NCBI GenBank assembly: GCA_963845755.1
Contig: CAWJTV010000033.1
Span: forward strand, 352,001-416,000
DNA length: 64,000 bases
Source: an uncultured Planctomycetota bacterium
Lineage (GTDB): Bacteria > Planctomycetota > Planctomycetia > Isosphaerales > Isosphaeraceae
Reading direction: 5' to 3'
Shown: positions 1-64,000 of the stretch, piece after piece
How the letters are laid out: each line of letters starts with the position of its first letter
Position numbering within the stretch: position 1 is the stretch's first letter
Made by a program: the position numbers and the translations under genes
The notes under the pieces: model-generated
Seen by the model: only the letters and a program-made list of their open reading frames with translations
The model's database searches: none
Told to the model about the DNA's origin: nothing

Positions 1-1286
1 ACGACATCGACCGCGCCGACGGACTCGAGCCGCCATGCGTTCGACCAGTTGGATACGCTGGTCCGCGTGACCACGGTGCAAGCGTGGGTCTACCTCTCCA
101 CCCTGTTCGCCGTGGGCGCCGCGGCGATCGCCTTGGCGGTGTTGTACAAGGTGCCGACGAAAGTGAATGGCGAAGGCATCCTCCTGATCGATCAGGACCG
201 ACTGGCCCAGGTGCGAGCCCGGGCGACCGGCCGGCTGGTGTCCCTGGGCGTGAAGCTGGGCGATCCGGTCTGCCCCGATCAGGTGATCGGCCGGATCGCG
301 CAGGACGACCTGAAGGATGCGATCGAGGAGGCCAAGGCCCGGCTCGAAAATCTCCGGGGCCAGGACCGGGAACTCACCCAGTTCGAAGAGCTGGAGCGCG
401 AGCGAAAAGACGAGGCCATGGATCGGTTGAAGCAGGCGGTCGTCAACGCCAGGAGGATTCTCGGGAGAAGATGAAGATCGCCCAGCGGCTGGCCAAGAGT
501 GCCGACAAGTTGCGCTATGATCATCATCTCGGAGATCTCGACCTCCTGGAATCCCGCGAAAAGCTCTATGACGTCCGGGACCACCTGAACAAAGGGCAAT
601 CCCGGCTGGCAGAGCTCGCGCTGGACCGGGTCACCGCCGAGACCGCGCGCGGCCGCGCACGGCTGGAGCGTAAGCTGAAGATCCGGGACGTGGAGACCAA
701 GCTGAAGCTGGACCTGGAGAAGATGGAACGCACCTCGCGGCTGATCAGCCCGGTCCAGGGGGACGTCGCGCAGGTGCTCCACGTGGATGGCGACCTGGTC
801 CGCGAAGGTTCGCCGATCGTGCTGCTCCACGCCCCGAAGGCGGGGCAGGGTCCCGACGATTCGGGGTCGTCGTACGAGTCGATCGTCTTCGTGCCGGGCG
901 GCGAGGGGAAGAAGATCGAGGCGACCAATGAGGTTGAGATCGTGCCCGCGACGATCAAGCGCGAGGAATACGGCTTCATCCGAGGTCACGTCGTCGAGGT
1001 CTCCGAGTTGCCGGCCACCAAGCTGGCCATGGAGGCGGCGCTCGAGCATCCGGAGCTGGTCAACGCGTTCCTCAAGCGGTATGCGCCGGGAGTCTTGCTC
1101 CGGGTCCTTGTCCGGCTCGATAGGGGCGATCCCAAGCGGGAAAATCCCTTCCTCTGGTCCTCGTCGAATGGGCCCGATCAAATACTCAAGACCGGCACGA
1201 TGTGCCAGGCGGCGATCGTCGTCAAGCGCCGCAGGCTGATCAATCTCATCCTCCCCTGGACCAAGAAGCTCGTCGGGGCCGGCTGA
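1..1286 (+). CDS. NHLP bacteriocin/RiPP system secretion protein (HlyD-like membrane fusion protein), 5' end probably outside window, frameshift near 450
   Basis: ORFs 49..474 (LDTLVRVT, TM helix, V.GEGILL) and 84..1286 (coiled coil; EIVPATIKREEYGFIRGHV; WSSSNGP) join into a typical NHLP secretion protein; NHLP ABC transporter downstream. Confidence 0.85.
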   Translation, partial: DIDRADGLEPPCVRPVGYAGPRDHGASVGLPLHPVRRGRRGDRLGGVVQGADESEWRRHPPDRSGPTGPGASPGDRPAGVPGREAGRSGLPRSGDRPDRAGRPEGCDRGGQGPARKSPGPGPGTHPVRRAGARAKRRGHGSVEAGGRQRQEDSREKMKIAQRLAKSADKLRYDHHLGDLDLLESREKLYDVRDHLNKGQSRLAELALDRVTAETARGRARLERKLKIRDVETKLKLDLEKMERTSRLISPVQGDVAQVLHVDGDLVREGSPIVLLHAPKAGQGPDDSGSSYESIVFVPGGEGKKIEATNEVEIVPATIKREEYGFIRGHVVEVSELPATKLAMEAALEHPELVNAFLKRYAPGVLLRVLVRLDRGDPKRENPFLWSSSNGPDQILKTGTMCQAAIVVKRRRLINLILPWTKKLVGAG

Positions 1287-1345
1287 GGCACGTGAGCCGG
1301 CAAGGAAGGAGTTAATCCAGTCTGGAGTCTTTCTCGGAGCGAGCC

Positions 1346-1639
1346 GTGCCAACGCCCCAGTTCCGAATCCGGACCCTGCTGATCAGCATCGCCTTCCTCG
1401 CGCTCGTGCTGACCGTGGCGATCCAGACCATCCGACTGCAGAGGACCGCGGCCAGGCTGCAGAGGACCGCGGCCAGTGAGCAAATGCTCAGGACCGCGGC
1501 AGAGCGGCTTCGGGCCGATGCCGAGCAGGCGCGCATCTTCGCCGAAATCGACGCTCGGCGAGCTGCTCGGCGAACTCAGGCTGCCCTCGATGAACTGTCG
1601 CCTCAACTCGATCCCTCCCGGGAAAAGCGTGAACCGTGA
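1346..1639 (+). CDS. small hypothetical membrane protein (planctomycete 'QFRIRTLL' N-terminus)
   Basis: N-terminal PQFRIRTLLISIAFLAL followed by a TM helix and a helical tail; short internal 21-bp tandem duplication (RLQRTAA x2). Confidence 0.6.
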   Translation: MPTPQFRIRTLLISIAFLALVLTVAIQTIRLQRTAARLQRTAASEQMLRTAAERLRADAEQARIFAEIDARRAARRTQAALDELSPQLDPSREKREP

Positions 1640-1727
1640 TTGATGGTTTGGTTTGTACGGACACCCTGCCTCGTCGGGTGGACCTTGGAACGGTGCGGCT
1701 CGAAACCATGTGGGAGGCGAGGATCCG

Positions 1728-2236
1728 ATGACCGTCAAGGATCTGGAAACCCTGTTCGACTATAGCTACTGGGCGAACCGAAGGCTCTTCGAGGCCATCT
1801 CGCAGTTGACACCCGAACAGTTCACGCAACCCGTGTCTGGCAGCCACGGCTCTATCCGGAACACGATGGTTCACATGCTGAGTGCGGAATGGGGCTGGCT
1901 CGGTCGCTGCGGTGGCCCGGAGCGGGGCGCGCCCTCGATCCTGTCGACTACCCAACGGTGGCAACTCTCGTAGACAAGTGGAAACACATCGAGCTGTCGG
2001 TGCGCGCGTTCTTGTCGACGCTGCGGGACGAGGATCTCGCTCGTAACGTCGAGTTCGTGATTGGCGGGAGCGAGAAGCGCTCGATGCCGGTGGGAGAACT
2101 GATGCAACATGCAGCCAATCACGGTGTTCATCATCGAGGGCAAGTATCGCTGCGGCTCCGGTTGCTCGGCTACCACCCGGCCGACTTCGACCTCCTTTTT
2201 TACTATGCCGAGAGGCACAGTCTGCGGGCGTCGTAG
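1728..2236 (+). CDS. DinB family protein (frameshift near 1935)
   Basis: LFDYSYWANRRL, GSIRNTMVHMLSAEWGW and HAANHGVHHRGQ motifs across ORFs 1653..1973 and 1889..2236. Confidence 0.85.
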
Positions 2237-2535
2237 GTCAGACGTTATCCACAGACCTCCCGCCTCGGGCTCTCGCGGACCAGAACCCGCCACTCATCTC
2301 CAGTATTCATCGTCCCAACGACTCGCATTCGCGTCACACGAGAACGATTCGCATCCGGAATTCTCAACTCCGAGGCTGGCATGACGTGCGACTCCACATT
2401 CGTACGACCAGGTCGCTAATCTTGATGCATACTTGAAGTTAGGTCTGCGGTCGGCGACCTTACGGACTTGGCGGGTGGAACTTGCATCGAGCGTGGGTCG
2501 TCCCTTCAGCTTGGCCAGGCACGAGGCGGTGACGC

Positions 2536-4790
2536 ATGGCGGGCTCAGACGAGAGGAGATACCGTCCGGTCAAGACGCCGACCGTCCTGCAGATGGAAGC
2601 GGCCGAGTGCGGCGCCGCCGCGCTGGGGATCATCCTCGAATATCATGGACGGTATGTCTCCCTGGACGTGTTGCGCGAGGAGTGCGGCGTCTCTCGGGAC
2701 GGCACGAACGCGTTCTACGTCAAGGAGGCGGCCAAGCGGCACGGGCTGGAGGTCAAGGCGTTCCGCAAGCCGGCCGAAGGGCTGACCACGCGTCGGACGC
2801 CGTTCATCGTCTTCTGGGAGTCGAATCATTTCCTCGTCGTTGAGGGATTCGGCCGGCGGAAGGTCTACTTGAACGACCCGGCGGTCGGCCGCAGGACGGT
2901 CAGCCTGGAGGAGTTCCGGCAGAGTTACACCGGGATCGCGTTCACGTTCGAGCCGGGGCCGCGGTTCGTCAAGAAGGGAGGCCGGCCCAGCGCCCTGCTC
3001 GGCCGTGGTCCGGCGGCTCTCCCGGTTCCGCGCCGCGATGGCCTTCGTGATCCTCGCCGGGCTCGCCCTGGTGATCCCCAACCTCGGCGCGGCCGCGTTC
3101 CAGCAGTTCTTCCTCGATAGCATCCTCATCGAGGGACACCGCGACTGGCTCCGGCCGCTGCTCCTGGCCATCGCGGCGATGGCCGTGATGCGGCTGGCGG
3201 CGTCGGGGCTCCAGCAGGTCTACTTGATGCGGCTGGAGATCCGGCTGATGCTGGCCGAGTCGCTGGGTTTCATGCGACACGCGCTCCGGCTCCCGGTGGC
3301 CTTCTTCCAGCGCCGATTCACCGGCGACATCGTCAGTCGCGCCCATCAGACGGCGCGCGTGGCGGAGCTGATCTCCGGCGAGCTGGCAACCACGGCCGTC
3401 AGCCTGTTGACCCTGGTGGTGTACGTCGCCGTGATGCTCCCCTACGACCCGCCGCTCACGGCCGTCGGCGTCGCGATCAGCAGCCTGAACCTGGTGGCAC
3501 TCCGACTGGTCAGCCGGTGGCGGGTCGACCGGAACCGGACGATCGAGCAGCTCCGGGGCCGGCTGATGGCGGGCGTGATGTGGGCCATCCAGATCATCGA
3601 GAGCATCAAGGCGACCGGCTCGGAGTCGGACCTGCTCGTCCGGTGGACCGGCGATCAGGCCCGGATGATCAACGCGGAGCAGGAGCTGGGCGCTTGCGAC
3701 GCGATCCTGGTCGCATTGCCACCGCTCCTGGCCGGCGTGACGACCATCCTGGTCCTCGGCTTCGGCGGCTACCAGGTCATGACCGGGACCTTGACCATCG
3801 GCGCCTGGTGGCGTTCCAATCGTTGCTCACGGGCTTCAACCAGCCGTTCGGCGACATGGCTCGATTGAGCACCGACGTCCAGGAGTTGCACGCCGATCTC
3901 GATCGAATCGATGATGTCCGCAACCGGCCGATGGACCCGATCTTCCGCCCCACGACGATCGGGCCGGCCGGCGGGGCCGGCGAGTTGCGCCGGCTCAGCG
4001 GGCACATCGAGTTTCGCCGGGTCTCGTTCGGTTACAACCGAGCGGACGATCAGCCCCTGATCAAGGAGTTCTCGCTCGTCGCTCGACCGGGCCAGCGCAT
4101 CGCCCTGGTCGGGAGCTCGGGGAGCGGGAAATCCACCGTCGGCCGGCTGCTGGCAGGACTCTTCCAGCCGTGGAGCGGCGAGATCCTCTTTGACGGTAGG
4201 CCCATGGCGGAGATCCCCCGTGAGGTCTTCGTCAGCTCGGTGGCCCTGGTCGACGCGGAGGTCTGCCTGTTCGAGGGGACGGTCCGGGAGAATCTTGAGC
4301 CTCTGGGACGAGCTGATCCCGACGGACCGCCTGGTCCAGGCGTCGGTGGATGCGGCGATCCACCGCGACCTCCTGTTGCGGCGAGGGGGCTACAGCGCGG
4401 TCGTGGCCGAGCAGGCGCGGAACTTCTCCGGCGGCCAGCGCCAGCGGCTCCAGATCGCGCGCGCCCTGGCGCGCGATCCCAGCCTGGTGATCCTCGACGA
4501 GGCCTCCAGCGCGCTGGACCCGAAGACCGAGCGGGTCGTCAACGACAACCTGCGGCGCCGGGGCTGCACTTGCTTGATCATCGCCCACCGGCTGACCACG
4601 ATCCGCGACTGCGACGAGATCATCGTCCTGAGCGGCGGCCACGTCGTCCAGCGCGGGACCCACGACGAGCTGATCGCCGACCTCCAGGGCGAGTATGCCC
4701 GGCTGGTCTCGCACCAGGTCCTGCCGGGCCGGCGGTCGGCCGGCCGGGCCCAGTCGCGGAACCGCACGGAAGTCGCCGACCCAGGCGTTG
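2536..4790 (+). CDS. NHLP family bacteriocin export ABC transporter, C39 peptidase/permease/ATPase part (several frameshifts)
   Basis: [19 protein letters not shown] (C39 Cys), HFLVV, NDPA; TM domain; Walker [10 protein letters not shown]; signature [18 protein letters not shown]. Confidence 0.9.
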
Positions 4791-7700
4791 ACGGCGCTTC
4801 GGGGTCAGGCCGAACGGGTCGCCGACGACCGAGTCGGCGCCCGACCTGCCAACGGCGTTCTCCCCATTCGAGGCAGAACGTGATCCACCCCGATTTCTCG
4901 TCGAGGAACTCCTGCCCTACAGCCGGCGGGAGCGGACCGCCGCCAACCGCCCGCTGCCGCTCGATGATGCCGAGGCGGTCTGGCTCGTGGACGCCGGCGG
5001 GGTCGACGTGTTTTTCATGCAGCTCGAGCCGGGCGCGATCGAGGGCCGGCGTCGGCACCTCTGCCGCGTCGAGGAGGGGGGCTCGATCTTCGCGATCAGC
5101 GGGGTGCGGGGACGATCGGGAGGGGGCCTGCTGGCCGTGGGGGCCGGACCGGCGGAGCTGCTGAAGTTCTCGCGCGGAGATCTGATCCGGTTGAGCTTCG
5201 AGGAGGGACTCTCCGAGCAGGTCGCCGTGCTGATCGACGACTGGCTGCTCCGCGTCGGCCTGGCGCTCCACCGGGCCGTCGCGCCCCGGCTCAGCAAGGA
5301 GCTTCCTCGGAAGGTGACCGCCGCGTTCGAGCCGGGTACGCGGTACGGCGTGCGCGCGGGGGTCGCCTGGGTGCGCCACCGCTGCGGCTCCTCGTCGTTG
5401 CTCGACCAGGTGCCGCTCCCGACCACCGAGCTCCAGGCGCGGTTCCCGGTGACCGAGCACCTCTGGCTCATGGCAGAGACGGCCTGCCAGGTCACCGTCT
5501 GTGGCACGACCGACATGATCCAGTCGGGTGACCCGTGGGCGGGACTCGACGACTTCCACCGGACGGCCCTGGACTTCCTGACCGAGATCCACGAGCAGGA
5601 GGAACGCGGCCGATGGATGGAGATCCGACGGTCGCTGGCCCATGAGGCGGCCCTCATCGATTCGGTCTCCACGCAGTTGGCCGCGGCGGCCGGCGCGGCC
5701 GAGGTGGCAACGGCCATCCCGGGCGACGGCGAGGCGTTGTCGTCCTCATGCCGCGCCGTATGCCTTGCCATGGGGATCGCAGGTGCGCGATGCCGCCGCC
5801 GGCCGGGGATCCGGGCCCCGAAGCCCCCTGCGATCCCCTGGGCGACCTGGCCCGTTCCTCCGGCTTTCACGTGCGGCCGGTCACGCCTGCCGGAGGACTG
5901 GTGGCGTCGCGCAGGAGAGCCATTGCTCGGCCAGCTCAACGACGACGGCCGGCCTCCCGTGGCCTTGCTGCCGGCGAATCGGTCCACAGCCCCGCGTGGT
6001 GTGACTTATGAACTGCTCGATCACGAAGGCCGCAGACATCCCGTCGAGGATCGACTTGCCGGCCGGGTCGCGCCCACGGCCTGGGCGTTCTATCGTCCGC
6101 TCCCGGACGCACCTCTCGGGTTCCGCGACCTCCTCCGGTTCTGCCGCGGCCTCAGGGGGCTGGCGCGCGAGCTGAGGACCATCGCGATCGTGGCGTTCTT
6201 CGGCGCCCTGCTCGGGCTGGCGATCCCGATCGCTTCGGGCATCGTCGTCGACCGGGTCATCCCCGAGGCCGACCAGTCTCGGCTCGCCATGACTGTGCGG
6301 CTTCCTCGGCGTACTCGCGATCTCGGCGGCGGTCTTCCAGGCGATCCAGGGGTTCCTGGTCATGCGGATCGAGGGGCGGGTCTCGGCCACGCTGATCCCG
6401 GCGATCTGGGAGCGACTCCTCCGCCTGCCCAGCCGATTCTTCGCCGGCGTACTCCTCGGGCGACCTGGCCCTGCGAGCGATGGGTCTCGAGCGAGGTCTT
6501 TCAGCGGGCCTCGGGAGCGGTGGTCACCAGCATCGTGACCGGTCTCTTCTCGCTGTTCAACCTGGGCCTGCTCTTCGCCTACAGTTGGAAGCTGGCCCTC
6601 GCCACCAGCCTGCTCGTGGCGATCATGCTCCTGGTCACCGTGTTGCTGCTGGCCGGCCGCCTTCGCCACGAGGTGTCGATCCGCCGGCTCGACGGGGCCC
6701 TCTCCGGCCTGCTCCTGGAATTCTTCGGTGGGATCATCGCGCTGCGCAGCTGCCGGTGCCGAGGGCCGCGCCCTGGCGCGCTGGGCCCGCCGCTACGGCG
6801 ATCGGCTCGCGGCGGCGATCCATTCTCGGAGGTTCACCAATGTCATTCGACAGTGGCTGGCGGTCTATCCGATCCTGACGGCGATCGTGGTCTACACCGG
6901 CGCCGTGCACGTCGACCCCGATCTGATGAAGGCGGGGAGTTTCCTGGCGTTCAACATGGCCTTCGCAAACCTGGTCGCGGCCGTGCTGGCGGGCTGCTAC
7001 ACCGCGATCGGCCTGCTCGACCTGCTGCCGATGTGCACGCGGATCCGGCCGATCCTGGAGGAGAGCCCCGAGTTCCCGGCGGCGGTGATCGAACCGGTGC
7101 GGCTCGCCGGAGCCCTGGCCCTGAATCGGGTCTCGTTCCGATATCCGGGGCAGGACCAGGAGACGAAGGTCGTCGAAGCGGTGGACATCCAGGTCGCGGC
7201 CGGGCGAGTTCGTGGCGATCGTCGGCCCCTCGGGTTCGGGGAAATCGACGCTTGATGCGGCTCCTGCTCGGATTCGAGGTCCCCGACTCGGGCACGGTCA
7301 CCTATCGACGGCCGCGAGCTGGCCACGCTCGACCTGCGGGAAGTCCGGCGTCAGATCGGCGTGGTGCTCCAGCATGCCCAGCTCATGCCGAGCGACATCT
7401 ACAGCAACATCGTCGGGTTCGCCCCGTCCCTGGGCCTCGACGACGCCTGGCACGCCGCCCGGCTGGCGGGCCTCGAGGACGACATCCGCGCGATGCCCAT
7501 GGGCATGCACACCCTGGTCGGCGAGGGCGGCGGCAACCTCTCCAGCGGCCAGCGCCAGCGGCTCTTGATCGCCCGGGCGATCGTGCGCCGGCCCCGGATC
7601 CTCCTGCTCGACGAGGCGACCAGCGCGCTCGACAACGTTACCCAGAGCATCGTCAGCGACAGCCTCACCCATCAACTCAAGGGCATCACCCGGGTCGTGA

Positions 7701-7843
7701 TCGCCCATCGCCTCGACGGGATCGTCAAGGCCGATCGCATCTACGTCCTCAGGGATGGACGGATCGTCCAGTCGGGTAGCTATGATCAGCTCCTGGCCGA
7801 GCCCGGCCCGTTCCGCGACCTGGCCCGCCGCCAGATGCTCTGA
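4791..7843 (+). CDS. second NHLP ABC transporter permease/ATPase part with N-terminal cNMP-binding-like region; possibly fused to the upstream part (frameshifted)
   Basis: [22 protein letters not shown]-domain; [11 protein letters not shown] helices; [28 protein letters not shown]; stop at 7841-7843. Confidence 0.85.
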
Positions 7844-7855
7844 GCGATCGTGCGA

Positions 7856-8737
7856 TCACGTCGTGTGATGGCGCCGGGGCACGACCTTGATCGCGAACAG
7901 CCGGCTGACGCGACTCAGATTTCCGGCGTCGTCATAGGCGCGGATCCGGAATTGATAAACGCCCGGACTCAGCGCGGGATTGATGGTGACCTTGTATCGG
8001 CCGTTCCTGCGCACGTTCGTCAATCCCACGACCTCGCCGCCGGGCGTGATCACCTGGATGTAGGTGTGGAAGTGATACGTGCCGACCAGAGTCGGATGCT
8101 TGAGCGGCGTCCTGATGTGATTGGTATTCGCCTGGACTCCCTGATTGACCGCGATCTTCGGCAGGATGGGAGGAGGCATCGGCCTGCCGATGGAGAGGGC
8201 AGTCTGGAGCACCAGGGCATAATCGTTGCTCGCCAGGAAGACCGGCTGGGGGCTGTTGGTGTCGATCTGAGTGACCAACTGGTTCATGGTCGTTTTCAGG
8301 CTATCGATGACGGAGGGAGACGCCGAGGCCGCATGCAGGACGGCGCCGAAGCTGTAGTTCAGGACCGCCGCGCCCGCGGGCGTGAGCGATTGATGCGGGA
8401 CGATCTGCCGCAGCTCGTAGTTGTAATTATCGAGAGCTTTCGGATCCGGCCTATGAAGTTGAGAGATCACCTCCAGGAGATCGCCCTGGATCTCCCGGAG
8501 CTCCTCCTTGGGAAGGAATCGGCCCGGCAGGATTTTTTCGAGATAGAACGGGAGATGCTCGACCCGGAGTTCCTTCTGCTCGAAGGTCACGGGGATATTG
8601 AGGTTGGAGGTGACCTGAAACCCGAACAGATTGCCGAGATTGGGCGTGGAGGCCAGCAGGGCGCGAGTTTCCAATCCCTCGGAGTCAGGGACATACCGAC
8701 GGCGGTCCATCGCGCGGATCTCCTTGAGAAGGGACAC
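7856..8737 (-). CDS. hypothetical protein with planctomycete LExRxLL leader motif and C-terminal Ig-like domain
   Basis: RRRYVPDSEGLETRALLA motif; C-terminal LSPGVYQFRIRAYDDAGNLS beta-sandwich pattern. Confidence 0.7.
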   Translation of the reverse strand: MSLLKEIRAMDRRRYVPDSEGLETRALLASTPNLGNLFGFQVTSNLNIPVTFEQKELRVEHLPFYLEKILPGRFLPKEELREIQGDLLEVISQLHRPDPKALDNYNYELRQIVPHQSLTPAGAAVLNYSFGAVLHAASASPSVIDSLKTTMNQLVTQIDTNSPQPVFLASNDYALVLQTALSIGRPMPPPILPKIAVNQGVQANTNHIRTPLKHPTLVGTYHFHTYIQVITPGGEVVGLTNVRRNGRYKVTINPALSPGVYQFRIRAYDDAGNLSRVSRLFAIKVVPRRHHTT

Positions 8738-8967
8738 CCCGGCCAGGCGGATCGGGTTCGGATGAGGGACGGGCGGTACCGCGAAGGGTTCGGCCCCGGG
8801 ACGTCGCGGAAGCGGTCTCGGGCTGTGCCCGATCCGACTGCCGATATCCCTTGCACCGACCCGGGGTTGCGATCCGGGCTCCGGCCCGCGATCGCCAACG
8901 GAGACATGTCGAATGGCGCTCCCGTCCCTGGGAGCGGTGTGTTCTTACCACAATCCGAAGGGCCTGC

Positions 8968-9659
8968 CTAGAGCGGCTCACGTTTGGGTTGCGCGGGTCC
9001 GGAGTCCTCGTGGAGCAGGCTGGCTCCGGTGCTCGCGGAGCACCCTACGGAGAGCGCACGAGCCTTACCCGGCCGAGGGGGGATCGGGGCGCGAAGGCGG
9101 TTGCGCCGCGCCTCCAGGACCAGCCGGAGATAAGACCGAGGCTCGACTTCCGTCAGGTCGAACCGATCGGCGACGCCCAGCACGGCGGCTTGCGCCGCCG
9201 GGAACTCCGATTCCGAACCCGCGATGACCTCGATCTCGGCAAAGTCGCCCAGCCCGTCCACGCGGTCGAGCAAGACCTCGATCGAGTAGGGCGGATCGGA
9301 CAGGTGGAACGTCGACCGTGTCTTGTGGACGGCGGCGACAGGCCGGAATCCTAGCTTCTCGAAAAGCTCGGTGAGCTGCAGGAACGCCTCCTCGCCCTCG
9401 GCGATCGGGATTTCGATCTCCTCCCGGGTCTTGGTCGGGCCGCCGTAGCGAGGGCCTTTGTACGTGATCCGGTTCTCCGCGCCGATCCGACGCAGCCGCA
9501 GGGCCTCGCCCGTCTGGGCAAAGTCGCGGGACGGGTGGGTCAGGTAGGTGTCAACCTGGACGACCCGCGGCTCCTCGACGGCGCCGCACTCCTCGAGCCG
9601 CCGCCGGAGCAGCATCGTGCTCGCGCCGAGCGGAATTTGACCTCGACTTCGTAACTCAT
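8968..9659 (-). CDS. cyaB: class IV adenylate cyclase (CYTH family), frameshift near 9620
   Basis: MSYEVEVKFR start at 9659; Q.DTYL.HP.RDF, EALRLRR, ITYKGP, KTREEIE, DRVDGLGDFAEIE. Confidence 0.85.
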
Positions 9660-9690
9660 GAATCCAGCGTAGACTTCTGGCCAGATGGGG

Positions 9691-10356
9691 TCAACCGACG
9701 TGTCGGCACGGTTTTTCCGCCCGAGCGCGGGCGCAAGCCGCCATGATCACCAGACCGATCGATCCCAGGACGAAGCCCGACGGTTCGGGCACGTAACCCA
9801 GGGGTAGGAAGTCGTAGGTCACCGTCAAGTCCGCCCCGGCATCTGAGGGACCGAAGGCCTCGAACGAATCCGGGAGTCCGCCAATATAACCGGCGAAAAA
9901 CGCGGTACTGGAACCGCCGCCGGGCGAAGCCTCGAAGTCAACGAGTCCGGAATTGTAGGTTAGGGAGGAACCGGCGGAGGCCTGTAAGAAGTAAATATCG
10001 CCGGGAGCGACCGAATACGTCCCGGTTGCCGAACCGCTTCCGAGGTCACCGATCCCGTCGGCGGAAATCCCCAGCCACGCGCTCCATGTGCCGACCTGCT
10101 GGCTCTGGGAATCATTCAGGAACTCTTGACCGCCGCCGATGTCCGCAGAGATATCGACCCGAGTCAGGGTGCCGAGGCCCTGGGGGAAGAGCGGAAGCAA
10201 TCCATAATCATGCGAACCGGTGCTAGCCGTATACGTGACCGAACCGGCTTCCGCCCGAGTCGTCCATGCCATAGCGGGCGCCGAAAGGGCCACGAGCACG
10301 CCAACACGCCGGGCCAGGCTCCATGCGATCGAGGGGAATCTGCTGTGGGACGACAA
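9691..10356 (-). CDS. PEP-CTERM sorting domain protein
   Basis: signal peptide ending RAEA; low-complexity G/S-rich body; C-terminal VPEPSGFVLGSIGL + TM + basic tail. Confidence 0.85.
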   Translation of the reverse strand: MSSHSRFPSIAWSLARRVGVLVALSAPAMAWTTRAEAGSVTYTASTGSHDYGLLPLFPQGLGTLTRVDISADIGGGQEFLNDSQSQQVGTWSAWLGISADGIGDLGSGSATGTYSVAPGDIYFLQASAGSSLTYNSGLVDFEASPGGGSSTAFFAGYIGGLPDSFEAFGPSDAGADLTVTYDFLPLGYVPEPSGFVLGSIGLVIMAACARARAEKPCRHVG

Positions 10357-10859
10357 GATCAGTTCCTTTCAGGCTGATGCGAGATCGGGAAGGTCTCGTA
10401 GATGCGGCCATCGAGATTGAATCACTTGCTGCACCCTGGCCTCAGGGCACTACGGTCGTCCGTCCATCGATTCAACCATATACAACACATCTCGATTCCA
10501 ATGTCAACGAGTCCGCATAGTACGTTGTCAATTAGCATCATTATCTTCATTACTAGGCAGAATCATGATGCGATCGGAAACTTTTCGCCGATTCGTTCAC
10601 GACGATGGCGTCTCAATTACGCTGTCGATCGTCTACGTATGCTAAGGCGATCAGGATCATCTGGAGACCGCGTTGTTCTATCGTGATTTCTCATCGGTTT
10701 GGAGTCTCTGCGGTGAGAAATGGCAGGTACTCAACGGCCGGCGGTTCTCTCGTTGACGGCGAGACGGCGCGGCCCAATCGCGAAAAGCCGAAGCACTTCT
10801 AGACGGTGCAGTTCGCGCCGTTGAATAAGTTAATATATTAATAATTAATATAAATACTT

Positions 10860-10896
10860 GAATCTCGAATCCGGAATCTCGAATCCGGAATCCCCG
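10860..10896. repeat. intergenic heptamer tandem repeat (GAATCYS)n
   Basis: gaatctc gaatccg gaatctc gaatccg gaatccc; related tract near 52208-52236. Confidence 0.6.
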
Positions 10897-11124
10897 ACTC
10901 TTCCACAAACTCCGAGAGCCTGGATCGGCTCCCAGGTCAGTCATGCACCGGGCTCGGGAGGCCCGCGCCGAGAGTGCCCGTGGGGAACACGGCTAGGCGA
11001 TATTCCAATAAGGAATGAAATTGCCGAACAATAACTATTTGGAATGCGTACGAGAGAGAAGTGACCTGGAAGACCTTAGATCGGCGTCGAACATCCATGA
11101 TACTGGGAAAAGGAGATCCTGACG

Positions 11125-12333
11125 GTGATCGGCGATAACCGTACTTCGATCGATATCGCGGAGCATTGCGTCTCCGTCTGCCCGTCGGCCGTCCTGCGCG
11201 TGGCCGTCCTGTTCAGCGGTGGCGAGGCGCCGGGAATGAACGCGCTGCTGCGTGCGATCGTGCGCGTGGGCATGAATCGATATGGAGGGGACGTGATCGG
11301 CGTGAAGGAGGGATTTGCCGGTCTGGTGCGGGCGGTCCGACGGGTCGAATTGGGGCACTGGAGCCTTGCAAGTCTCAGGGACGACATTGATACTCACGAT
11401 GGCTTGCGTGGCGTCGGGCGTGCGTCTCAGGAATTGGTCCGGCTGGACCGGGCCTCGGTGAGCGGGCTGCTGGGCCGCGGTGGCATCCTGCTCGGGGCGT
11501 CGCGGTGTCCCGAGTTCCATGAGCCGGTGGTCCGCCGGCAGGTGATCGATCTCTTGAGCTCCGTGGGGGTTCGTGGCGTGATCGTCTGCGGGGGAGATGG
11601 CTCGATGGCCGGCGCGGACCGGCTGGCCGAGGAGAGCGCGTTGCGGGTCATCGGCATCCCGGCGACGATCGAGAACGACCTGGCCGCGACCGAGCCGTCG
11701 CTGGGTTTCGACACGGCGGCGAACACGATCACCTGGGCGGTCAGCCGTTTCACGGACACCGAGGCCCAGCATCCCCGAATCCTGGTGCTCGAGGTGATCG
11801 GCCGCCACGGTGGCGACCTGGCGCGGCTGGCGGCGCTGGCCTCGGGAGCGGAGGTCGTCGTCACCCCGGAGCACGGTCCGCTCACCGAGGCCGGGATGGA
11901 GGAAATCGCCGTGCGACTGGGACGCGCGATGCACCGAGGCCGGCGACAGGCGATCGTGCTGGTGGCCGAAGGCGTCGCCCTGGACCCGTCGCTTGCCGGC
12001 CGCGACGAGACGACGCCAACGGTCTGGCTCGCCCATCAGCTCCAGGCGTTCTTGCGAGGGGAGGCGCGGGGATTCCCAGACCTGGAGGTCCGCCCCTGCA
12101 TGCTGGGCCATCTCCAGCGCGGGGGGGCGCCGTCGGTCGCCGACCGGATCCTGGCCGCCCGGTTTGCCGGCGCGGCCTGGAAGGCGATCGCCAGCCCCCG
12201 CGAACGGAGCGGCGTCCTGGGAGTGCGCGGCGGCGAGCTGTTGCTCCAGGACTTCGCGGTCCTGCCCGACCCCGAACGCACCGAGGCCGCCGAGCAGCTC
12301 GACCAGCTTCAGAAGGATGTGAGTCATTGGTGA
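11125..12333 (+). CDS. 6-phosphofructokinase (PfkA) family protein with non-canonical motifs
   Basis: SGGEAPGMN, GGILLGASR, GGDGS, PATIEND, EVIGR, VAEG, LGHLQRGG. Confidence 0.85.
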   Translation: MIGDNRTSIDIAEHCVSVCPSAVLRVAVLFSGGEAPGMNALLRAIVRVGMNRYGGDVIGVKEGFAGLVRAVRRVELGHWSLASLRDDIDTHDGLRGVGRASQELVRLDRASVSGLLGRGGILLGASRCPEFHEPVVRRQVIDLLSSVGVRGVIVCGGDGSMAGADRLAEESALRVIGIPATIENDLAATEPSLGFDTAANTITWAVSRFTDTEAQHPRILVLEVIGRHGGDLARLAALASGAEVVVTPEHGPLTEAGMEEIAVRLGRAMHRGRRQAIVLVAEGVALDPSLAGRDETTPTVWLAHQLQAFLRGEARGFPDLEVRPCMLGHLQRGGAPSVADRILAARFAGAAWKAIASPRERSGVLGVRGGELLLQDFAVLPDPERTEAAEQLDQLQKDVSHW

Positions 12334-12417
12334 GGTTGTCCGGTGTAGGGTGGGCGAAACCGCTCTACTAAACCCGGATACCGTTCTCGGACGGTTCCTT
12401 GATCCCGGGAGACTGAG

Positions 12418-13452
12418 ATGTCCGACAGCGAACGCATTCACGTCGAGGTCGCGGTCGCCCTCGTGGCGGACGCGAACCAGCGGGTGCTCTTGACCTTGAA
12501 TCCCGGCTGGGGGAGCTTCACGCTCCCCATGACCCGCCGGCGCCGGGGCCGGCAGGGGAACGAGCCGCCGTCGCGGGCGGCCCTCCGCGCCGCGGCCGAG
12601 ACGCTGGGGACTCCGGTTCGTTTGAACGAATCGCACCGCGGCCCCAAGCCACTCATGGCCCGGCTCGAATCGGGCCGGGAACTGGTGGACAAGATCTACG
12701 CCTTCCATGTATTCCACGTCGAGCCTCATCCCGATTTCGCCGACCGACTCCGGATCCCTCAATCGCACCTCTGGCTCTCCCCGCACCTGGTCCTGTCGGG
12801 AGTCTACGAGCCGGTCTCCGAATCGGCGCGATTCATCCTCCGCAACGCACTGGCCGATTTCGACATCCCTGCGCGCTCGCAGAATACCAGCGTCCTGATC
12901 GCGGAGCGCAACGACCCGGCGCGAGGCCGGCTGTTCCTCGTCCGATGGAACCCGAACTGGGGTTACGCCCTGCCATCGAAGCGCTGGGAGCCGCCCGACC
13001 CGGCGAAGGCCGATGACCCATCGGCCACCGCGATGGCCGGCGCCGAGCGCATTGCGCGGGACGAGCTGGGCCTGGAACCGGGCAAGGACGTGACGCTCAC
13101 TCCGGCGAAGTCTCCCGAATACGCAACCCACGGGGTCAGCGTCACCGAGTCGGCTCCCGCGTTCGGAGAAGCGACGGACTATCATCATCGTCTCTTCGAC
13201 GCCCAGCTCCACCATATCGAGAAGCTCCAGTCCACCCAGCCGCTAGCCTGGATCAGCGAGGAGGAGATCCACCACGGCTGGACGTCGGCGTCTCAGGGCG
13301 AACCGGGTTCCCCATCAGGACATGCCGCCCGGGTCTCCCGCACCACCTATGAGATCCTGATGCACCTGGGCCGGATCGGCGAGACCGTTGACCCGGAGCT
13401 CGAGGTCATGGAGAAGTACTGGCTCAACGAGTTCGGCGGTGGCGTGGGATGA
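12418..13452 (+). CDS. protein with two degenerate NUDIX-like domains
   Basis: two similar units: VLLTLNPGWGSFTLP...AALRAAAETLG and FLVRWNPNWGYALP...GAERIARDELGL. Confidence 0.55.
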   Translation: MSDSERIHVEVAVALVADANQRVLLTLNPGWGSFTLPMTRRRRGRQGNEPPSRAALRAAAETLGTPVRLNESHRGPKPLMARLESGRELVDKIYAFHVFHVEPHPDFADRLRIPQSHLWLSPHLVLSGVYEPVSESARFILRNALADFDIPARSQNTSVLIAERNDPARGRLFLVRWNPNWGYALPSKRWEPPDPAKADDPSATAMAGAERIARDELGLEPGKDVTLTPAKSPEYATHGVSVTESAPAFGEATDYHHRLFDAQLHHIEKLQSTQPLAWISEEEIHHGWTSASQGEPGSPSGHAARVSRTTYEILMHLGRIGETVDPELEVMEKYWLNEFGGGVG

Positions 13453-13524
13453 CGAGGACCCGGTGGGGATCGTCATGTGAGAGAGGGTGAAAGTGAGGGT
13501 TCTTCCCGCTGTCGGAGCGTGGCC

Positions 13525-14980
13525 ATGCCCGTTTCCTGGACCATCAAGGCCCGACGTCACCTACGGCAAGGGCTGGCCGAAGCCCTGTGCAGGGAAAGTC
13601 ACAACCTGGGAAACCCCGGGCCTGAGTCGCAGCGATACTTCGGCGTGCTGGAGAGGACCATGGACAATCTCAGCGAGGTTCTCGCGGTCACCTTTCCGGG
13701 AAAGTCGGTCGTCGTGCAGGACCAGGTGATCGGATTCCGGCGCAAAGCAGGCCAGTTCGTCCTGATGGTCGAGGTCTTCGATCCGGGGGATGAATCGTGG
13801 TCGGGTGAGGTCAGTCGGAGCGGCCCGTACGTGGTCAAGATCGGCCCTACGGAGTTCCTGGAGCGGGAGCATCGCGGCTGGGCCTGCTGCCGGCCGCCGG
13901 GCCTGCGGCACGACCTGGTGTTCCTCGACCTCGAAGGCATCCACGAGGACGGGGATCGCGGCCCGCTCATCAGCCTGGTCTATGGCGACGCGCAGCAATT
14001 CCTCGGCGTCGAGACCACGACCACGCTCGAGGCCGCCGCGCTCGAGGCCGTGCGGTTCGGCGTGCCCACGGTCGCCTCGATCGGCTTTGTCATCGTCGCG
14101 CTTTACGAGCGGATCGGACACTTGCTCTACGGCCAGTCCTTCATCGACGACCCGGCGCGGGCGGACTATGCTTTCGACCTCCCCAAGCTGACCGACCGCA
14201 TGGCGCAATGGGATTTCGAACCCGTCGTGCCAGGCCGCCCGCCGCGACGTCAATACGCTGGCTCGGAGCGGCCCCGAGCAGTTCCTCGACCCGATCGACT
14301 ACCTCGACTACGTACGTCAGCTCGTCCCCTGGAAGCTCGCGGACGGTTCGACCCAGGCTCCCACGGCCGACCTGGAGGCGATGCGGCAGCTCGGCGAGCC
14401 CGTGCCGACGCGCGCCGACCTGGTCCCCCGCCTGCTCCGCGGATGTGCCCACGGCGACCTGCACGGGCGCAACGTGCTGGTCGGGATCGTGCGCGAGCAG
14501 GCCCTGTGGCCGACGGTCTTCGACTACGAGGACATGGGCCCGTGCAACCTGATCGGCTGGGACTTCGTCAAGCTCGAGACCGAGCTGAAGATCCGCGCCT
14601 ATCTCGAGGTCTTTGCGGGGGTGGTGCCCAGCGCGTTCGTTCAGAGCGTGCAGAAGTTCGAAGTCGCGCTCGACGCGCGTACGGAGGAGTGTCATGCCAA
14701 CCGAAGCTGGCCGATGGTCGGCGAGGCGGCGACCCCGGCCGATCGGCTCCGCGTCATTCTCTTGGAAGTCCGACGGATGGCCGTGCGCCACCTCGGAGAC
14801 AACGTCGGCCGGCCCAACGACTGGCTGGAACAGTATTACTTCCTGCTGGCGTGTTACGGCATCTGGACGGGCAAGTTCGACAACCTCCAGCTCCGCGAGC
14901 GAATGGGCGCCTTGATCTCGGCCGGAGTCGCCACCGCCCGGCTGAACTGGCCCCGTCTTGAATCACGAATTGCACGTTAG
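13525..14980 (+). CDS. aminoglycoside-phosphotransferase/kinase-like protein (frameshift near 14220)
   Basis: YVVKIG..EREH N-lobe; HGDLHGRNVL catalytic loop; VFDYED; WDFVKLETELK. Confidence 0.75.
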
Positions 14981-15035
14981 CCGCCTCTCCTCACCGCAGA
15001 AACTGCTAACTGAAGGAGAAACGGACCGGACCCAT

Positions 15036-15350
15036 TCACCACAGAGTCACAGCGCGGGCGAGCCGCAACCAACCAATCAAAAGAGACTCACCACAGAGTC
15101 ACAGAGGACACAGAGAGGAATTTTTCGATGCCTTCTGTTGATGCAACCTCTTGTGTCTCGAGACGTTATGAAATCATGCACGGTGTACAAGATTCTCGAA
15201 CTTAGTAGTACAGAGCACACAGAGAAGACCATAACGCATTGTAATTTCATGAGTGTACAGAGTCATGTTTCCTCTCATGACGTCTTTTCGAGAATCAGAA
15301 TTCACAACTGTTTCTGTCTTCTCTGTGCTCTCTGTGGCTCTGTGGTGAGA
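15036..15350. repeat. intergenic inverted-repeat element built from CACAGAG-type units
   Basis: TCACCACAGAGTCACAGAGGACACAGAG (15088-15115) is the near reverse complement of CTCTGTGCTCTCTGTGGCTCTGTGGTGA (15321-15348); extra partial copies at 15036 and 15210. Confidence 0.75.
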
Positions 15351-15386
15351 TATCCGAACCCGATCTGTTCTCCCAAGGACAATCCC

Positions 15387-16262
15387 GTGAGCGCACCAAT
15401 CTCAACCCCGACACTCGAAGCCACCCTCAAGGTCCCGTTCCCGAGCTATCACCGGCCGCTGGCCTGGGCGCATCAGTGGCTTTCGAGCGGCGATCCCGAG
15501 CGCAAGAGGGTCGCGGTCGAGTTGCTCCGGACGCTGTACCAACGGTATGACCACGCCGTGGCGGTCGGCCAGGAGCTGGTCCTGGCCTTGATGGAGAGCG
15601 GCAGGGAGGCTCAGCCCGAGGCCGAGGCGACCCTCCAGGGGATCGATGCCCGGTTTGCCAAGCTGGACGAGGAGCTCCTCTGCCGGTGGGGCCGGTTCTA
15701 CAAGGACCATGGCGACCGGTACCTCGGGCTGCCCTGGCTGGTCACGGAGATCCCGCCCAACCCCGAGGAAGCGCGGCCGTATTACCTCAGGTCACTCGAG
15801 AAGTACGAGGAAGCGTTTCGCATCCGTTCGGGGCATTACCCGGGGATCAACACGGCCACGCTCCAGTTCTTGCTGGGCACGCTGGCCCGGCCGGCGGGCA
15901 CAGCGTCATCCCCTGAGGGCAACGAAGTCGCCAAGGCACAAGCGATCGCGAGCCGGCTACTCGAAGGGCGCGAGAAGTGGTCGGAGTTGACCCCGAAGGA
16001 TCGCACGATCTGGCACCCCGCGACGGCGGCCGAGGCGCACTTGCTGCTCCAGGAATGGGACCCGGCCGCCCGCGAATACCGCGTTGCGATAGAGAACAGC
16101 CGGGGCGCGCTCCGTGACATCGAAAGCATAGGACGTCAGGTTTGTCTGATCGTCATGGGCTGGAGTCGTGTCGGCGTAGCGATCCCCGAGCCGTTCACCC
16201 AGCTCCATCTCTTATTCCCCAGCGTGCCACGGGAACTCATTATCCTATTAACACAATTTTGA
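15387..16262 (+). CDS. TPR-sensor / MAP3K TRAF-binding-like tetratricopeptide protein
   Basis: GTG start at 15387; motifs WGRFYKD, YEEAF...HYPGINTATL, WHPATAAEAHLL, IESIGRQV. Confidence 0.7.
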   Translation: MSAPISTPTLEATLKVPFPSYHRPLAWAHQWLSSGDPERKRVAVELLRTLYQRYDHAVAVGQELVLALMESGREAQPEAEATLQGIDARFAKLDEELLCRWGRFYKDHGDRYLGLPWLVTEIPPNPEEARPYYLRSLEKYEEAFRIRSGHYPGINTATLQFLLGTLARPAGTASSPEGNEVAKAQAIASRLLEGREKWSELTPKDRTIWHPATAAEAHLLLQEWDPAAREYRVAIENSRGALRDIESIGRQVCLIVMGWSRVGVAIPEPFTQLHLLFPSVPRELIILLTQF

Positions 16263-16320
16263 CGATGGGGTCCGCAATGTCGCGCACACCAGGGGAACTC
16301 CGCAGCAGGAGGCCGAGAGG

Positions 16321-17044
16321 TCATCCACGTGAGGCGAACCGCCTGAGGTCATCGGCCATCTGACCGAGACGGTCTGCCAGATCACGGGGCGCTTTGAGAC
16401 ATTGCCGAAGAGTCGCAAGGAGTTGTTCGATCTCCTCGAGGGTGACCTTGACCGCATAGGCCCCGGGGGCCGGGCTCGCGTTGAGGAACTCCCATATGGC
16501 CCTCTTCCAACCTTCGTCACCCAGGAGGGTGCACACCAACGCCAGGTCGGCGGCCGCGTATTCATCTTTGGCCCTCGGGCCGCTGCGCTGTCGCCGGACT
16601 TCGTCTCTGGCCGTCTCCAGCTCCTCGCGCAAGGCCAGGTTCGACAACCTTGGCCGCATCGTCGTGGATCGCCTCAGGCTGGATGTAAACGCGCGCGACC
16701 AGCCGTTGCACCATGTTGTAGGAGTTGATGATCCCATAGCCTGATTCCCGCCGCTCGATTTCGTACCCCGCGTCATAGGCACGGGCGGATTTCTCGAATT
16801 CCCCCCACCTGCGAAAAATCCCGCCTTTTGTCCCGAGGATATAGGCCAACTGGGCGGCGATCTCCATCTCCGAACGACCGAGCCTTTCCCCGGGCTCGCG
16901 GGACTGTTCGAGTCGCTCGAGGGCGGTGCGAAGGTGGCCTTCGGCCTGCTCGATCAACGCGACCGCCCGCGGGAAGTCCCCGCGGTCGCGGGCATTCATC
17001 GCGTCCGACTTCAGTTTTCTTGCCAGATCGATGACATCAGACAT
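16321..17044 (-). CDS. TPR-like helical protein (frameshift near 16640)
   Basis: MSDVIDLARKL...GDFPRAVALIEQA...LGTKGGIFRRWGEFEKSARAYDAG; C-terminus in ORF 16321..16782; start overlaps the stop of the upstream gene. Confidence 0.65.
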
Positions 17045-20000
17045 GATTGAGGCTCCCTCGGGACGCGATGGTATCGAGGACCTTTCCGATTTCGAGGGCG
17101 AGGGCCGCGTACTCGGTCCCGGAATAGTCCTGCAATCGGTCCCGGAGATTCCTGCCGACCTGTTCGAGCGCACCCAGGTGGGGGTCGTTGGGGTCGGATT
17201 CTTGCTTGGTGAGTTTCTCGGTCAATTTGTACCGGCCGTCCAGGTAATACCAGGCCGCCAGCTCATGCTCGATCGCGGCCTTTTTGATGTGCTCGGCGAG
17301 GGACTCGGCGAACAGCACACTCATCTGTCCCGCTTCGGCCACCGCGGGGCCGGCGATCGCCTTGGCCCCGCTCAAGAGGAGCTCCTGGACGGGTCGTCCC
17401 CCCGGCTCTCGGCGCCATTCGATGGAGTCGGCGACCACCTGGTAGGTGCGCCCGGCGAGAGCGTCGCGCCGGTCCCCAGAGACGGCTGATTCGGATCGAA
17501 TTCCGCCAGGCGGTCCTTGAGGTTCTTGAGTTCCTTCAGGCTGAACCGCGTCGGCTTGAAGAAGTCGAAGAGGGCCCGCCTCGCGGGGTCGCCGTCCAGC
17601 TCCACGGCCTTGGCGGGGTCGCCGTCCGGATCGTCCGAGTAGAAGATGAAGATCGGATCGGTGTCATTGACCGCGAGGCGAACCCCGATCTCGAAGAAAA
17701 CGTTGGGGCGCCAGCCGGTCCAGTCGGCGATGCAGACCCTCGTGCAACGGATGGCCGGGTAGAGTCGTTGCTCGACCAGTTGGGGCGACGCGCAATCGAG
17801 CCGTGAGACGAGCCTGGTCGCCTCGCCGAATCGACCTTCGAGCTTGCCCTTCAAGGTTTCGTTGACTTTCTTGCCGTGATCGGGGTCGAACCATTGGAGC
17901 AGCAAGACCTGCTCTTCGGGTTCGCGGATGCCCGGCGTTTCGCCGAGGCGCCTCACCGCATCGAACGCGGGGAGATCGAGGTAGGCATCCGGCTGGAGTC
18001 TGAGGGCATCGTAGCCGGCTTCAAGAGCGTTGGCGATCTGCTTGATCTCCTCTTTTCTGGTGCGAATCGGGATGAGCGAGGCGAGGTTGAAAGGGAGGGG
18101 GTTGCCGCCCGGTTCGTCGTTCGTGAGCGTGATCGTGACGCCCCGCCGGACCGCCGAGCGAATCCCCAGGAACAGCATCACCGCGCAATCGAGCCCCGTG
18201 ATGTCGAACACCGCGAGGTCGCATTCGCAGAGGGCGCGGACGGTCCGCTCGTAGGCCGCCGAAGTCGCGAGCGCCTCGGTGGCCAGGATGACCTCGGGGA
18301 CGGTCTCGATCTCGGGACCCGCGACGGTTCGCGAACCCAATCGCTTCTTGAGCTTCTCGAGCGCCTGCGTGACCCGTTCCTCCTGAGTCATCTCACCGGG
18401 AGGGTCCCCTCTCCCTTTGACGAGGACACACCCGATCCGGCCCGCGAAATCCAACCGAAGCGGAGGGATCTTGCCCAACGCGGCCTCGAAATCCTCGGTG
18501 CTGTACAGACGCTTTCGGGTCCAGTCCTCATCCTGCCGGTCCGGCCGCCACTCCGCACGGAGCGGCTCGCACGCGGCCCAGATGTCGGGGAATCCCTGCG
18601 CGAGGGCCGGCTTCGGTCCGTGTCGGATGATGGCTTGATCCACCTTCATGGGCTTGCCGGTCCGGCCCTCGAAGCGGGTGTGACCGACGATTGATGCGAC
18701 AGCGTCGATGACCTTGCCCTTCTCGCTTGCCGTCAGCTTCGGACGAGGCCATAGGCTCGCCAGTTGCGTCCTGAGGCCTTCGATCAGCCCGACTCTTTCC
18801 GTCAGCCTCGTCTCGTCGGTATCCGCGGCTATCTTGCCTTCGCGGTCGAAGATGCGGAAGTGGAGCAACTGATTCACGGCGGCTACGACGATCAGATTCT
18901 TACCCTCGCTCGGGATGTCTCGTGCGTCATTCACCGAGGACATCAATCGTAGGTCGTACCCCTCGAAGCGGATGACATACCCCTTGAGCGTCTTCACCGG
19001 CTCCTCGATCCGACCGGGCTTGTCCACGAGGAGGAACCTCTTCTTGTTGTAGAGGTACGCGGTGATCAGTCTGTTGAGGACGGAAGCCTGCGGGCTGAAT
19101 AACGCCTCCTCGGAACTGTTCAGCCAGATCGTCCCCATCTTGCGCGGGCGTAGGTTCGCGTCCAGCGCCGGGCGCGATCTCGCTCGCCGCCGCCTTGTAC
19201 GCATCGGCGCGGGCCTGCGGCGAGCCACCCTTCTCCTCGACCTCCTTGAGCCGATCAGCGACTTTGCTGAGGGAATGTTTACTCACCTTATTGATCACAT
19301 CGCCATGTTTAAAATCCATAATGCAGAGCCGCATGAGATCGGTGAGCCCACCGTCGCCGCTCCCGGACAGGAACCAGGACCCGATGGACTCGGCCTCGAG
19401 TCCGTCGAGGCGCGTGTCGGTCCAGTAGCCGTCGGACGCCTCCGTGTCGTCCCTGCCGAAGCCGACCGCCAGGATGACGACGTCGAACTCCCGTCGGTCT
19501 TCCCCGCCAACCTGGACGAAGGGCCTCTTACCGGCGACACCGACTTTGATCTCTTTGCAATCACATCGAGGATGGGGCAACCTCTGACCCAGGCGGGATC
19601 GAAGCCGATCCCACTCTTTGTCGAGTTGCTCGACGACTTCCACCGCGTTTTTCGCACTCCAGGGCAATATCGGCACGTCGGCCTGATCGCCCAGCTCGGT
19701 GCTGTAGGGCCAGTCGTAGATATATGGGTGGATATATCGCTTATCGCACCCCCTCTGGAGCCGCATGGTATCCCCGAGCTCCTCGAACACCTGGCATTCT
19801 CGAACGCCCCGCACGGCCGCGGCGGCGGCGGCCGTCATCCCGGCAATCCCGCCCCCGATCACGGCAACCCGGCTCTGGCCGGACAGGATGCCGCCCTTCG
19901 CCAGGGAGTTGACCAGGTTCAGTGCGCGGACCTGCTGGAAGTAGACGGTCACATACCTCGCGAAACAACCCAGGACGTAGATCCCCGGTTTACCGGGTAC

Positions 20001-20066
20001 TCGCATCAGTCGGAGCAGCTCGGTCCGGTGCTCGTCATCGGTCTGAGGTTCCTTGGGGAATGACAT
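17037..20066 (-). CDS. multidomain protein: FAD/NAD-dependent oxidoreductase plus two nucleoside 2-deoxyribosyltransferase/TIR-like domains (two frameshifts)
   Basis: VAVIGGGIAG, FDVVILAVGFG, SGSGDGGLTD; C-terminal CDLAVFDITG..AVMLFLGIR..LPFNL and VCIADWTGWRPNVFFEIGVRLA; GGAGGG RBS before ATG 20066. Confidence 0.7.
18666..18971. mobile_element. MITE-like element inserted in frame, with terminal inverted repeats and target-site duplication
   Basis: direct repeat CCCTCGAAGCGG at 18666-18677 and 18960-18971; inner ends GTGTGACCGACGATTGATG vs reverse complement GTACGACCTACGATTGATG (16/19 identical); offset 294 bp. Confidence 0.8.
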
Positions 20067-20435
20067 CCCTCCCTCCACTTCGACATCGAACCTGGAGAAA
20101 CCGGTCGGCCGAGTCGGTCGCGACCCCGGCTCGGTCGAGGGTTCCCAGGTGGGAAAAGACCGAACGCGGGACTGAGACAGGCTGGAAGGAACGGGACAGG
20201 ATGGGTTGTTCGACGGCATGTCCCCGACGCCTCTGCGTTTTCATCCCGGTTCACGCCATGCCTGAAGGATCAGTCTACAAGGTCGATCAGGCCAAGTCCA
20301 TCGCGCGGGGGCCGCATCCCGAGAAATCCGCAAGTGCATTCGAATCGCGATGGGGAAGGTGTACGATGAGCACGTGGCCGCCCCATGCCGAGGGGTGACT
20401 TCGATGCCCGTATCGCGTCGATAACCGGAGGTCCC

Positions 20436-21530
20436 ATGAGTCCCGAAGTCGAGATGACTCAGCCGGGTCGGAGCCGACCTGCCGCACCGATTCCGCTGGT
20501 AGATCGACCCATGGTCGAAGACACGGACATGGTTGAGACGCCCGACGAAATGGCGAATTGGCCGGCGTTGGTCGATCGTCTTCGGCGCTGCAGCGAACTG
20601 ATCAGCCCGGTCTTCCACGATCGCGATGCCGAGGCCAAGGATCACCAGAGATACCATCGACTCCTCACCACCCTGGCTGCCGTCTTCGGTACAGGCGCCG
20701 TCCTGTTCGCGATCCTGCAACTGGCGTATCCGGATCTGCTCGGTGGCACGACCCTGGAGGTCGTCGAGGTCGTGGCCGTGGTCGCGGCGCTCGCCGCGGT
20801 GGTGATGGGCGTGATCTCGGGCCGGCAAAGTCGGTGGCTACTCGAGCGGCATAAGGCCGAGCGGCTCCGGCTGGCCAAGTTCCGGTTCCTGATCGACCCG
20901 GCAACCTGGAGTGACCGCCCGGAGGACGTCGAGCATCGGGTCGCGGCCCTCCGCGCCGAGGTTGACCGCATTCAATCAATTACGTCACGCCAGTTCCGAG
21001 AGTGGACCGAGCAGGAAGATGTGCATCTGGAACCGCATCAGCGGCAAGACCAGCCCACCGGGGAAACGCGCGACCAACTGGTCGACTACTATCGGACCAA
21101 ACGCCTGTTGTTCCAACGCGATATCTTCCGCAGCCGGGCCAAGCGGCACGATCGATGGGATCGTGACAGCCGTCGCCTCGGGCCAATCCTGTTCCTCGGC
21201 AGTGTGTCCGCAGTCCTGGTCCACTTCGGGATCGACCTGTATAACCGGCGGAAGGGGTACAATGTGGACACCACGCCATTAATCCTGCTGGCCGCGGGCT
21301 TGCCCGTGGCCGGTGCCGGCATCCGCACCCTGCGCACGGCGTACGAGTTTGCTCGAAACACCAGTCGCTATCGCGCAAAGTCCGTCGCGCTGGATCGACT
21401 TGACCACATTCTTAAGGAAGAGCAGGATCCTCAGTCAGAGATTCGTTTGTTGGGGTACTCGGAAGAGCTTCTGGAATTCGAGCATCATGAATGGTGCCGG
21501 CTCATGATCGAGGCGGAGTGGCTTCCGTGA
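20436..21530 (+). CDS. SLATT/DUF4231-like membrane protein (two 2-TM units)
   Basis: GGAGG RBS; TM pair then RWLLERHKAERLR; YYRTKRLLFQRDIF; second TM pair then RYRA...EELLEFEHHEWCRLM. Confidence 0.65.
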   Translation: MSPEVEMTQPGRSRPAAPIPLVDRPMVEDTDMVETPDEMANWPALVDRLRRCSELISPVFHDRDAEAKDHQRYHRLLTTLAAVFGTGAVLFAILQLAYPDLLGGTTLEVVEVVAVVAALAAVVMGVISGRQSRWLLERHKAERLRLAKFRFLIDPATWSDRPEDVEHRVAALRAEVDRIQSITSRQFREWTEQEDVHLEPHQRQDQPTGETRDQLVDYYRTKRLLFQRDIFRSRAKRHDRWDRDSRRLGPILFLGSVSAVLVHFGIDLYNRRKGYNVDTTPLILLAAGLPVAGAGIRTLRTAYEFARNTSRYRAKSVALDRLDHILKEEQDPQSEIRLLGYSEELLEFEHHEWCRLMIEAEWLP

Positions 21531-21584
21531 GACGCACGGGGTATCGAGTTTGAGCGATTTCGCTCAACCAGAAAGCGGTGGACC

Positions 21585-21872
21585 TTGACATACAGACCTC
21601 GTCCGATCGATACGATGCAAGTCGAACTGACGCCCGAGCTCCTCCAACTCGTGGAACGATTGGCTGAGAACGTCCATGACGTCTGGGCAGCCAACCGGCT
21701 GGCGGCAGGCTGGAGACTCGGCCCCAGCCGGGATGGCGACCTCAAGCAGACCCCCTTGCTCGTGCCGTACGCGGAACTGCCCGAGTCGGAGAAGCACTAC
21801 GATCGCGACCTGGCACTGGCGACCCTCAAGGCGATCCTGGCGCTGGGATATCAGATCGAGCCAATAAAATGA
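21585..21872 (+). CDS. stand-alone RyR (ryanodine receptor repeat) domain protein
   Basis: YRPRPIDT..V.L...L..LVERLAENVHDVWA..R...GW..GP.RD...K..PLLVPYAELPESEK.YDR...TLKAILALGY. Confidence 0.9.
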   Translation: MTYRPRPIDTMQVELTPELLQLVERLAENVHDVWAANRLAAGWRLGPSRDGDLKQTPLLVPYAELPESEKHYDRDLALATLKAILALGYQIEPIK

Positions 21873-22028
21873 GGTCCAGGATCACGCAGCAGGGAGCGAA
21901 GCGAGACTCGCGTGGCACCGAAGGAACACTGCATGTCTGGTGCTCTTGACAATCTCGTTGGTGGTCTCCACAAGATGATGATCCCTGACATCCTCGACCA
22001 TTCCGGAGATACGGCGATAACTCGGGGT

Positions 22029-22712
22029 ATGTGGTGGAAACGTGGCACCCTGCTCGCGGGGCTTCTCGCGGTTCCGACGCTCGGGATCGGTGACACAGGC
22101 ATAGAACGAAAGGTTCAGCCATTGGGAGGCCAGAAGACACGCGCCGCAACCGAAGGCAGGAAGTTCTCCCACGAAGAGACCCTCCGCTGGATTGGGGAGA
22201 ACAAAGCGTGGCGGCTGGCACGGAAGAACCGGCCGATCTGGGCCCGGCCGGTCGAGCCGGAGGAGGTCGGCAAGGAGTTCCAGACGGCCGATCACGTCAG
22301 GGAGAAGGCCCCCGCTGGCGTTTGGCTCTGTGTGGGAGTGGTCGGCGAACCGTGGTTCCAGGCTTTCGAGAAGATCGAAGGCAAATACGAGCGCGACGGC
22401 CAGGAAACCCGGACCTTCGCGTTCGATGGGAATCCACGGACCTACCGGAAGTACAAGCCCAAGGGGACGATCCGCAACTGGGTTGCGCAGGTCAAGGGAC
22501 CCGGCATCGCGGGGTTTTATGTCCGGCCAGGGTACGATCCCGCCCGCCCGCTCTATTCACCGCCCGGCGGATACGTCGTCAAGGACGACGTGGCGGATCC
22601 CTATCGCGACGAGCCGAAAGACGTCTGGCTGGTCCAGCAGTCGCTGTTCGAGAGCACCTATGAAATCATCCGGGATCGACGACCGGGCAAGGCAACCCCG
22701 AAGCGTCGATGA
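22029..22712 (+). CDS. hypothetical protein, PGDYG-like duplicated fold (start uncertain)
   Basis: two similar units GVWLCVGVVGEPWF..KYE and GGYVVK...DVWLVQQSLFESTYE. Confidence 0.5.
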   Translation: MWWKRGTLLAGLLAVPTLGIGDTGIERKVQPLGGQKTRAATEGRKFSHEETLRWIGENKAWRLARKNRPIWARPVEPEEVGKEFQTADHVREKAPAGVWLCVGVVGEPWFQAFEKIEGKYERDGQETRTFAFDGNPRTYRKYKPKGTIRNWVAQVKGPGIAGFYVRPGYDPARPLYSPPGGYVVKDDVADPYRDEPKDVWLVQQSLFESTYEIIRDRRPGKATPKRR

Positions 22713-22723
22713 TGCTGCCGTCC

Positions 22724-24857
22724 TCATTCGCGTGAGACGAGGATGACCACGGTGCGACCCGCCACGGTGTGGGTACTGCCGGCGACGAGCGGCTCTTGAC
22801 CGGCCTCGACGCTGTCCAGGGGCGATGGCTGGCTCGTATCCACGGACCGGTACCAGCGCCGACCGGGGATCGGCATGATGTCGAACTCCAGCGGCTCCCA
22901 GTACGTGTTCATCATGACGTGGAGGTCCTCGCCGCCGGTAAGGCCCCCCAGCGTGAAAGCCAGGGCTCGGGCGTCGGGGTCGTCCCAGCCCGGCTGGCCG
23001 AGCTTGGTGCCGTGCCAGGTCACGTCGGCCACGCCCCGCGCGTCTTTCTGGCCCGTGTAGAACTCCGGCAGGGAGAGCGTGGAGTGCGCCTTGCGGAAGG
23101 CAATCAGGCGGGTCCAGAACCGGAGCAGACCCGCATTCGCCCCAGGGAGATTCCAGTCGAACCAGCTCACGACATTGTCCTGGCAGTAGGCGTTGTTGTT
23201 CCCGCCCTGGGTGCGCCCGACCTCATCACCCATCACGAACATCGGCAAGCCCCGCGAGAGCATCAGGATCGCGGCGAAGTTCTTGATCTGGCAGACCCGC
23301 AGCGCCTGGATCGCCGGATCGGTCGTGTCGCCCTCGGCCCCGCAATTCCAGCTCGAATTGTCGTTGTTGCCATCGCGGTTGTCCTCGCCGTTGGCCTCGT
23401 TGTGCTTCTCGTTGTAGGAGACGAGGTCGTTGAGCGTGAAACCATCGTGGCAGGTGACGAAATTGATGCTATTGATCGGTAAATGCCCGCGCGACTGGTA
23501 CAGATCCGGGCTGCCGGCGATCCGCGTCGCGACCGCTCCCACGAGGCCCGGATCCCCCTTGACGAACTTGCGAATCGTGTCGCGGTACGAGCCGTTCCAC
23601 TCCGACCATCGGTAGCCCGGGTAATGGCCAACCTCGTAGGCCCCGTAGGCATCCCAGGCTTCCGCGATGATCCGGCTGTCTGACAGCGTATCCGATAATT
23701 CGATGTCCCAGATCACCGGCGGATTGGTCAGGATCGAGCCGTCCTCGCCGCGCGTCAATACGGTCCCCTCGTCGAAGCGAAAGCCGTTGACGTGCATCGC
23801 GTCGACCCAGTACTCGAGCGACTCCACGATCAACTTCCGACCGATCGGATGGTTGCACTGCAAGGTATTCCCGCACCCCGTGTAATCGAAATAAAACTGA
23901 CCATTCCCCGGCACGAGGTAGTAGTAATTGCTGTTGTCCAGGCCCTTGTAGCAATAGATCGGGCCGTCCTGATTCCCCTCATCCGTGTGGTTGAACACCA
24001 CGTCGAGGAACACCTGGATTCCCGCCCGATGCAACGCCTTGACCATATCGCGGAACTCGCGGACATGAGCCGCCCTCTGGGGGTTCGTGCAATACCCCGA
24101 GTGCGGGGCGAAGAAGCCCATCGTGCTGTATCCCCAGTAGTTCCTCAGGGGAGTGCCGTTGAATTCGCGCAAGACGTCGGTCTCGTCGAATTCGTGGACC
24201 GGCAGCAGCTCGACGGCCGTCACCCCGAGCGCCTTCAAGTAGGGGATCTTCTCGATCACACCGCTGAACTTCCCGGGATGTTGAACCTGGGCGCCGGGCG
24301 ATTGGGTGAATCCGCGGCACGTGCATCTCGTAGATGATCCGGGGCTCGCTCATGGGAGGATGAAGGGGCTGATCTCCCTCCCAATCGTAGCCGTCCTGGA
24401 CATCGATGATCCCGGTCCGGAGGGACGTTGCCAGGTTGTCGCCCGGTACGCAGGCGGCCCCGCGGTTCCAGAGGCGCTTGGTCATGCCCCGGGAGTAAGG
24501 GTCGATGAGGACCTTCTGGACGTCGAACCGCTGTCCCGCCGCGAGATCGTGCGGTCCGTCAACCCGGTAGCCATAGAACACCCCGGGTTTCAGCCCGCGC
24601 ACGTACGCGTGCCAGATCACGAATGACCTGTTGACCAGGGGGTCGAGCGGAATCGTCTGGATCGGCTGGGGATCGTCGTACTTCGCGAAGAGCAAGAGTT
24701 GGACGGCGGTCGCGTGCTCGCTGAAGAGGGCGAAGTTCACCCCGTCACGGTCCGGTGTGGCACCCAGCGGGTGATTCGCTCCCGGTTCGACCGAGTACGC
24801 GATCGAGGCGTCTTGACGATTCACGGGCGGTTCCTTGGTTACGGTGAGGACTGACAT
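22724..24857 (-). CDS. glgX: glycogen debranching enzyme / isoamylase (GH13), frameshifts near 24260-24350
   Basis: HPLGATPD..GVNFALFS; VELLPVHEF; NYWGYST; DVVFNHT; GFRFD; IAEAWD; NFVTCHDGFTL; WNCG.EG; QGGNNNAYCQDN. Confidence 0.92.
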
Positions 24858-24911
24858 GAGACCACCTGAGATTGGGTTGAGCGAATCGGCCCAAACGGAC
24901 CATTCGAAGTG

Positions 24912-25700
24912 TCATCGGCCATCCCGGATCGCCTGCTCCGCGAGCCGCCGGGCGTTCCCCTGACCGAGGGCCTCGGCCTGCTGGGGCGCCAGGACCGATT
25001 CCTTGAGCTTCAGGTGGGCCGCTTCGGCGTAGAAGAACGGCGCGTGCGAGCCGAACAGGATCCGATCGTGCCCGATCTGGGCGACCAGTCGTTCGAGACC
25101 GGCCGCGCCTTCGAGCGTGGCGATATCGACCCAGATCCCTCCGGTCGCGAACAGCTTCTTCTGAGACTCGCCGAGAAAGTTCCCCAGGGCATTGAGGAGG
25201 ACAACCGGCGGATGAGACGGCGTGGCCAGCAAGCCGATTAGCGGGCGGGCGTCGGTCGTCGGCAGTCCCTTCAAGAGCGGGTGGAGCGTACGATCATCCT
25301 CCATCTTGAGTGCGATCTGGACGATCAGTTTGCGCCGGGCGGCTTCGCTCAGCAGTTCGGCGAAGGCGGGATGGTCGAGGGTATAGCCGTGATAGTTGGG
25401 ATGGAGACGAACTCCTGGCATCCGGTGCTGTTCGTGACAGCGGCGCAGGTCCTCGCGCCAGTCGGGCAGCAGCGGGTTGACGGCGCCAAACGGCCGAAAC
25501 AATCCATCGCCATGGGCCCGACACGTCTCGACCAGCCGCGCGTTCACACTCGCCAGGTCGCGGTGCAGGAGCGCATCGAAGCTGCCGGCCCACGCCTCGG
25601 TTACTCCCAGACTACGGAGCCGGCGCACCAGGGCCGCGGGCTCGTCGTCCGGGAGCCGGCGGAACGGCCATCGCGAGAGCCAGACATTGACGTCGATCAT
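24912..25700 (-). CDS. amidohydrolase family protein
   Basis: MIDVN, GVRLHPNYHGY, ILFGSHAPF. Confidence 0.8.
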   Translation of the reverse strand: MIDVNVWLSRWPFRRLPDDEPAALVRRLRSLGVTEAWAGSFDALLHRDLASVNARLVETCRAHGDGLFRPFGAVNPLLPDWREDLRRCHEQHRMPGVRLHPNYHGYTLDHPAFAELLSEAARRKLIVQIALKMEDDRTLHPLLKGLPTTDARPLIGLLATPSHPPVVLLNALGNFLGESQKKLFATGGIWVDIATLEGAAGLERLVAQIGHDRILFGSHAPFFYAEAAHLKLKESVLAPQQAEALGQGNARRLAEQAIRDGR

Positions 25701-26477
25701 GGCTTGACCCCCTTCGCGTCGAGGATCGGCGTCAACAGGCGCCGGAGGTTCTCGCCGAGAATGAGCCGGCGATCCACCTCGGCGATGTCAGCTCCCATCA
25801 CCTTGGCGAGCTGCGACGCGAAGCTCCGGCCGGGTACGTCGCTGCCATAGACGATTCGCCGCGCACTCAGCTCGCGCACGGCCATCTCGACGAAGCCCGC
25901 CGTCGGGTCGGACCCGGCCAGGCCGATCGCGACGTTGGGCAGGTGGCGCACCACGCGGATGCCCAACTCCCACTGACCGCCGGTGTGTCCGCAGATGATC
26001 GACGCCTTCGGATGCCGCGACGCCAGGGCGGCCAGGTCCATCGGCGATGACTCGCCCGGCTCGTTGCCGCCGGCCTTGATCCAGGTGTGCTGGAAGACGA
26101 CCGCCTTCAACTCCTCCGCGCCGGACCAGGGCGTCGGCCTCGGGACAGTCGCACCGCGCGGCGACCCAGAGCTTCAGTCCGACCATCGGCCCGTCGCGGA
26201 CGCAGCGATCGATCTCGCGCAGGCTCGCCTCGACGTGCTTCGGATTCACGTACACGAACCCGAAAGCCCGATGATGCCAGTGGCTCAGCGCCTGGAGGAC
26301 CTGGTCGTTCTGCCGCCGTAGTTCCTCCGGCGACGGGTTGACGACCGTGCGCATGCCCATGTAGATGACCAGACGGTCAATCCCCATCCGGTCAGCCAGC
26401 CCGATCAACCGGGCCATCGACTCGTCAGGCGTCCGGCCGCCAGGGCTCGTGAGATGGCAGTGAAGGTCCCAGATCAT
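25697..26477 (-). CDS. amidohydrolase_2 family protein (frameshift near 26115)
   Basis: WDLHCH, GLKL, QHTW, GHTGG, VYGSD motifs. Confidence 0.85.
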
Positions 26478-26583
26478 TGTTCCAGCAGGTCGTTGGTAGT
26501 AGGTTGTTGGTAGTAGGCCGAGAACCAAAAACCGACTGATTGTTTCTACAGTCTTCAACGGCCTACTGCCTACTATCTACTGC

Positions 26584-27090
26584 CTACTGCTCCTGGATTT
26601 TCAGGAGGTACGCGATCAAATCGGCCATCTGCGCCGGGGTGACGGATTTCTCGAGCCCCTCGGGCATCAGGGATTTGCCGGTGTTCCGGATCTCGGCGAT
26701 GTTGCGACGGAGGATGGTCTGTTCGGCTCCGTCGCGGGCGCGGAGCGTGAGACTGACGGGCGTCTCGGCCGCGATGAGCCCGGCGACAATCCGGCCGTCG
26801 TCCAGAGCGATCGTGTATTCCAGGAACTCGGGTGAAACCTCGCGATTCGGGTCGACAATGCTCATCAGGATTTCATCGGGGGTCTTGCGACGGATGCTGG
26901 CGAGGTTCGGTCAGACGGCCTCTGCGGCAAGGGGGTCGAGATGGAAACCTCCCTGGACCCGGAAGAACTCGCGGGCCTCGGCGGGCATCCTGGGCGTGGT
27001 CCGCGGCAATGGGTCGGTGGCGCCGGGATCAGTCCAGGAGATCATGACAAGTATGGCGAAGAGTGGCCCGATCGCGTGCGGATTTCCCAT
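26584..27090 (-). pseudogene. internally deleted PVC-type heme-binding membrane dehydrogenase remnant
   Basis: N-terminus (signal, EFFRVQGGFHLDPLAAE) abuts the C-terminal cytochrome part (PNLASI..ILMSIVDPNREV..SLMPEGLEK..MADLIAYL); propeller and CxxCH missing. Confidence 0.55.
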
Positions 27091-27094
27091 CCTC

Positions 27095-28127
27095 TCAGTC
27101 CGTCGTGATGAGCAGATACTTCTGGCCCCAGTCGGCATCGGGCGACTCGCCTCCTTCGTGTTTCGCCGCCCACTCGAGACACTGCCTCCGCTGGGAAGGA
27201 TCCTTGGGGAGTTTGACGGCGAGCTGGGCTGTGAGTAGCAAATTGCCGACCGCGGCCGGTTCCAGGACGTAGACCTTCTCGGCGCCTCGATCGTAAAAGC
27301 CGCTCACCATCTCCCGCGCGGTCTGGGGGGGCATTTCCATCACCCTATGGGTTGGGTACTTGACCGGATCGAGCCACTCGCGGGCCTCCGCCGTGGTCGA
27401 CTGCTCGATCATCGCGTCAACCTGCTTGTCCATCTCGGCGGCCGCAGCCTTGGGATCAAAGGCAAAGTCCTCGTCGGTAGCCGAATGGACCGCGTTGGCC
27501 CGGGTCGCGACTCGCTCGAATTTATTGAGGATTCGATAGATCCGCCAGCCAAACAGGGCGAACGCCAACACCGCAGCGAACGAGACGCCCACAGTTGCGT
27601 TGCTGACCCTCGTCTTTTCGATCTTCGCCGCCCGCTTGGCGATTTTCTTCTTCTGGGCGTCCGTGAGGGGCTTGTAGGGCTTGAGCCGTGAAGGCAGCGG
27701 CGCCGAGTCGTCGCCGCCGGTACTTGCTTGCGATGTTTCGTCCGGCTGGCCCCCTTGACTCCGAGGCGCCGACGGCTCCTCATTCAAACCATACACGTCC
27801 AGGCCGGAGGGCGTCAGAGATTCGGAGCCTCCGGCTCCCCCGGAGGAAGGTCGGGCCGAATCAGTCCGCTCCGGTGCGGTCGCGCGCAACCTGGATGCGG
27901 AACAAGGTGCCGCAACTCTTGCAGATGGTCTTCTTGCCGGCGTGTTCGGGGGAAATCCAGTGCCCCTGCCCGCAATGATCGCATTCCACGCGCAGCTTCG
28001 GGGCATCCTCCGTGGTGGGGAGGCGCATCACCTCGCCACACTCCTTGCAGGTCTTCCGACGTCCGGCGTATTTGTCGTCGAAAGCGTACGGCTTTCCGCA
28101 GGCCGGACACTGGCCCGTGATACTCAT
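27095..28127 (-). CDS. zinc-ribbon membrane protein (frameshift near 27870)
   Basis: CPACG..CKECG and CDHCG..CKSCG; P/S-rich linker; one TM helix; C-terminal globular domain. Confidence 0.7.
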
Positions 28128-28386
28128 CGATCTGACCTCGAGATGTGACTTCGTCGGCTCCGTGCCGTACTGCGAGATTCTGAACCATCTACGGGGTTCG
28201 ACACAAGACCTTCCCGAGGAATCAACTGCCGGCGGTGACTCCCCGGCCCCTACGCGCGATCATTCTCGCGATCGAGAGGCGAGTTCATGGGAGGATCGTG
28301 CCTTCAAACATGGTTGTGGTCTGGGAACAAGGTATTCGAAAGTCTTTTCTCTTATTAGGCTTAACGCTAATTCAACGATATTGCCG

Positions 28387-29053
28387 TTAAGGCGTAGGTT
28401 TGCGGCTCGCCGGTTTCTTGCGAGGGGATTTCACCTTCGCCCAGTCGTCCGCGACTTTCAACAGCCGGGCCAGCGGCAGCTCGAAGCCGGGTAGGAGCGC
28501 CGTGCGATAGGTCTCCTCGGCCTTGACGATCGTCTCGGTGGCCTCACCGGGGATGTTCTTGAAGATGACCATCGTGCGGTCGAAGCGGTCGATGACCCAG
28601 TATTCCCGGACGCCGATCGCCTGGTACTCGCGCCGCTTCTCCTGGTAATCCCGCACGCGATCCCGCTTCCGCTTCGAGACGAACTCGGCCACGATCGCGG
28701 GGATGTCCACAACCGGATCCGGCACGCGGCCCAGCCCGATCCAGACGACTCGGTCGGTGGCGCCGGCGACTGTCCGGAAGCGGGATATATTGCTCGGCCA
28801 GCGTCTTGTCCAGGCTTTTCCCTTCGGCGTGGGTTGCCTGATACAGGCGAAAGAGGAAGTCGAGTTCTCCATTGGGATCGCGCTCGGATTCGCCGGGTGG
28901 TGGGCTCACGATCAACACTCCATGGATCAACTCGTAGACGTAGCGGTCGTCACAATCGGTGACGGCGTCGAACTCCTCGGGCGTCATCAGCATGCCGTTG
29001 GACGATCGATCGAGCCGGAGCCTCTTGATTTTCGGTGCGGAAGCGGTGCTCAT
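28387..29053 (-). CDS. Uma2 family endonuclease (frameshift near 28760)
   Basis: MTPEEFD, YELIHGVLIVSPPP, IVAEFVS, RDYQEKRREY..IGVREYWVID, LLPGFELPL. Confidence 0.88.
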
Positions 29054-29113
29054 GATCGACGCTTACCCCATGGATTCGAGCCACGGATTGAACTCATCCC
29101 GATCCTGATCATT

Positions 29114-30026
29114 CTACTGCGCCGGGACGCTGGTACAGGAGACCTTGCGATCGATGCGCTTGAGCAACCCGGTGAGGACACGGCCAGGGCCAATCTCGTA
29201 GAAGGTATCGAACCCATCCGCGAGCATTCGTCGCATCGAGTCTTCCCAGCGAACGCCCTGGAGGACCTGGGCCACCAGGGTGCGGCGGATATCGTCCGGA
29301 TCGGAATGGGGCAGGGCGTTGACGTTGGAGTAGACCGGGATCCGCGGCGAAGCGATGGGAGTCTGGGCCAGAGCCTGCGCGAGCTGTTCGTCGGCCGGCT
29401 TCATCAGATCGGAGTGGAACGCGCCGGCGACGGAGAGCGGGACGGCCTTCATGGCACCCAACTCGGTGGCGATCGCGGGGACTTGCTCCAGGGCCGCCTT
29501 CTCCCCCGAGACGACGATGTTGCCCGGACCGAGCAGGTTGGCCTTCCAGAGCCGTCCCGAGGGTGCAATGCGCCGGCAGAGCTCGTTGCACAGCCGGCTC
29601 TTCGAGGCCGAGGACGCTGGTCATGCCGCTCGGCGTCGCCAGTGCCGCGGCCTGCATGGCCTGCCCGCGACGTCGGACGACCTGGAGGCCTGCCTCGAAT
29701 TCCAATGCCCCGGCGAACACCAGCGCGGTGTACTCGCCCAGACTCAGCCCGGCCGCTCCCTCGGCCGAGGCGACGAGATCCGAATTGCCGGCCTTCAGGC
29801 TTTCGAGGGCCGCCAGGCTGGCCACGAAGATCGCCGGCTGGCTCACGTCGGTCGCCCCGAGCGCCTCGGCCGGACCCTCGATGCACAGGCGCCTCAAGTC
29901 GATCCCGAGCAGCTCGCTGGCCCGGTCGAATAAGACTCGAACCGCGGGCAGCTCCCGGTCCAACTCGCGGCACATCCCCACAAACTGCGCCCCCTGGCCG
30001 GGGAAGAGAAAGGCGATCCTTGGCAT
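29114..30026 (-). CDS. fabD: malonyl-CoA:ACP transacylase (frameshift near 29580)
   Basis: AFLFPGQGAQ, GLSLGEY, VAGAFHS, EIGPGRVL. Confidence 0.95.
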
Positions 30027-30112
30027 GGGCGTCCTTCCATCAGCGGACTCGGTGGGAGACATGTCGTGATCGCGTCGCGAACATCTCCCGTATCCGCAAT
30101 CGCTGGTCTCGT

Positions 30113-31173
30113 TCATAGCGGAGGGGCGGCGGCCTCGACGCCGGGGCATTCCGGGGCCGGCGATGGGGCGCCGGCCAACTGCTCGACGATCCGGGCGCTC
30201 GAGCGCTCGGAGGCCATCGTCCCGGCGACGCGGAGGGCATTCCTGATCGCCCGGACGCCGGAGGAGCCGTGGCAGATGATGCAGGCGCCGCGGATGCCCA
30301 GCAGCGGGGCACCACCGAACTCCTCATACTCATACCGGGCCTTGAGCCGCTTGAGGCTCGCAACGATCTTCTGGCCCGCGTCGCCCGGCAGGTCGGGCAA
30401 GAGCCGTGCGAGTTCCTGTTTGAGCTCCGAGAACAGGAACTCGACGGCCCCCTCGCCGGCCTTGAGCAGGACGTTGCCGACGAACCCATCGCAGATGACG
30501 ACCCGGACGTGTCCTTCATAGATATCGCGACCCTCGACATTGCCGTTGAATCGACCTGACCAGGCGCTTGCCTGATACATGGCCCGGGTCGCGCGCGTCA
30601 ACTCGGTCCCCTTCTCATCCTCGGTTCCCACGTTCAGGAGGCCAATGCGGGGGCTGGTCACACCCAGGATCTCCTCAGCGTACACGGCGCCCATGACGCC
30701 GTACTGATAGAGGTCCTCGGCCTTGGCATTCATGTTGGCGCCGACATCGATGATGACGATCGGGCCCTGATGCGACGGGAAGATCGCGGCAATACCGGGG
30801 CGGCGGACACCCGGGAGGAACATCTTCGCATTAAACAAAGCAGAGGCCACCATCGCGCCGGTGTTCCCGGCCGAAACGACCGCGTTGACCTCGCCGGCGG
30901 CCATCATCCCCCAGCATCGGGAGATCGAGCTGTCGCGCTTCTTCCTCAGGGCATCGACCGGCTTCTCGTCCATGCCGATGGCCTGGCTGGCATGGACGAT
31001 CGGCAGCCGGTCCCGGGCGCGGCCGGCGCCTTGGCCAGCTCCGCCTCGATCCGATCCTTGTCTCCGACGAGCACCGCTGTCAGCTCGGCCTGCTCCATGA
31101 TCGCCTCACAGGCTCCCGCAACGATCGGCCCGGGGGCGAAATCGCCCCCCATCGCATCTAGCCCTATGCGCAT
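30113..31173 (-). CDS. plsX: phosphate acyltransferase PlsX (frameshifted)
   Basis: MRIGLDAMGGDFAP, SAGNTGA, DVGAN, LLNVGTEDEKG, CDGFVGN, GGAPLLG, CHGSS. Confidence 0.95.
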
Positions 31174-31378
31174 TTCACAACGCCTTTCGGCATCACTGAG
31201 GACAATGCAAATCTCCTCGCATCGCGTTCGCGGCGACGCGCTTCTCTGTTCTACGCATCTTGGCATCACTGAGGGCAGCACGAAAGGGGAAAGTGCCGCA
31301 CTCTTTGGTAGTCATCGACTTTCGTTATCGCAAATAGCAGGACTCCGGATTCATCGTAGGAGGCGTCGCGCGGGCCTG

Positions 31379-32308
31379 TCAAGCGGCGCGCGGCTCAACG
31401 GTGCGCACGCGCGCAACCCCCTCGGCCCACTTGCGGTCCTCAGGCTTCCGTGCCAGATTCAGCGGGGCGGAATAGTCGATCAGCTCGGAGTAACGACCCT
31501 TATCGTAGGCCATGGAGAACACCGAGCCCAGGTCCAGGATAAGATCCGGATCCGGGGGCAGTAGTGAGACGGGTATCGGTGGCAAGCGATCGCGCATCGT
31601 CCAGGCAAAGACGCCGCAATCGGGGCGCCGCTCAGCCCGCGCAATCAATGCATAGCAATCACCCCGGGGTAGCGACCGACCCATCGGCAGCCTCTGGCCG
31701 GTCAGCACGAAGTCGAATTCGATCAGGTGGACCTTCTGGTGGATCGTGTTCCGGCGTTTCACCCAATACGCCGACCATCCGACGCTCACCTTGTTCGTGG
31801 GTGAAAGCACCTCGATAACCGCGACCGGGGTTCGCTTCGGCAAGCGCCTGATTTCGATCCAGACGTCGCGGACTTCCATCGTGATCCGAGGCAGTGGGAT
31901 CGTCACGGGTTCGAGTGTCAATGTTCCCCCCGCCGGTTTCCGATGCACGGTCGCTCGGGAGGTCTTGCGGCCTCGCTGGATGATCGCCAGGTCGGGGAGG
32001 ATCCGCGTAGAGTCTGTCCCAGAAGGGGCCGGTCCGGGCGAGCGGGGGGCGTCAGCCCCCTGTCTTGGAGGTCCGTCGCTCACCGGACAGGGGGCTGACG
32101 CCCCCCGCTCGCCCTTCTGGGACAGACTCTGAGCTTCACTGGGTGTGGGTTCGACCAGATGGAAGTGTTCGCCGAGTTGGGCGATATAGCTCTCCGGCAA
32201 GCTGTCATTCAAGGCGTCGCAATTGTAGGTCATGAATCGCTGGTGGAAGCCTTCCCCGTAGCTTTGGGTCTCCAGGTAAGGGTCGATGCCGGGAAAGGGA
32301 CTGGGCAT
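31379..32308 (-). CDS. DUF4058 family protein carrying an in-frame palindromic insertion
   Basis: MPSPFPGIDPYLE, IEVLSPTNK, LPPIPVSLLPPDPDLILDL, IDYSAP. Confidence 0.85.
   Translation of the reverse strand: MPSPFPGIDPYLETQSYGEGFHQRFMTYNCDALNDSLPESYIAQLGEHFHLVEPTPSEAQSLSQKGERGASAPCPVSDGPPRQGADAPRSPGPAPSGTDSTRILPDLAIIQRGRKTSRATVHRKPAGGTLTLEPVTIPLPRITMEVRDVWIEIRRLPKRTPVAVIEVLSPTNKVSVGWSAYWVKRRNTIHQKVHLIEFDFVLTGQRLPMGRSLPRGDCYALIARAERRPDCGVFAWTMRDRLPPIPVSLLPPDPDLILDLGSVFSMAYDKGRYSELIDYSAPLNLARKPEDRKWAEGVARVRTVEPRAA
32009..32130. mobile_element. short MITE/REP-like nested palindrome inside the DUF4058 gene
   Basis: outer IR AGAGTCTGTCCCAGAAGGG / CCCTTCTGGGACAGACTCT; inner IR GGGCGAGCGGGGGGCGTCAGCCCCCTGTC / GACAGGGGGCTGACGCCCCCCGCTCGCCC. 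Confidence 0.8.
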
Positions 32309-32511
32309 CTCGAATCCCCCGAATGAGTTTGCTCGGTCTACCATCCCGGGACTCATTCTATAGAGCGACGGCCGTTCACGATAGGTCGTGACGCTCACTC
32401 GATCAGCACCCAACAGCATTCCGGTGTACGGACGTCAATTCTCCATCTTGCTCTTGAACGGATGCGCCCGATGCCCGAGAATGATCGGTTCACGGAGAAC
32501 GATCTCCAGGG

Positions 32512-32642
32512 CGGGGGTCGGGGTGAGCCGGGGGGGACCCGGGCAATGGGGGTTTGTGAACCTGGTCAGGGCGGGAACGCAGCAGCCATAAGCAACACCT
32601 TCATGTGCCTGGGAGAACCTCCCCGGCTCTCCCCGGCCCCTG
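32512..32642 (+). ncRNA. ffs: signal recognition particle RNA (4.5S)
   Basis: long hairpin with the conserved GAACCTGGTCAGGGCGGGAACGCAGCAGCC domain IV; typical position upstream of dnaX. Confidence 0.9.
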
Positions 32643-32699
32643 TCTGAGAGTCCAGCGGACGTCGGGTCGGAATGCGGCCCCCTCATCATCCCAGGCACG

Positions 32700-34631
32700 A
32701 TGGAGCGCGCCCGAGTGGCCCCACCGCGTGGGTCGAAAGATCGAACGAGTTCGCCGGATCCGAATCCGGCCCTCGACGACGATGTCAAGCCGGCGCGATC
32801 GGCGACGGAGCCCTACACGGTCGTCGCGCGCCGCTACCGGCCCCAGCGCTTCGAGGACGTAGTCGGGCAAGATCATGTGGTCCGGGCGTTGCGCAATGCG
32901 ATCCGACTCAATCGGATCGCTCAGGCGTATCTGTTCTGCGGGACCCGCGGGGTCGGCAAGACGACGATGGCCCGCATCCTGGCCAAGTGCCTGAACTGCG
33001 TGAAGGGGCCAACCGAAGAACCTTGCCAGGTCTGCGACATCTGCGAGGCGATCAGCCAGGGGCAGGACGTCGACGTCATCGAGATCGACGGAGCCAGCAA
33101 CAATGGGGTGGAACAGGTCCGCGAGCTGCGGCAGAACGTCGCGCTGCGGCCGAGCCGGGCCCGGTTCAAGATCTACTACATCGACGAAGTGCACATGCTC
33201 ACGACCGCGGCCTTCAACGCCCTGCTGAAGACCCTGGAAGAGCCGCCGCCCCACGTCAAGTTCTTCTTCGCGACGACCGAGGCGAACAAGATCCCGATCA
33301 CCGTGCTCTCGCGGTGCCAGCGGTTCGACCTGGCCGGGATCACGCCCGAGGTGATCGCCAGGACGCTGGGCGAGATCTGCACCCAGGAAGGAACGGCCGC
33401 CGATCCCGAGGCACTGCAAGTCGTCGCCCGGCGCGCGGCCGGGTCGTTGCGCGACGCTCAGTCGCTCCTCGACCGGCTCCTGGCCTCCGGCAGCCCGCGA
33501 CTCACCGTCGAGATCGTGCACTCGCTCCTGGGCACGGCCAGCGACGAGCGATTGCTGGCGATGCTCGAGACGCTGGCCGACCACGATGCCGCGGGAGCCC
33601 TTCGCCTGCTGGAAGAGGCGTCGAACGAAGGCGTCCAGCCAACCGAGCTGCTCGGCGGGGTCCTCGATTTCGCCCGCGACGCCATGGTGCTGGCCCTGGG
33701 AGCGGGCTCCATCCTGCTGTCGGTCACGCCTCGGCAGCGGCCCCGGCTCGAGACGATCGTCGCGCGCTGGCCCATCGACTCGATCCTGGCCGCCATGCAA
33801 ATCCTGGCCGAGCACCGAACCCGCCTGCGCGGCACCTTGTACGGGCGGCTGCTGGTCGAGATGGCGCTGGTCCGGGTCGCTCGCCTCGAAGACCTGGAGG
33901 AGCTGAATTCGCTGGTCGAGCGGCTCTCGTCGCTGGAGTCGGGAGTCCCCGTGGTACGCAAGCCGGAGGCCGGGACCGGAAAAAAAAACCCCGGCGTGAG
34001 TGAACGGGCTGATCCTGCCGGGCGGGCGAACCAACCCGTCACACCGCCTTCGGCACCCGTTGCGAAAATGCCCCCGGCCGAGGACCACTCGGACCGAACC
34101 CTGGACAAGGACCGCCGTTCCGGGCCAGAGCCGATGGTCCCCCCGCCGCCGCCGCACAGTCCGACGCAGCCGGGCGTCCGCTCGGATTCGCCGAGCGAAC
34201 CTCCCACGGCCGTGGAACCCCCGCCGTTGGAGCTGGAGCGCATCCGGCAGATCTGGCCGGACCTGCTCGCGAAGGTTCCCTACGCCACCCGTTGGCGGCT
34301 CAGTCAGGTGGAACCGATCGCTGTCGTTGGACCGGACATCCTGGTCATCGCTGCCAAGCCGGGATACAATGCGGATGGAGTGGACCCGGGAACACCGGAG
34401 ACCCTGGAGGACCTCGGTCACAAGCTGCAACGAATGGTCCATCGGCCGGTGACCGTCCGCTACGAGCGGCCGGTTGCCGCGGAGGATGGAAGGTCCGACG
34501 CGCGGCCGGCCGAGTCCCGGCGGACCGACTCCTTGATGGCCGATCCTCTGATCCAGAAGGTCGTCGAGCTGTTCGAGGCACGCTCCGTGCAACTGGATTA
34601 CGACGAGCCGGACCCGACTTCCACGACCTGA
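32700..34631 (+). CDS. dnaX: DNA polymerase III subunit gamma/tau
   Basis: YTVVARRYRPQ, GTRGVGKTT, IEIDGASN, IDEVHML, NALLKTLEEPP, LSRCQRF. Confidence 0.97.
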   Translation: MERARVAPPRGSKDRTSSPDPNPALDDDVKPARSATEPYTVVARRYRPQRFEDVVGQDHVVRALRNAIRLNRIAQAYLFCGTRGVGKTTMARILAKCLNCVKGPTEEPCQVCDICEAISQGQDVDVIEIDGASNNGVEQVRELRQNVALRPSRARFKIYYIDEVHMLTTAAFNALLKTLEEPPPHVKFFFATTEANKIPITVLSRCQRFDLAGITPEVIARTLGEICTQEGTAADPEALQVVARRAAGSLRDAQSLLDRLLASGSPRLTVEIVHSLLGTASDERLLAMLETLADHDAAGALRLLEEASNEGVQPTELLGGVLDFARDAMVLALGAGSILLSVTPRQRPRLETIVARWPIDSILAAMQILAEHRTRLRGTLYGRLLVEMALVRVARLEDLEELNSLVERLSSLESGVPVVRKPEAGTGKKNPGVSERADPAGRANQPVTPPSAPVAKMPPAEDHSDRTLDKDRRSGPEPMVPPPPPHSPTQPGVRSDSPSEPPTAVEPPPLELERIRQIWPDLLAKVPYATRWRLSQVEPIAVVGPDILVIAAKPGYNADGVDPGTPETLEDLGHKLQRMVHRPVTVRYERPVAAEDGRSDARPAESRRTDSLMADPLIQKVVELFEARSVQLDYDEPDPTSTT

Positions 34632-34826
34632 TCCGGCACAGAGGCTGTCAAAGAATCGATCCAAATCACAAATCCAAGACAGAAAACTGATGTAAAACCC
34701 GTTGACATAGGGCATTGCGTTTGTTGAACCTTGAATTTGTAATCTTCGATCCGATTCGATCGCATCCTCTCGGGAGGGGCGGGTCGCTGCCCCGAGGTCG
34801 AATTCCTTCTAGCGAAGCAGAGTACC

Positions 34827-35192
34827 GTGTTCAATAAACTGGGAATGATCGCGGATCTGATGGGCAACGCCGGCAAACTGCGAGTGGCGTTCGACAAGGC
34901 GTTCGAATCGCTGGGCCAGGTCGAGGCCGAGGGAAGCGCCGGGGGCGGTACAGTCTCGGCGAAAGTCAACGGCCGGCTCGAGGTCGTCTCCGTACGGATC
35001 GACCCCTCGCTGCTGGCCGAACCGGATGCCGAGCTGCTGGAAGACTTGATCGCGGCCGCGGTCAACGCGGGCCTGGTGAAGGCCCGCGAAGCGGCCGCGA
35101 AATCGCTGACGAACCTGACCGGTGGGCTGCCGATGGGTCTCTTCTCCAACCTGGGGGGTGGCGCGGCACCCGGCGGCGATGAGGGACGATGA
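34827..35192 (+). CDS. ybaB: YbaB/EbfC nucleoid-associated protein
   Basis: GSAGGGTV, IDPSLL, LLEDLIAAAVNA; dnaX-ybaB-recR synteny. Confidence 0.93.
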   Translation: MFNKLGMIADLMGNAGKLRVAFDKAFESLGQVEAEGSAGGGTVSAKVNGRLEVVSVRIDPSLLAEPDAELLEDLIAAAVNAGLVKAREAAAKSLTNLTGGLPMGLFSNLGGGAAPGGDEGR

Positions 35193-35806
35193 CGATGGCC
35201 GCCACGGGTTACTCGGCGGTCGTTGATCGGCTGATCACCGCCCTGGGACGTCTGCCCGGCATCGGCGCCCGATCCGCCGAACGGCTGGCGCACCACCTAT
35301 TGAAATGTTCCCCCGAAGAAGCCCTGGAACTGGCCGATGCGATCCGCGCCACCAAGGAGCAGATCCGTCATTGCGAGGCCTGCTTCCACCTGACCGAGGC
35401 CGATCAGCCGGTCTGCGCCATTTGCCGCGACCCCCGACGCGACCCGTCCATCATCTGCATCGTCGAACAGTCGCGCGACCTGATCGCGATCGAGAAGGCC
35501 GGAGCGTTCCACGGCGTCTATCACGTCCTCTTGGGCCGCCTCGCTCCCTTGTCGGGCATGGGGCCGGAACAGTTGACCATCGACGCGCTCGCGGCCCGGA
35601 TCAGCTCGGGGAGCGTCCGCGAGCTCATCATGGCCACTAACCCCAACCTTGAAGGGGATGGAACGGCGCTCCTGATCGCCAATCGCCTGGGCGGCTCGGG
35701 AGTGCGGATCACCCGCCTCGCTCGTGGCCTGGCCTCCGGGAGCACGCTGGAGTTCGCAAATCGCGACATGCTCGCCGATGCCCTGACCGGTCGACAGCCC
35801 TTCTGA
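35189..35806 (+). CDS. recR: recombination mediator RecR
   Basis: LPGIGARSAERLA, C4 zinc finger, YHVLLG, ATNPNLEGDGTA, TRLARGL. Confidence 0.97.
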   Translation: MTMAATGYSAVVDRLITALGRLPGIGARSAERLAHHLLKCSPEEALELADAIRATKEQIRHCEACFHLTEADQPVCAICRDPRRDPSIICIVEQSRDLIAIEKAGAFHGVYHVLLGRLAPLSGMGPEQLTIDALAARISSGSVRELIMATNPNLEGDGTALLIANRLGGSGVRITRLARGLASGSTLEFANRDMLADALTGRQPF

Positions 35807-36110
35807 TCCCCGGCCGCTCGCGCCGTGGATGACTGCTTCCTTCTCCGGCGGAATCCGCCGGGATCGCCACCCTCGTCACCCCGTTCCCTTCGAAAAATGC
35901 CGTCCTGTCCGGCCAAACCGCCCTGGGATTAACTCGTGTCTCGGACTCCCTTTTCCACGCCTTTTCCAAAGTTGACTGTGGTGAAGCGGCAGGACATGGC
36001 ATAATAGTTGCTGAGTGATGGTGGACGCGACTCGGGTATCGTCGATGCCCCGCCCATTGATTCTCGATCCCCGGGAATCCCGACTCGTTCAGCGATGGGA
36101 ATAGCGAAGA

Positions 36111-37559
36111 ATGCGGCTCGACACCAGTCAACAAATGCGGACCGAGATGCGCCTTCGCATGGCGCCTCGCATGATTCAGTCGATGGAGATCTTGCAATTA
36201 CCGATCATGGCCTTGCAGGAACGAATCGAGCAGGAGCTGAGCGAGAACCCGATGCTGGTCGATCTGCGCGAGTCGGCGCCGGCGGAAGCGGACGGGGAAG
36301 AGACACCAGTCCCCACAGTCGCCGAACCGGAGAGCGATGGCGAGCCGAACGAGTTCGATAGCTTGATCAACCTGGACGAGAATTGGAGCGAGATTTACGA
36401 GGAAGGGCCGAGGCGGAGCCGTGCATCGCTCAGCGAAGACTCCGACCGCAAGCAGGACGCGATGCAGAATATGGCGTCGCGACCCCGATCGTTCCACGAC
36501 GATCTGATCGATCAGCTCGGCTTCTTCGACTGCGAGCCGACCGTCCGCGCGCTGGCCGAATACATCATCTACAACCTCGACGAGAAGGGGTATTTCCGGC
36601 TCCCGCTCCACGACGTAACCCGCGACCTGAACGGGGCGGCGACGATCGAGCAGGCCGAGGAGGCGCTGCGGCTGGTCCAGCGGTGCGATCCTCCGGGAGT
36701 CGGTGCGCGCGACCTTCGCGAGTGCTTGTTGCTGCAACTCACGCCCGAGATGCCCTGCTACGACGTGCTCTATACGCTGATCTCCGAGCATCTCGATGAC
36801 CTCGAGCACAACCGATTGCCTGCCATCGAAAAGAAGACCGCCATCCCGCTGGAGAAGATCAAGGAGGCCATCGACCACCTCCGCCGTCTGAATTTCCGGC
36901 CGGGCGCATCGTTCGTTACGGACAACTCGCACTACGTGGTCCCCGACTTGATCGTCGAGCACAACGACCAAGATGGGTATGATGTCCGGCTGGTCGACGA
37001 GAACACACCGCTGTTGGCGATCTCGCGGTTTTATCAGAAACAACTCCGGAACAAGCAAACCGACTCTCAGACTCGCGAGTACATCCAGAAGCGGATCCAA
37101 TCGGCCCGCTGGCTGATCGAGTCGATCGAGCAACGGCGCAACACACTGCTGAAAGTGGCCCGGGCCATCATCGACCATCAGAAGGAGTTCCTCGATAAGG
37201 GCCCGGAATTCATCGAGCCGCTCAAAATGCAGCAGATTGCCGACCGCGTCGGCGTTCACGTCACGACCGTCAGCCGGGCGGTGGACGACAAGTGGGTCCA
37301 GACGCCCCGCGGCATCTTCCCCCTGAAACGCTTCTTCGGTGGCGGGACGACCACGTCTGACGGCGAGGAGATCGCCTGGGATACGATCAAGCAGAAACTG
37401 CTCGAGGTCATCGCCAAGGAAGATAAGCAGAATCCCATGTCTGACGAGGAGATCGTCGAGGAGATGTGCCGTCAGGGCGTCAAGGTCGCCCGCCGTACGG
37501 TGACCAAATACCGCACGAATCTGCTCATCCCCTGCAGCCGTCAGCGCCGCCAATTCTGA
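36111..37559 (+). CDS. rpoN: RNA polymerase sigma-54 factor
   Basis: QSMEILQLP, DPPGVGARDLRECL, HVTTVSRAV, RpoN box ARRTVTKYR. Confidence 0.97.
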   Translation: MRLDTSQQMRTEMRLRMAPRMIQSMEILQLPIMALQERIEQELSENPMLVDLRESAPAEADGEETPVPTVAEPESDGEPNEFDSLINLDENWSEIYEEGPRRSRASLSEDSDRKQDAMQNMASRPRSFHDDLIDQLGFFDCEPTVRALAEYIIYNLDEKGYFRLPLHDVTRDLNGAATIEQAEEALRLVQRCDPPGVGARDLRECLLLQLTPEMPCYDVLYTLISEHLDDLEHNRLPAIEKKTAIPLEKIKEAIDHLRRLNFRPGASFVTDNSHYVVPDLIVEHNDQDGYDVRLVDENTPLLAISRFYQKQLRNKQTDSQTREYIQKRIQSARWLIESIEQRRNTLLKVARAIIDHQKEFLDKGPEFIEPLKMQQIADRVGVHVTTVSRAVDDKWVQTPRGIFPLKRFFGGGTTTSDGEEIAWDTIKQKLLEVIAKEDKQNPMSDEEIVEEMCRQGVKVARRTVTKYRTNLLIPCSRQRRQF

Positions 37560-37721
37560 GCGGGTGTACGTGAAAGTCGCCGGACGACGTAGTGTGGTTC
37601 GAGCCTCGATTCCTCGCGGCGGTGCCCACCAGATTCACCGCGAAACGCGATGGGCCTCACGCGGCGTTGCGGCGTTCGATCTACCCGGCGGGGCTTCTCG
37701 TGCACTCTTCGAGCGGCTTCC

Positions 37722-38180
37722 TCAAGCGGAATTGGCGCGGAGGGAGGCGCCGGAGGCGGGCACGGTCGGCATCGGGCTGGGCGGCCGGAGCTCGGCGGAA
37801 TCCTTATCGATCTCGATGATGGGCTTGGCGCCGATGAGTCGGCTCATGGCGACCTCGTAGCCCAGGAATCGGACATTTTCCAGGATCGCCAGGACCTCGG
37901 GGCCGCCGAGCTTCTGGGCGAGGTTGAGGATCTTGCGCTCCTCGACGGAGAGGAGATCCGCAGGCTGACTCGAATCGAGGTCGACCGAGTCGTCCGCCAG
38001 ATAATCGAGCGTAACGTTGACGGCCTTCGCGAGGCGGAAGGCGTTGTCCAGACCCGGCCGCGACTTCCCCTTGAGGATCCGGGAGATCTCGGAGTCGCTC
38101 ACCTGGGACAGCCGCGCGAGCTTCTGTCCGTTGAGAGCGTGGCGATTCATCAGCATCTGGAGCTTGTCTTTGAGTTTCAT
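37722..38180 (-). CDS. XRE-family HTH transcriptional regulator
   Basis: QKLARLSQVSDSEISRILKGKSRP...LAKAVNVTLDYL. Confidence 0.85.
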   Translation of the reverse strand: MKLKDKLQMLMNRHALNGQKLARLSQVSDSEISRILKGKSRPGLDNAFRLAKAVNVTLDYLADDSVDLDSSQPADLLSVEERKILNLAQKLGGPEVLAILENVRFLGYEVAMSRLIGAKPIIEIDKDSAELRPPSPMPTVPASGASLRANSA

Positions 38181-38494
38181 GTTCCGACCATACGACGTCT
38201 TCCCACTCTGGGGAACCACCGTCTCTCGAATTTGCAAAAAAATCCCTGTTACGAAAACCACGGCGGCCGGCGCGATTGCACGAATACCGGACGAGTCAGG
38301 CACCGGCCGCTTCGGAGAGGTCGATCGTTGGTCGACGAGGAGAATGATAACGCATCGCGAGCCAGATGCAATTCGGAACTACAAAAGGGGCCAGAAAGGT
38401 CGTCAGCTTCGGGGCGAGAGAGGCGAGCTGGGACCTGGGTCTGGTGCGGTGAGGCGCGGCGAGGTTGACGAGGGCTGCCGGAAACACCGGGCGG

Positions 38495-39502
38495 TCAGGA
38501 GGCGCGGCGGACGACATACTGGGCGAGGATGTGCAAGACGCGCCTGGCCTGCGAATCGGGAAGGCAATCCAGCGCCTCGAGCGCCAGCTTGACGTGCTGT
38601 TTCGCGCGCTGCCAGGCGCGATCCAGCGCGCTGGTGCTCTCGAGATAGGGCCGAAGGTAACGACGGTGATCGGCCTTGGCATCGCCGAGAATGCGGCGGA
38701 TGGTCTCGGCGACCTCCGGCTCGACGAGGCGGAGCAGGAGGATGATGGGAAGGGTCAGCTTCTGCTTCTCCAGGTCGGTGCCGAGGCTCTTACCGGTGAC
38801 CCGCTCTTCTCCCCAGATATCCAGCACATCGTCGGCGATCTGGAAGGCGATGCCGAGGTTCCGTCCGTAGCGATCGAGGGCCGAGACCGTCGTCTCCGGG
38901 GCTCCCGCATACGAAGCACCCAGGCGGCAGGAGACGGCGGTCAGCTCGGCGGTCTTCCCCTCGATGATCGCAAAGTAGCCGGCCTCGTCGAGTTCGAGGT
39001 TGCCGCGGTGGTGGACCTGCTGCATCTCGCCCTCGCACACCTTATTGGTCGCATGGCCGATCCAACGGCATGCTCGCGTGGAGTCGAGCGAGGCGGCCAG
39101 GTGGAACGCGTGAGTGAACAGGTAGTCGCCCAGCAACACGGCGGTCTCGTTGCCCCATTCGGCGTTGACCGTGGCGGCGTGACGGCGAATCACCGCCTCG
39201 TCGAGCACATCATCGTGTACGAGGGTCGCCGTGTGGATCATCTCCACGACCGCCGCAAGGACGCTGTGCGCGGGCGTGAGCCGCCCGCACGCCAAGCCCG
39301 CGAAGAGCACGAGCGCCGGCCGGAGCCGCTTTCCCTGCAGATCCGCGCAATGGTGAACCAGATGTTGCACAAACGGGAATCGACTCTTCAGCTCGTCCTG
39401 AAAGATCCGCTCGGCATCGGCCAGCTCGGTCGCGATCGGGGCATAAAGCTCGGCCAGGCTGAGCCGGGTTTCCCCGGCTTCCGGCAGCGATTGTAACCGC
39501 AT
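38495..39502 (-). CDS. polyprenyl diphosphate synthase
   Basis: GKRLRP, EMIHTATLVHDDVLD, GDYL, KTAEL, AFQIADDVLD. Confidence 0.93.
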   Translation of the reverse strand: MRLQSLPEAGETRLSLAELYAPIATELADAERIFQDELKSRFPFVQHLVHHCADLQGKRLRPALVLFAGLACGRLTPAHSVLAAVVEMIHTATLVHDDVLDEAVIRRHAATVNAEWGNETAVLLGDYLFTHAFHLAASLDSTRACRWIGHATNKVCEGEMQQVHHRGNLELDEAGYFAIIEGKTAELTAVSCRLGASYAGAPETTVSALDRYGRNLGIAFQIADDVLDIWGEERVTGKSLGTDLEKQKLTLPIILLLRLVEPEVAETIRRILGDAKADHRRYLRPYLESTSALDRAWQRAKQHVKLALEALDCLPDSQARRVLHILAQYVVRRAS

Positions 39503-39567
39503 CCGATTCCTCCCTCACCTCATAACCCTCGGATCAATCCCCGGTCGTCACCCGAGCCAAGGCCCGC

Positions 39568-40071
39568 TCAGCCAGTCAATGGGGAGGTCGGTGTTCCCTG
39601 GGACCTCAGGTAGTCACCCCGGCGCCCGCCAGTCTTCTCCTCGAGCTGGATGGGGCCGATGATCATTCCGCGATCGACCGCTTTGCACATGTCGTAGATC
39701 GTCAACGCCGCGACACTGACCGCCGTCAGGGCTTCCATCTCCACCCCGGTCCTTCCGCGGATCCTGACCATTGCCTCGATGCGGATCCGATCGGGGGAGA
39801 CCGGCATCAGCGTCAGTTCCACACTATCGAGCCCCAGCGGATGACAAAGCGGGATTAATTCTCCGGTCCGCTTTGCCGCCATGATACCCGCCAGCCGAGC
39901 GACCTCCAGAACGTCCCCCTTCGCCAACCGGCGGTCCCTCACCAATTCCAGCGTCGCGGGAGCCACCTGCACCAGACCGCTGGCACGAGCGGTGCGCAGC
40001 GTCACCTCTTTGGCGGAGACATCCACCATCCGGCTAGCCCCGCTCTCGTCGAAATGCGTCAACTCGCTCAT
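39568..40071 (-). CDS. moaC: cyclic pyranopterin monophosphate synthase
   Basis: [44 protein letters not shown]. Confidence 0.97.
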
Positions 40072-40104
40072 GGCCTTCGTCCTTGGAGGCTCGCCGATTA
40101 CCCA

Positions 40105-40161
40105 GTAGGTGGGTGAAACCCACCAAGAATCGGACCGTTCCTGGTGGGTTTCACCCACCCC
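40105..40161. repeat. REP-like palindrome pair
   Basis: GTAGGTGGGTGAAACCCACC and inverted GGTGGGTTTCACCCACCC; related single copies near 12345 and 44569. Confidence 0.7.
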
Positions 40162-40321
40162 TCAAAGCCCAGATGCTGCTCGCCAAACGGCACCAAGCAC
40201 TCATGGACCAGATCGTTCAATTCATTCTGAAAGTATTTTACGAATCGTCGGCGCCGCGACTAGAGGGAAGGCAGGAGTTTCCGAAGTCAATCCCTGGAAG
40301 GAAGATCGGACCGTAGTTCGT

Positions 40322-41971
40322 TCAGGGAGGGAGCCGGCGCGTTCCGGAGCCGGGCCGGTCATCGTGCTGAGATTGGCGCGCCGCACCGGGAAAATGCCAG
40401 ATTTCGGACAGCACGACTCCTTGTCGAGACCGGGTCGCGACCAGCCGGCCTTCGCCGTTGAGCAGGCGGGCCGCCAACGCGGGCCGCCAGTAGGCGGTGC
40501 GGCGCGAGAGGACCAGCCACTCGGCTCGCGTCGCCTCCGGTTCGTCCTCGAGAACGATCTCCCGTCGCGCCAGAGTGCGGTTGAACCCCGTGGTCAACTT
40601 GCCCTGATCGAGGAAGAACGTCGGCGCCATGGCCGCCGAGTCCCCCGGCCGCGCCGCGCGCGCCAAGCGATCCAGCAGCACGTTATCGATGGCGTCGCTC
40701 CAGTAGGTTAACTCCAGGCCCAACGTTCGGGCACCGGGCAGCCCGCCAGCCAGCGCATTGTAGTAGCTGAGCCCGAACGGATGCATCCAGACGACGCCAA
40801 GGCTCTGCCCAATCAAGAACATACCCAGCACGATGCGTCCGCGACGGCGGGAGAACACAACATCCCAGAGCCAACCGAAACCTCGCCCGATCAGCATGGC
40901 CCAGGCCGGGAAAACCAGGAGGAACAGGCGCTCGCCATCGTAGACCGGCACGCGCGTGCTGAACAGGATCAGGAAGAAGAGAATCGACCCGGTAAGCAGG
41001 ATCGGGAACGGATCGCCGCGATGATCCTTCCAGCCGCGCACCAACCCGAGCGTGCCCAGGAGCTGAAGTCCGACGGGCACCGTCGTCGCGAAATAAACCC
41101 ATGGGTAATGCCATGGCACGTCGCGATCGGCGAAGACCTGACCGAAATACTGGACCCAAATCGTCGTACGAACCATCCCGGTCCCCCAGTATATCCAGAG
41201 CCTCGTCCAGGAGTCATACCAGAGCCAGGGCCAACCCAACCAGAACAGGCTCAAGCCAGCAATCGTCCAACCGGCCATCGCCGGGAGGGCACGCCGGGGC
41301 GACAGGAGGACCAGGGACCAGACGCCCAGAAGCGGCAGCAAGAACCAGGCATGGATCTTGGTAAGCAGGGCCAACGACCAGACCACGCCGGCGACGGTCA
41401 TCGCGCGGACGGGCCGCGGCGACCTCAGTGCGCGTTCGCCGGCCAGCAGCGCCAGGGTCCAGAAGCACGAGAGGAACGTGTCGAGCGCGCCGAGGTGTGC
41501 GTGGGTGAAAGCCCGGGGCATGATCAACAGGGCGAACCCCGCCGACACGGCGGACGCGAGTCCCCAGCGGCCCGATACCCCCGTGATGATGCCGACGAGG
41601 ATTCCGAAAGCCAGTGTCGGCGCCAATCGGCCCGCCAGGACATAGTGTCTCGTCGGATCGGGCCCCTTCAGGAGCACCTCGAAAGGCTCTCCCAGCACGG
41701 AGGCGAGTCCCAGGAGCCAACGGCCCAGCGGCGGGTGCTCGGCGTTGTCGCGAAAGACCCGCTCCACCACGTCTCGGTCGAAGAAGTGACGCCCCTCCGC
41801 CCACAAGGTCGTCACGTAGGTCCGACCGGGGCGGACGTCCAGCGGCTCGTCGACGGTCAAACCCGGCCCCTCCAGGGTCAGGACCACCGCAAGCCACGCC
41901 AGGAAACCCATCAGGACCGCCGCGCCGGGTCGCTCGAGGATTCGGCAAGACCCTGAGCTCAGCACAACCAT
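40322..41971 (-). CDS. glycosyltransferase family 39 (ArnT/PMT-like) membrane protein
   Basis: TVDEP, EHPPLGR, many TM helices, ALLTK, YDGERLFL. Confidence 0.8.
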   Translation of the reverse strand: MVVLSSGSCRILERPGAAVLMGFLAWLAVVLTLEGPGLTVDEPLDVRPGRTYVTTLWAEGRHFFDRDVVERVFRDNAEHPPLGRWLLGLASVLGEPFEVLLKGPDPTRHYVLAGRLAPTLAFGILVGIITGVSGRWGLASAVSAGFALLIMPRAFTHAHLGALDTFLSCFWTLALLAGERALRSPRPVRAMTVAGVVWSLALLTKIHAWFLLPLLGVWSLVLLSPRRALPAMAGWTIAGLSLFWLGWPWLWYDSWTRLWIYWGTGMVRTTIWVQYFGQVFADRDVPWHYPWVYFATTVPVGLQLLGTLGLVRGWKDHRGDPFPILLTGSILFFLILFSTRVPVYDGERLFLLVFPAWAMLIGRGFGWLWDVVFSRRRGRIVLGMFLIGQSLGVVWMHPFGLSYYNALAGGLPGARTLGLELTYWSDAIDNVLLDRLARAARPGDSAAMAPTFFLDQGKLTTGFNRTLARREIVLEDEPEATRAEWLVLSRRTAYWRPALAARLLNGEGRLVATRSRQGVVLSEIWHFPGAARQSQHDDRPGSGTRRLPP

Positions 41972-42344
41972 CGTGGACGCTCGCTGATGCGGTCACCGGG
42001 AAACCGTCCTGACGATTGGGTACGTGCTCGGATCGTCGTGAGGCCGTGGACCCAGCCAATCGGGCCTGGCGCCGGGGTCAAGGAGTGTCGCTCGCTCGCG
42101 AAATGATAATAGGAGGGTTCCATCCCGTCGAGGCGTGAGGATGGGCGGACGACGGGGAATCCTCGGTCGAACACCAAGTCTTCCTCAGCGATGGCGATAA
42201 GTCGCGACGGGGGGTTGTCGCCATGGCGTCGGTTTTGCGGTTAAGATAAACCCCTTCGTCTTCGGGACAACTCCTCGATAGACCGCTCGATGGGACCGTA
42301 TTGATCCGGGTCGGAGCCCGCTCGAGTTGCTGGAGGTGTCGGTT

Positions 42345-43331
42345 ATGTTGATTTTTGAGCTCCGGGACATCCCCCTGATATCCTGGTACATCGGCGTGCT
42401 CGTCTTCCTCGAGGGACTCCTGAGCGCCGACAATGCCCTGGTCCTGGCCCTGATGGTCCGGCACCTGCCCCGGCGCGAGCAGCGCCGGGTGCTGATCTGG
42501 GGGATCTGGGGTGCGATCGGGTTCCGGATCGTCGCCGTGCTGTTATCGGCCTACCTGATCCGGTTCTGGTTCTTCGAGGTCCTCGGCGGCTTGTACCTCG
42601 TCTACCTGGCAGCTTCCCACTTCTTATGGCCGGAAGAGGCCGAGGGTGAGAGTGCAGATGATCCCACAAACGGGAATCCGAGGACCCGGGTGCGGCGCTG
42701 GATTCCCGTTTTCTGGGGGACCGTGATCGCGGTCACGTGGACCGACATCGTCTTCTCGATCGACTCGATCCTCGCCGCTGTGGCCATGGCCGATGAGTTC
42801 CCCGATCGATTCGGGCCCAATGGGAAGGTCTTTATCGTCTTCGTGGGAGGCGTCCTCGGCATCATCACGATGCGATTCGTCGTCCGCTATTTCTTGATGC
42901 TCCTCGAACGCTTCCCCGGCCTGGCCGAAGGGGCTTACTTCCTGGTGGGGTGGATTGGGCTCAAGCTCCTGGTCAATGGATTCCACAAGGGGGAGTATCT
43001 CAACTTCCATATCCCGGGACCGCTGTTCTGGTCGGGCATGTTGTTGATCGCCGTGCTCAGCCTGGTCATCCGGCCCCGCTCGAAGCCGATTGACGAGGCC
43101 GGGGTTTCGGCGAGCCTCGACTTGCTCGACTCGGAGGACCCGCCTCCGGATCCGTCGGCCACCGGGATTCTCGACGACAAGGGTCCGGATTCGACTGGCA
43201 CCAAACCGAACTCGCCATCGTCAACCGAGGAACGATCGAACGAAGAACCACCGCCTGATCGACCCGGGAATGGGCCGATCCGCGGCGACAGTCATGAGGT
43301 GCTGGAACCCAGGCCGAGCCGGGTTCCCTAG
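42345..43331 (+). CDS. TerC family membrane protein (YkoY-like)
   Basis: LEGLLSADNALVLA, DIVFSIDSILAAVA, GGVLGII.MRF; GGAGG RBS. Confidence 0.9.
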   Translation: MLIFELRDIPLISWYIGVLVFLEGLLSADNALVLALMVRHLPRREQRRVLIWGIWGAIGFRIVAVLLSAYLIRFWFFEVLGGLYLVYLAASHFLWPEEAEGESADDPTNGNPRTRVRRWIPVFWGTVIAVTWTDIVFSIDSILAAVAMADEFPDRFGPNGKVFIVFVGGVLGIITMRFVVRYFLMLLERFPGLAEGAYFLVGWIGLKLLVNGFHKGEYLNFHIPGPLFWSGMLLIAVLSLVIRPRSKPIDEAGVSASLDLLDSEDPPPDPSATGILDDKGPDSTGTKPNSPSSTEERSNEEPPPDRPGNGPIRGDSHEVLEPRPSRVP

Positions 43332-44191
43332 TTCATCTCGTAGTCAACCAGCGCTTCGCGGAGCTTCTGAAGCACGCGCGACTTTTCGTTGCTGATCGTC
43401 TTGGGAGCGACGCCCCACTGGAGGGCGATCTCGGCGGGAGTTTTGCCCATGAGCGTATCGTGGATCAGGGCGGCTTCGCGCGGACTCAGGTTCTGGTCGA
43501 TGGCGTCCTGGAGTGCGGCCCGTAGCGACGCACCGGCTGGCTGGTCTCCCGCATTCGACGGGACGTCAACCGAATCCAGCGACTGATGGGCCTTCTCCCG
43601 TTGCGCCCGCTTCTTCACCATGTCCACGGCGCGGAAGAAGGAGACGCCCTCGGACGTCTCGCGAGAGAAGACGTCCCGGATCCCCCAGTTCCCCACGTCT
43701 CCGACCAGGGAATCAAAACGCTGTCGCCCCAGGTTCTGGAGCAAGGTCGCGTAAACGGCCTGCGAGCTGTCGTCATGGAGCTGGGCGGGGATCCCCGCGC
43801 GATACCAGGCACGATTGAGGTACTTGTTCAACTGGGTCAGGCCCGATGTCACCGCGGCGGGATCGGCCTGAGCCGGGACTGTGGACGCCCCCGAGGACGT
43901 GGCCACGACCCCCGACGGCGCCGGAGTCGTCTCGGGATCGCTCAGCCACTCGGCCAGATGGGTATGGCCCAGCGCGGCGTCCCAGGCGGCATTCGAGAAC
44001 GAGGACGCCAACGCATCCCCGCCCGTGGTTAGCGATTCCTGGACCGGGTCGGTCAGCAGGTCGCGCTCCACGACCATCCCCGGGAGTGGATGGGCCTGCG
44101 CGGCGCCGGACAACAGCCGCAACGCCTCGAGCCCTTCCACCGTCGGGCGATAATCTCGCCGCGTTCGTGTCTTCTTCTCACCGCCGGCCAA
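43328..44191 (-). CDS. sigma-70/ECF-like protein with N-terminal planctomycete leader motif
   Basis: C-terminal region-4 HTH LSPREAALI..GKTPAEIALQWGVAPKTISNEKSRVLQKLR; N-terminal RRDYRPTVEGLEALRLL. Confidence 0.65.
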   Translation of the reverse strand: MAGGEKKTRTRRDYRPTVEGLEALRLLSGAAQAHPLPGMVVERDLLTDPVQESLTTGGDALASSFSNAAWDAALGHTHLAEWLSDPETTPAPSGVVATSSGASTVPAQADPAAVTSGLTQLNKYLNRAWYRAGIPAQLHDDSSQAVYATLLQNLGRQRFDSLVGDVGNWGIRDVFSRETSEGVSFFRAVDMVKKRAQREKAHQSLDSVDVPSNAGDQPAGASLRAALQDAIDQNLSPREAALIHDTLMGKTPAEIALQWGVAPKTISNEKSRVLQKLREALVDYEMN

Positions 44192-44854
44192 TCCGGATCC
44201 CCCCTGTCGATTCGCACCGCGATCTCAAATCGTCCCCTCCTCCTTGATTGCCGAAATCCCGAGAATCGGTCACGATTTGTTCATACGATTCCGGCCACCA
44301 TCGTGTTCGCGTCCTCCCGAACAATCCTCTCCTCAATTCCGACCCCGTCACCAACATCATAAGACGTTATCGCCGTCCGGCCACTCGCGCCCGTCAACTT
44401 AATCAAATCGGCATGACCCTTGGAGAGCAAATCGCACGCCTGCTAATTATAATATCACCCACGCAATACATCGTCCAGGTCCCCATGCCTGCCTGGCGAC
44501 ACGGATTTCTGGAATCTTCGAGATCTCTGCGGAAATCGAGAGTCCTCGAACGTAAGTCTTTCGTATTTGGTGGGTTTCACCCACCTGACGAAATCGACTC
44601 CCGACACTTCAGGAACCACTCGCACCACGTCAACCGATCAGATGATCAGTTCTCTTGCAATCGCACACGGATGAATTGATGTCAGTCAGCATCGACGGAC
44701 AACGGACGGTCGCGCCAGCACTGGCGATTCGCGTTGTTGTAAGGATCGCAATAATCGATCGGATCGTGCAACTTTTCTCCAAGGACGAGGGAGGTTGACT
44801 GCTCTATCTGGTGCGAAAACGGGAAATCTGGGCAAACCTGGAAGGCATCGCTGG

Positions 44855-46123
44855 TTACACGTGAGAAGGCATCTCGAAACGGCTGCTATACGGACGGAAT
44901 AGGAGGGCGTTGGCCTCGGCGTCGTGAAACGCCTCGCGCTGGGCGTCGAATGTGAGGTTTTTCCCGACGCGGTAGGCGATGTTGCCCAGATGGCAGAGCC
45001 GGGTGCTGAGATGGCCGATCTCGATATCGGCGTTGGGCTTCTCGCGGGTCTTGACGCAATCGAGGAAGTTCCGGACGTGGTGCCCCTGGCCGTCGGGACC
45101 GGGCTTGCTGCGTGAGCCGTCGCCATCCTCGACGTGCCACCCTCTGTCGCCCACGATCATGGTCCCTTTATCGCCGTAGAAAGCGGTTCCGAACCCCACT
45201 CCCTCCGTGGGGTGTTTGGACCACATGCGATGTTCCCACACCAGGCAGGCGTTGGGAAACTTCCAGGTTGTGATCTGCGTGTCGGGGACTTCTTGATCGT
45301 CATCGAAGACGTATTTGCCGCCCGCGGAACTGACGGCGACCGGCGCGTCCACGCCGAGTCCCCAACGCGCCACGTCCACGGCGTGGATGCCGTTGTTCCC
45401 CAGCTCGCCGGTGCCCCAGTTCCAGAACCAGTGCCAGTTGTAATGGAAGCGATTCGGGTAGAAGGGCCGATCCGGGGCCGGTCCTTGCCACATGGCGTAG
45501 TCGACGCCGGGCGGGACGGTACCGGGCTGACCGTGCCCAATGGCATGCCGCACCTGGTGGATCCAGGCCCGGGCCATGCCGACCTTACCGACGGCCCCGC
45601 TCTGGACCCGCTCGATGGCCTCGGCAACCCACGGCGCGCTTCGGCGCTGGGTGCCGACCTGGACGACGCGTTCGTACTTCCGTGCGGCCTCGACCATCCG
45701 GCGCCCCTCGACGACATTATGGCTGGCGGGCTTCTCGACATACACGTCCTTGCCGGCCTGGCAGGCCATGACCGTCATGAGGGCGTGCCAGTGGTCGGGC
45801 GTGGCGATCGTCACGGCGTCGATTGACTTGTCGTCGAGCAACCGGCGGAAATCCTTCTCGGTCCGGGGGGCCTTCCCGCCGGCCGTCTCCACCGTCTTGA
45901 CCGGCTTGGCAAACATGGCGTCATCCACGTCGCAGACGGCCACGACCTCGGCGACCGAGTCGCTGGAGAACATCTTGGCGTGGTCGTGTCCGCGACTCCG
46001 CAAGCCGATCACCCCCACTCGCACCCGCTCGCTCGCCGCCGCCCGACCCGATCGCGATGGGAGGACCAGCAGACCCGTACCCGCTGCACTCAGGAACGTC
46101 CGCCGGTTCAAGGACTTCGTCAT
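44855..46123 (-). CDS. Tat-exported Gfo/Idh/MocA oxidoreductase
   Basis: NRRTFL Tat motif; VGVIGL, ATPDHWH, DVYVEKP, QVGTQRRS, GELGNNGIH. Confidence 0.92.
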   Translation of the reverse strand: MTKSLNRRTFLSAAGTGLLVLPSRSGRAAASERVRVGVIGLRSRGHDHAKMFSSDSVAEVVAVCDVDDAMFAKPVKTVETAGGKAPRTEKDFRRLLDDKSIDAVTIATPDHWHALMTVMACQAGKDVYVEKPASHNVVEGRRMVEAARKYERVVQVGTQRRSAPWVAEAIERVQSGAVGKVGMARAWIHQVRHAIGHGQPGTVPPGVDYAMWQGPAPDRPFYPNRFHYNWHWFWNWGTGELGNNGIHAVDVARWGLGVDAPVAVSSAGGKYVFDDDQEVPDTQITTWKFPNACLVWEHRMWSKHPTEGVGFGTAFYGDKGTMIVGDRGWHVEDGDGSRSKPGPDGQGHHVRNFLDCVKTREKPNADIEIGHLSTRLCHLGNIAYRVGKNLTFDAQREAFHDAEANALLFRPYSSRFEMPSHV

Positions 46124-46526
46124 CGTCGACCTCCCGTGCCGTCTGGAGGGATCGTCATGAGAAAAGAGTATCAAGCAAATGTTAACGTAACCCGAAAACG
46201 AGAAACAAGCCCCAAGTACGGGGTGCCGGGCTTCCCGAGGCGGTCCTCGACCCGTCGCTGGTCGATTCCGCATGGCGTGGCCGGAACGCCGCCTCGTGCC
46301 GGTTTTCTCTTTTGCATCCACACTTGGCGCGACATAGAATTCCGCCTGGAAACTCGGTAGGTCTCAGGTCGCCGGAATCTGAGCGAACCCGGACACCTCT
46401 CTGTCGAGGATGACATCATGGAGACCAGTTGGCTAACCCTATCCAAAGCCTTCCTCTCGAGCTTTTCCTTCCGCGGCCTTCTGGTTGGCCTGACGACGGT
46501 CGTCTTCGTTCGACCTTTACTGGACG

Positions 46527-48902
46527 ATGTTGAAGGCATGGATACGGTTCGCCTGGCACAACCTGGGCCTGGTCCTGATCGTGGCCTTGCTATATGGGTT
46601 CATCTACCAGGAAGTGGGGGAAGATTATGGCATCCCGGCCCTGTTCTGGAACGAGGATAGGCTCAACCAGTTCTATGCGGGCATGGCGTTAACAATGTTG
46701 GTCGGCCTGTTGTTGATCCTTGCCTTCTACAAGGAGTCCCTCCAGAGCAAGCCCGACGAGCCGGGCCAGTTCTGGGAGGCCATGGGACGACTGAAAGGGT
46801 CGGGATGGCCCTGGAAACCCTGGAGGTGGATCGACCCCGACCGCCTGGCGGCGAGCCACTTCTACCGGTTATCCGTCTACCTTCGGGTCGTCGGGACACC
46901 CCTGCTGGTCTACCTGGCGATCCCGGCCTTCTGGCCCGCCGGATCCGGGGGTCCGCTCATCACTCCCGACGTCGGGGTCGAACGCTACTGGTACGTCTGG
47001 CTGGCCGGGATCGTCGCGGGCGTCGTGGTGATGGCCGTGATCCTGATCATCAGCATTGTCGTGTTCGATTACATGATTGTGCGGATATTCTTTGGCTGGA
47101 TCGCGACTCGGGCGGACCTGGACGACCCCGACAACGACGACTCGCTCTCGGCGTCCCTGACGACGACGGGCGTGCTGACCCTGGCGTGTTACATCGTGAT
47201 GGCCTGGCCGTGCTATGGGATCGTCACGGCGGCCTTCGCCGTCTGCGCCCTGCTCGGATTGGTCGGCGTGATCTACTCGGCCCTTCTCTTCGCGATCCTC
47301 GGCAGCGAGCGGACCGTCCGGCCGTTCGGGATCGCCCATCCGCGGGCATGGACAGGCGTCGTCATGGTGGTTCTCTTATTGATGGCCTCGGTGTCGAACC
47401 ATCGACCGTATTCGTACCACTTCCCGGGACTCAGCTACGCGCCCGCCGACCGCGTGGACCTCTGCCGCCGGTTCATGCAGGAGGATATCGACTCGAGCGG
47501 CGCCGGCGCCGGCTGCGGACCAGGGCCTTCCGGGGCGGTCCCGGGCGAGATGGTCAACGACTCCGCCGCACTCAACGCCTGGCTGGGAGGACCGTCCGCG
47601 CCGAATCGGACGCTCGCGGTGGTGGCGGTCAGCGGCGGCGGCATCCGCGCAGCGGCCTGGACGGCCGTCGTCTTGAAGACGCTGGAGGAGCGGATCCCCG
47701 ACTTCTCATACCATGTCCGGCTGGTGACGGGCGCATCCGGCGGGATGGTCGGCGCGGCGCTGTTCGTCGAGTCGGTCGCCCCGCCGGGTCGGAACGCAGG
47801 CGATGCGCCGCATGCCCCGGGCGTGCTTGGCCAGGTCGTGGAAGTCAGCTCTCGTGATGGCCTGACCGGAGTGGCCAAGCACCTCGTCCTGCGCGATCTG
47901 CCTCGTTCGTTCCTCCCGATCCCGTTGGGCCAGGTCTCGGATCGAGGCACCGAGCTCCAGCGAGCGTGGGCGCCTCCCAAGTCGGGAGGCCCGCGCCTGG
48001 ACGTGGCCCTGTCCTCGCTCGCCGAGGGCGAGCTTCAAGGATGGCGGCCATCCATCGTCTTCAGTCCGATGCTCGCCCAGGATGGGCGGCGACTCATGAT
48101 CAGCAATCTCGACCTCGACGTCCTGACGCGAACCCACGCCGAGCGGCTCGATGTCCGACTCCCCGGCCTGACCGGCCGGCGGCTGCTCTCGATCCCGACC
48201 ATCCAGTTCTTCAAGTACTTCCCGAATCAGACGCGGTTGACGATCGGCACTGCTGTCCGGATGAACGCCTCATTCCCGCTGATCAGCCCCGCCGTGTCCC
48301 TGCCGACGTCGCCACCGCGCACGCCGATCGACGCCGGCTATTACGACAACTACGGCGTCAACATCGCGGCCTCGTGGATCTACGAGCATCGCGACTGGTT
48401 GAGCCGCCACACGTCGAATGTCGTGTTGATCCAGATCCGGGATACTGTCAGCGAGTACCAGCGCCGGCAAGTCGCCGACACCGACGAGGAGAAGGTGCGC
48501 TCGTGGTCCCTGCTGGACCTGTTCGATATCCCGGCCCTGGCCACACCTCTGAATGGGCTATTCAGCGCCACGACCGCCTCGATGTCGTTCCGGAACGACG
48601 AGCAGATCGAGGTCATCAGTGACTGGCTCAATTCCCGCCGGGGAACCCGGTTCCACACCGTCATCTTCGAGAACCCGACGCCTGCCGCCTTGAGCTGGTA
48701 TCTGACGCGCAAGGAGCGGGCCCTGATCGAGGCGGGCATGGGCGGCACGTTTCTCCCCCCGGCACTCCGCCCGCTGCTCCACGAAGATCGGGTCCACGCC
48801 GTTATCGATGCCAATGTCGAGCGGCTGGAACAGCTCCGAGGACTCTGGCGTCATCCCGGACACGGCGATGATACGGCCGCTGATGCTCCCAAGAAGCGCT
48901 GA
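46527..48902 (+). CDS. membrane-anchored patatin-like phospholipase
   Basis: several N-terminal TM helices; SGGGIRAA, GASGG, MNASFP, DAGYYDN. Confidence 0.8.
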   Translation: MLKAWIRFAWHNLGLVLIVALLYGFIYQEVGEDYGIPALFWNEDRLNQFYAGMALTMLVGLLLILAFYKESLQSKPDEPGQFWEAMGRLKGSGWPWKPWRWIDPDRLAASHFYRLSVYLRVVGTPLLVYLAIPAFWPAGSGGPLITPDVGVERYWYVWLAGIVAGVVVMAVILIISIVVFDYMIVRIFFGWIATRADLDDPDNDDSLSASLTTTGVLTLACYIVMAWPCYGIVTAAFAVCALLGLVGVIYSALLFAILGSERTVRPFGIAHPRAWTGVVMVVLLLMASVSNHRPYSYHFPGLSYAPADRVDLCRRFMQEDIDSSGAGAGCGPGPSGAVPGEMVNDSAALNAWLGGPSAPNRTLAVVAVSGGGIRAAAWTAVVLKTLEERIPDFSYHVRLVTGASGGMVGAALFVESVAPPGRNAGDAPHAPGVLGQVVEVSSRDGLTGVAKHLVLRDLPRSFLPIPLGQVSDRGTELQRAWAPPKSGGPRLDVALSSLAEGELQGWRPSIVFSPMLAQDGRRLMISNLDLDVLTRTHAERLDVRLPGLTGRRLLSIPTIQFFKYFPNQTRLTIGTAVRMNASFPLISPAVSLPTSPPRTPIDAGYYDNYGVNIAASWIYEHRDWLSRHTSNVVLIQIRDTVSEYQRRQVADTDEEKVRSWSLLDLFDIPALATPLNGLFSATTASMSFRNDEQIEVISDWLNSRRGTRFHTVIFENPTPAALSWYLTRKERALIEAGMGGTFLPPALRPLLHEDRVHAVIDANVERLEQLRGLWRHPGHGDDTAADAPKKR

Positions 48903-49190
48903 CCAAGACTCGGGCTGGACCGCGCGTCTTCGACCTGACTGCCCCTGTTGTGAATTTGTTCAAGCTCTCAGAACGGCCGAAGACAATTGAATCGATCAAT
49001 CGCTCCTCGAGGCTCGCTCGTCCGCTGATTGAAACGAAGAGTCTTGTCGGCACCCCGCGAACGCGCGAGATTGCCCCGGCATCAGGCTGGACTCTTGCAA
49101 TCCGTTCCTCATCTCCGACAATCGTGCCTGTGATCCTCGCGTGGATCGAAAACTCAGCTTCGGGCACGACGCAATCCGGAGACCATCGGC

Positions 49191-51115
49191 ATGTTTTCCC
49201 CAAGCGTTCGCCGCGTTGCGATTGTCCTCGTCGGATACGTCCTGGTCTCGAGCTGGCCGGCCGGCCGCGACTCGTACGCCCAGGGACCTCAGCCGGCGAA
49301 GCGGGCTGCAGAGTTCGGCATGGCGGTCGAGAAGAACGTCATGATCCCGATGCGAGACGGCGTTAGGCTGGCCGCCGACGTGTATCGGCCGGCACGCGAC
49401 GGCAAGCCCGCGGCCGGCCGGTTCCCGACGGTATTGACCCGGACCCCTTACGACAAGACCGGCGCCGGTGGTGAGGGGCAGTATTACGCCGAGCGCGGTT
49501 ATGTCGTGGTGGCCAACGACGTCCGCGGGCGTTATGCCAGCGAAGGGACCTGGCGACTGATCGTTGATGATCCGCAGGATGGTTATGACGTGGTCGAGTG
49601 GATCGCCCGCCAGGATTGGTCCGACGGGAAGATCGGTACGTTCGGCACGAGCTATCCCGGCGGTACCCAGCACGCTCTCGCCGAGATGAACCCGCCCCAC
49701 CTGACGACCCTGGTCCCGATCGACGCGGTGTCGAACTGCGGCGTCAGCGGGATGCGGCATGGCGGCGCGTTCGAGCTGCGCTTCATGAACTGGATCTTCC
49801 AGACCGGCGCACCCAACTCCAAGGCCGCCCTGGCCAACCCCGCGCTGCACAGGCCCTCATCGAGAGCGGGCGGCGGATCCGCCAGCATGCCGACAATTTG
49901 CCGGTCCGGCCCGGCTCGTCGCCGTTGCGCGTGGTCCCGGAATACGAGTCCTGGTTGGTGGAGGCCATGCGGAGCGGGCCCGAGGCGCCGTTCTGGCACA
50001 TCAAAGGGATGTCGGTCGTCGATCACGTGGGCGACTATGCCGACGTCCCGGTGCTCCATATCACCGGCTGGTACGATTCCTCGGGCGCGCCAGGTCACGA
50101 TGAACTACATCGCACTCTCCCTTGCGAAGAAGTCGCCCCAGCGCCTGGTGATCGGCCCGTGGGTCCACGGCAGCCAGACCTCGAACATCGCCGGTGAGGT
50201 CGAATTCACCAAGGACGCGGGGATCGACCTGCTGGGCTTTCGATTGCGCTGGTACGACCGCTGGATGCGGGGCGAGAAGAACGGGGTCGACGAAGATCCC
50301 GTGCTCATCTACATCATGGGGACCGGCGACGATCGACGATCCGTGGCCGGCCGGCTCCAGCACGGTGGCTCCTGGCGCCGACCGGCGCGAATGGCCCCTG
50401 CGCGCGCGCACGGAAAACGGCACTCTACCTGGGTGCGGGCGGGCAGCTCACCGCCGAGGCGCCGTCGCCCGGTGCCAGTCACACCACGTACACCTTCGAT
50501 CCGAACCATCCCGTGCCGACGATCGGCGGCAACATCTCGTCGAACCAGGGATTGATGACCAACGGCGGCTACGACCAGCGGCCCCGCGACGACACCCATG
50601 CGGCCGGCAGCCGGCTGCCGCTCTCGGAGCGCCGCGACGTGCTGGTCTTCCGCACGCCCCCGCTGGATGCCGACCTCGAGGTCACCGGCACGGTCGAGGT
50701 CAAGCTCTGGATCAGCTCCAGCGCGCTCGACACCGACTTCACCGCCAAGCTGATCGATGAGATCCCGCCCAATCCGGACTACCCACTCGGATTCGACCTG
50801 AACCTCGGCGACTCGATCCTGCGCACGCGATACCGACGAGGGCTCCACCGCCAGGCGCCTCCGCTCGAGCACAGCAAGGTCGAGCCGATCACCATCACGC
50901 TCTATCCGACCGCGAACGTCTTCAAGAAGGGGCACCGGATCCGCATCGACGTCTCGAGCAGCAACTACCCGAGGTTCGACGTCAACCCGAACACCGGCGA
51001 CCCGCTCGGCGAGTACCGCCGCATGGTCCCCGCCGATAACACCGTCCACCACGACGCGGCCCATCCCTCTCAGGTCGTCTTGCCGGTGATCCCGGACACG
51101 CACGCATCCGGATGA
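49191..51115 (+). CDS. CocE/NonD family hydrolase (multiple frameshifts)
   Basis: IPMRDGVRLAADVYRP, RTPY, DVRGRYASEG, GTSYPG, GWYD, IGPWVH, DTDFTAKL, SSSNYPRF. Confidence 0.92.
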
Positions 51116-51237
51116 TCGTGTCGTCTCGGCTTGTCGCTTTTCGTTAACACGGCTAGAGTCCAGCGGTGAGCAGACCTACCTCAGGACGACCATCCAACCT
51201 CCCATTTCTCGGTTTTCACGTTTCCGGAGGACTTGTC

Positions 51238-51762
51238 ATGGCGGACGTCGATTCGTTCCTGGAGCGTCAGTACGAGCGGTCTGCACTCGAGGACACGTCA
51301 CTCGCGAATGGGTATTCGTTCTTTCACTGGTTCATGATGGCGGGCTTTGTTGCGTTCTACGCCCTGCTGCTGCCGATCAATCAGCGATGGTTCAGCAACG
51401 CGGCCGCGAGTGGCTTGCTCTGGTGGACCGCGCTGCCGCTGGGCCTGGTCCTGCTCGGCTTCGTCGTCGCGGCTTGCACCCTGCACTGGAAGACGATGAC
51501 GCATGCCGAGCGAGTGACCCGTGCCTGGATGATCTCGTTTGTGCTTTTGATCTTCATGGGTGAGCTCTTCCGCGCGCCATCTGCTGTGGGTCGAGTGGAT
51601 GGAACTGCCGTTGACGCTGGTCTGTGGCGCGCTGGGATGGTGGCGCTTCACATCGGCCTGCAGAATCACGCCGAGCGCACCAATCGCGAGATCCGCGTGA
51701 GGCTGCGGAAGCGTGCCGAGCAAGCGGCCTTCAGCCGGGGCAAGACGATCTCGACGGCCTGA
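51238..51762 (+). CDS. hypothetical membrane protein
   Basis: GGAGG RBS before ATG 51238; about 4 hydrophobic segments. Confidence 0.55.
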   Translation: MADVDSFLERQYERSALEDTSLANGYSFFHWFMMAGFVAFYALLLPINQRWFSNAAASGLLWWTALPLGLVLLGFVVAACTLHWKTMTHAERVTRAWMISFVLLIFMGELFRAPSAVGRVDGTAVDAGLWRAGMVALHIGLQNHAERTNREIRVRLRKRAEQAAFSRGKTISTA

Positions 51763-51910
51763 GAGGATCGAGGAGAATCCCGCGCGGGACACGTCTAAGA
51801 GTCTTCCTTCGTAGGATCCCCGCGCCGTGCGCGCATCTGAGGATTCCGAATTCCAGACTCGAGATTCGACACTCCTCGCTTATCACCACCTCGGTTCGAC
51901 AGAGTTCTCT

Positions 51911-52118
51911 ACGCCAACGGCGTTGCACAGCAAAACCCAGGGTCGCCGCAGGCGCACCCTGGGAACGTCGAGTCGCCACCGAGTTCCGGTTTCCCTCTCC
52001 TCCGGCGCACCCCAACGGGGTTTCCCCAGCCCGACGCTCCGGTTCGCCTGGGGAGGAAGTTCCCGACCCAGGGTGCGCCTGCGGCGACCCTGGGCTTTGC
52101 TCTTAACGCCTTTGGCGT
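51911..52118. repeat. long REP-like inverted-repeat element
   Basis: ACGCCAACGGCGTT..CAAAACCCAGGGTCGCCGCAGGCGCACCCTGGG mirrored by CCCAGGGTGCGCCTGCGGCGACCCTGGGCTTTG..AACGCCTTTGGCGT. Confidence 0.75.
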
Positions 52119-52833
52119 CAGGGTTGCCGCGGAATCCCGCTCGTCGGTTCATGAACCGAGTGGTGTTCGGCGAGAAGTGTCCAAGATTCCCGAATCATTC
52201 CCCTTCGGGAATCCGGAATCTCGAATCGTGAATCCCTCTTTTGGTTGCGGCCGAAGGCCGCGTTAGGGTGCTCAGCGAGCACCGGGACGGTTGGGGTTTG
52301 CGCCTCGGTGCCCACAGGGCACCCTACGACTCCGTACGCGACCCAACCGTTCAGCGCTCTAGCGGCGTCACTCCTGGGGCTGGAGGCGCCGAGGACCAAA
52401 CTCGCGGGCTGATCGAGCAAGCCTACGAACGGTATATTCCCAATGTATCGAACGGCCTCTGGGCCGCGCTGGTTGATGAGCCAATAGCCCAACTCCAGGG
52501 GTGCGCGAGCTGGTTCTGGACGTTACGCGGTTCAGCATAACAGCCGGGTACACGGGCACAAGGCCCTGCGATCGCGAACCGTCCAGATTCAGCGGACGGT
52601 TGTGACCGCAGGTTCAGCAGTGTGCCTTCTGCGCGACAAGGCGCACCCGCCAGCAGGCGGAGCCACGGGGCCGTCGAACGCGCGGGAAGTTCGATCGGCC
52701 GCGGTGGGGCTGCATGGGTGGACCCTTCGTGAGATAATCCAACCAAGCCGGCGCACTCCGGTCGCAGACCCCCGGCGTCGGGGGCTGACCGCGCCACGCA
52801 CCGCCCGCGCCGGCGTCCCGGGAGGCTTGCCCG

Positions 52834-55800
52834 ATGGCCGCCATCGCCGCCGAGAGCGACCTGCTCTTCGGCCTGCTTGCCCTGCAAAACGGCCTGATCG
52901 ACCAGATCCAGCTCGTCGCCGCCTTCCAGGCCTGGACGCGCGACCGCTCCCGCCCCCTAGCCGAGCACCTCGCCGCCCGTGGCGACCTCGACCCCGACCA
53001 GCGCGCCGGCGTCGAGGCCATGGTCGGGTTGCATCTGAAGAAGCACGGCGGGGACGCCGCCAAGAGCCTCGCCGCGATCCCCGCCGGGCGGTCCACCCGC
53101 GAGTCGCTCGCCGCGCTGGGCGACCCGGTGATCGAGAACACCCTCACCCAGCTCGCCTCAGGCTCCGACGGCGACGCCGACCGCACGGCCAGCTACGCTG
53201 TGGGCACGGCCACCGCTGACGGCCAGCGGTTCCGCGTGTTGCGGCCCCACGCCCGCGGCGGCCTGGGAGCCGTCTTTGTCGCCCTGGATACCGAGCTGCA
53301 CCGCGAGGTGGCGCTGAAGCAGATCCTCGACCAGCATGCCGACGACCCGGTCAGCCGCCAGCGGTTCTTGATCGAGGCCGAGATCACTGGGGGGCTCGAG
53401 CACCCGGGCGTTGTGCCGGTCTACGGCCTGGGCAGCTACCACGATGGCCGGCCCTATTACGCGATGCGGTTCATCAAAGGCGATAGTCTCAAGGAGGCGA
53501 TCGAGCAGTTCCACAGCGACGCGTCGCTCAAGGCGGACATCGGGCGGCGGTCGCTGGAGCTCCGCAAACTACTTCGTCGATTCCTCGACGTTTGCAACGC
53601 CGTCCACTATGCCCACTCGCGGGGCGTGCTCCATCGCGACATCAAGCCGGGGAATATCATCGTGGGCAAGCACGGCGAGACCCTGGTGGTTGACTGGGGG
53701 CTGGCCAAGCCGCTGGGACGGATCGAGCCGGGCAGCAACATCGGCGAGCGGACCTTCATGCCCTCCTCGGCTAGCGGCAGCGCCGAGACGCTGCCGGGCA
53801 GCGCTCTGGGGACGCCCGCGTACATGAGCCCCGAGCAGGCGGGCGGCGACCTGGACCGGCTGGGGCCGCGATCGGACGTCTACAGCTTGGGCGCGACGCT
53901 GTACTGCCTGCTGGTGAGGCGGCCGCCCTTGGCGGGTGACGACGTCGGCGAGATTCTCCGCCGGGTTCAGCGGGGCGAGTTTCCGCGGCCTCGGCAGCTC
54001 GAACCGTCGATCGACCCGGCGCTCCAGGCGATCTGCTTGAAGGCGATGGCGACGAAGCCGGAGGATCGTTACGCCACCGCCCGGCGCTGGCCGACCAAGT
54101 GGAGCGGTGGATGGCGGACGAGCCGGTGGACGCTTACCGCGAGCTGTTTTCACGGCAGGTGCGCCGGTGGGCGAAGCGAAACCGGACTGCGGTCACCGGC
54201 GCGGCGGTGGCTTTGCTGGCCGGGGTGGTCGGGCTGGCGGCGGTGCTCGCGGTGCAGACCAGGGCCAAGGGGGCGATCGCTCGGTCTCTGGTGAACGAGA
54301 CCCGGGCCAATGCCGCGCTGTCGGAAGCCAACCAGCGGGTGGAACAGCGGTACGCGCTGGCGACCGAGGCGATCAAGACTTTTCACACGGGCGTCAGCGA
54401 GGACTTCTTGCTCAAGGAGGAGAAGTTCAAGGACCTGCGCCAGCGGCTCTTGACATCGGCGGCCGACTTCTACGGCCGGCTGGGCGCCCTGCTGGGCCGG
54501 GAGACGGACTTGGCTTCGCGACGCGCGCTCAATCAAGCGACCTTCGAGCTGGCCGAATTGACCGCGAAGATCGGTCGTAAGGAGGATGCGCTCTCGACCC
54601 ACCGGAAGGTGCTATCGCGGCGCCGGGAGCTTGCGTCGGAGCCGGGGGCCGAGGCCGAGACCCGCGCCGACGTGGGCCGCAGCCTCACGAGCGTCGCATC
54701 GTTGCTGGAGGCGACCGGAGCGACGGACGAGGCGCTGGGAGCCTACCAAGAGGCCGAGCGCCGGCTGGCCGCACTGGCGCCCTCGACGCCGGAAACCCTG
54801 TCTGCGCTGGCGGACTGTCGTTCGCGTCTAGGCTGGTTCCTCTCGACGATCGGCCGCTCGGAAGAGGCGCTTGCCGTGTACCGTCTGGCGCGTGTCGACC
54901 AGGAATCGCTGGCCGAACTCCCGAGCGCCGCCAACGAGGCCCGGCGCGACCTCTCCGCCACGATAAACCGGCTTGGCGCCCTCCTGTGGCAAACAGGCAA
55001 GCCAGCGGAGGCGGAGGCCGAGTTCCGACAGGCCCTTGCGATCCGGCAGAAGCTGGCCGACGACAACCCCGCCGTCACGGAATTCCGCAGCGCCCTGGCG
55101 CAGAGCCACTTCAATCTCGGCATCCTCCTCTCCCAGACGGGCAAGCTTTCGGCGGCGGAGGCCGGGCACCGGAACGCCCTGGCGATCCGGCAGAAGCTGG
55201 CCGACGACAACCCCGCTGTCACCCTATTTCGCAGCGACCTGGCGATGAGCCACGTCTGCCTTGGCATCCTCCTGTCGCAGACCGGCAAGCCGTCTGAGGC
55301 GGAGGCCGAGCACCGGAAGGCGCTGGCGATCGAGCAGAAGCTGGCCGACGACAACCCCGCCGTCACTCAATTCCGCAGTGCCCTGGCGTACAGCCACGAA
55401 GCCCTCGGCTACCTCCTGTTCCCGACGGGCAAGGCAGCGGAGGCGGAGACCGAGTACCGTAAGGCCCTGGCGATCCGGCAGAAGCTGGCCGACGACAACC
55501 CCGCTGTCACCGAATTCCGCAACGCCCTGGCCGACTGCCATAGCAATCTCGGCTGCATTCTGCCCCAGACGGGCAAGCCGGCGGCGGCGGAGTCCGAGCA
55601 CCAGAAGGCCCTGGCGATCCGGCAGAAGCTGGCCGAGGCCGAGCCGGGAAATCCGGCGTGGCGGAATGCAATCGGCGTGAGCTTGACCAGCCTCGGCGAC
55701 GTCGACACGGAGGCGGGTCGCTTCGACACGGCGATTGCCCGATTCCGGGAGAGCCTCGCGATTCACGAGCGGCTCGCCCACGACCACCCCACGATAAGCG

Positions 55801-56198
55801 CCTACCGAAGGGAACTGGCCTCCGCCCTGACCGGACTGGGGCGCGCCGAGCACCGCGCCGGCCGCCGGGCCGCCGCGGTCGAGCCCCTTAAAAGGGCGGC
55901 CACGCTATGGGAGGCGATCGCCGAGCCGGACATCGAAGCCCGCTACGAGCTAGCTCGCAATTACACCCTGCTCGCGGCGGCCGCCGCCGACTCCAGGTCC
56001 GGTCTCTCCGCCGCCTACACCGCGGCCACCGCCGACCGGGCCGTGGCCGCCCTGCGCCAGGCCGTCGCCGCGGGCTTTCACGACCTGGCCAAGCTTCGCA
56101 CGGACCCCGACCTGGCGCCGCTCCGAGACCGGGATGACTTCCGGCTGCTGCTCTTGGACCTGGAGATGCCGGTCGAGCCGTTCGCCGCGGCACGATGA
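52834..56198 (+). CDS. Ser/Thr protein kinase with C-terminal TPR repeats (frameshift near 54090)
   Basis: HARGGLG, VALK, HRDIKPGN, DWGLAK, GTPAYMSPEQ; TM helix; 48-aa repeats QKLADDNPAVT. Confidence 0.92.
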
Positions 56199-56885
56199 GC
56201 GACCCGGTGAAGGGAAGCGTCGGGTGCGCATTTCCTGTACAAAGGCGCACCTGCGCGCAGGAGAGAACTTGCCCAGTTTGAGGTAGAACTCGAGGAATTC
56301 CACGGTGGGCAAGCCTCCGTTCCGTGGCGTACGACGCATCAGCATCGGCTGGAAGACGCAAGGATTGCGACTTTCAAGACCAAAGGCGCAGGAGTTACTC
56401 AACATTTCCTGAACTCTCGGACACGAGAGGCCGTTGGTTCTCGACCATTTCCTTCTTCGGAAGGCCACAGGCAGGGCGGGCCAGAAAGCGATAAGAGTCC
56501 AAGTCCAAACTAGCTCATGTCAGTCAAGGACCGAGGTGATCAATCCGGCATGGGGACTCCTCGTTCGATCGAAACGAGGAACCAAATCGATGCCCGCATG
56601 GCTCTCCAGTGGAACAAGACAAAGGACGAAACGGCTTTTGGAAAGCGTTTCACAAGGAAGACCAGGATCGAGGACGGCTCTTGTGGCTCTCTCCAAACGA
56701 TCGAAATTGGCTCTGATTTCGGCTCTCCCTCACATTTGATGATCCACGACCGCAAACTCGCGCAGGAGTCCGCCATCTGAACGGGATTCTCGGTCGTTCC
56801 GGGCCTGTGTGGCACCAGCGTCATCAGGAGTGCGGGAGAACCCTGATTTCCTGATCGGTGTCACCAGACCGCTTAAGTGGATGAT

Positions 56886-57461
56886 TCACGGACCGGGGAT
56901 CTGCCGGATCCACAAGTCCGCCTCGGGCATTGTCGGCGTCGGCCGGAAGTGCGCGAAGGTCTGGATGTCGGTCAGGACACGGATGAGGGTTGTGCGATCT
57001 GGCCGGATTGTGACGGCCCAGGCCTTAATCAACTCGGGGCACGACAACGCGGTCAGTCCCGCCTGGCAGGCAACGCGGATTGCCTTGCGGTCGTCGGTCG
57101 CCACGGGCCATCCCCGAGCCTCGGCGATGGCCAGGCACATGGCTTCGCCGTCGGAACGGAACCGGGCGGCGTAATCGACGAATCGGGCCTGCTCCTGGAG
57201 GTCATCGGGCTGACACAAGGTCAGCACGCCGGAAGAGAGCAAGGGAGTCAGATTAGCCGGGACCGCGATGACGTGACCCGGCTGCGCCGGGTCATGCTGC
57301 CGTACGTATTGGACCTCACCCTGCACGGCGACAGGTAGATGCCAGGCGAACCGGGTGGCTCGCAGGATCTCCTCGGCCCGCCCCGATGCCAGCAGGTCGA
57401 TCAGGCAACAGGCGTCGATCGTGGCTGGTGTTGAAGGCGTCGTGCGTCGTTTACGGCTCAC
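56886..57461 (-). CDS. PIN domain protein
   Basis: IDACCLIDL, DGEAMCLAIA, VATDDRKA. Confidence 0.8.
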   Translation of the reverse strand: MSRKRRTTPSTPATIDACCLIDLLASGRAEEILRATRFAWHLPVAVQGEVQYVRQHDPAQPGHVIAVPANLTPLLSSGVLTLCQPDDLQEQARFVDYAARFRSDGEAMCLAIAEARGWPVATDDRKAIRVACQAGLTALSCPELIKAWAVTIRPDRTTLIRVLTDIQTFAHFRPTPTMPEADLWIRQIPGP

Positions 57462-58684
57462 CGGGTCTGATCCAGCAAAGAAAACGGAAAGTCCATCTTG
57501 ATCGTTCGCTCTTCACCCGAAGGCTCGATCTCGCGACTGCTCAGGGTCTGAGCCACGATCTCACGAGCCGTCACCACGTCGCACCGCAGGTAATGGGCGA
57601 GGTCGCTATCGCCGAGATCCCCGCGCTCATACGCCGAGACGGCGAGATATCGGTAGCGCTCCGGGACGATGTCGTCGTTCACGGGGTGCGAGGGCAGGCC
57701 CAGCATCGCTTCGGCCTTGCGTGGGGCGAATTGCGACTCCTTCAAATGCTCCCACATCCCCCTGGAGATCAGGCCCAATTCCTCGACGCGCAGGGTCATC
57801 GCTTCCAGGGAGACGCAGTACGAGTGCTTCATGCGGCAGAGGTCGGCAACCCGGAAGTCGCCGGTCGTCGCCACCGTCTCCTGGAACTGTTCCCGGACGG
57901 AGGTGGCGGGCATGAGGAAGCTCAGGGCGAACGCCTCGGCGAACCGCTCGTTGGCGGGCTTTCGGCCCGGAGCGGTCAGGTAATCGATGCCCGGCTTGTA
58001 GCGATCGGAGCTCAGCAGAAGGTGGCCATATTCATGAAGCATCGAGACCCGCCGCCGCTCGGGAGGATGCTTGCGATTGATCAAGATGCACGCCCCGAGC
58101 TCGCTCGAATAGGCATACATCCCCGCGATATTCGAGGGCAGATCGCCGGAGCAAAAAATCCGGAGACCGACCAGCCGTTCGAGCGTATTGCGCAGGGAGA
58201 TCACCGGCTGGTCGCCTAGCCCAAGGCGCTTCCGCTCCTGCTCCGCGGCAACTTCGGCCTGCTCGGTCGGGTCAATCCTCGGGTTGAGCGCGACCTCCGG
58301 CGGATAGGTGGTCCGGAGCGGGGCATTCATGATCCGCTCGAGCTCACGATAATCCTCGGCGAGTGCCTGGAATTGATCGATGGCGGCGTTCAGGCCGGTC
58401 CGCTCTGCCGGCTTCATGCGGTCCACTACGGCCCGCAGATGAGGCTGCAAGTCCGTCACCGGCTCCCCCGGCCTGACCAGTTGGTTGACCTTCCGGCCGA
58501 AGTACGAGGCGAGCTTAATGATCTCGTCGGGCTTGACTGGGCGCTCGCCCTTCTCGATGGCGATATACGTCGGCCGGCTGTAACCGAGGAACTCGGCGAC
58601 ATCCTCCTGCGTCTTGCCGCGAGCCTTGCGAGCCTCGACGATCCGCTGGCCGAGCACGCGGGGATCGATCTCAAGCGAAAGCAC
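57458..58684 (-). CDS. XRE HTH + ImmA/IrrE (M78) metallopeptidase
   Basis: TQEDVAEFLGYSRPTYIAIEKGER HTH; RRRVSMLHEYGH; ERFAEAFALSFLMP; overlaps the PIN gene start. Confidence 0.88.
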   Translation of the reverse strand: MLSLEIDPRVLGQRIVEARKARGKTQEDVAEFLGYSRPTYIAIEKGERPVKPDEIIKLASYFGRKVNQLVRPGEPVTDLQPHLRAVVDRMKPAERTGLNAAIDQFQALAEDYRELERIMNAPLRTTYPPEVALNPRIDPTEQAEVAAEQERKRLGLGDQPVISLRNTLERLVGLRIFCSGDLPSNIAGMYAYSSELGACILINRKHPPERRRVSMLHEYGHLLLSSDRYKPGIDYLTAPGRKPANERFAEAFALSFLMPATSVREQFQETVATTGDFRVADLCRMKHSYCVSLEAMTLRVEELGLISRGMWEHLKESQFAPRKAEAMLGLPSHPVNDDIVPERYRYLAVSAYERGDLGDSDLAHYLRCDVVTAREIVAQTLSSREIEPSGEERTIKMDFPFSLLDQTR

Positions 58685-59079
58685 GATTCGCTCCTTGCCC
58701 GATGGTGACGCGGGCCGGTAATGAGTCCACAAGACGACGTGGAAAGTCACTGCCGAAATCGTTTTGTGGATCCAGGAAATCGAGGCCGAAATCGTTCTTG
58801 GCCGCGATGACTCTGACTTGAGGATCACCAGCACCACTGTACCAAACTCGATAAGTCATTGGTCGCTGACTGATCGCTCGGCGTCCATCGAAATGGGTGA
58901 GAAACCTCCTGAAGCCGTAGAACGATTATGGGCGAGGACATTTTACAATGTCAATCAAGATCTCTGGAGATTTCTAAACTTTGTAAAAATCCCGAGACGG
59001 ATTGGGCTCGGAGTTTGTCCCGAAAGTCCGCGTAGCTGGCGGTATTGCGAGAGCCTGGCGTGTCAACCGGACCCGAATC

Positions 59080-59802
59080 TCACATCGGAAGCAGGAGGAA
59101 ATACACGGCCGCGAGGATCCAGAACCATCCGAGCGTCCGCCCCGCGCGATCGAGCCAATTCCGCTCGGGACGCCATCTCCCGGCGAGGATCAGTGCGAGC
59201 CATGAGCCCGCGACGACGAGGCCGGCATGACGGGGCATGCCGTCGAGCATGTTGAAGAAAGGGGCGTCGAGATCCCGAGGGGGCCAGTCACTCGAGGAAA
59301 GGTGCCGCATCTCCACCTCCCGGACATCGGTCTTGTACCAGACGTTGGTTTGCAGGAATCAGGTCGGGCCGAGGGTTGCGAGAACCAATTCGAAGGGCAG
59401 CACGACCGTCGCGGCGAGACAGGCAACGGCACCGGGCCGTCGCACGCGGCCGAAACGCCAGGTACGTCCGCCCCGCCTCGAGCGGTAGAGGAGATAGACC
59501 ATCCACGGGCAGGCCACACCCGTCACGACATACAACGCGGTCGCGACCACCGAGCGAGCGGATCGATAGAGAGGGCTGTCGCCAACCGGGTTGGGCGGAG
59601 TATAAGCCCATCCCCGAATCCGACTCGAAGACCAGTAGCCGCTGACGGTCAAGGGAATTCGGATTGACCACCCCGGAATACGACCCGCCCGCTGGCGGAT
59701 CGACTGCCATTCGCCGCGCACCCACGCCAGGCCGATCGCGGTGAGCGCGACCGCGAGGATCACATCGTGGACCCGATAGAGCGAGTGCCTGGAACGCGGC
59801 AT
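59080..59802 (-). CDS. hypothetical membrane protein (frameshift near 59360)
   Basis: DVILAVALTAIGLAW; RRPGAVAC; WLALILAGRWRPERNWLDRAGRTLGWFW. Confidence 0.6.
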
Positions 59803-60023
59803 GGTCCTCCTCCGCGATGTGAGCGATTCACACCCGACCATGATCTTCTCATCCGGTACCATCCGGTTCAATCGCCCGCGAGGAATGCCGAGCTTCCGAA
59901 CGACCTTCGTTGCGGATCAGCGGGGAGCGATCGGATATACTATCGGGAGGTGTCGGGGTCGCGGTGCTCGGCGACGAGATTCCCGGTCTGGGTGAGGAGT
60001 GCCTGCGCCGGCGGATCGCCGAG

Positions 60024-63000
60024 ATGGCCTCTGGTGAGGTATCGGGGATGACGACGGCTGGGGGGCGTGTCGGTGCGGCGCTGGTGATCGGGGTCGGCCA
60101 GTACCTGCACTCGGAGCAGGTCTGGCCACTCCGGTTCGCCGCGCGCGATGCGGAGGCAGTGGGGGGCATCCTGATCGATGCCGAGACGTGCGGCTTCCCC
60201 TCCCAAAGGGTCAAGGTGCTCACAGATTCAGACGCAGGCCGCGACGCCGTCGCCCAACACCTCTCCAAGTGGCTGCCCGAACAGGCCAGGGGGGCCGAGA
60301 TCGCCGTGATCTACTTCGCCGGACACGGGACGGTCCACGCCGTCGGGCGGCGCGAGGAAGGTTATCTGCTCCCCTATGACGCGGATCCTGAGGATCTCGT
60401 AACCCGGGGAATCCTCATGACGGACCTGGCGGTGCTGGATCGAGGCGATCGCCGCTCCCACGGTCGTGGTCTGCCTGGACTGCTGCCACGCTGCCAAGGT
60501 CATCGCGCGGAGCGGATTGCCGGCAGGAGCCGCCATGCGGGATATGCGAATCCGGCCGGCGATGCTCGAGTCGCTGGCCGGCCGGGGGCGATATCTGATC
60601 GCCTCGTGCGACGACGGGCAGGTCTCCGTCGAGGCCGAGACGTGGGGACACGGGCTCTTCACCTATCACCTCCTGGAAGGCATCCGCGGGGCGGGCGACC
60701 GCGACGGCGATGGAAAGGTGGGTCTCGCCGAACTTTTCGAATACGTCGCGGAAGCTGTGGAGCGGGATGCCCAAGCCGTCGGCGTCGTGCAGCGGCCCTG
60801 GAGCAGCTCGATCGGGCCGGGAGGCGCCTTCCTCGCCACGCCTCCTCCCGTGGGGCCGCTCGGCGCCGCCCCGCAGAACATCACCGAGCCACCGCCGTGG
60901 GTCGAGATGGGCGACCGCGACTGCGACGATACGAATGTCTTTGACGTACGGGAGGGGCAGCCCAGGCCGATCGACGCCGTGATCGCCCGGCTGGCCGAGC
61001 TGCGTCGCACGCGCGACCCGGCGGCGGTGCCCGAGATCTTCGGCGGGCTGGTGCATGCGTCGGACGTCGTCCGGGACGAAGCCAAGAAGGCCGCCCTGCG
61101 CCCTGGGCTGGGAGAAGACCTCGACGGCGGTCCTCGCCCTGGCCCGCCAGGGCGGCGGGACCGCGCTCCGGACGATCCTCGAAGGCCTCGCCGCGTTCGA
61201 GTCGCATCGCGACGTCGTGGCGCTCCTGGACCGCCTGGTGGTCTTCCTCGGGGGCGACCTGCGCACCCAGGCGATCCTGATACTCGATCGTAAGCGGTTG
61301 GTCCTGGGGATGGAGAAGGCCGCCGCGGTCTTCCGCGCGATCCAGAGCCCGCTCCGGCTGACCCGCGTGCTCGGACAGGGCCTGTTCACGTCGGCCTATG
61401 CGGCGACCGACGAGGACGACGAGTTCGGAGTCGTCGTCCGGGTGCTGCGGCCCGAGTTCGCCGGCCAGCCCACGATCCGGACGAAGTTCCTCGACATCGG
61501 CCGACAGTCCCGGAAGATCGTCCATCAGAACCTCGTGTTGACCCGCGAGGTCCGCGCTTTCCCCGAACATGACCTCTATTTCGTGGTCCGCGATCATGTT
61601 GACGGGACAACGTTGCATTCCTCGCTCTTCGCGGGCTGTTCCTATCGCCAGCCCGAAATCGTCTCGATCTTGAAGCGAGTCACCGCGGCGCTGGACGCGC
61701 TCCATTCATCGGGAATGGTCCATGGCGGTGTCAAGCCATCCAACATCTTCCTGGCGAGTGACGGTCGCGTCGTGCTCGGCGATCCGATGCTCCCGATCCC
61801 GGCCCTGGGAGCCTCGATGGAGCGATTGTCCTACGATTACCGATACGCCGCGCCTGAGTTGTTCCAGGGGACCGGTGCGGGCGGACCGGCCGCCGACCTC
61901 TACAGCCTGGGGTGCGTCGCCTACGAACTGGCCTGCGGCCGGCCGCCGTTCGTCGCCGACAACCCGTTCGAGCTCGCGGCGATGCACCTGCACTCGCCGT
62001 TAGAGCCGCCCCGTCATCACCGGAGCCGGCTCGGCTCCGGCGATGCCCTGCTCCTGAAACTGCTCGCGAAGGCGCCGTCCGATCGCCACGCGACGGCCCG
62101 AGATCTTCTCCGCGACCTCGACGGGCTTCAGCCGGGATTCGTGGACGTGTCCGACTTGCCGGGCCCTGGCTGGGATGCCTGCACGGGACTGGGTAGGCTC
62201 CAGCCGGGATTCGTGGAAGCATCCAACTTGCCGGACGACGCTGCCGGAAGTCGCCTTGATGACCTGGATAGCCGCCGCGAACAGGAGCTGAGGGCGATCG
62301 ACGACCCCTCAAGCCTCGAGAGTTCCCAAATCGGGACGCCCGGATCATCGGCTCCGGCCACTCGGGAACCGACTCCGTCACCGGAACCGCGGACGCCACG
62401 ACCGGAGGCGGAAGCCCTCGATTCTTCGGTCTCTGGCGTTCCCATTTCCCAACGACTCCAGGATGCCGTATCGATCGTCTCGTTCGATCCCAACACCATG
62501 GCACCGTCAACGGGGGCGACTCCCGGACCGGCCCGGGTCGGCCTGGAGTCTCTCCCGCATCGGCTCGGCCGTTACGAGATCATCCGGCTGCTCGGCCGCG
62601 GCGGCATGGGGTCGGTTTACCTCGCCCTGGACCTGAGCTTGCGCCGCCAGGTCGCACTCAAGGTCATGGAGGGTGCCGGCCCGACCGTTGGAAATGCGAT
62701 GAAACGCTTCCTCCGCGAGGCACGGGCCGTGGCCGGCCTGCGCCATCCGGGGATCATGCAGATCTACGATATCGGCAAAGAGGAGGACACGCTGTTTCTT
62801 GCCCTGGAGTACGTCGGCGGCGGGACCCTGTCTGGGCTGTTGCGGAGTCGAGGGCCGATGGAGCCGGAGTCGGCCGCTCGGCTGGTACTGGGACTCGCTC
62901 AGGCGGTCCAGTCGGCGCACGAGCAGGGGGTCATCCATCGTGATCTCAAACCCGCGAATATCCTCATGACCGAGAATGGTCTGACCAAGATCTCGGACTT

Positions 63001-63557
63001 CGGTCTCGCGCGGCTCGCTTACCAGATCGAAGCGGACGAGGTGCGGACGGAGGTCGGCCGGCCGATCGGCACGCCCGGCTACATGGCTCCGGAGCAGGTC
63101 CGCGGGGATCCCCAGGAGATCGGAAGCGCCCACGGATGTTTATGGCCTGGGGACGATTCTCTACGAGTGCCTCACCCAGCGCCGCCCCTTCCAGGGCGAA
63201 TCGATGATCGCCACGCTCCACAGAGTCCTCGGCGAGGCGCCCGTTCCGCCCCGTCAGATCCAACCTGGGATCCCGAGACCTCTGGAGCGGATCTGCCTGA
63301 CATGCCTGGAGAAGGACCCGGGCCGGCGTTACGCGAGTGCGAGTGACCTCGCCCGAGCACTCGAGCAGTTTCTCGGCGGCCAGGGGGTGGATGAGCCTGT
63401 CGAGGAGGGCGCGACCCCACCGGCGGCGAGCCAATCCCCGCCGGACCAGAACAGGCGAGACCCGGTCGGAGTTGACCGCCCGGGGCTCTGGGATCGGTTT
63501 CGTCGGTGGTGGGTCGGGACGAATCCGTCGCGCCCGCCGGGCCAATCCGACCGATGA
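60024..63557 (+). CDS. caspase-like (C14) peptidase fused to a helical region, a degenerate kinase and an intact Ser/Thr kinase (frameshifted)
   Basis: ALVIGVGQY, YFAGHG, LDCCHA, GHGLFT; HGGVKPSN kinase-like domain; GRGGMG, VALK, HRDLKPAN, DFG, GTPGYMAPEQ. Confidence 0.8.
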
Positions 63558-63561
63558 CCAC

Positions 63562-64000
63562 TCACCCTTCGTGTTCGAGCTCCAGGACCACCGCGTGCCA
63601 GTCCCCGGGCTGGAGTTGCTGGACCGACTGTTGAACGCGTTTCATGTCGCGGGTCGCGATATAGGGCCGGGATGCGGGCGTCTTCTTCCCCTTCGGTTCG
63701 ACCAAGCTGTGCAGCCGATCGAGGCGGAGCGGCAGGGGCTGGCGGCTCCAGACGGCGAACAGCCGCTCCGGCCCGGCCGGGGGCGTCATCTCGACGTCCA
63801 GGACCTGGATCGTCTTGTTCGCCGGGATCAGCGGCGCCGTGAACATGCCGCTCACCGCCGAGTCGTCGGGATAGAGGAGGCTCAAGTTGCCGGTCGGTCC
63901 GACGTTGAAGACCGTGATGTAACCCGCGCGGTCGGCCACGGTCTCGATCCGCATGCGATCGCCGGTCCGGAGTCGAACCTGCTCCGGGGGCGGCGGGACC
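63562..64000 (-). CDS. DUF4384 domain protein, C-terminal part (runs off window)
   Basis: GDRMRIETVADRAGYITVFNVGPTGNLSLLYP..PPAGPERLFAVWSRQPL. Confidence 0.75.
   Translation of the reverse strand, partial: VPPPPEQVRLRTGDRMRIETVADRAGYITVFNVGPTGNLSLLYPDDSAVSGMFTAPLIPANKTIQVLDVEMTPPAGPERLFAVWSRQPLPLRLDRLHSLVEPKGKKTPASRPYIATRDMKRVQQSVQQLQPGDWHAVVLELEHEG

Follow-up and report, generated by a model that had tools for sequence, protein, structure and literature searches.

A candidate modular anti-invader signaling operon with a kinase and TPR-S core in Planctomycetota

We put a probability of about 60% on the following reading of a gene cluster at positions 11125 to 22712 of the window (the whole stretch of DNA analyzed, 64,000 nucleotides): its plus-strand genes would be one genome's version of a modular Planctomycetota signaling operon, directed against invaders, probably phages, through cell suicide, and gated by a nucleotide or NAD signal. 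The core, a kinase gene with a TPR-S gene, was found at 24 loci in 23 Planctomycetota genomes. TPR-S was present at 24/24 of these loci, a NUDIX-fold gene at 16, an RyR gene at 13, and a divergent LysR gene at 12, counts that are not independent as the genomes are kin. RyR was absent from 11 loci and NUDIX from 8, some of these absences resulting from short contigs. At the 19 loci found by the kinase alone, with this genome excluded, TPR-S occurred 19 times, NUDIX 11, RyR 10, and LysR 9 times. NUDIX loci with no kinase in view (L015, L020, L024, L026, L027, L029-L033, and L038) were left out of the 24, and weak NUDIX matches in genomes G120 and G108, which had no system genes nearby, were discarded. 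This neighborhood comparison upheld the original prediction of a nucleotide-centered conflict island, since the kinase, TPR-S, NUDIX, and RyR genes co-occur in other genomes.

The usual gene order was a dead NUDIX, an intact NUDIX, the kinase with TPR-S, and then RyR, often divergent from a LysR gene. Slots between the core genes held swappable immune cargo (TIR-STAND-TPR, NDT-TPR, SLOG/cyclase, TrkA-RyR, or SLATT); TIR or DUF4062 with STAND/TPR cargo was found at at least nine loci, and class III cyclase domains were cargo at three related loci. The Pfk-like gene (5 of the 24 loci), the SLATT gene of the type found here (2), and the PGDYG-like gene (3 to 4) were also optional. Among relatives, the kinase was fused to TPR-S at at least four loci and to NUDIX at two, and RyR-TPR-S-cyclase and NUDIX-SLATT fusions were found once each. 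The distribution of the kinase was patchy (15/121 family genomes and 5/401 phylum genomes), and the core genes were single copy in this 14.3-Mb genome. A literature search outside the founding TPR-S papers (2015 NAR and 2020 J Bacteriol) gave no description of this operon.

In the window, the following features were found.

11125..12333, plus strand: Pfk-like protein of the island clade (PFK, E 5e-76); optional cargo
12418..13452, plus strand: two tandem NUDIX-fold domains (NUDIX, E 3e-5, and NUDIX fold); core associated
13525..14980, plus strand: TCAD9-like APH-fold kinase (profile match and structure); core gene, with one frameshift near 14220
14980..15390, no strand: intergenic dispersed repeat with inverted CACAGAG-type arms and 80 blastn matches in the genome
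15387..16262, plus strand: TPR-S protein (E 5e-13); core gene, predicted start placed by comparison with the same-genus orthologue
16321..17044, minus strand: TPR (TPR-S-like) protein of the inserted module, with one frameshift
17037..20066, minus strand: FMO-like flavoprotein with two NDT/DRHyd-like domains and a helical tail, with two frameshifts
18676..18961, minus strand: 286-bp MITE in the FMO gene, with 21-bp terminal inverted repeats and a perfect 8-bp target duplication
20436..21530, plus strand: double-SLATT membrane protein; optional effector, start inferred from the ribosome-binding site
21585..21872, plus strand: stand-alone RyR-domain protein (RyR, E 7e-33); core associated
22029..22712, plus strand: PGDYG-like protein with a hydrophobic N terminus (judged by eye to be a signal peptide); terminal gene with loose linkage

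Profile searches and structure comparison confirmed the gene order, strands, and domain calls given for the nine genes, all of which are real. The PGDYG-like call alone is indirect: the protein was 30% identical (E 1e-14) to a protein with a weak PF14083 match and had no Pfam match of its own. It gave only unnamed matches below 0.9 in the ESM Atlas, and PGDYG returned no papers in the literature search. Long antisense open reading frames such as 11035-13215 were rejected as genes, and a promoter and terminator scan stayed at chance level. The TPR-S frame that follows the 14980..15390 repeat was too long because the repeat lengthens it falsely. This copy lacks partners that accompany the core elsewhere and that the original prediction could not have seen: the intact NUDIX, the divergent LysR, and the TIR-STAND-TPR protein that is often present. 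The orthologue of LysR is located some 105 kb from the locus.

Three genes are interrupted by frameshifts, four in all: the kinase near 14220, the FMO-NDT gene near 19190 and 17450, and the TPR gene at about 16650-16700. One near-identical short-read contig, which reached only the site at 17450, showed an extra base there, and the neighboring glgX and amidohydrolase genes are also split; the four frameshifts are therefore probably assembly errors.

The kinase motifs VVKIG, HGDLHGRN, and DYE were intact. Against a TCAD9 cutoff of 40, intact orthologues scored 55 to 76 bits and the two split halves in the window 16 and 38. By structure comparison, the fold was near small-molecule kinases (MTR kinase, Z 14.8), level with the best match, the peptide-modifying enzyme LxmKY (Z 15.5); because of this top match, a protein or peptide could also be the acceptor. 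Its constant partner TPR-S scored above the profile cutoff. The double NUDIX protein was modeled with a pLDDT of 84.8, and all Foldseek matches listed were NUDIX-fold proteins. The catalytic Nudix box was found in 0/35 rows of the double NUDIX family, and 5/11 of the neighboring single NUDIX proteins had the strict pattern. The double NUDIX protein is a probable noncatalytic ligand binder. The SLATT protein scored 57.6 bits in NCBIfam (cutoff 41), and its gene adjoins RyR in three genomes.

The Pfk-like protein has a PFK fold and retains the ATP-side motifs GGDGS and Arg72. On the acceptor side, the general base Asp127 is replaced by Glu, Met169 by Ile, and the Thr of the GGT motif by Ile. Asp127 was found in 22/28 rows of the island clade versus 92/92 other rows, and the change to Glu is common to the two closest relatives of the window protein; the acceptor site of the island clade is relaxed. 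The gene is the fourth PFK paralogue of the genome, and a housekeeping role was rejected because three other PFKs are present. A double-NUDIX match on an equal-sized contig accompanied 11/27 of the island-clade Pfk genes versus 1/92 of the others. At locus L020, an unrelated TIR-PFK fusion occupies the same position.

The minus-strand FMO-NDT-NDT and TPR block forms a module of its own, whose N-terminal effector is exchangeable. The FMO-NDT protein gave FAD-binding matches and a weak NDT match (E 0.0045), and it is fused to the TPR protein in homologues of 1,169 amino acids. A PDB sequence search with an intact homologue gave 0 matches. The original prediction joined all nine genes into a single dedicated system in which the Pfk or the NDT protein could generate the signal. 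The contiguity of the genes speaks for this, as does the place of the module, where locus L019 has another NDT-TPR gene ahead of the same SLATT-RyR pair, and the second NDT domain retains an invariant Glu. However, the block was found at 1/24 kinase loci, lies on the opposite strand, and is missing from the syntenic same-genus locus; no strong homologue of its FMO-NDT protein was found in 120 other family genomes, and its protein family pairs with many other effectors. The three strand blocks are therefore not one conserved unit, and a role as central generator is not supported for either protein, with the full-length Pfk variant restricted to 5/24 loci. We regard a nine-gene system as very improbable.

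Another unlikely reading is that the lineage has a real system of which this copy is a decaying relic, as might be suggested by the frameshifts, the MITE within the FMO domain, the displaced LysR, the altered Pfk general base, and the missing intact NUDIX, of which a same-genus genome keeps a short remnant. Against this, the near-identical contig contradicts one frameshift, adjacent housekeeping genes are split as well, and Asp127Glu is shared with relatives; moreover, the kinase motifs are intact. The genes could also form a LysR-controlled regulon for metabolite repair or detoxification. The NUDIX pair would then serve, together with the APH-like kinase and the Pfk variant, to clear damaged nucleotides, sugar phosphates, or an antibiotic, and immune genes would merely gather nearby. 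The divergent LysR at half of the loci fits such a role, as do the antibiotic and sugar kinases among the structural neighbors of the kinase and a nucleotidyltransferase-NAD kinase fusion after LysR in L019. We nevertheless consider it improbable, because the constant partner of the kinase is TPR-S, with fusions at four loci, and because TIR-STAND, SLATT, and RyR genes lie within the same-strand run, not beside it.

Under the preferred reading of an anti-invader operon, infection would make TIR, NDT, or SLOG enzymes release a molecule derived from NAD+ or a nucleotide. The intact NUDIX would destroy this molecule and so set a threshold, and the dead NUDIX would bind it. The kinase may be gated by TPR-S, for which the literature gives a putative ligand role, and may phosphorylate a small acceptor of the ribose or nucleotide type. 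RyR, likewise with a putative ligand role in the literature, would relay the signal to the SLATT pore or a TrkA-gated channel, leading to cell death or arrest. The Pfk-like protein would be an accessory, either a nearly dead ATP/ADP sensor or a sugar-phosphate kinase whose acceptor has changed. The FMO-NDT-NDT and TPR block would be a second, separately acquired module in a cargo slot and may provide the signal enzyme otherwise missing at the locus.

The FMO gene also carries an in-frame insertion, absent from the original description. This 286-bp ISKra4-type MITE, together with its 8-bp target duplication, adds exactly 98 codons, and it encodes a 95-residue segment added to many unrelated proteins. 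It gave 195 matches in 59/121 family genomes, mostly in frame, and across the genomes searched it turned up in this family only. It has the marks of a MITE, with terminal inverted repeats, a target duplication, no transposase, and a cognate IS: the 21-bp repeat is identical at one end to three 1,421-bp ISKra4 copies, and a target match of at least 6/8 was seen in 17/32 MITE matches versus 7/1020 controls. The peptide had no ESM Atlas match, and the literature search gave no description of this MITE.

A more ambitious joint reading, which we hold only tentatively, is an undescribed immune signaling class in which a TPR-S-gated APH-fold small-molecule kinase, a bacterial ASK1 analogue, produces a messenger in the form of a phosphorylated nucleotide or sugar. 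A pair of NUDIX proteins, one live and one dead, would edit this messenger and RyR would read it, the PFK fold would have been recruited twice, and the ISKra4-mobilized MITE would donate a new 95-residue domain, under purifying selection, across the family. If confirmed, the operon would add a kinase-centered branch to bacterial nucleotide immunity, give testable roles to the bacterial RyR, TPR-S, and TCAD9 domains, whose counterparts in animals occur in calcium channels and in ASK1, and show a glycolytic enzyme fold co-opted into defense. The MITE would be selfish DNA that donates a domain in frame, and with its candidate transposase, its target duplications, and its many dated copies it makes the origin of new protein domains from mobile DNA directly testable.

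Among known systems, Burroughs and Aravind reportedly described in 2020 TPR-S-centered immune systems that use an NAD+ signal, with TPR-S (Pfam PF20308) coupled to NDT/DRHyd, TIR, SLOG, cyclase, caspase, and trypsin domains under a threshold logic. The loci resemble the systems so described in a TPR-S above the cutoff beside NDT, TIR, SLOG, and cyclase neighbors and differ in their core of an APH-fold kinase, dead and live NUDIX, RyR, LysR, and an optional Pfk. The kinase and TPR-S pair also echoes animal ASK1, with weak MAP3K_TRAF_bd matches. PADLOC, whose models cover none of the core genes, named no core gene, in line with the original view that this is not a recognized system.

In the vWA-MoxR-VMAP ternary systems, the consulted sections of Kaur et al. 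2020 (PMC7159879) list the TCAD9/APH kinase, NUDIX, SLATT, and TIR/DRHyd as effector domains and planctomycetes among the hosts, and the TCAD9 kinase domain is shared; RyR, TPR-S, and phosphofructokinase do not appear in those sections. Membership was rejected, as no MoxR or VMAP was found at the scanned loci, with one vWA-SLATT fusion among related genes, and no MoxR ATPase, vWA, or VMAP gene in the window. The FMO protein matched the LmuA profile PDLC03858 (E 6e-74; intact homologues, E 1e-81) and thus resembles the effector domain of Lamassu-FMO (PMC12663957); however, the profile was covered only to position 426-432 of 827, and the C-terminal remainder is NDT-NDT instead of the LmuA C-terminal domain. 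With this N-terminal half only, and no LmuB (SMC ATPase) or LmuC among 13 locus ORFs (PADLOC) and 59 window ORFs (Pfam), Lamassu was rejected. In type VII Thoeris, TIR with SLATT (bioRxiv 10.64898/2025.12.03.692087), a SLATT membrane protein likewise acts as the effector of an NAD-derived signal. By contrast, the kinase, TPR-S, NUDIX, and RyR are not Thoeris parts, and the words nudix, ryr, and kinase occur 0 times in that text; the locus gave no TIR Pfam match and, from PADLOC, only a TIR-effector match of 35 residues within the NDT region, and membership was rejected. CBASS/Pycsar was rejected because the locus has no nucleotide cyclase. Finally, the MITE resembles the Rickettsia palindromic elements and ORF-bearing MITEs (review, PMC10969869) in being a small repeat, in frame in unrelated genes, that encodes a conserved peptide; it differs from them in its length (95 versus about 50 amino acids), its clear terminal inverted repeats, its 8-bp target duplications, and the ends that it shares with ISKra4 copies of the same genome.

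All nine genes that the original prediction placed in the island at 11125 to 22712 were recovered, as it described them, by ORF and domain searches. The island lies on contig C33 of a 14.3-Mb host genome (64% GC) and, according to Pfam and ORF annotation of the window, sits between a CYTH gene and glgX; its GC content is like that of the remaining window. Comparison with intact homologues revealed four frameshifts, in the kinase gene (around 14220), in the FMO-NDT gene (around 19190 and at 17450) and in the TPR gene (around 16650 to 16700). Because the base missing at 17450 was present in one near-identical short-read contig and housekeeping genes beside the island were split too, the frameshifts are likely assembly errors, as shown for 17450 alone out of the four sites. 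Other features of the window were also noted. A dispersed repeat, an inverted-arm element with 80 blastn matches, occupies 14980 to 15390, and a short tandem unit of a dispersed family (10860 to 10895) adjoins an AT-rich stretch upstream of Pfk, in a region giving 368 matches. Peptidase C39 ABC transporter pieces, with low-complexity sequence between them, were found at 2536 to 7843; caspase-like, Ser/Thr kinase and DUF4384 genes following an HTH-IrrE-type gene at 59910 to 63954 possibly form a second conflict locus.

Gene neighborhoods were counted around the TCAD9-like APH-fold kinase (13525 to 14980, plus strand). The double NUDIX protein, which had 67 homologues, and an intact kinase orthologue served as queries; together they located 24 kinase loci across 23 genomes, several of the loci being cut by contig ends; the counts come from related genomes, are hence nonindependent, and are given without any statistic. 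TPR-S was present at 24/24 loci (tblastn found 23 and Pfam the remaining one), NUDIX-fold genes at 16, RyR at 13, LysR at 12 and the double NUDIX at 7. The PGDYG-like gene was found at three, with a fourth link in the relative G651, 12 kb from the kinase. Thus, the co-occurrence expected across genomes held for the kinase with TPR-S, NUDIX and RyR but not for the full Pfk variant (5/24), window-type SLATT (2/24) or FMO-NDT (1/24), and a single nine-gene, Pfk-centred system is unsupported. When the host genome was left out and only loci found by the kinase alone were kept (n = 19), the counts were TPR-S 19, NUDIX 11, RyR 10, LysR 9, Pfk 3 and FMO 0. Among the family genomes, 15/121 had the kinase; among the phylum genomes, 5/401 did. 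The commonest order was LysR, divergent from (Pfk), double NUDIX, intact single NUDIX, (TIR-STAND-TPR), kinase, TPR-S, RyR and cargo, the last including TrkA-RyR, SLOG/TPR-S/cyclase, NDT-TPR, SLOG-SLATT, RelA-NUDIX and nSTAND1-WD40 at related loci. The operon is real, conserved, modular and of a conflict type. Also seen at these loci were a protein with no Pfam match, NUDIX-like plus cupin-like by eye (L019:16770-17891; 6/24 loci), a membrane protein with no Pfam match recurring at three (L012:3939-6236, L025:15716-17824 and L014), and a cytidylyltransferase-like and NAD kinase fusion directly downstream of the LysR gene (L019:5754-7118).

In G657, a genome of the same genus, the identical CYTH-to-glgX slot holds Pfk, double NUDIX, an intact-NUDIX remnant, kinase, TPR-S, RyR, a SLOG/SLATT-type gene and PGDYG, and the FMO block is absent from that slot. 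The LysR orthologue of the host (68% to that of L019) lies about 105 kb from the island (L041:13968-14774, equal to C33:468967), divergent from another gene, flotillin-like as named by eye. Window-type SLATT was found in five family genomes, all with the kinase, in only two of them at the same locus, and it adjoined RyR in three genomes. The PGDYG-like gene occurred in 9/121 family genomes, four of which lacked a kinase match.

The window Pfk, one of four PFKs in its genome, fell within a 28-member clade (support, 95). Asp127 is the general base of phosphofructokinase (PMC12203962); at this position, as assigned here, Asp was retained in 22/28 rows of the island clade versus 92/92 other rows, and the window protein has Glu in common with its two closest relatives. 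The Thr of GGT was absent in 27/27 clade members having residues there. By eye, contigs of matching size carried Pfk and double-NUDIX matches in 11/27 clade members versus 1/92 others, and two further linkages of this kind were confirmed from loci. A TIR-PFK fusion of an unrelated PFK lineage takes the same position, directly upstream of the double NUDIX (L020:7338-9602), a second PFK recruitment. Elsewhere, Pfk is reduced to its first 70 to 100 residues, fused to a NUDIX gene or just before one (L030:803-2068, L031 and L084:17642-17935).

The kinase orthologue had a confident predicted fold (pLDDT, 88.4) with conserved catalytic motifs; structurally, it matched APH, choline, MTR and sugar kinases as well as a peptide-modifying kinase, none of which stood out as its closest relative. 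For the double NUDIX, a structure model and structural matches indicated a NUDIX fold, and a Nudix box was found in 0/35 alignment rows; the neighboring single NUDIX retains the box (strict pattern in 5/11). TPR-S and RyR have putative ligand roles. The data show how the genes are linked and fused, which folds their products have and which motifs are kept; beyond this, we propose that an NAD+- or nucleotide-derived molecule may act as the signal, that NUDIX would set its threshold, that TPR-S would gate the kinase, and that RyR would couple to membrane effectors of the SLATT or TrkA type. As a whole, we give this reading a probability of roughly 0.6. SLATT is known as a signal-responsive pore (PMC7159879, PMC9503650 and bioRxiv 10.64898/2025.12.03.692087).

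The window FMO-NDT protein contains a 95-residue stretch that its homologues lack. The stretch turns up again in other, unrelated proteins encoded by the same genome, which were identified by eye as an MMPL-like transporter, WD40 proteins and a HEAT-like protein. The elements concerned are as follows.

Window 18676-18961, minus strand: peptide-coding ISKra4-type MITE, also lying in frame within genes unrelated to this one; 286 bp, 21-bp inverted ends, 294 bp when its perfect 8-bp target duplication is counted
C11:558125-559545, host genome: 1421-bp ISKra4 element, near-identical to the next two, with target duplication
C11:365214-366634, host genome: the same
C27:240631-242051, host genome: the same

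The host genome has six full MITE copies and one interrupted copy, in the window and on C36, C37, C11, C34 and C13. The three 1421-bp elements share their end sequence exactly with one end of the MITE, and their transposase belongs to the ISKra4 family (205.8 bits versus a cut-off of 205); no internal sequence is common to MITE and 1421-bp element. The 1421-bp elements were likely active recently and are the candidate mobilizer. MITE matches, collected by protein search, numbered 195 in 59/121 family genomes, and none were found in 115 genomes from other families of the class. None of the 150 matches listed had an internal stop, and in 27/34 the best coding frame of the host was the element frame on both sides. 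A target match of at least 6/8 was seen in 17/32 matches versus 7/1020 controls. The median pairwise dN/dS was 0.42 (30 copies; nonindependent pairs), a low value that may come from tolerance, not function. At L044, several matches lie close together with near-identical left flanks, which suggests local duplication. In-frame repeats are known in Rickettsia (PMC10969869), and our literature search found no description of this MITE. It is a finding independent of the conflict operon and of comparable interest.

The minus-strand block is an effector-NDT-TPR module, mobile separately from the island. A search of 120 other family genomes gave no strong homologue of it. Its NDT-NDT region had 473 relatives, and 56 of these were scanned: the N-terminal part was FMO-like, caspase, trypsin, TIR, CHAT or cyclase, several ended in a TPR or TPR-S, and Pfam gave no match for 10. 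In homologues of 1169 aa, the window's FMO-NDT and TPR genes are fused. The invariant Glu, which we take to be catalytic, is retained in the second NDT domain and missing from the first.

With regard to known systems, the window FMO matched the LmuA profile in PADLOC, and long Lamassu systems are known to use FMO as an effector (PMC12663957); however, the block lacks the LmuA C terminus and LmuB. PADLOC names no operon like that around the kinase, and no description was found in the literature searched, whose scope fell short of the papers defining TPR-S, so that a prior description is possible. The operon is best filed under TPR-S/nucleotide-signal immunity, as a variant of it.

Follow-up and report, generated by a model that had tools for sequence, protein, structure and literature searches.

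Inteins are selfish DNA that persists in frame within proteins and is harmless at the protein level, with junctions marked by an N-terminal Cys or Ser, a C-terminal His-Asn, and Cys, Ser or Thr as the next residue. Rickettsia palindromic elements (RPEs) are RNA-hairpin palindromes, for which no transposase is known. In the sections of PMC10969869 and PMC3184786 that deal with them, RPEs are about 105-150 bp long and present in 44 copies, nearly half of them in ORFs, and the former source refers to Ogata (2000, 2002) for the repeat being inserted in frame in unrelated genes and adding a conserved peptide. Other repeats fused to ORFs are the MITEs ERIC and RU-1 to RU-3 (in part of PMC2759123) and BOX, BRE and the Anabaena MITEs (PMC3184786, a review that, in its passage on the subject, calls the stability of MITE-ORF fusions unknown). 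Bacterial MITEs are about 90% intergenic, as stated in the relevant portion of PMC11602168. Insertion sequences (ISs) of the ISKra4 / p-MULT 4 group, which occur in Planctomycetes, have 18-39-bp inverted repeats (IRs) with terminal C and 8-9-bp direct repeats (DRs), according to the parts of PMC3942029 devoted to the group, where the word MITE is absent.

The element found in our window (the whole stretch of DNA analysed, 64,000 nucleotides) resembles RPEs in being lineage-restricted, inserted in frame in unrelated genes and adding a conserved peptide. To this extent the RPE analogy drawn in the preliminary description stands, while it fails in size (286 bp), in the host (Isosphaeraceae, a family of soil bacteria, rather than Rickettsia), in the RNA palindrome (fold z -1.5) and in the lack of an Rfam match. 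The element further differs from RPEs in being in frame in 104 of 109 copies, in its spread over 1,823 protein clusters, in its domain-sized predicted fold, and in having a transposase partner with identical ends and 8-bp target-site duplications (TSDs). Like ERIC/RU, BOX, BRE and the Anabaena MITEs, it is bounded by terminal inverted repeats (TIRs), non-autonomous, ORF-carrying and capable of in-frame fusion, but those are mainly intergenic, whereas this element is in frame as a rule and under purifying selection across species. As in the case of inteins, it persists in frame as an apparently harmless protein part; unlike them, it has no splicing motifs, homing endonuclease or fixed target, gave no Hint match in the fold searches or in Pfam on 33 members, and would spread by DDE transposition and stay in the protein. 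The partner IS fits the ISKra4 family by passing the family model and by its IR and DR lengths, whereas the element itself has no transposase. The open literature searched contained no description of this element family or of a domain-encoding ISKra4 MITE; the spread of a domain by a frame-neutral MITE is little described in bacteria.

The window locus and its host gene

The features of the locus are as follows.

18676..18961, minus strand: MITE with ISKra4-type ends, 286 bp, a length common to 79 of the 109 near-complete copies
18676..18696, plus strand: 21-bp TIR, 3' end on the gene strand, encoding the last residues SIVGHT; all positions agree with either end of a 1,421-bp IS (21/21)
18941..18961, minus strand: 21-bp TIR, 5' end on the gene strand, encoding GYDLRLM, the first domain strand; 18/21 identical to the IS end
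18668..18675, no strand: 8-bp TSD, gene-downstream copy, identical to 18962-18969
18962..18969, no strand: 8-bp TSD, gene-upstream copy, identical to 18668-18675
18677..18961, minus strand: inserted domain, 95 codons, modelled with pLDDT 91.5 and pTM 0.82 as four strands and two helices
17372..19228, minus strand: insert-bearing ORF, C-terminal half of the host gene (P0004, 588 aa); in its orthologs the whole gene encodes one protein of about 900 aa
19170..20066, minus strand: N-terminal half of the host, an LmuA-like FAD/NAD-binding oxidoreductase in a frame different from that of the insert part (PADLOC LmuA, E 4e-74)
17043..17456, minus strand: C-terminal tail of the host, again in another frame

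The anatomy proposed in the preliminary description was recovered. The 12-mer is found at 18666-18677 and 18960-18971 with a spacing of 294 bp, and consists of the 8-bp duplication and four further bases, the terminal G/C of the TIRs being matched by host bases. The imperfect TIRs, initially given as a 16/19 core, are correct, and the full arms (18676-18696 and 18941-18961) pair at 18 of 21 positions. The boundaries 18676-18961 likewise hold, with the 8-bp duplication at the two positions listed; the insert is open on the minus strand and yields the predicted RFEG...RFEG, and no transposase is present in its 286 bp, similarity to the IS being restricted to the TIRs. The locus thus has the features of a MITE, namely TIRs, an 8/8 TSD, a length of 286 bp and no transposase, and since 286+8 nucleotides make 98 codons, the host frame survives the insertion. 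The repeats exceed chance: one TIR equals both IS ends, and the flank identity of other copies peaks only at 8 bp. Moreover, short-read contigs from a public soil run match 18683-19025 without differences and bridge the junction at 18961, which rules out long-read sequencing errors as the source of the insert.

The host gene runs from 20066 to about 17040 and combines an LmuA-like FAD half, with weak Pfam matches to NAD_binding_8 and DAO, and a TIR-like half, with a weak match to a TIR effector model (here a protein model, not the repeat). The LmuA and TIR effector matches agree with the earlier designation of the host as a putative conflict effector. In the assembly the gene is broken by two frameshifts, near 19170-19230, where the change of frame is visible in comparison with three orthologs, and near 17450, where the break is likely an assembly error, since one short-read contig has an extra base behind this position. 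As the former frameshift lies upstream of the insert, the window copy may go untranslated. Genes apparently split by frameshifts are seen at 13477-14980, 17450, 19170-19230 and 22724-24857, and the assembly likely carries indel errors, because one of these several breaks is contradicted by short reads. The neighbours of the host at 12418-21872 are also of the conflict type, with NUDIX, TCAD9 (frameshifted), two TPR-S, SLATT and RyR domains. The conflict-gene setting is incidental, since most hosts of the element are transporters, repeat proteins and enzymes.

Orthologs of the window host (42 kept out of 48, the six weakest being left out) provided the empty sites that the preliminary description had suggested looking for: none of the 42 contains the insert. 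In the 34 orthologs with both flanks placed, the gap at the insert site ranges from -7 to +4 residues, and in 11 it is exactly -3, that is, the duplicated tripeptide is present once.

Partner insertion sequence and spread of the element

When the own genome (14.27 Mb in 49 contigs, 88% complete) was scanned for the TIR, the IS with matching ends that the preliminary description had proposed to search for was found. It is a 1,421-bp ISKra4 IS whose three copies differ by 0 and 2 bases, and both of its ends are identical to the 18676 end of the element over 21 bases. The flanks of its copies are duplicated over 8 bp (8/8, 7/8 and 8/8), and its 427-aa ORF scores just above the cut-off of the ISKra4 transposase model NF033572 (205.8 bits vs 205); the 21-bp IRs and 8-bp duplications are likewise of ISKra4 type, and the IS is intact in this genome. 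The suggested origin as an IS derivative thus applies to the ends of the element (21/21 and 18/21), while the 244 bp between them do not resemble the IS. Among relatives, five ISs of 1,419-1,436 bp have such ends, and 8/8 duplications are seen in four such ISs, the own copy included. A close transposase (E <= 1e-100) was found in only 20 of 120 genomes of the family, compared with 61 of 120 for the domain, a gap that tells against the explanation favoured below.

Ends of this type also bound other sequences. A TIR-bounded 642-bp stretch (L148:1501-2142, G035:C5) contains an open ORF that by eye resembles a TIR/SEFIR domain, with a TSD of 1/8, which suggests that such ends are able to capture pieces of genes. 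Further short elements of 148-294 bp (L156, L159, L161, L168, L169, L164) share the TIRs, have unrelated interiors and mostly contain stops in the TIR frames; in L164 (160 bp, TSD 6/8) the TIR frame is open on both strands and the length is frame-preserving. Another repeated end, with four mismatches to the TIR, occurs eight times on G000:C13, C19, C20, C21, C22 and C40, and its pairing at about 27 kb on C19 and C20 marks a different, larger mobile element. A TIR-like match at G000:C33:512817 is not a copy.

Seven loci of the element were found in the own genome. Their hosts include a HEAT-repeat-like protein, WD40 proteins, a transporter in the membrane and a membrane protein; one copy is frameshifted, and the one in the membrane protein is a longer variant of 361 bp that keeps the frame and has a TSD of 7/8. 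The domain profile matches 61 of 120 genomes of the same family (31 of 53 genera, 1-15 matches per genome) and none of 300 genomes from other families of the phylum, and named domain-bearing records are labelled Isosphaeraceae. One kinase-WD40 protein with the domain (P0046) is labelled Mycolicibacterium (MAG, 2.5-kb contig); it is probably mis-binned, and would otherwise be the only copy seen outside the family. A full HMMER search returned 1,823 protein clusters (50% identity) at E <= 0.001 and 1,305 at 1e-10, the best 150 of the 1,823 being inspected and some clusters being fragments; searches of genome collections with a single protein as query gave only 1 and 3 loci.

As had been expected, unrelated genes harbour further copies, with separate TSDs and the frame kept. 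Hosts comprise transporters, kinases, sigma factors and peptidases, distributed over the cytoplasm, membrane and periplasm. Of 104 host ORFs 65 were scanned, and 45 of these have a Pfam family, among them AcrB, MFS, ABC, KUP, Nramp and HlyD for transport, as well as signal peptidase, BacA, cytochrome b/c, ResB, kinase-WD40, TPR, T6SS VipA and VasJ, patatin and others. Among the hosts taken from databases there are also sigma factors, NuoF-like proteins, Cas8a1, acetate-CoA ligase (P0027), a phosphodiesterase (P0075) and an RNA-polymerase-beta-like protein. L032 (G000:C13:137133-137493), L026, L107, L108 and L117 comprise a subtype with a GxDLRLMSW start, a length of 286-289 bp and a slightly different interior, as well as the 361-bp long form.

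For the analysis of insertion sites, 125 distinct hits were taken from L001-L131, of which 109 near-complete copies were counted and 16 partial or nested pieces excluded. In 25 of the 109 copies, 7-8 of the eight TSD bases are kept, against 0.14% in a control with mismatched flanks, and flank identity reaches 0.53 when a duplication of 8 bp is assumed, vs 0.23-0.31 for lengths 3-7 and 9-12. The 25 well-kept TSDs represent 24 different sequences that share no strong consensus. Copies with better preserved TIRs also tend to have better preserved TSDs (Spearman 0.48, n=109). Four or fewer TSD matches are seen in 60 of the 109 copies, which is expected with age but does not amount to proof copy by copy. 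At the protein level, 71 of 198 ungapped copies have a two-residue flank duplication (control 0.5%), and 163 of the 198 lie internally in their protein.

The 99 copies with usable flanks occupy 86 distinct sites, some of them common to 3-4 genomes. Nested copies are present in P0006, P0199 and P0201, the profile matches in P0006 spanning 2-68, 1-95 and 69-95. Pairwise identity among 67 copies has a median of 66% and reaches 90% at most, and the best sister of the window copy in its own genome (88% complete) is at most 73% identical; hence there has been no recent burst. Some copies share an ORF, lie next to or inside one another, or are separated by only a few kb (L045, L085, L101, L103, L114, L120, L124; G115:C295; G090:C8), which suggests clustering above what 1-15 copies per genome would give, through local hopping or tolerant hosts. 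In AcrB-family hosts (L046, L077, L089, L025, L110, L112), two or three insert positions fall within about 50 residues, suggesting one tolerant region struck repeatedly.

Reading frame, selection and possible explanations

The length plus 8 is divisible by three in 102 of the 109 copies, and 104 can be read without a stop from the host ORF upstream across the element, which bears out the frame-keeping length proposed initially; part of the copy set comes from a protein search and is biased toward open copies, while among the 67 loci from the DNA search, which ignores frame, 63 are open in the host ORF. The five non-open copies have a small frameshift, located inside the element or at its end; three of them lie in long ORFs in sense orientation, and two have short flanks. 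None of 67 ungapped copies contains a stop in the coding frame, while each of the other five frames carries stops in 55-67 of the 67, so that only one of the six insertion modes would be harmless.

We consider it likely that the element is a selfish, non-splicing passenger, transposed in trans, frame-neutral by its length, tolerated because it is folded, and locked by host selection. An ISKra4 DDE transposase supplied in trans would bind the 21-bp TIRs and insert the element with an 8-bp duplication; the ends and the duplication are observed, the catalysis is presumed. Only sense, in-phase insertions leave the gene intact, given that 286+8 is a multiple of three and just one of the six frames is open, and other insertions would be purged or decay. 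Tolerant loops and linkers would accept the compact 95-aa domain without splicing, judging from its predicted fold and presumed translation. Once in frame, the copy would be locked, because a stop, frameshift or misfolding change would harm the host protein; for the same reason the insert is under purifying selection and inherited across species, as seen from omega and from sites common to several genomes. Copies with intact TIRs could move again, also into other copies. The element would thus behave as an intein that never splices.

Substitution patterns are consistent with such locking. Pairwise comparisons give a dN/dS of 0.45 for the coding frame vs 1.0-1.3 for shifted frames (0.56 for the antisense frame that shares codon positions). 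Omega under the GY94 codon model is 0.35, the tree being star-like, with only 11-13% of its length in internal branches. Selection after insertion was gauged with 11 same-site pairs in homologous hosts, two of which (L005/L078 and L110/L089) may have arisen by separate insertion events. In the 11 pairs omega is 0.40 (dS 0.61) for the insert and 0.33 (dS 0.63) for the host flanks. As omega is close to that of the host at similar dS, the insert is kept as protein after landing. The same proximity would be expected if the MITE, with the same origin, encoded a domain with a host-selected function of its own (binding, oligomerisation or stabilisation) and acted as a domain-shuffling device, and several sites common to 3-4 genomes, invariant P, L, R and F positions with a conserved HFRIFD motif, and 2-6 domain hits in 78 of 239 proteins (from a score-ranked list favouring such proteins) point the same way. 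Still, we regard a function of this kind as unlikely, since the hosts are unrelated and spread over all three compartments, none of the 42 orthologs of the window host has the insert, no family, fold or ligand offers a clue, and omega near 0.4 may be attained by stability alone.

The globular appearance of the segment noticed at the outset is reproduced by AlphaFold2, which with 33 sequences predicts one compact domain (scores as listed above); modelled inside the host fragment, which lacks the N-terminal half, the insert retains the same strands and helices (pLDDT 87-95) between flanks with pLDDT <50. Foldseek against PDB gave no match to the model at E <= 0.001. The best VIA-align hit, a YTH domain (Z 5.4, rmsd 3.6 over 84 residues), lies within background. 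PDB sequences reached E 0.02 at best, and the ESM Atlas gave no usable match, and later one unnamed cluster at 0.80. Two weak single Pfam matches among 33 members, CHASE8 and Stimulus_sens_1, are read as a common beta-hairpin and not as an origin, and the insert has no match in NCBIfam or PADLOC. The modelled fold is possibly new, which the lack of fold matches does not prove.

Removal of the insert after transcription or translation, by a self-splicing RNA or an intein-like reaction, would also make it harmless, and could be reconciled with TIRs able to close the RNA into a long hairpin and with insertion into conserved housekeeping-type proteins. This is very improbable: the RNA fold is not better than that of shuffled sequences (z -1.5), Rfam has no match at E <= 1, and protein-level purifying selection together with the absence of stops argues for translation. 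Moreover, the modelled domain consists of four strands and two helices, a Hint or intein match appeared neither in Pfam on the 33 members nor in the PDB sequence and fold searches, and most copies start with Gly, not Cys or Ser, and end with His-Thr, not His-Asn, followed mostly by Pro, Leu or Arg. Finally, an ordinary mobile domain spread by recombination, with coincidental TIRs and TSD, for which only the decayed ends of old copies could speak, is ruled out by the 21/21 identity to the IS ends, a TSD signal that is confined to 8 bp and rises with TIR integrity, the fixed length, nesting, and empty ortholog sites.

Probable domain insertion by transposition

In all 109 copies the fraction of the IS base at TIR position 11 is 0.0, and the change in the left TIR replaces Arg in the first strand by Leu or a different residue; the left TIR is a dual-use sequence. 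It is rather unlikely that the domain, possibly of a new fold, is a functional module spread among well over 1,000 proteins in a natural domain-insertion scan, with its TIR adapted for folding. If this were true, the first strand and last helix of the module would be encoded in transposase binding sites, and the change at TIR position 11 from Arg to a hydrophobic residue would be the adaptation.

The element offers a direct and countable bacterial case of the birth and insertion of a domain by transposition, in which donor ends, TSDs, empty sites and selection are all visible. It makes testable whether in-frame repeat insertions stay and become real protein parts, a question raised in passages of PMC10969869 and PMC3184786. 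The many sites at which it has landed naturally show where transporters, enzymes and sigma factors tolerate an insertion, and its 95-aa domain could serve as a scaffold for insertions. The element also accounts for an unannotated domain in the 1,823 protein clusters.
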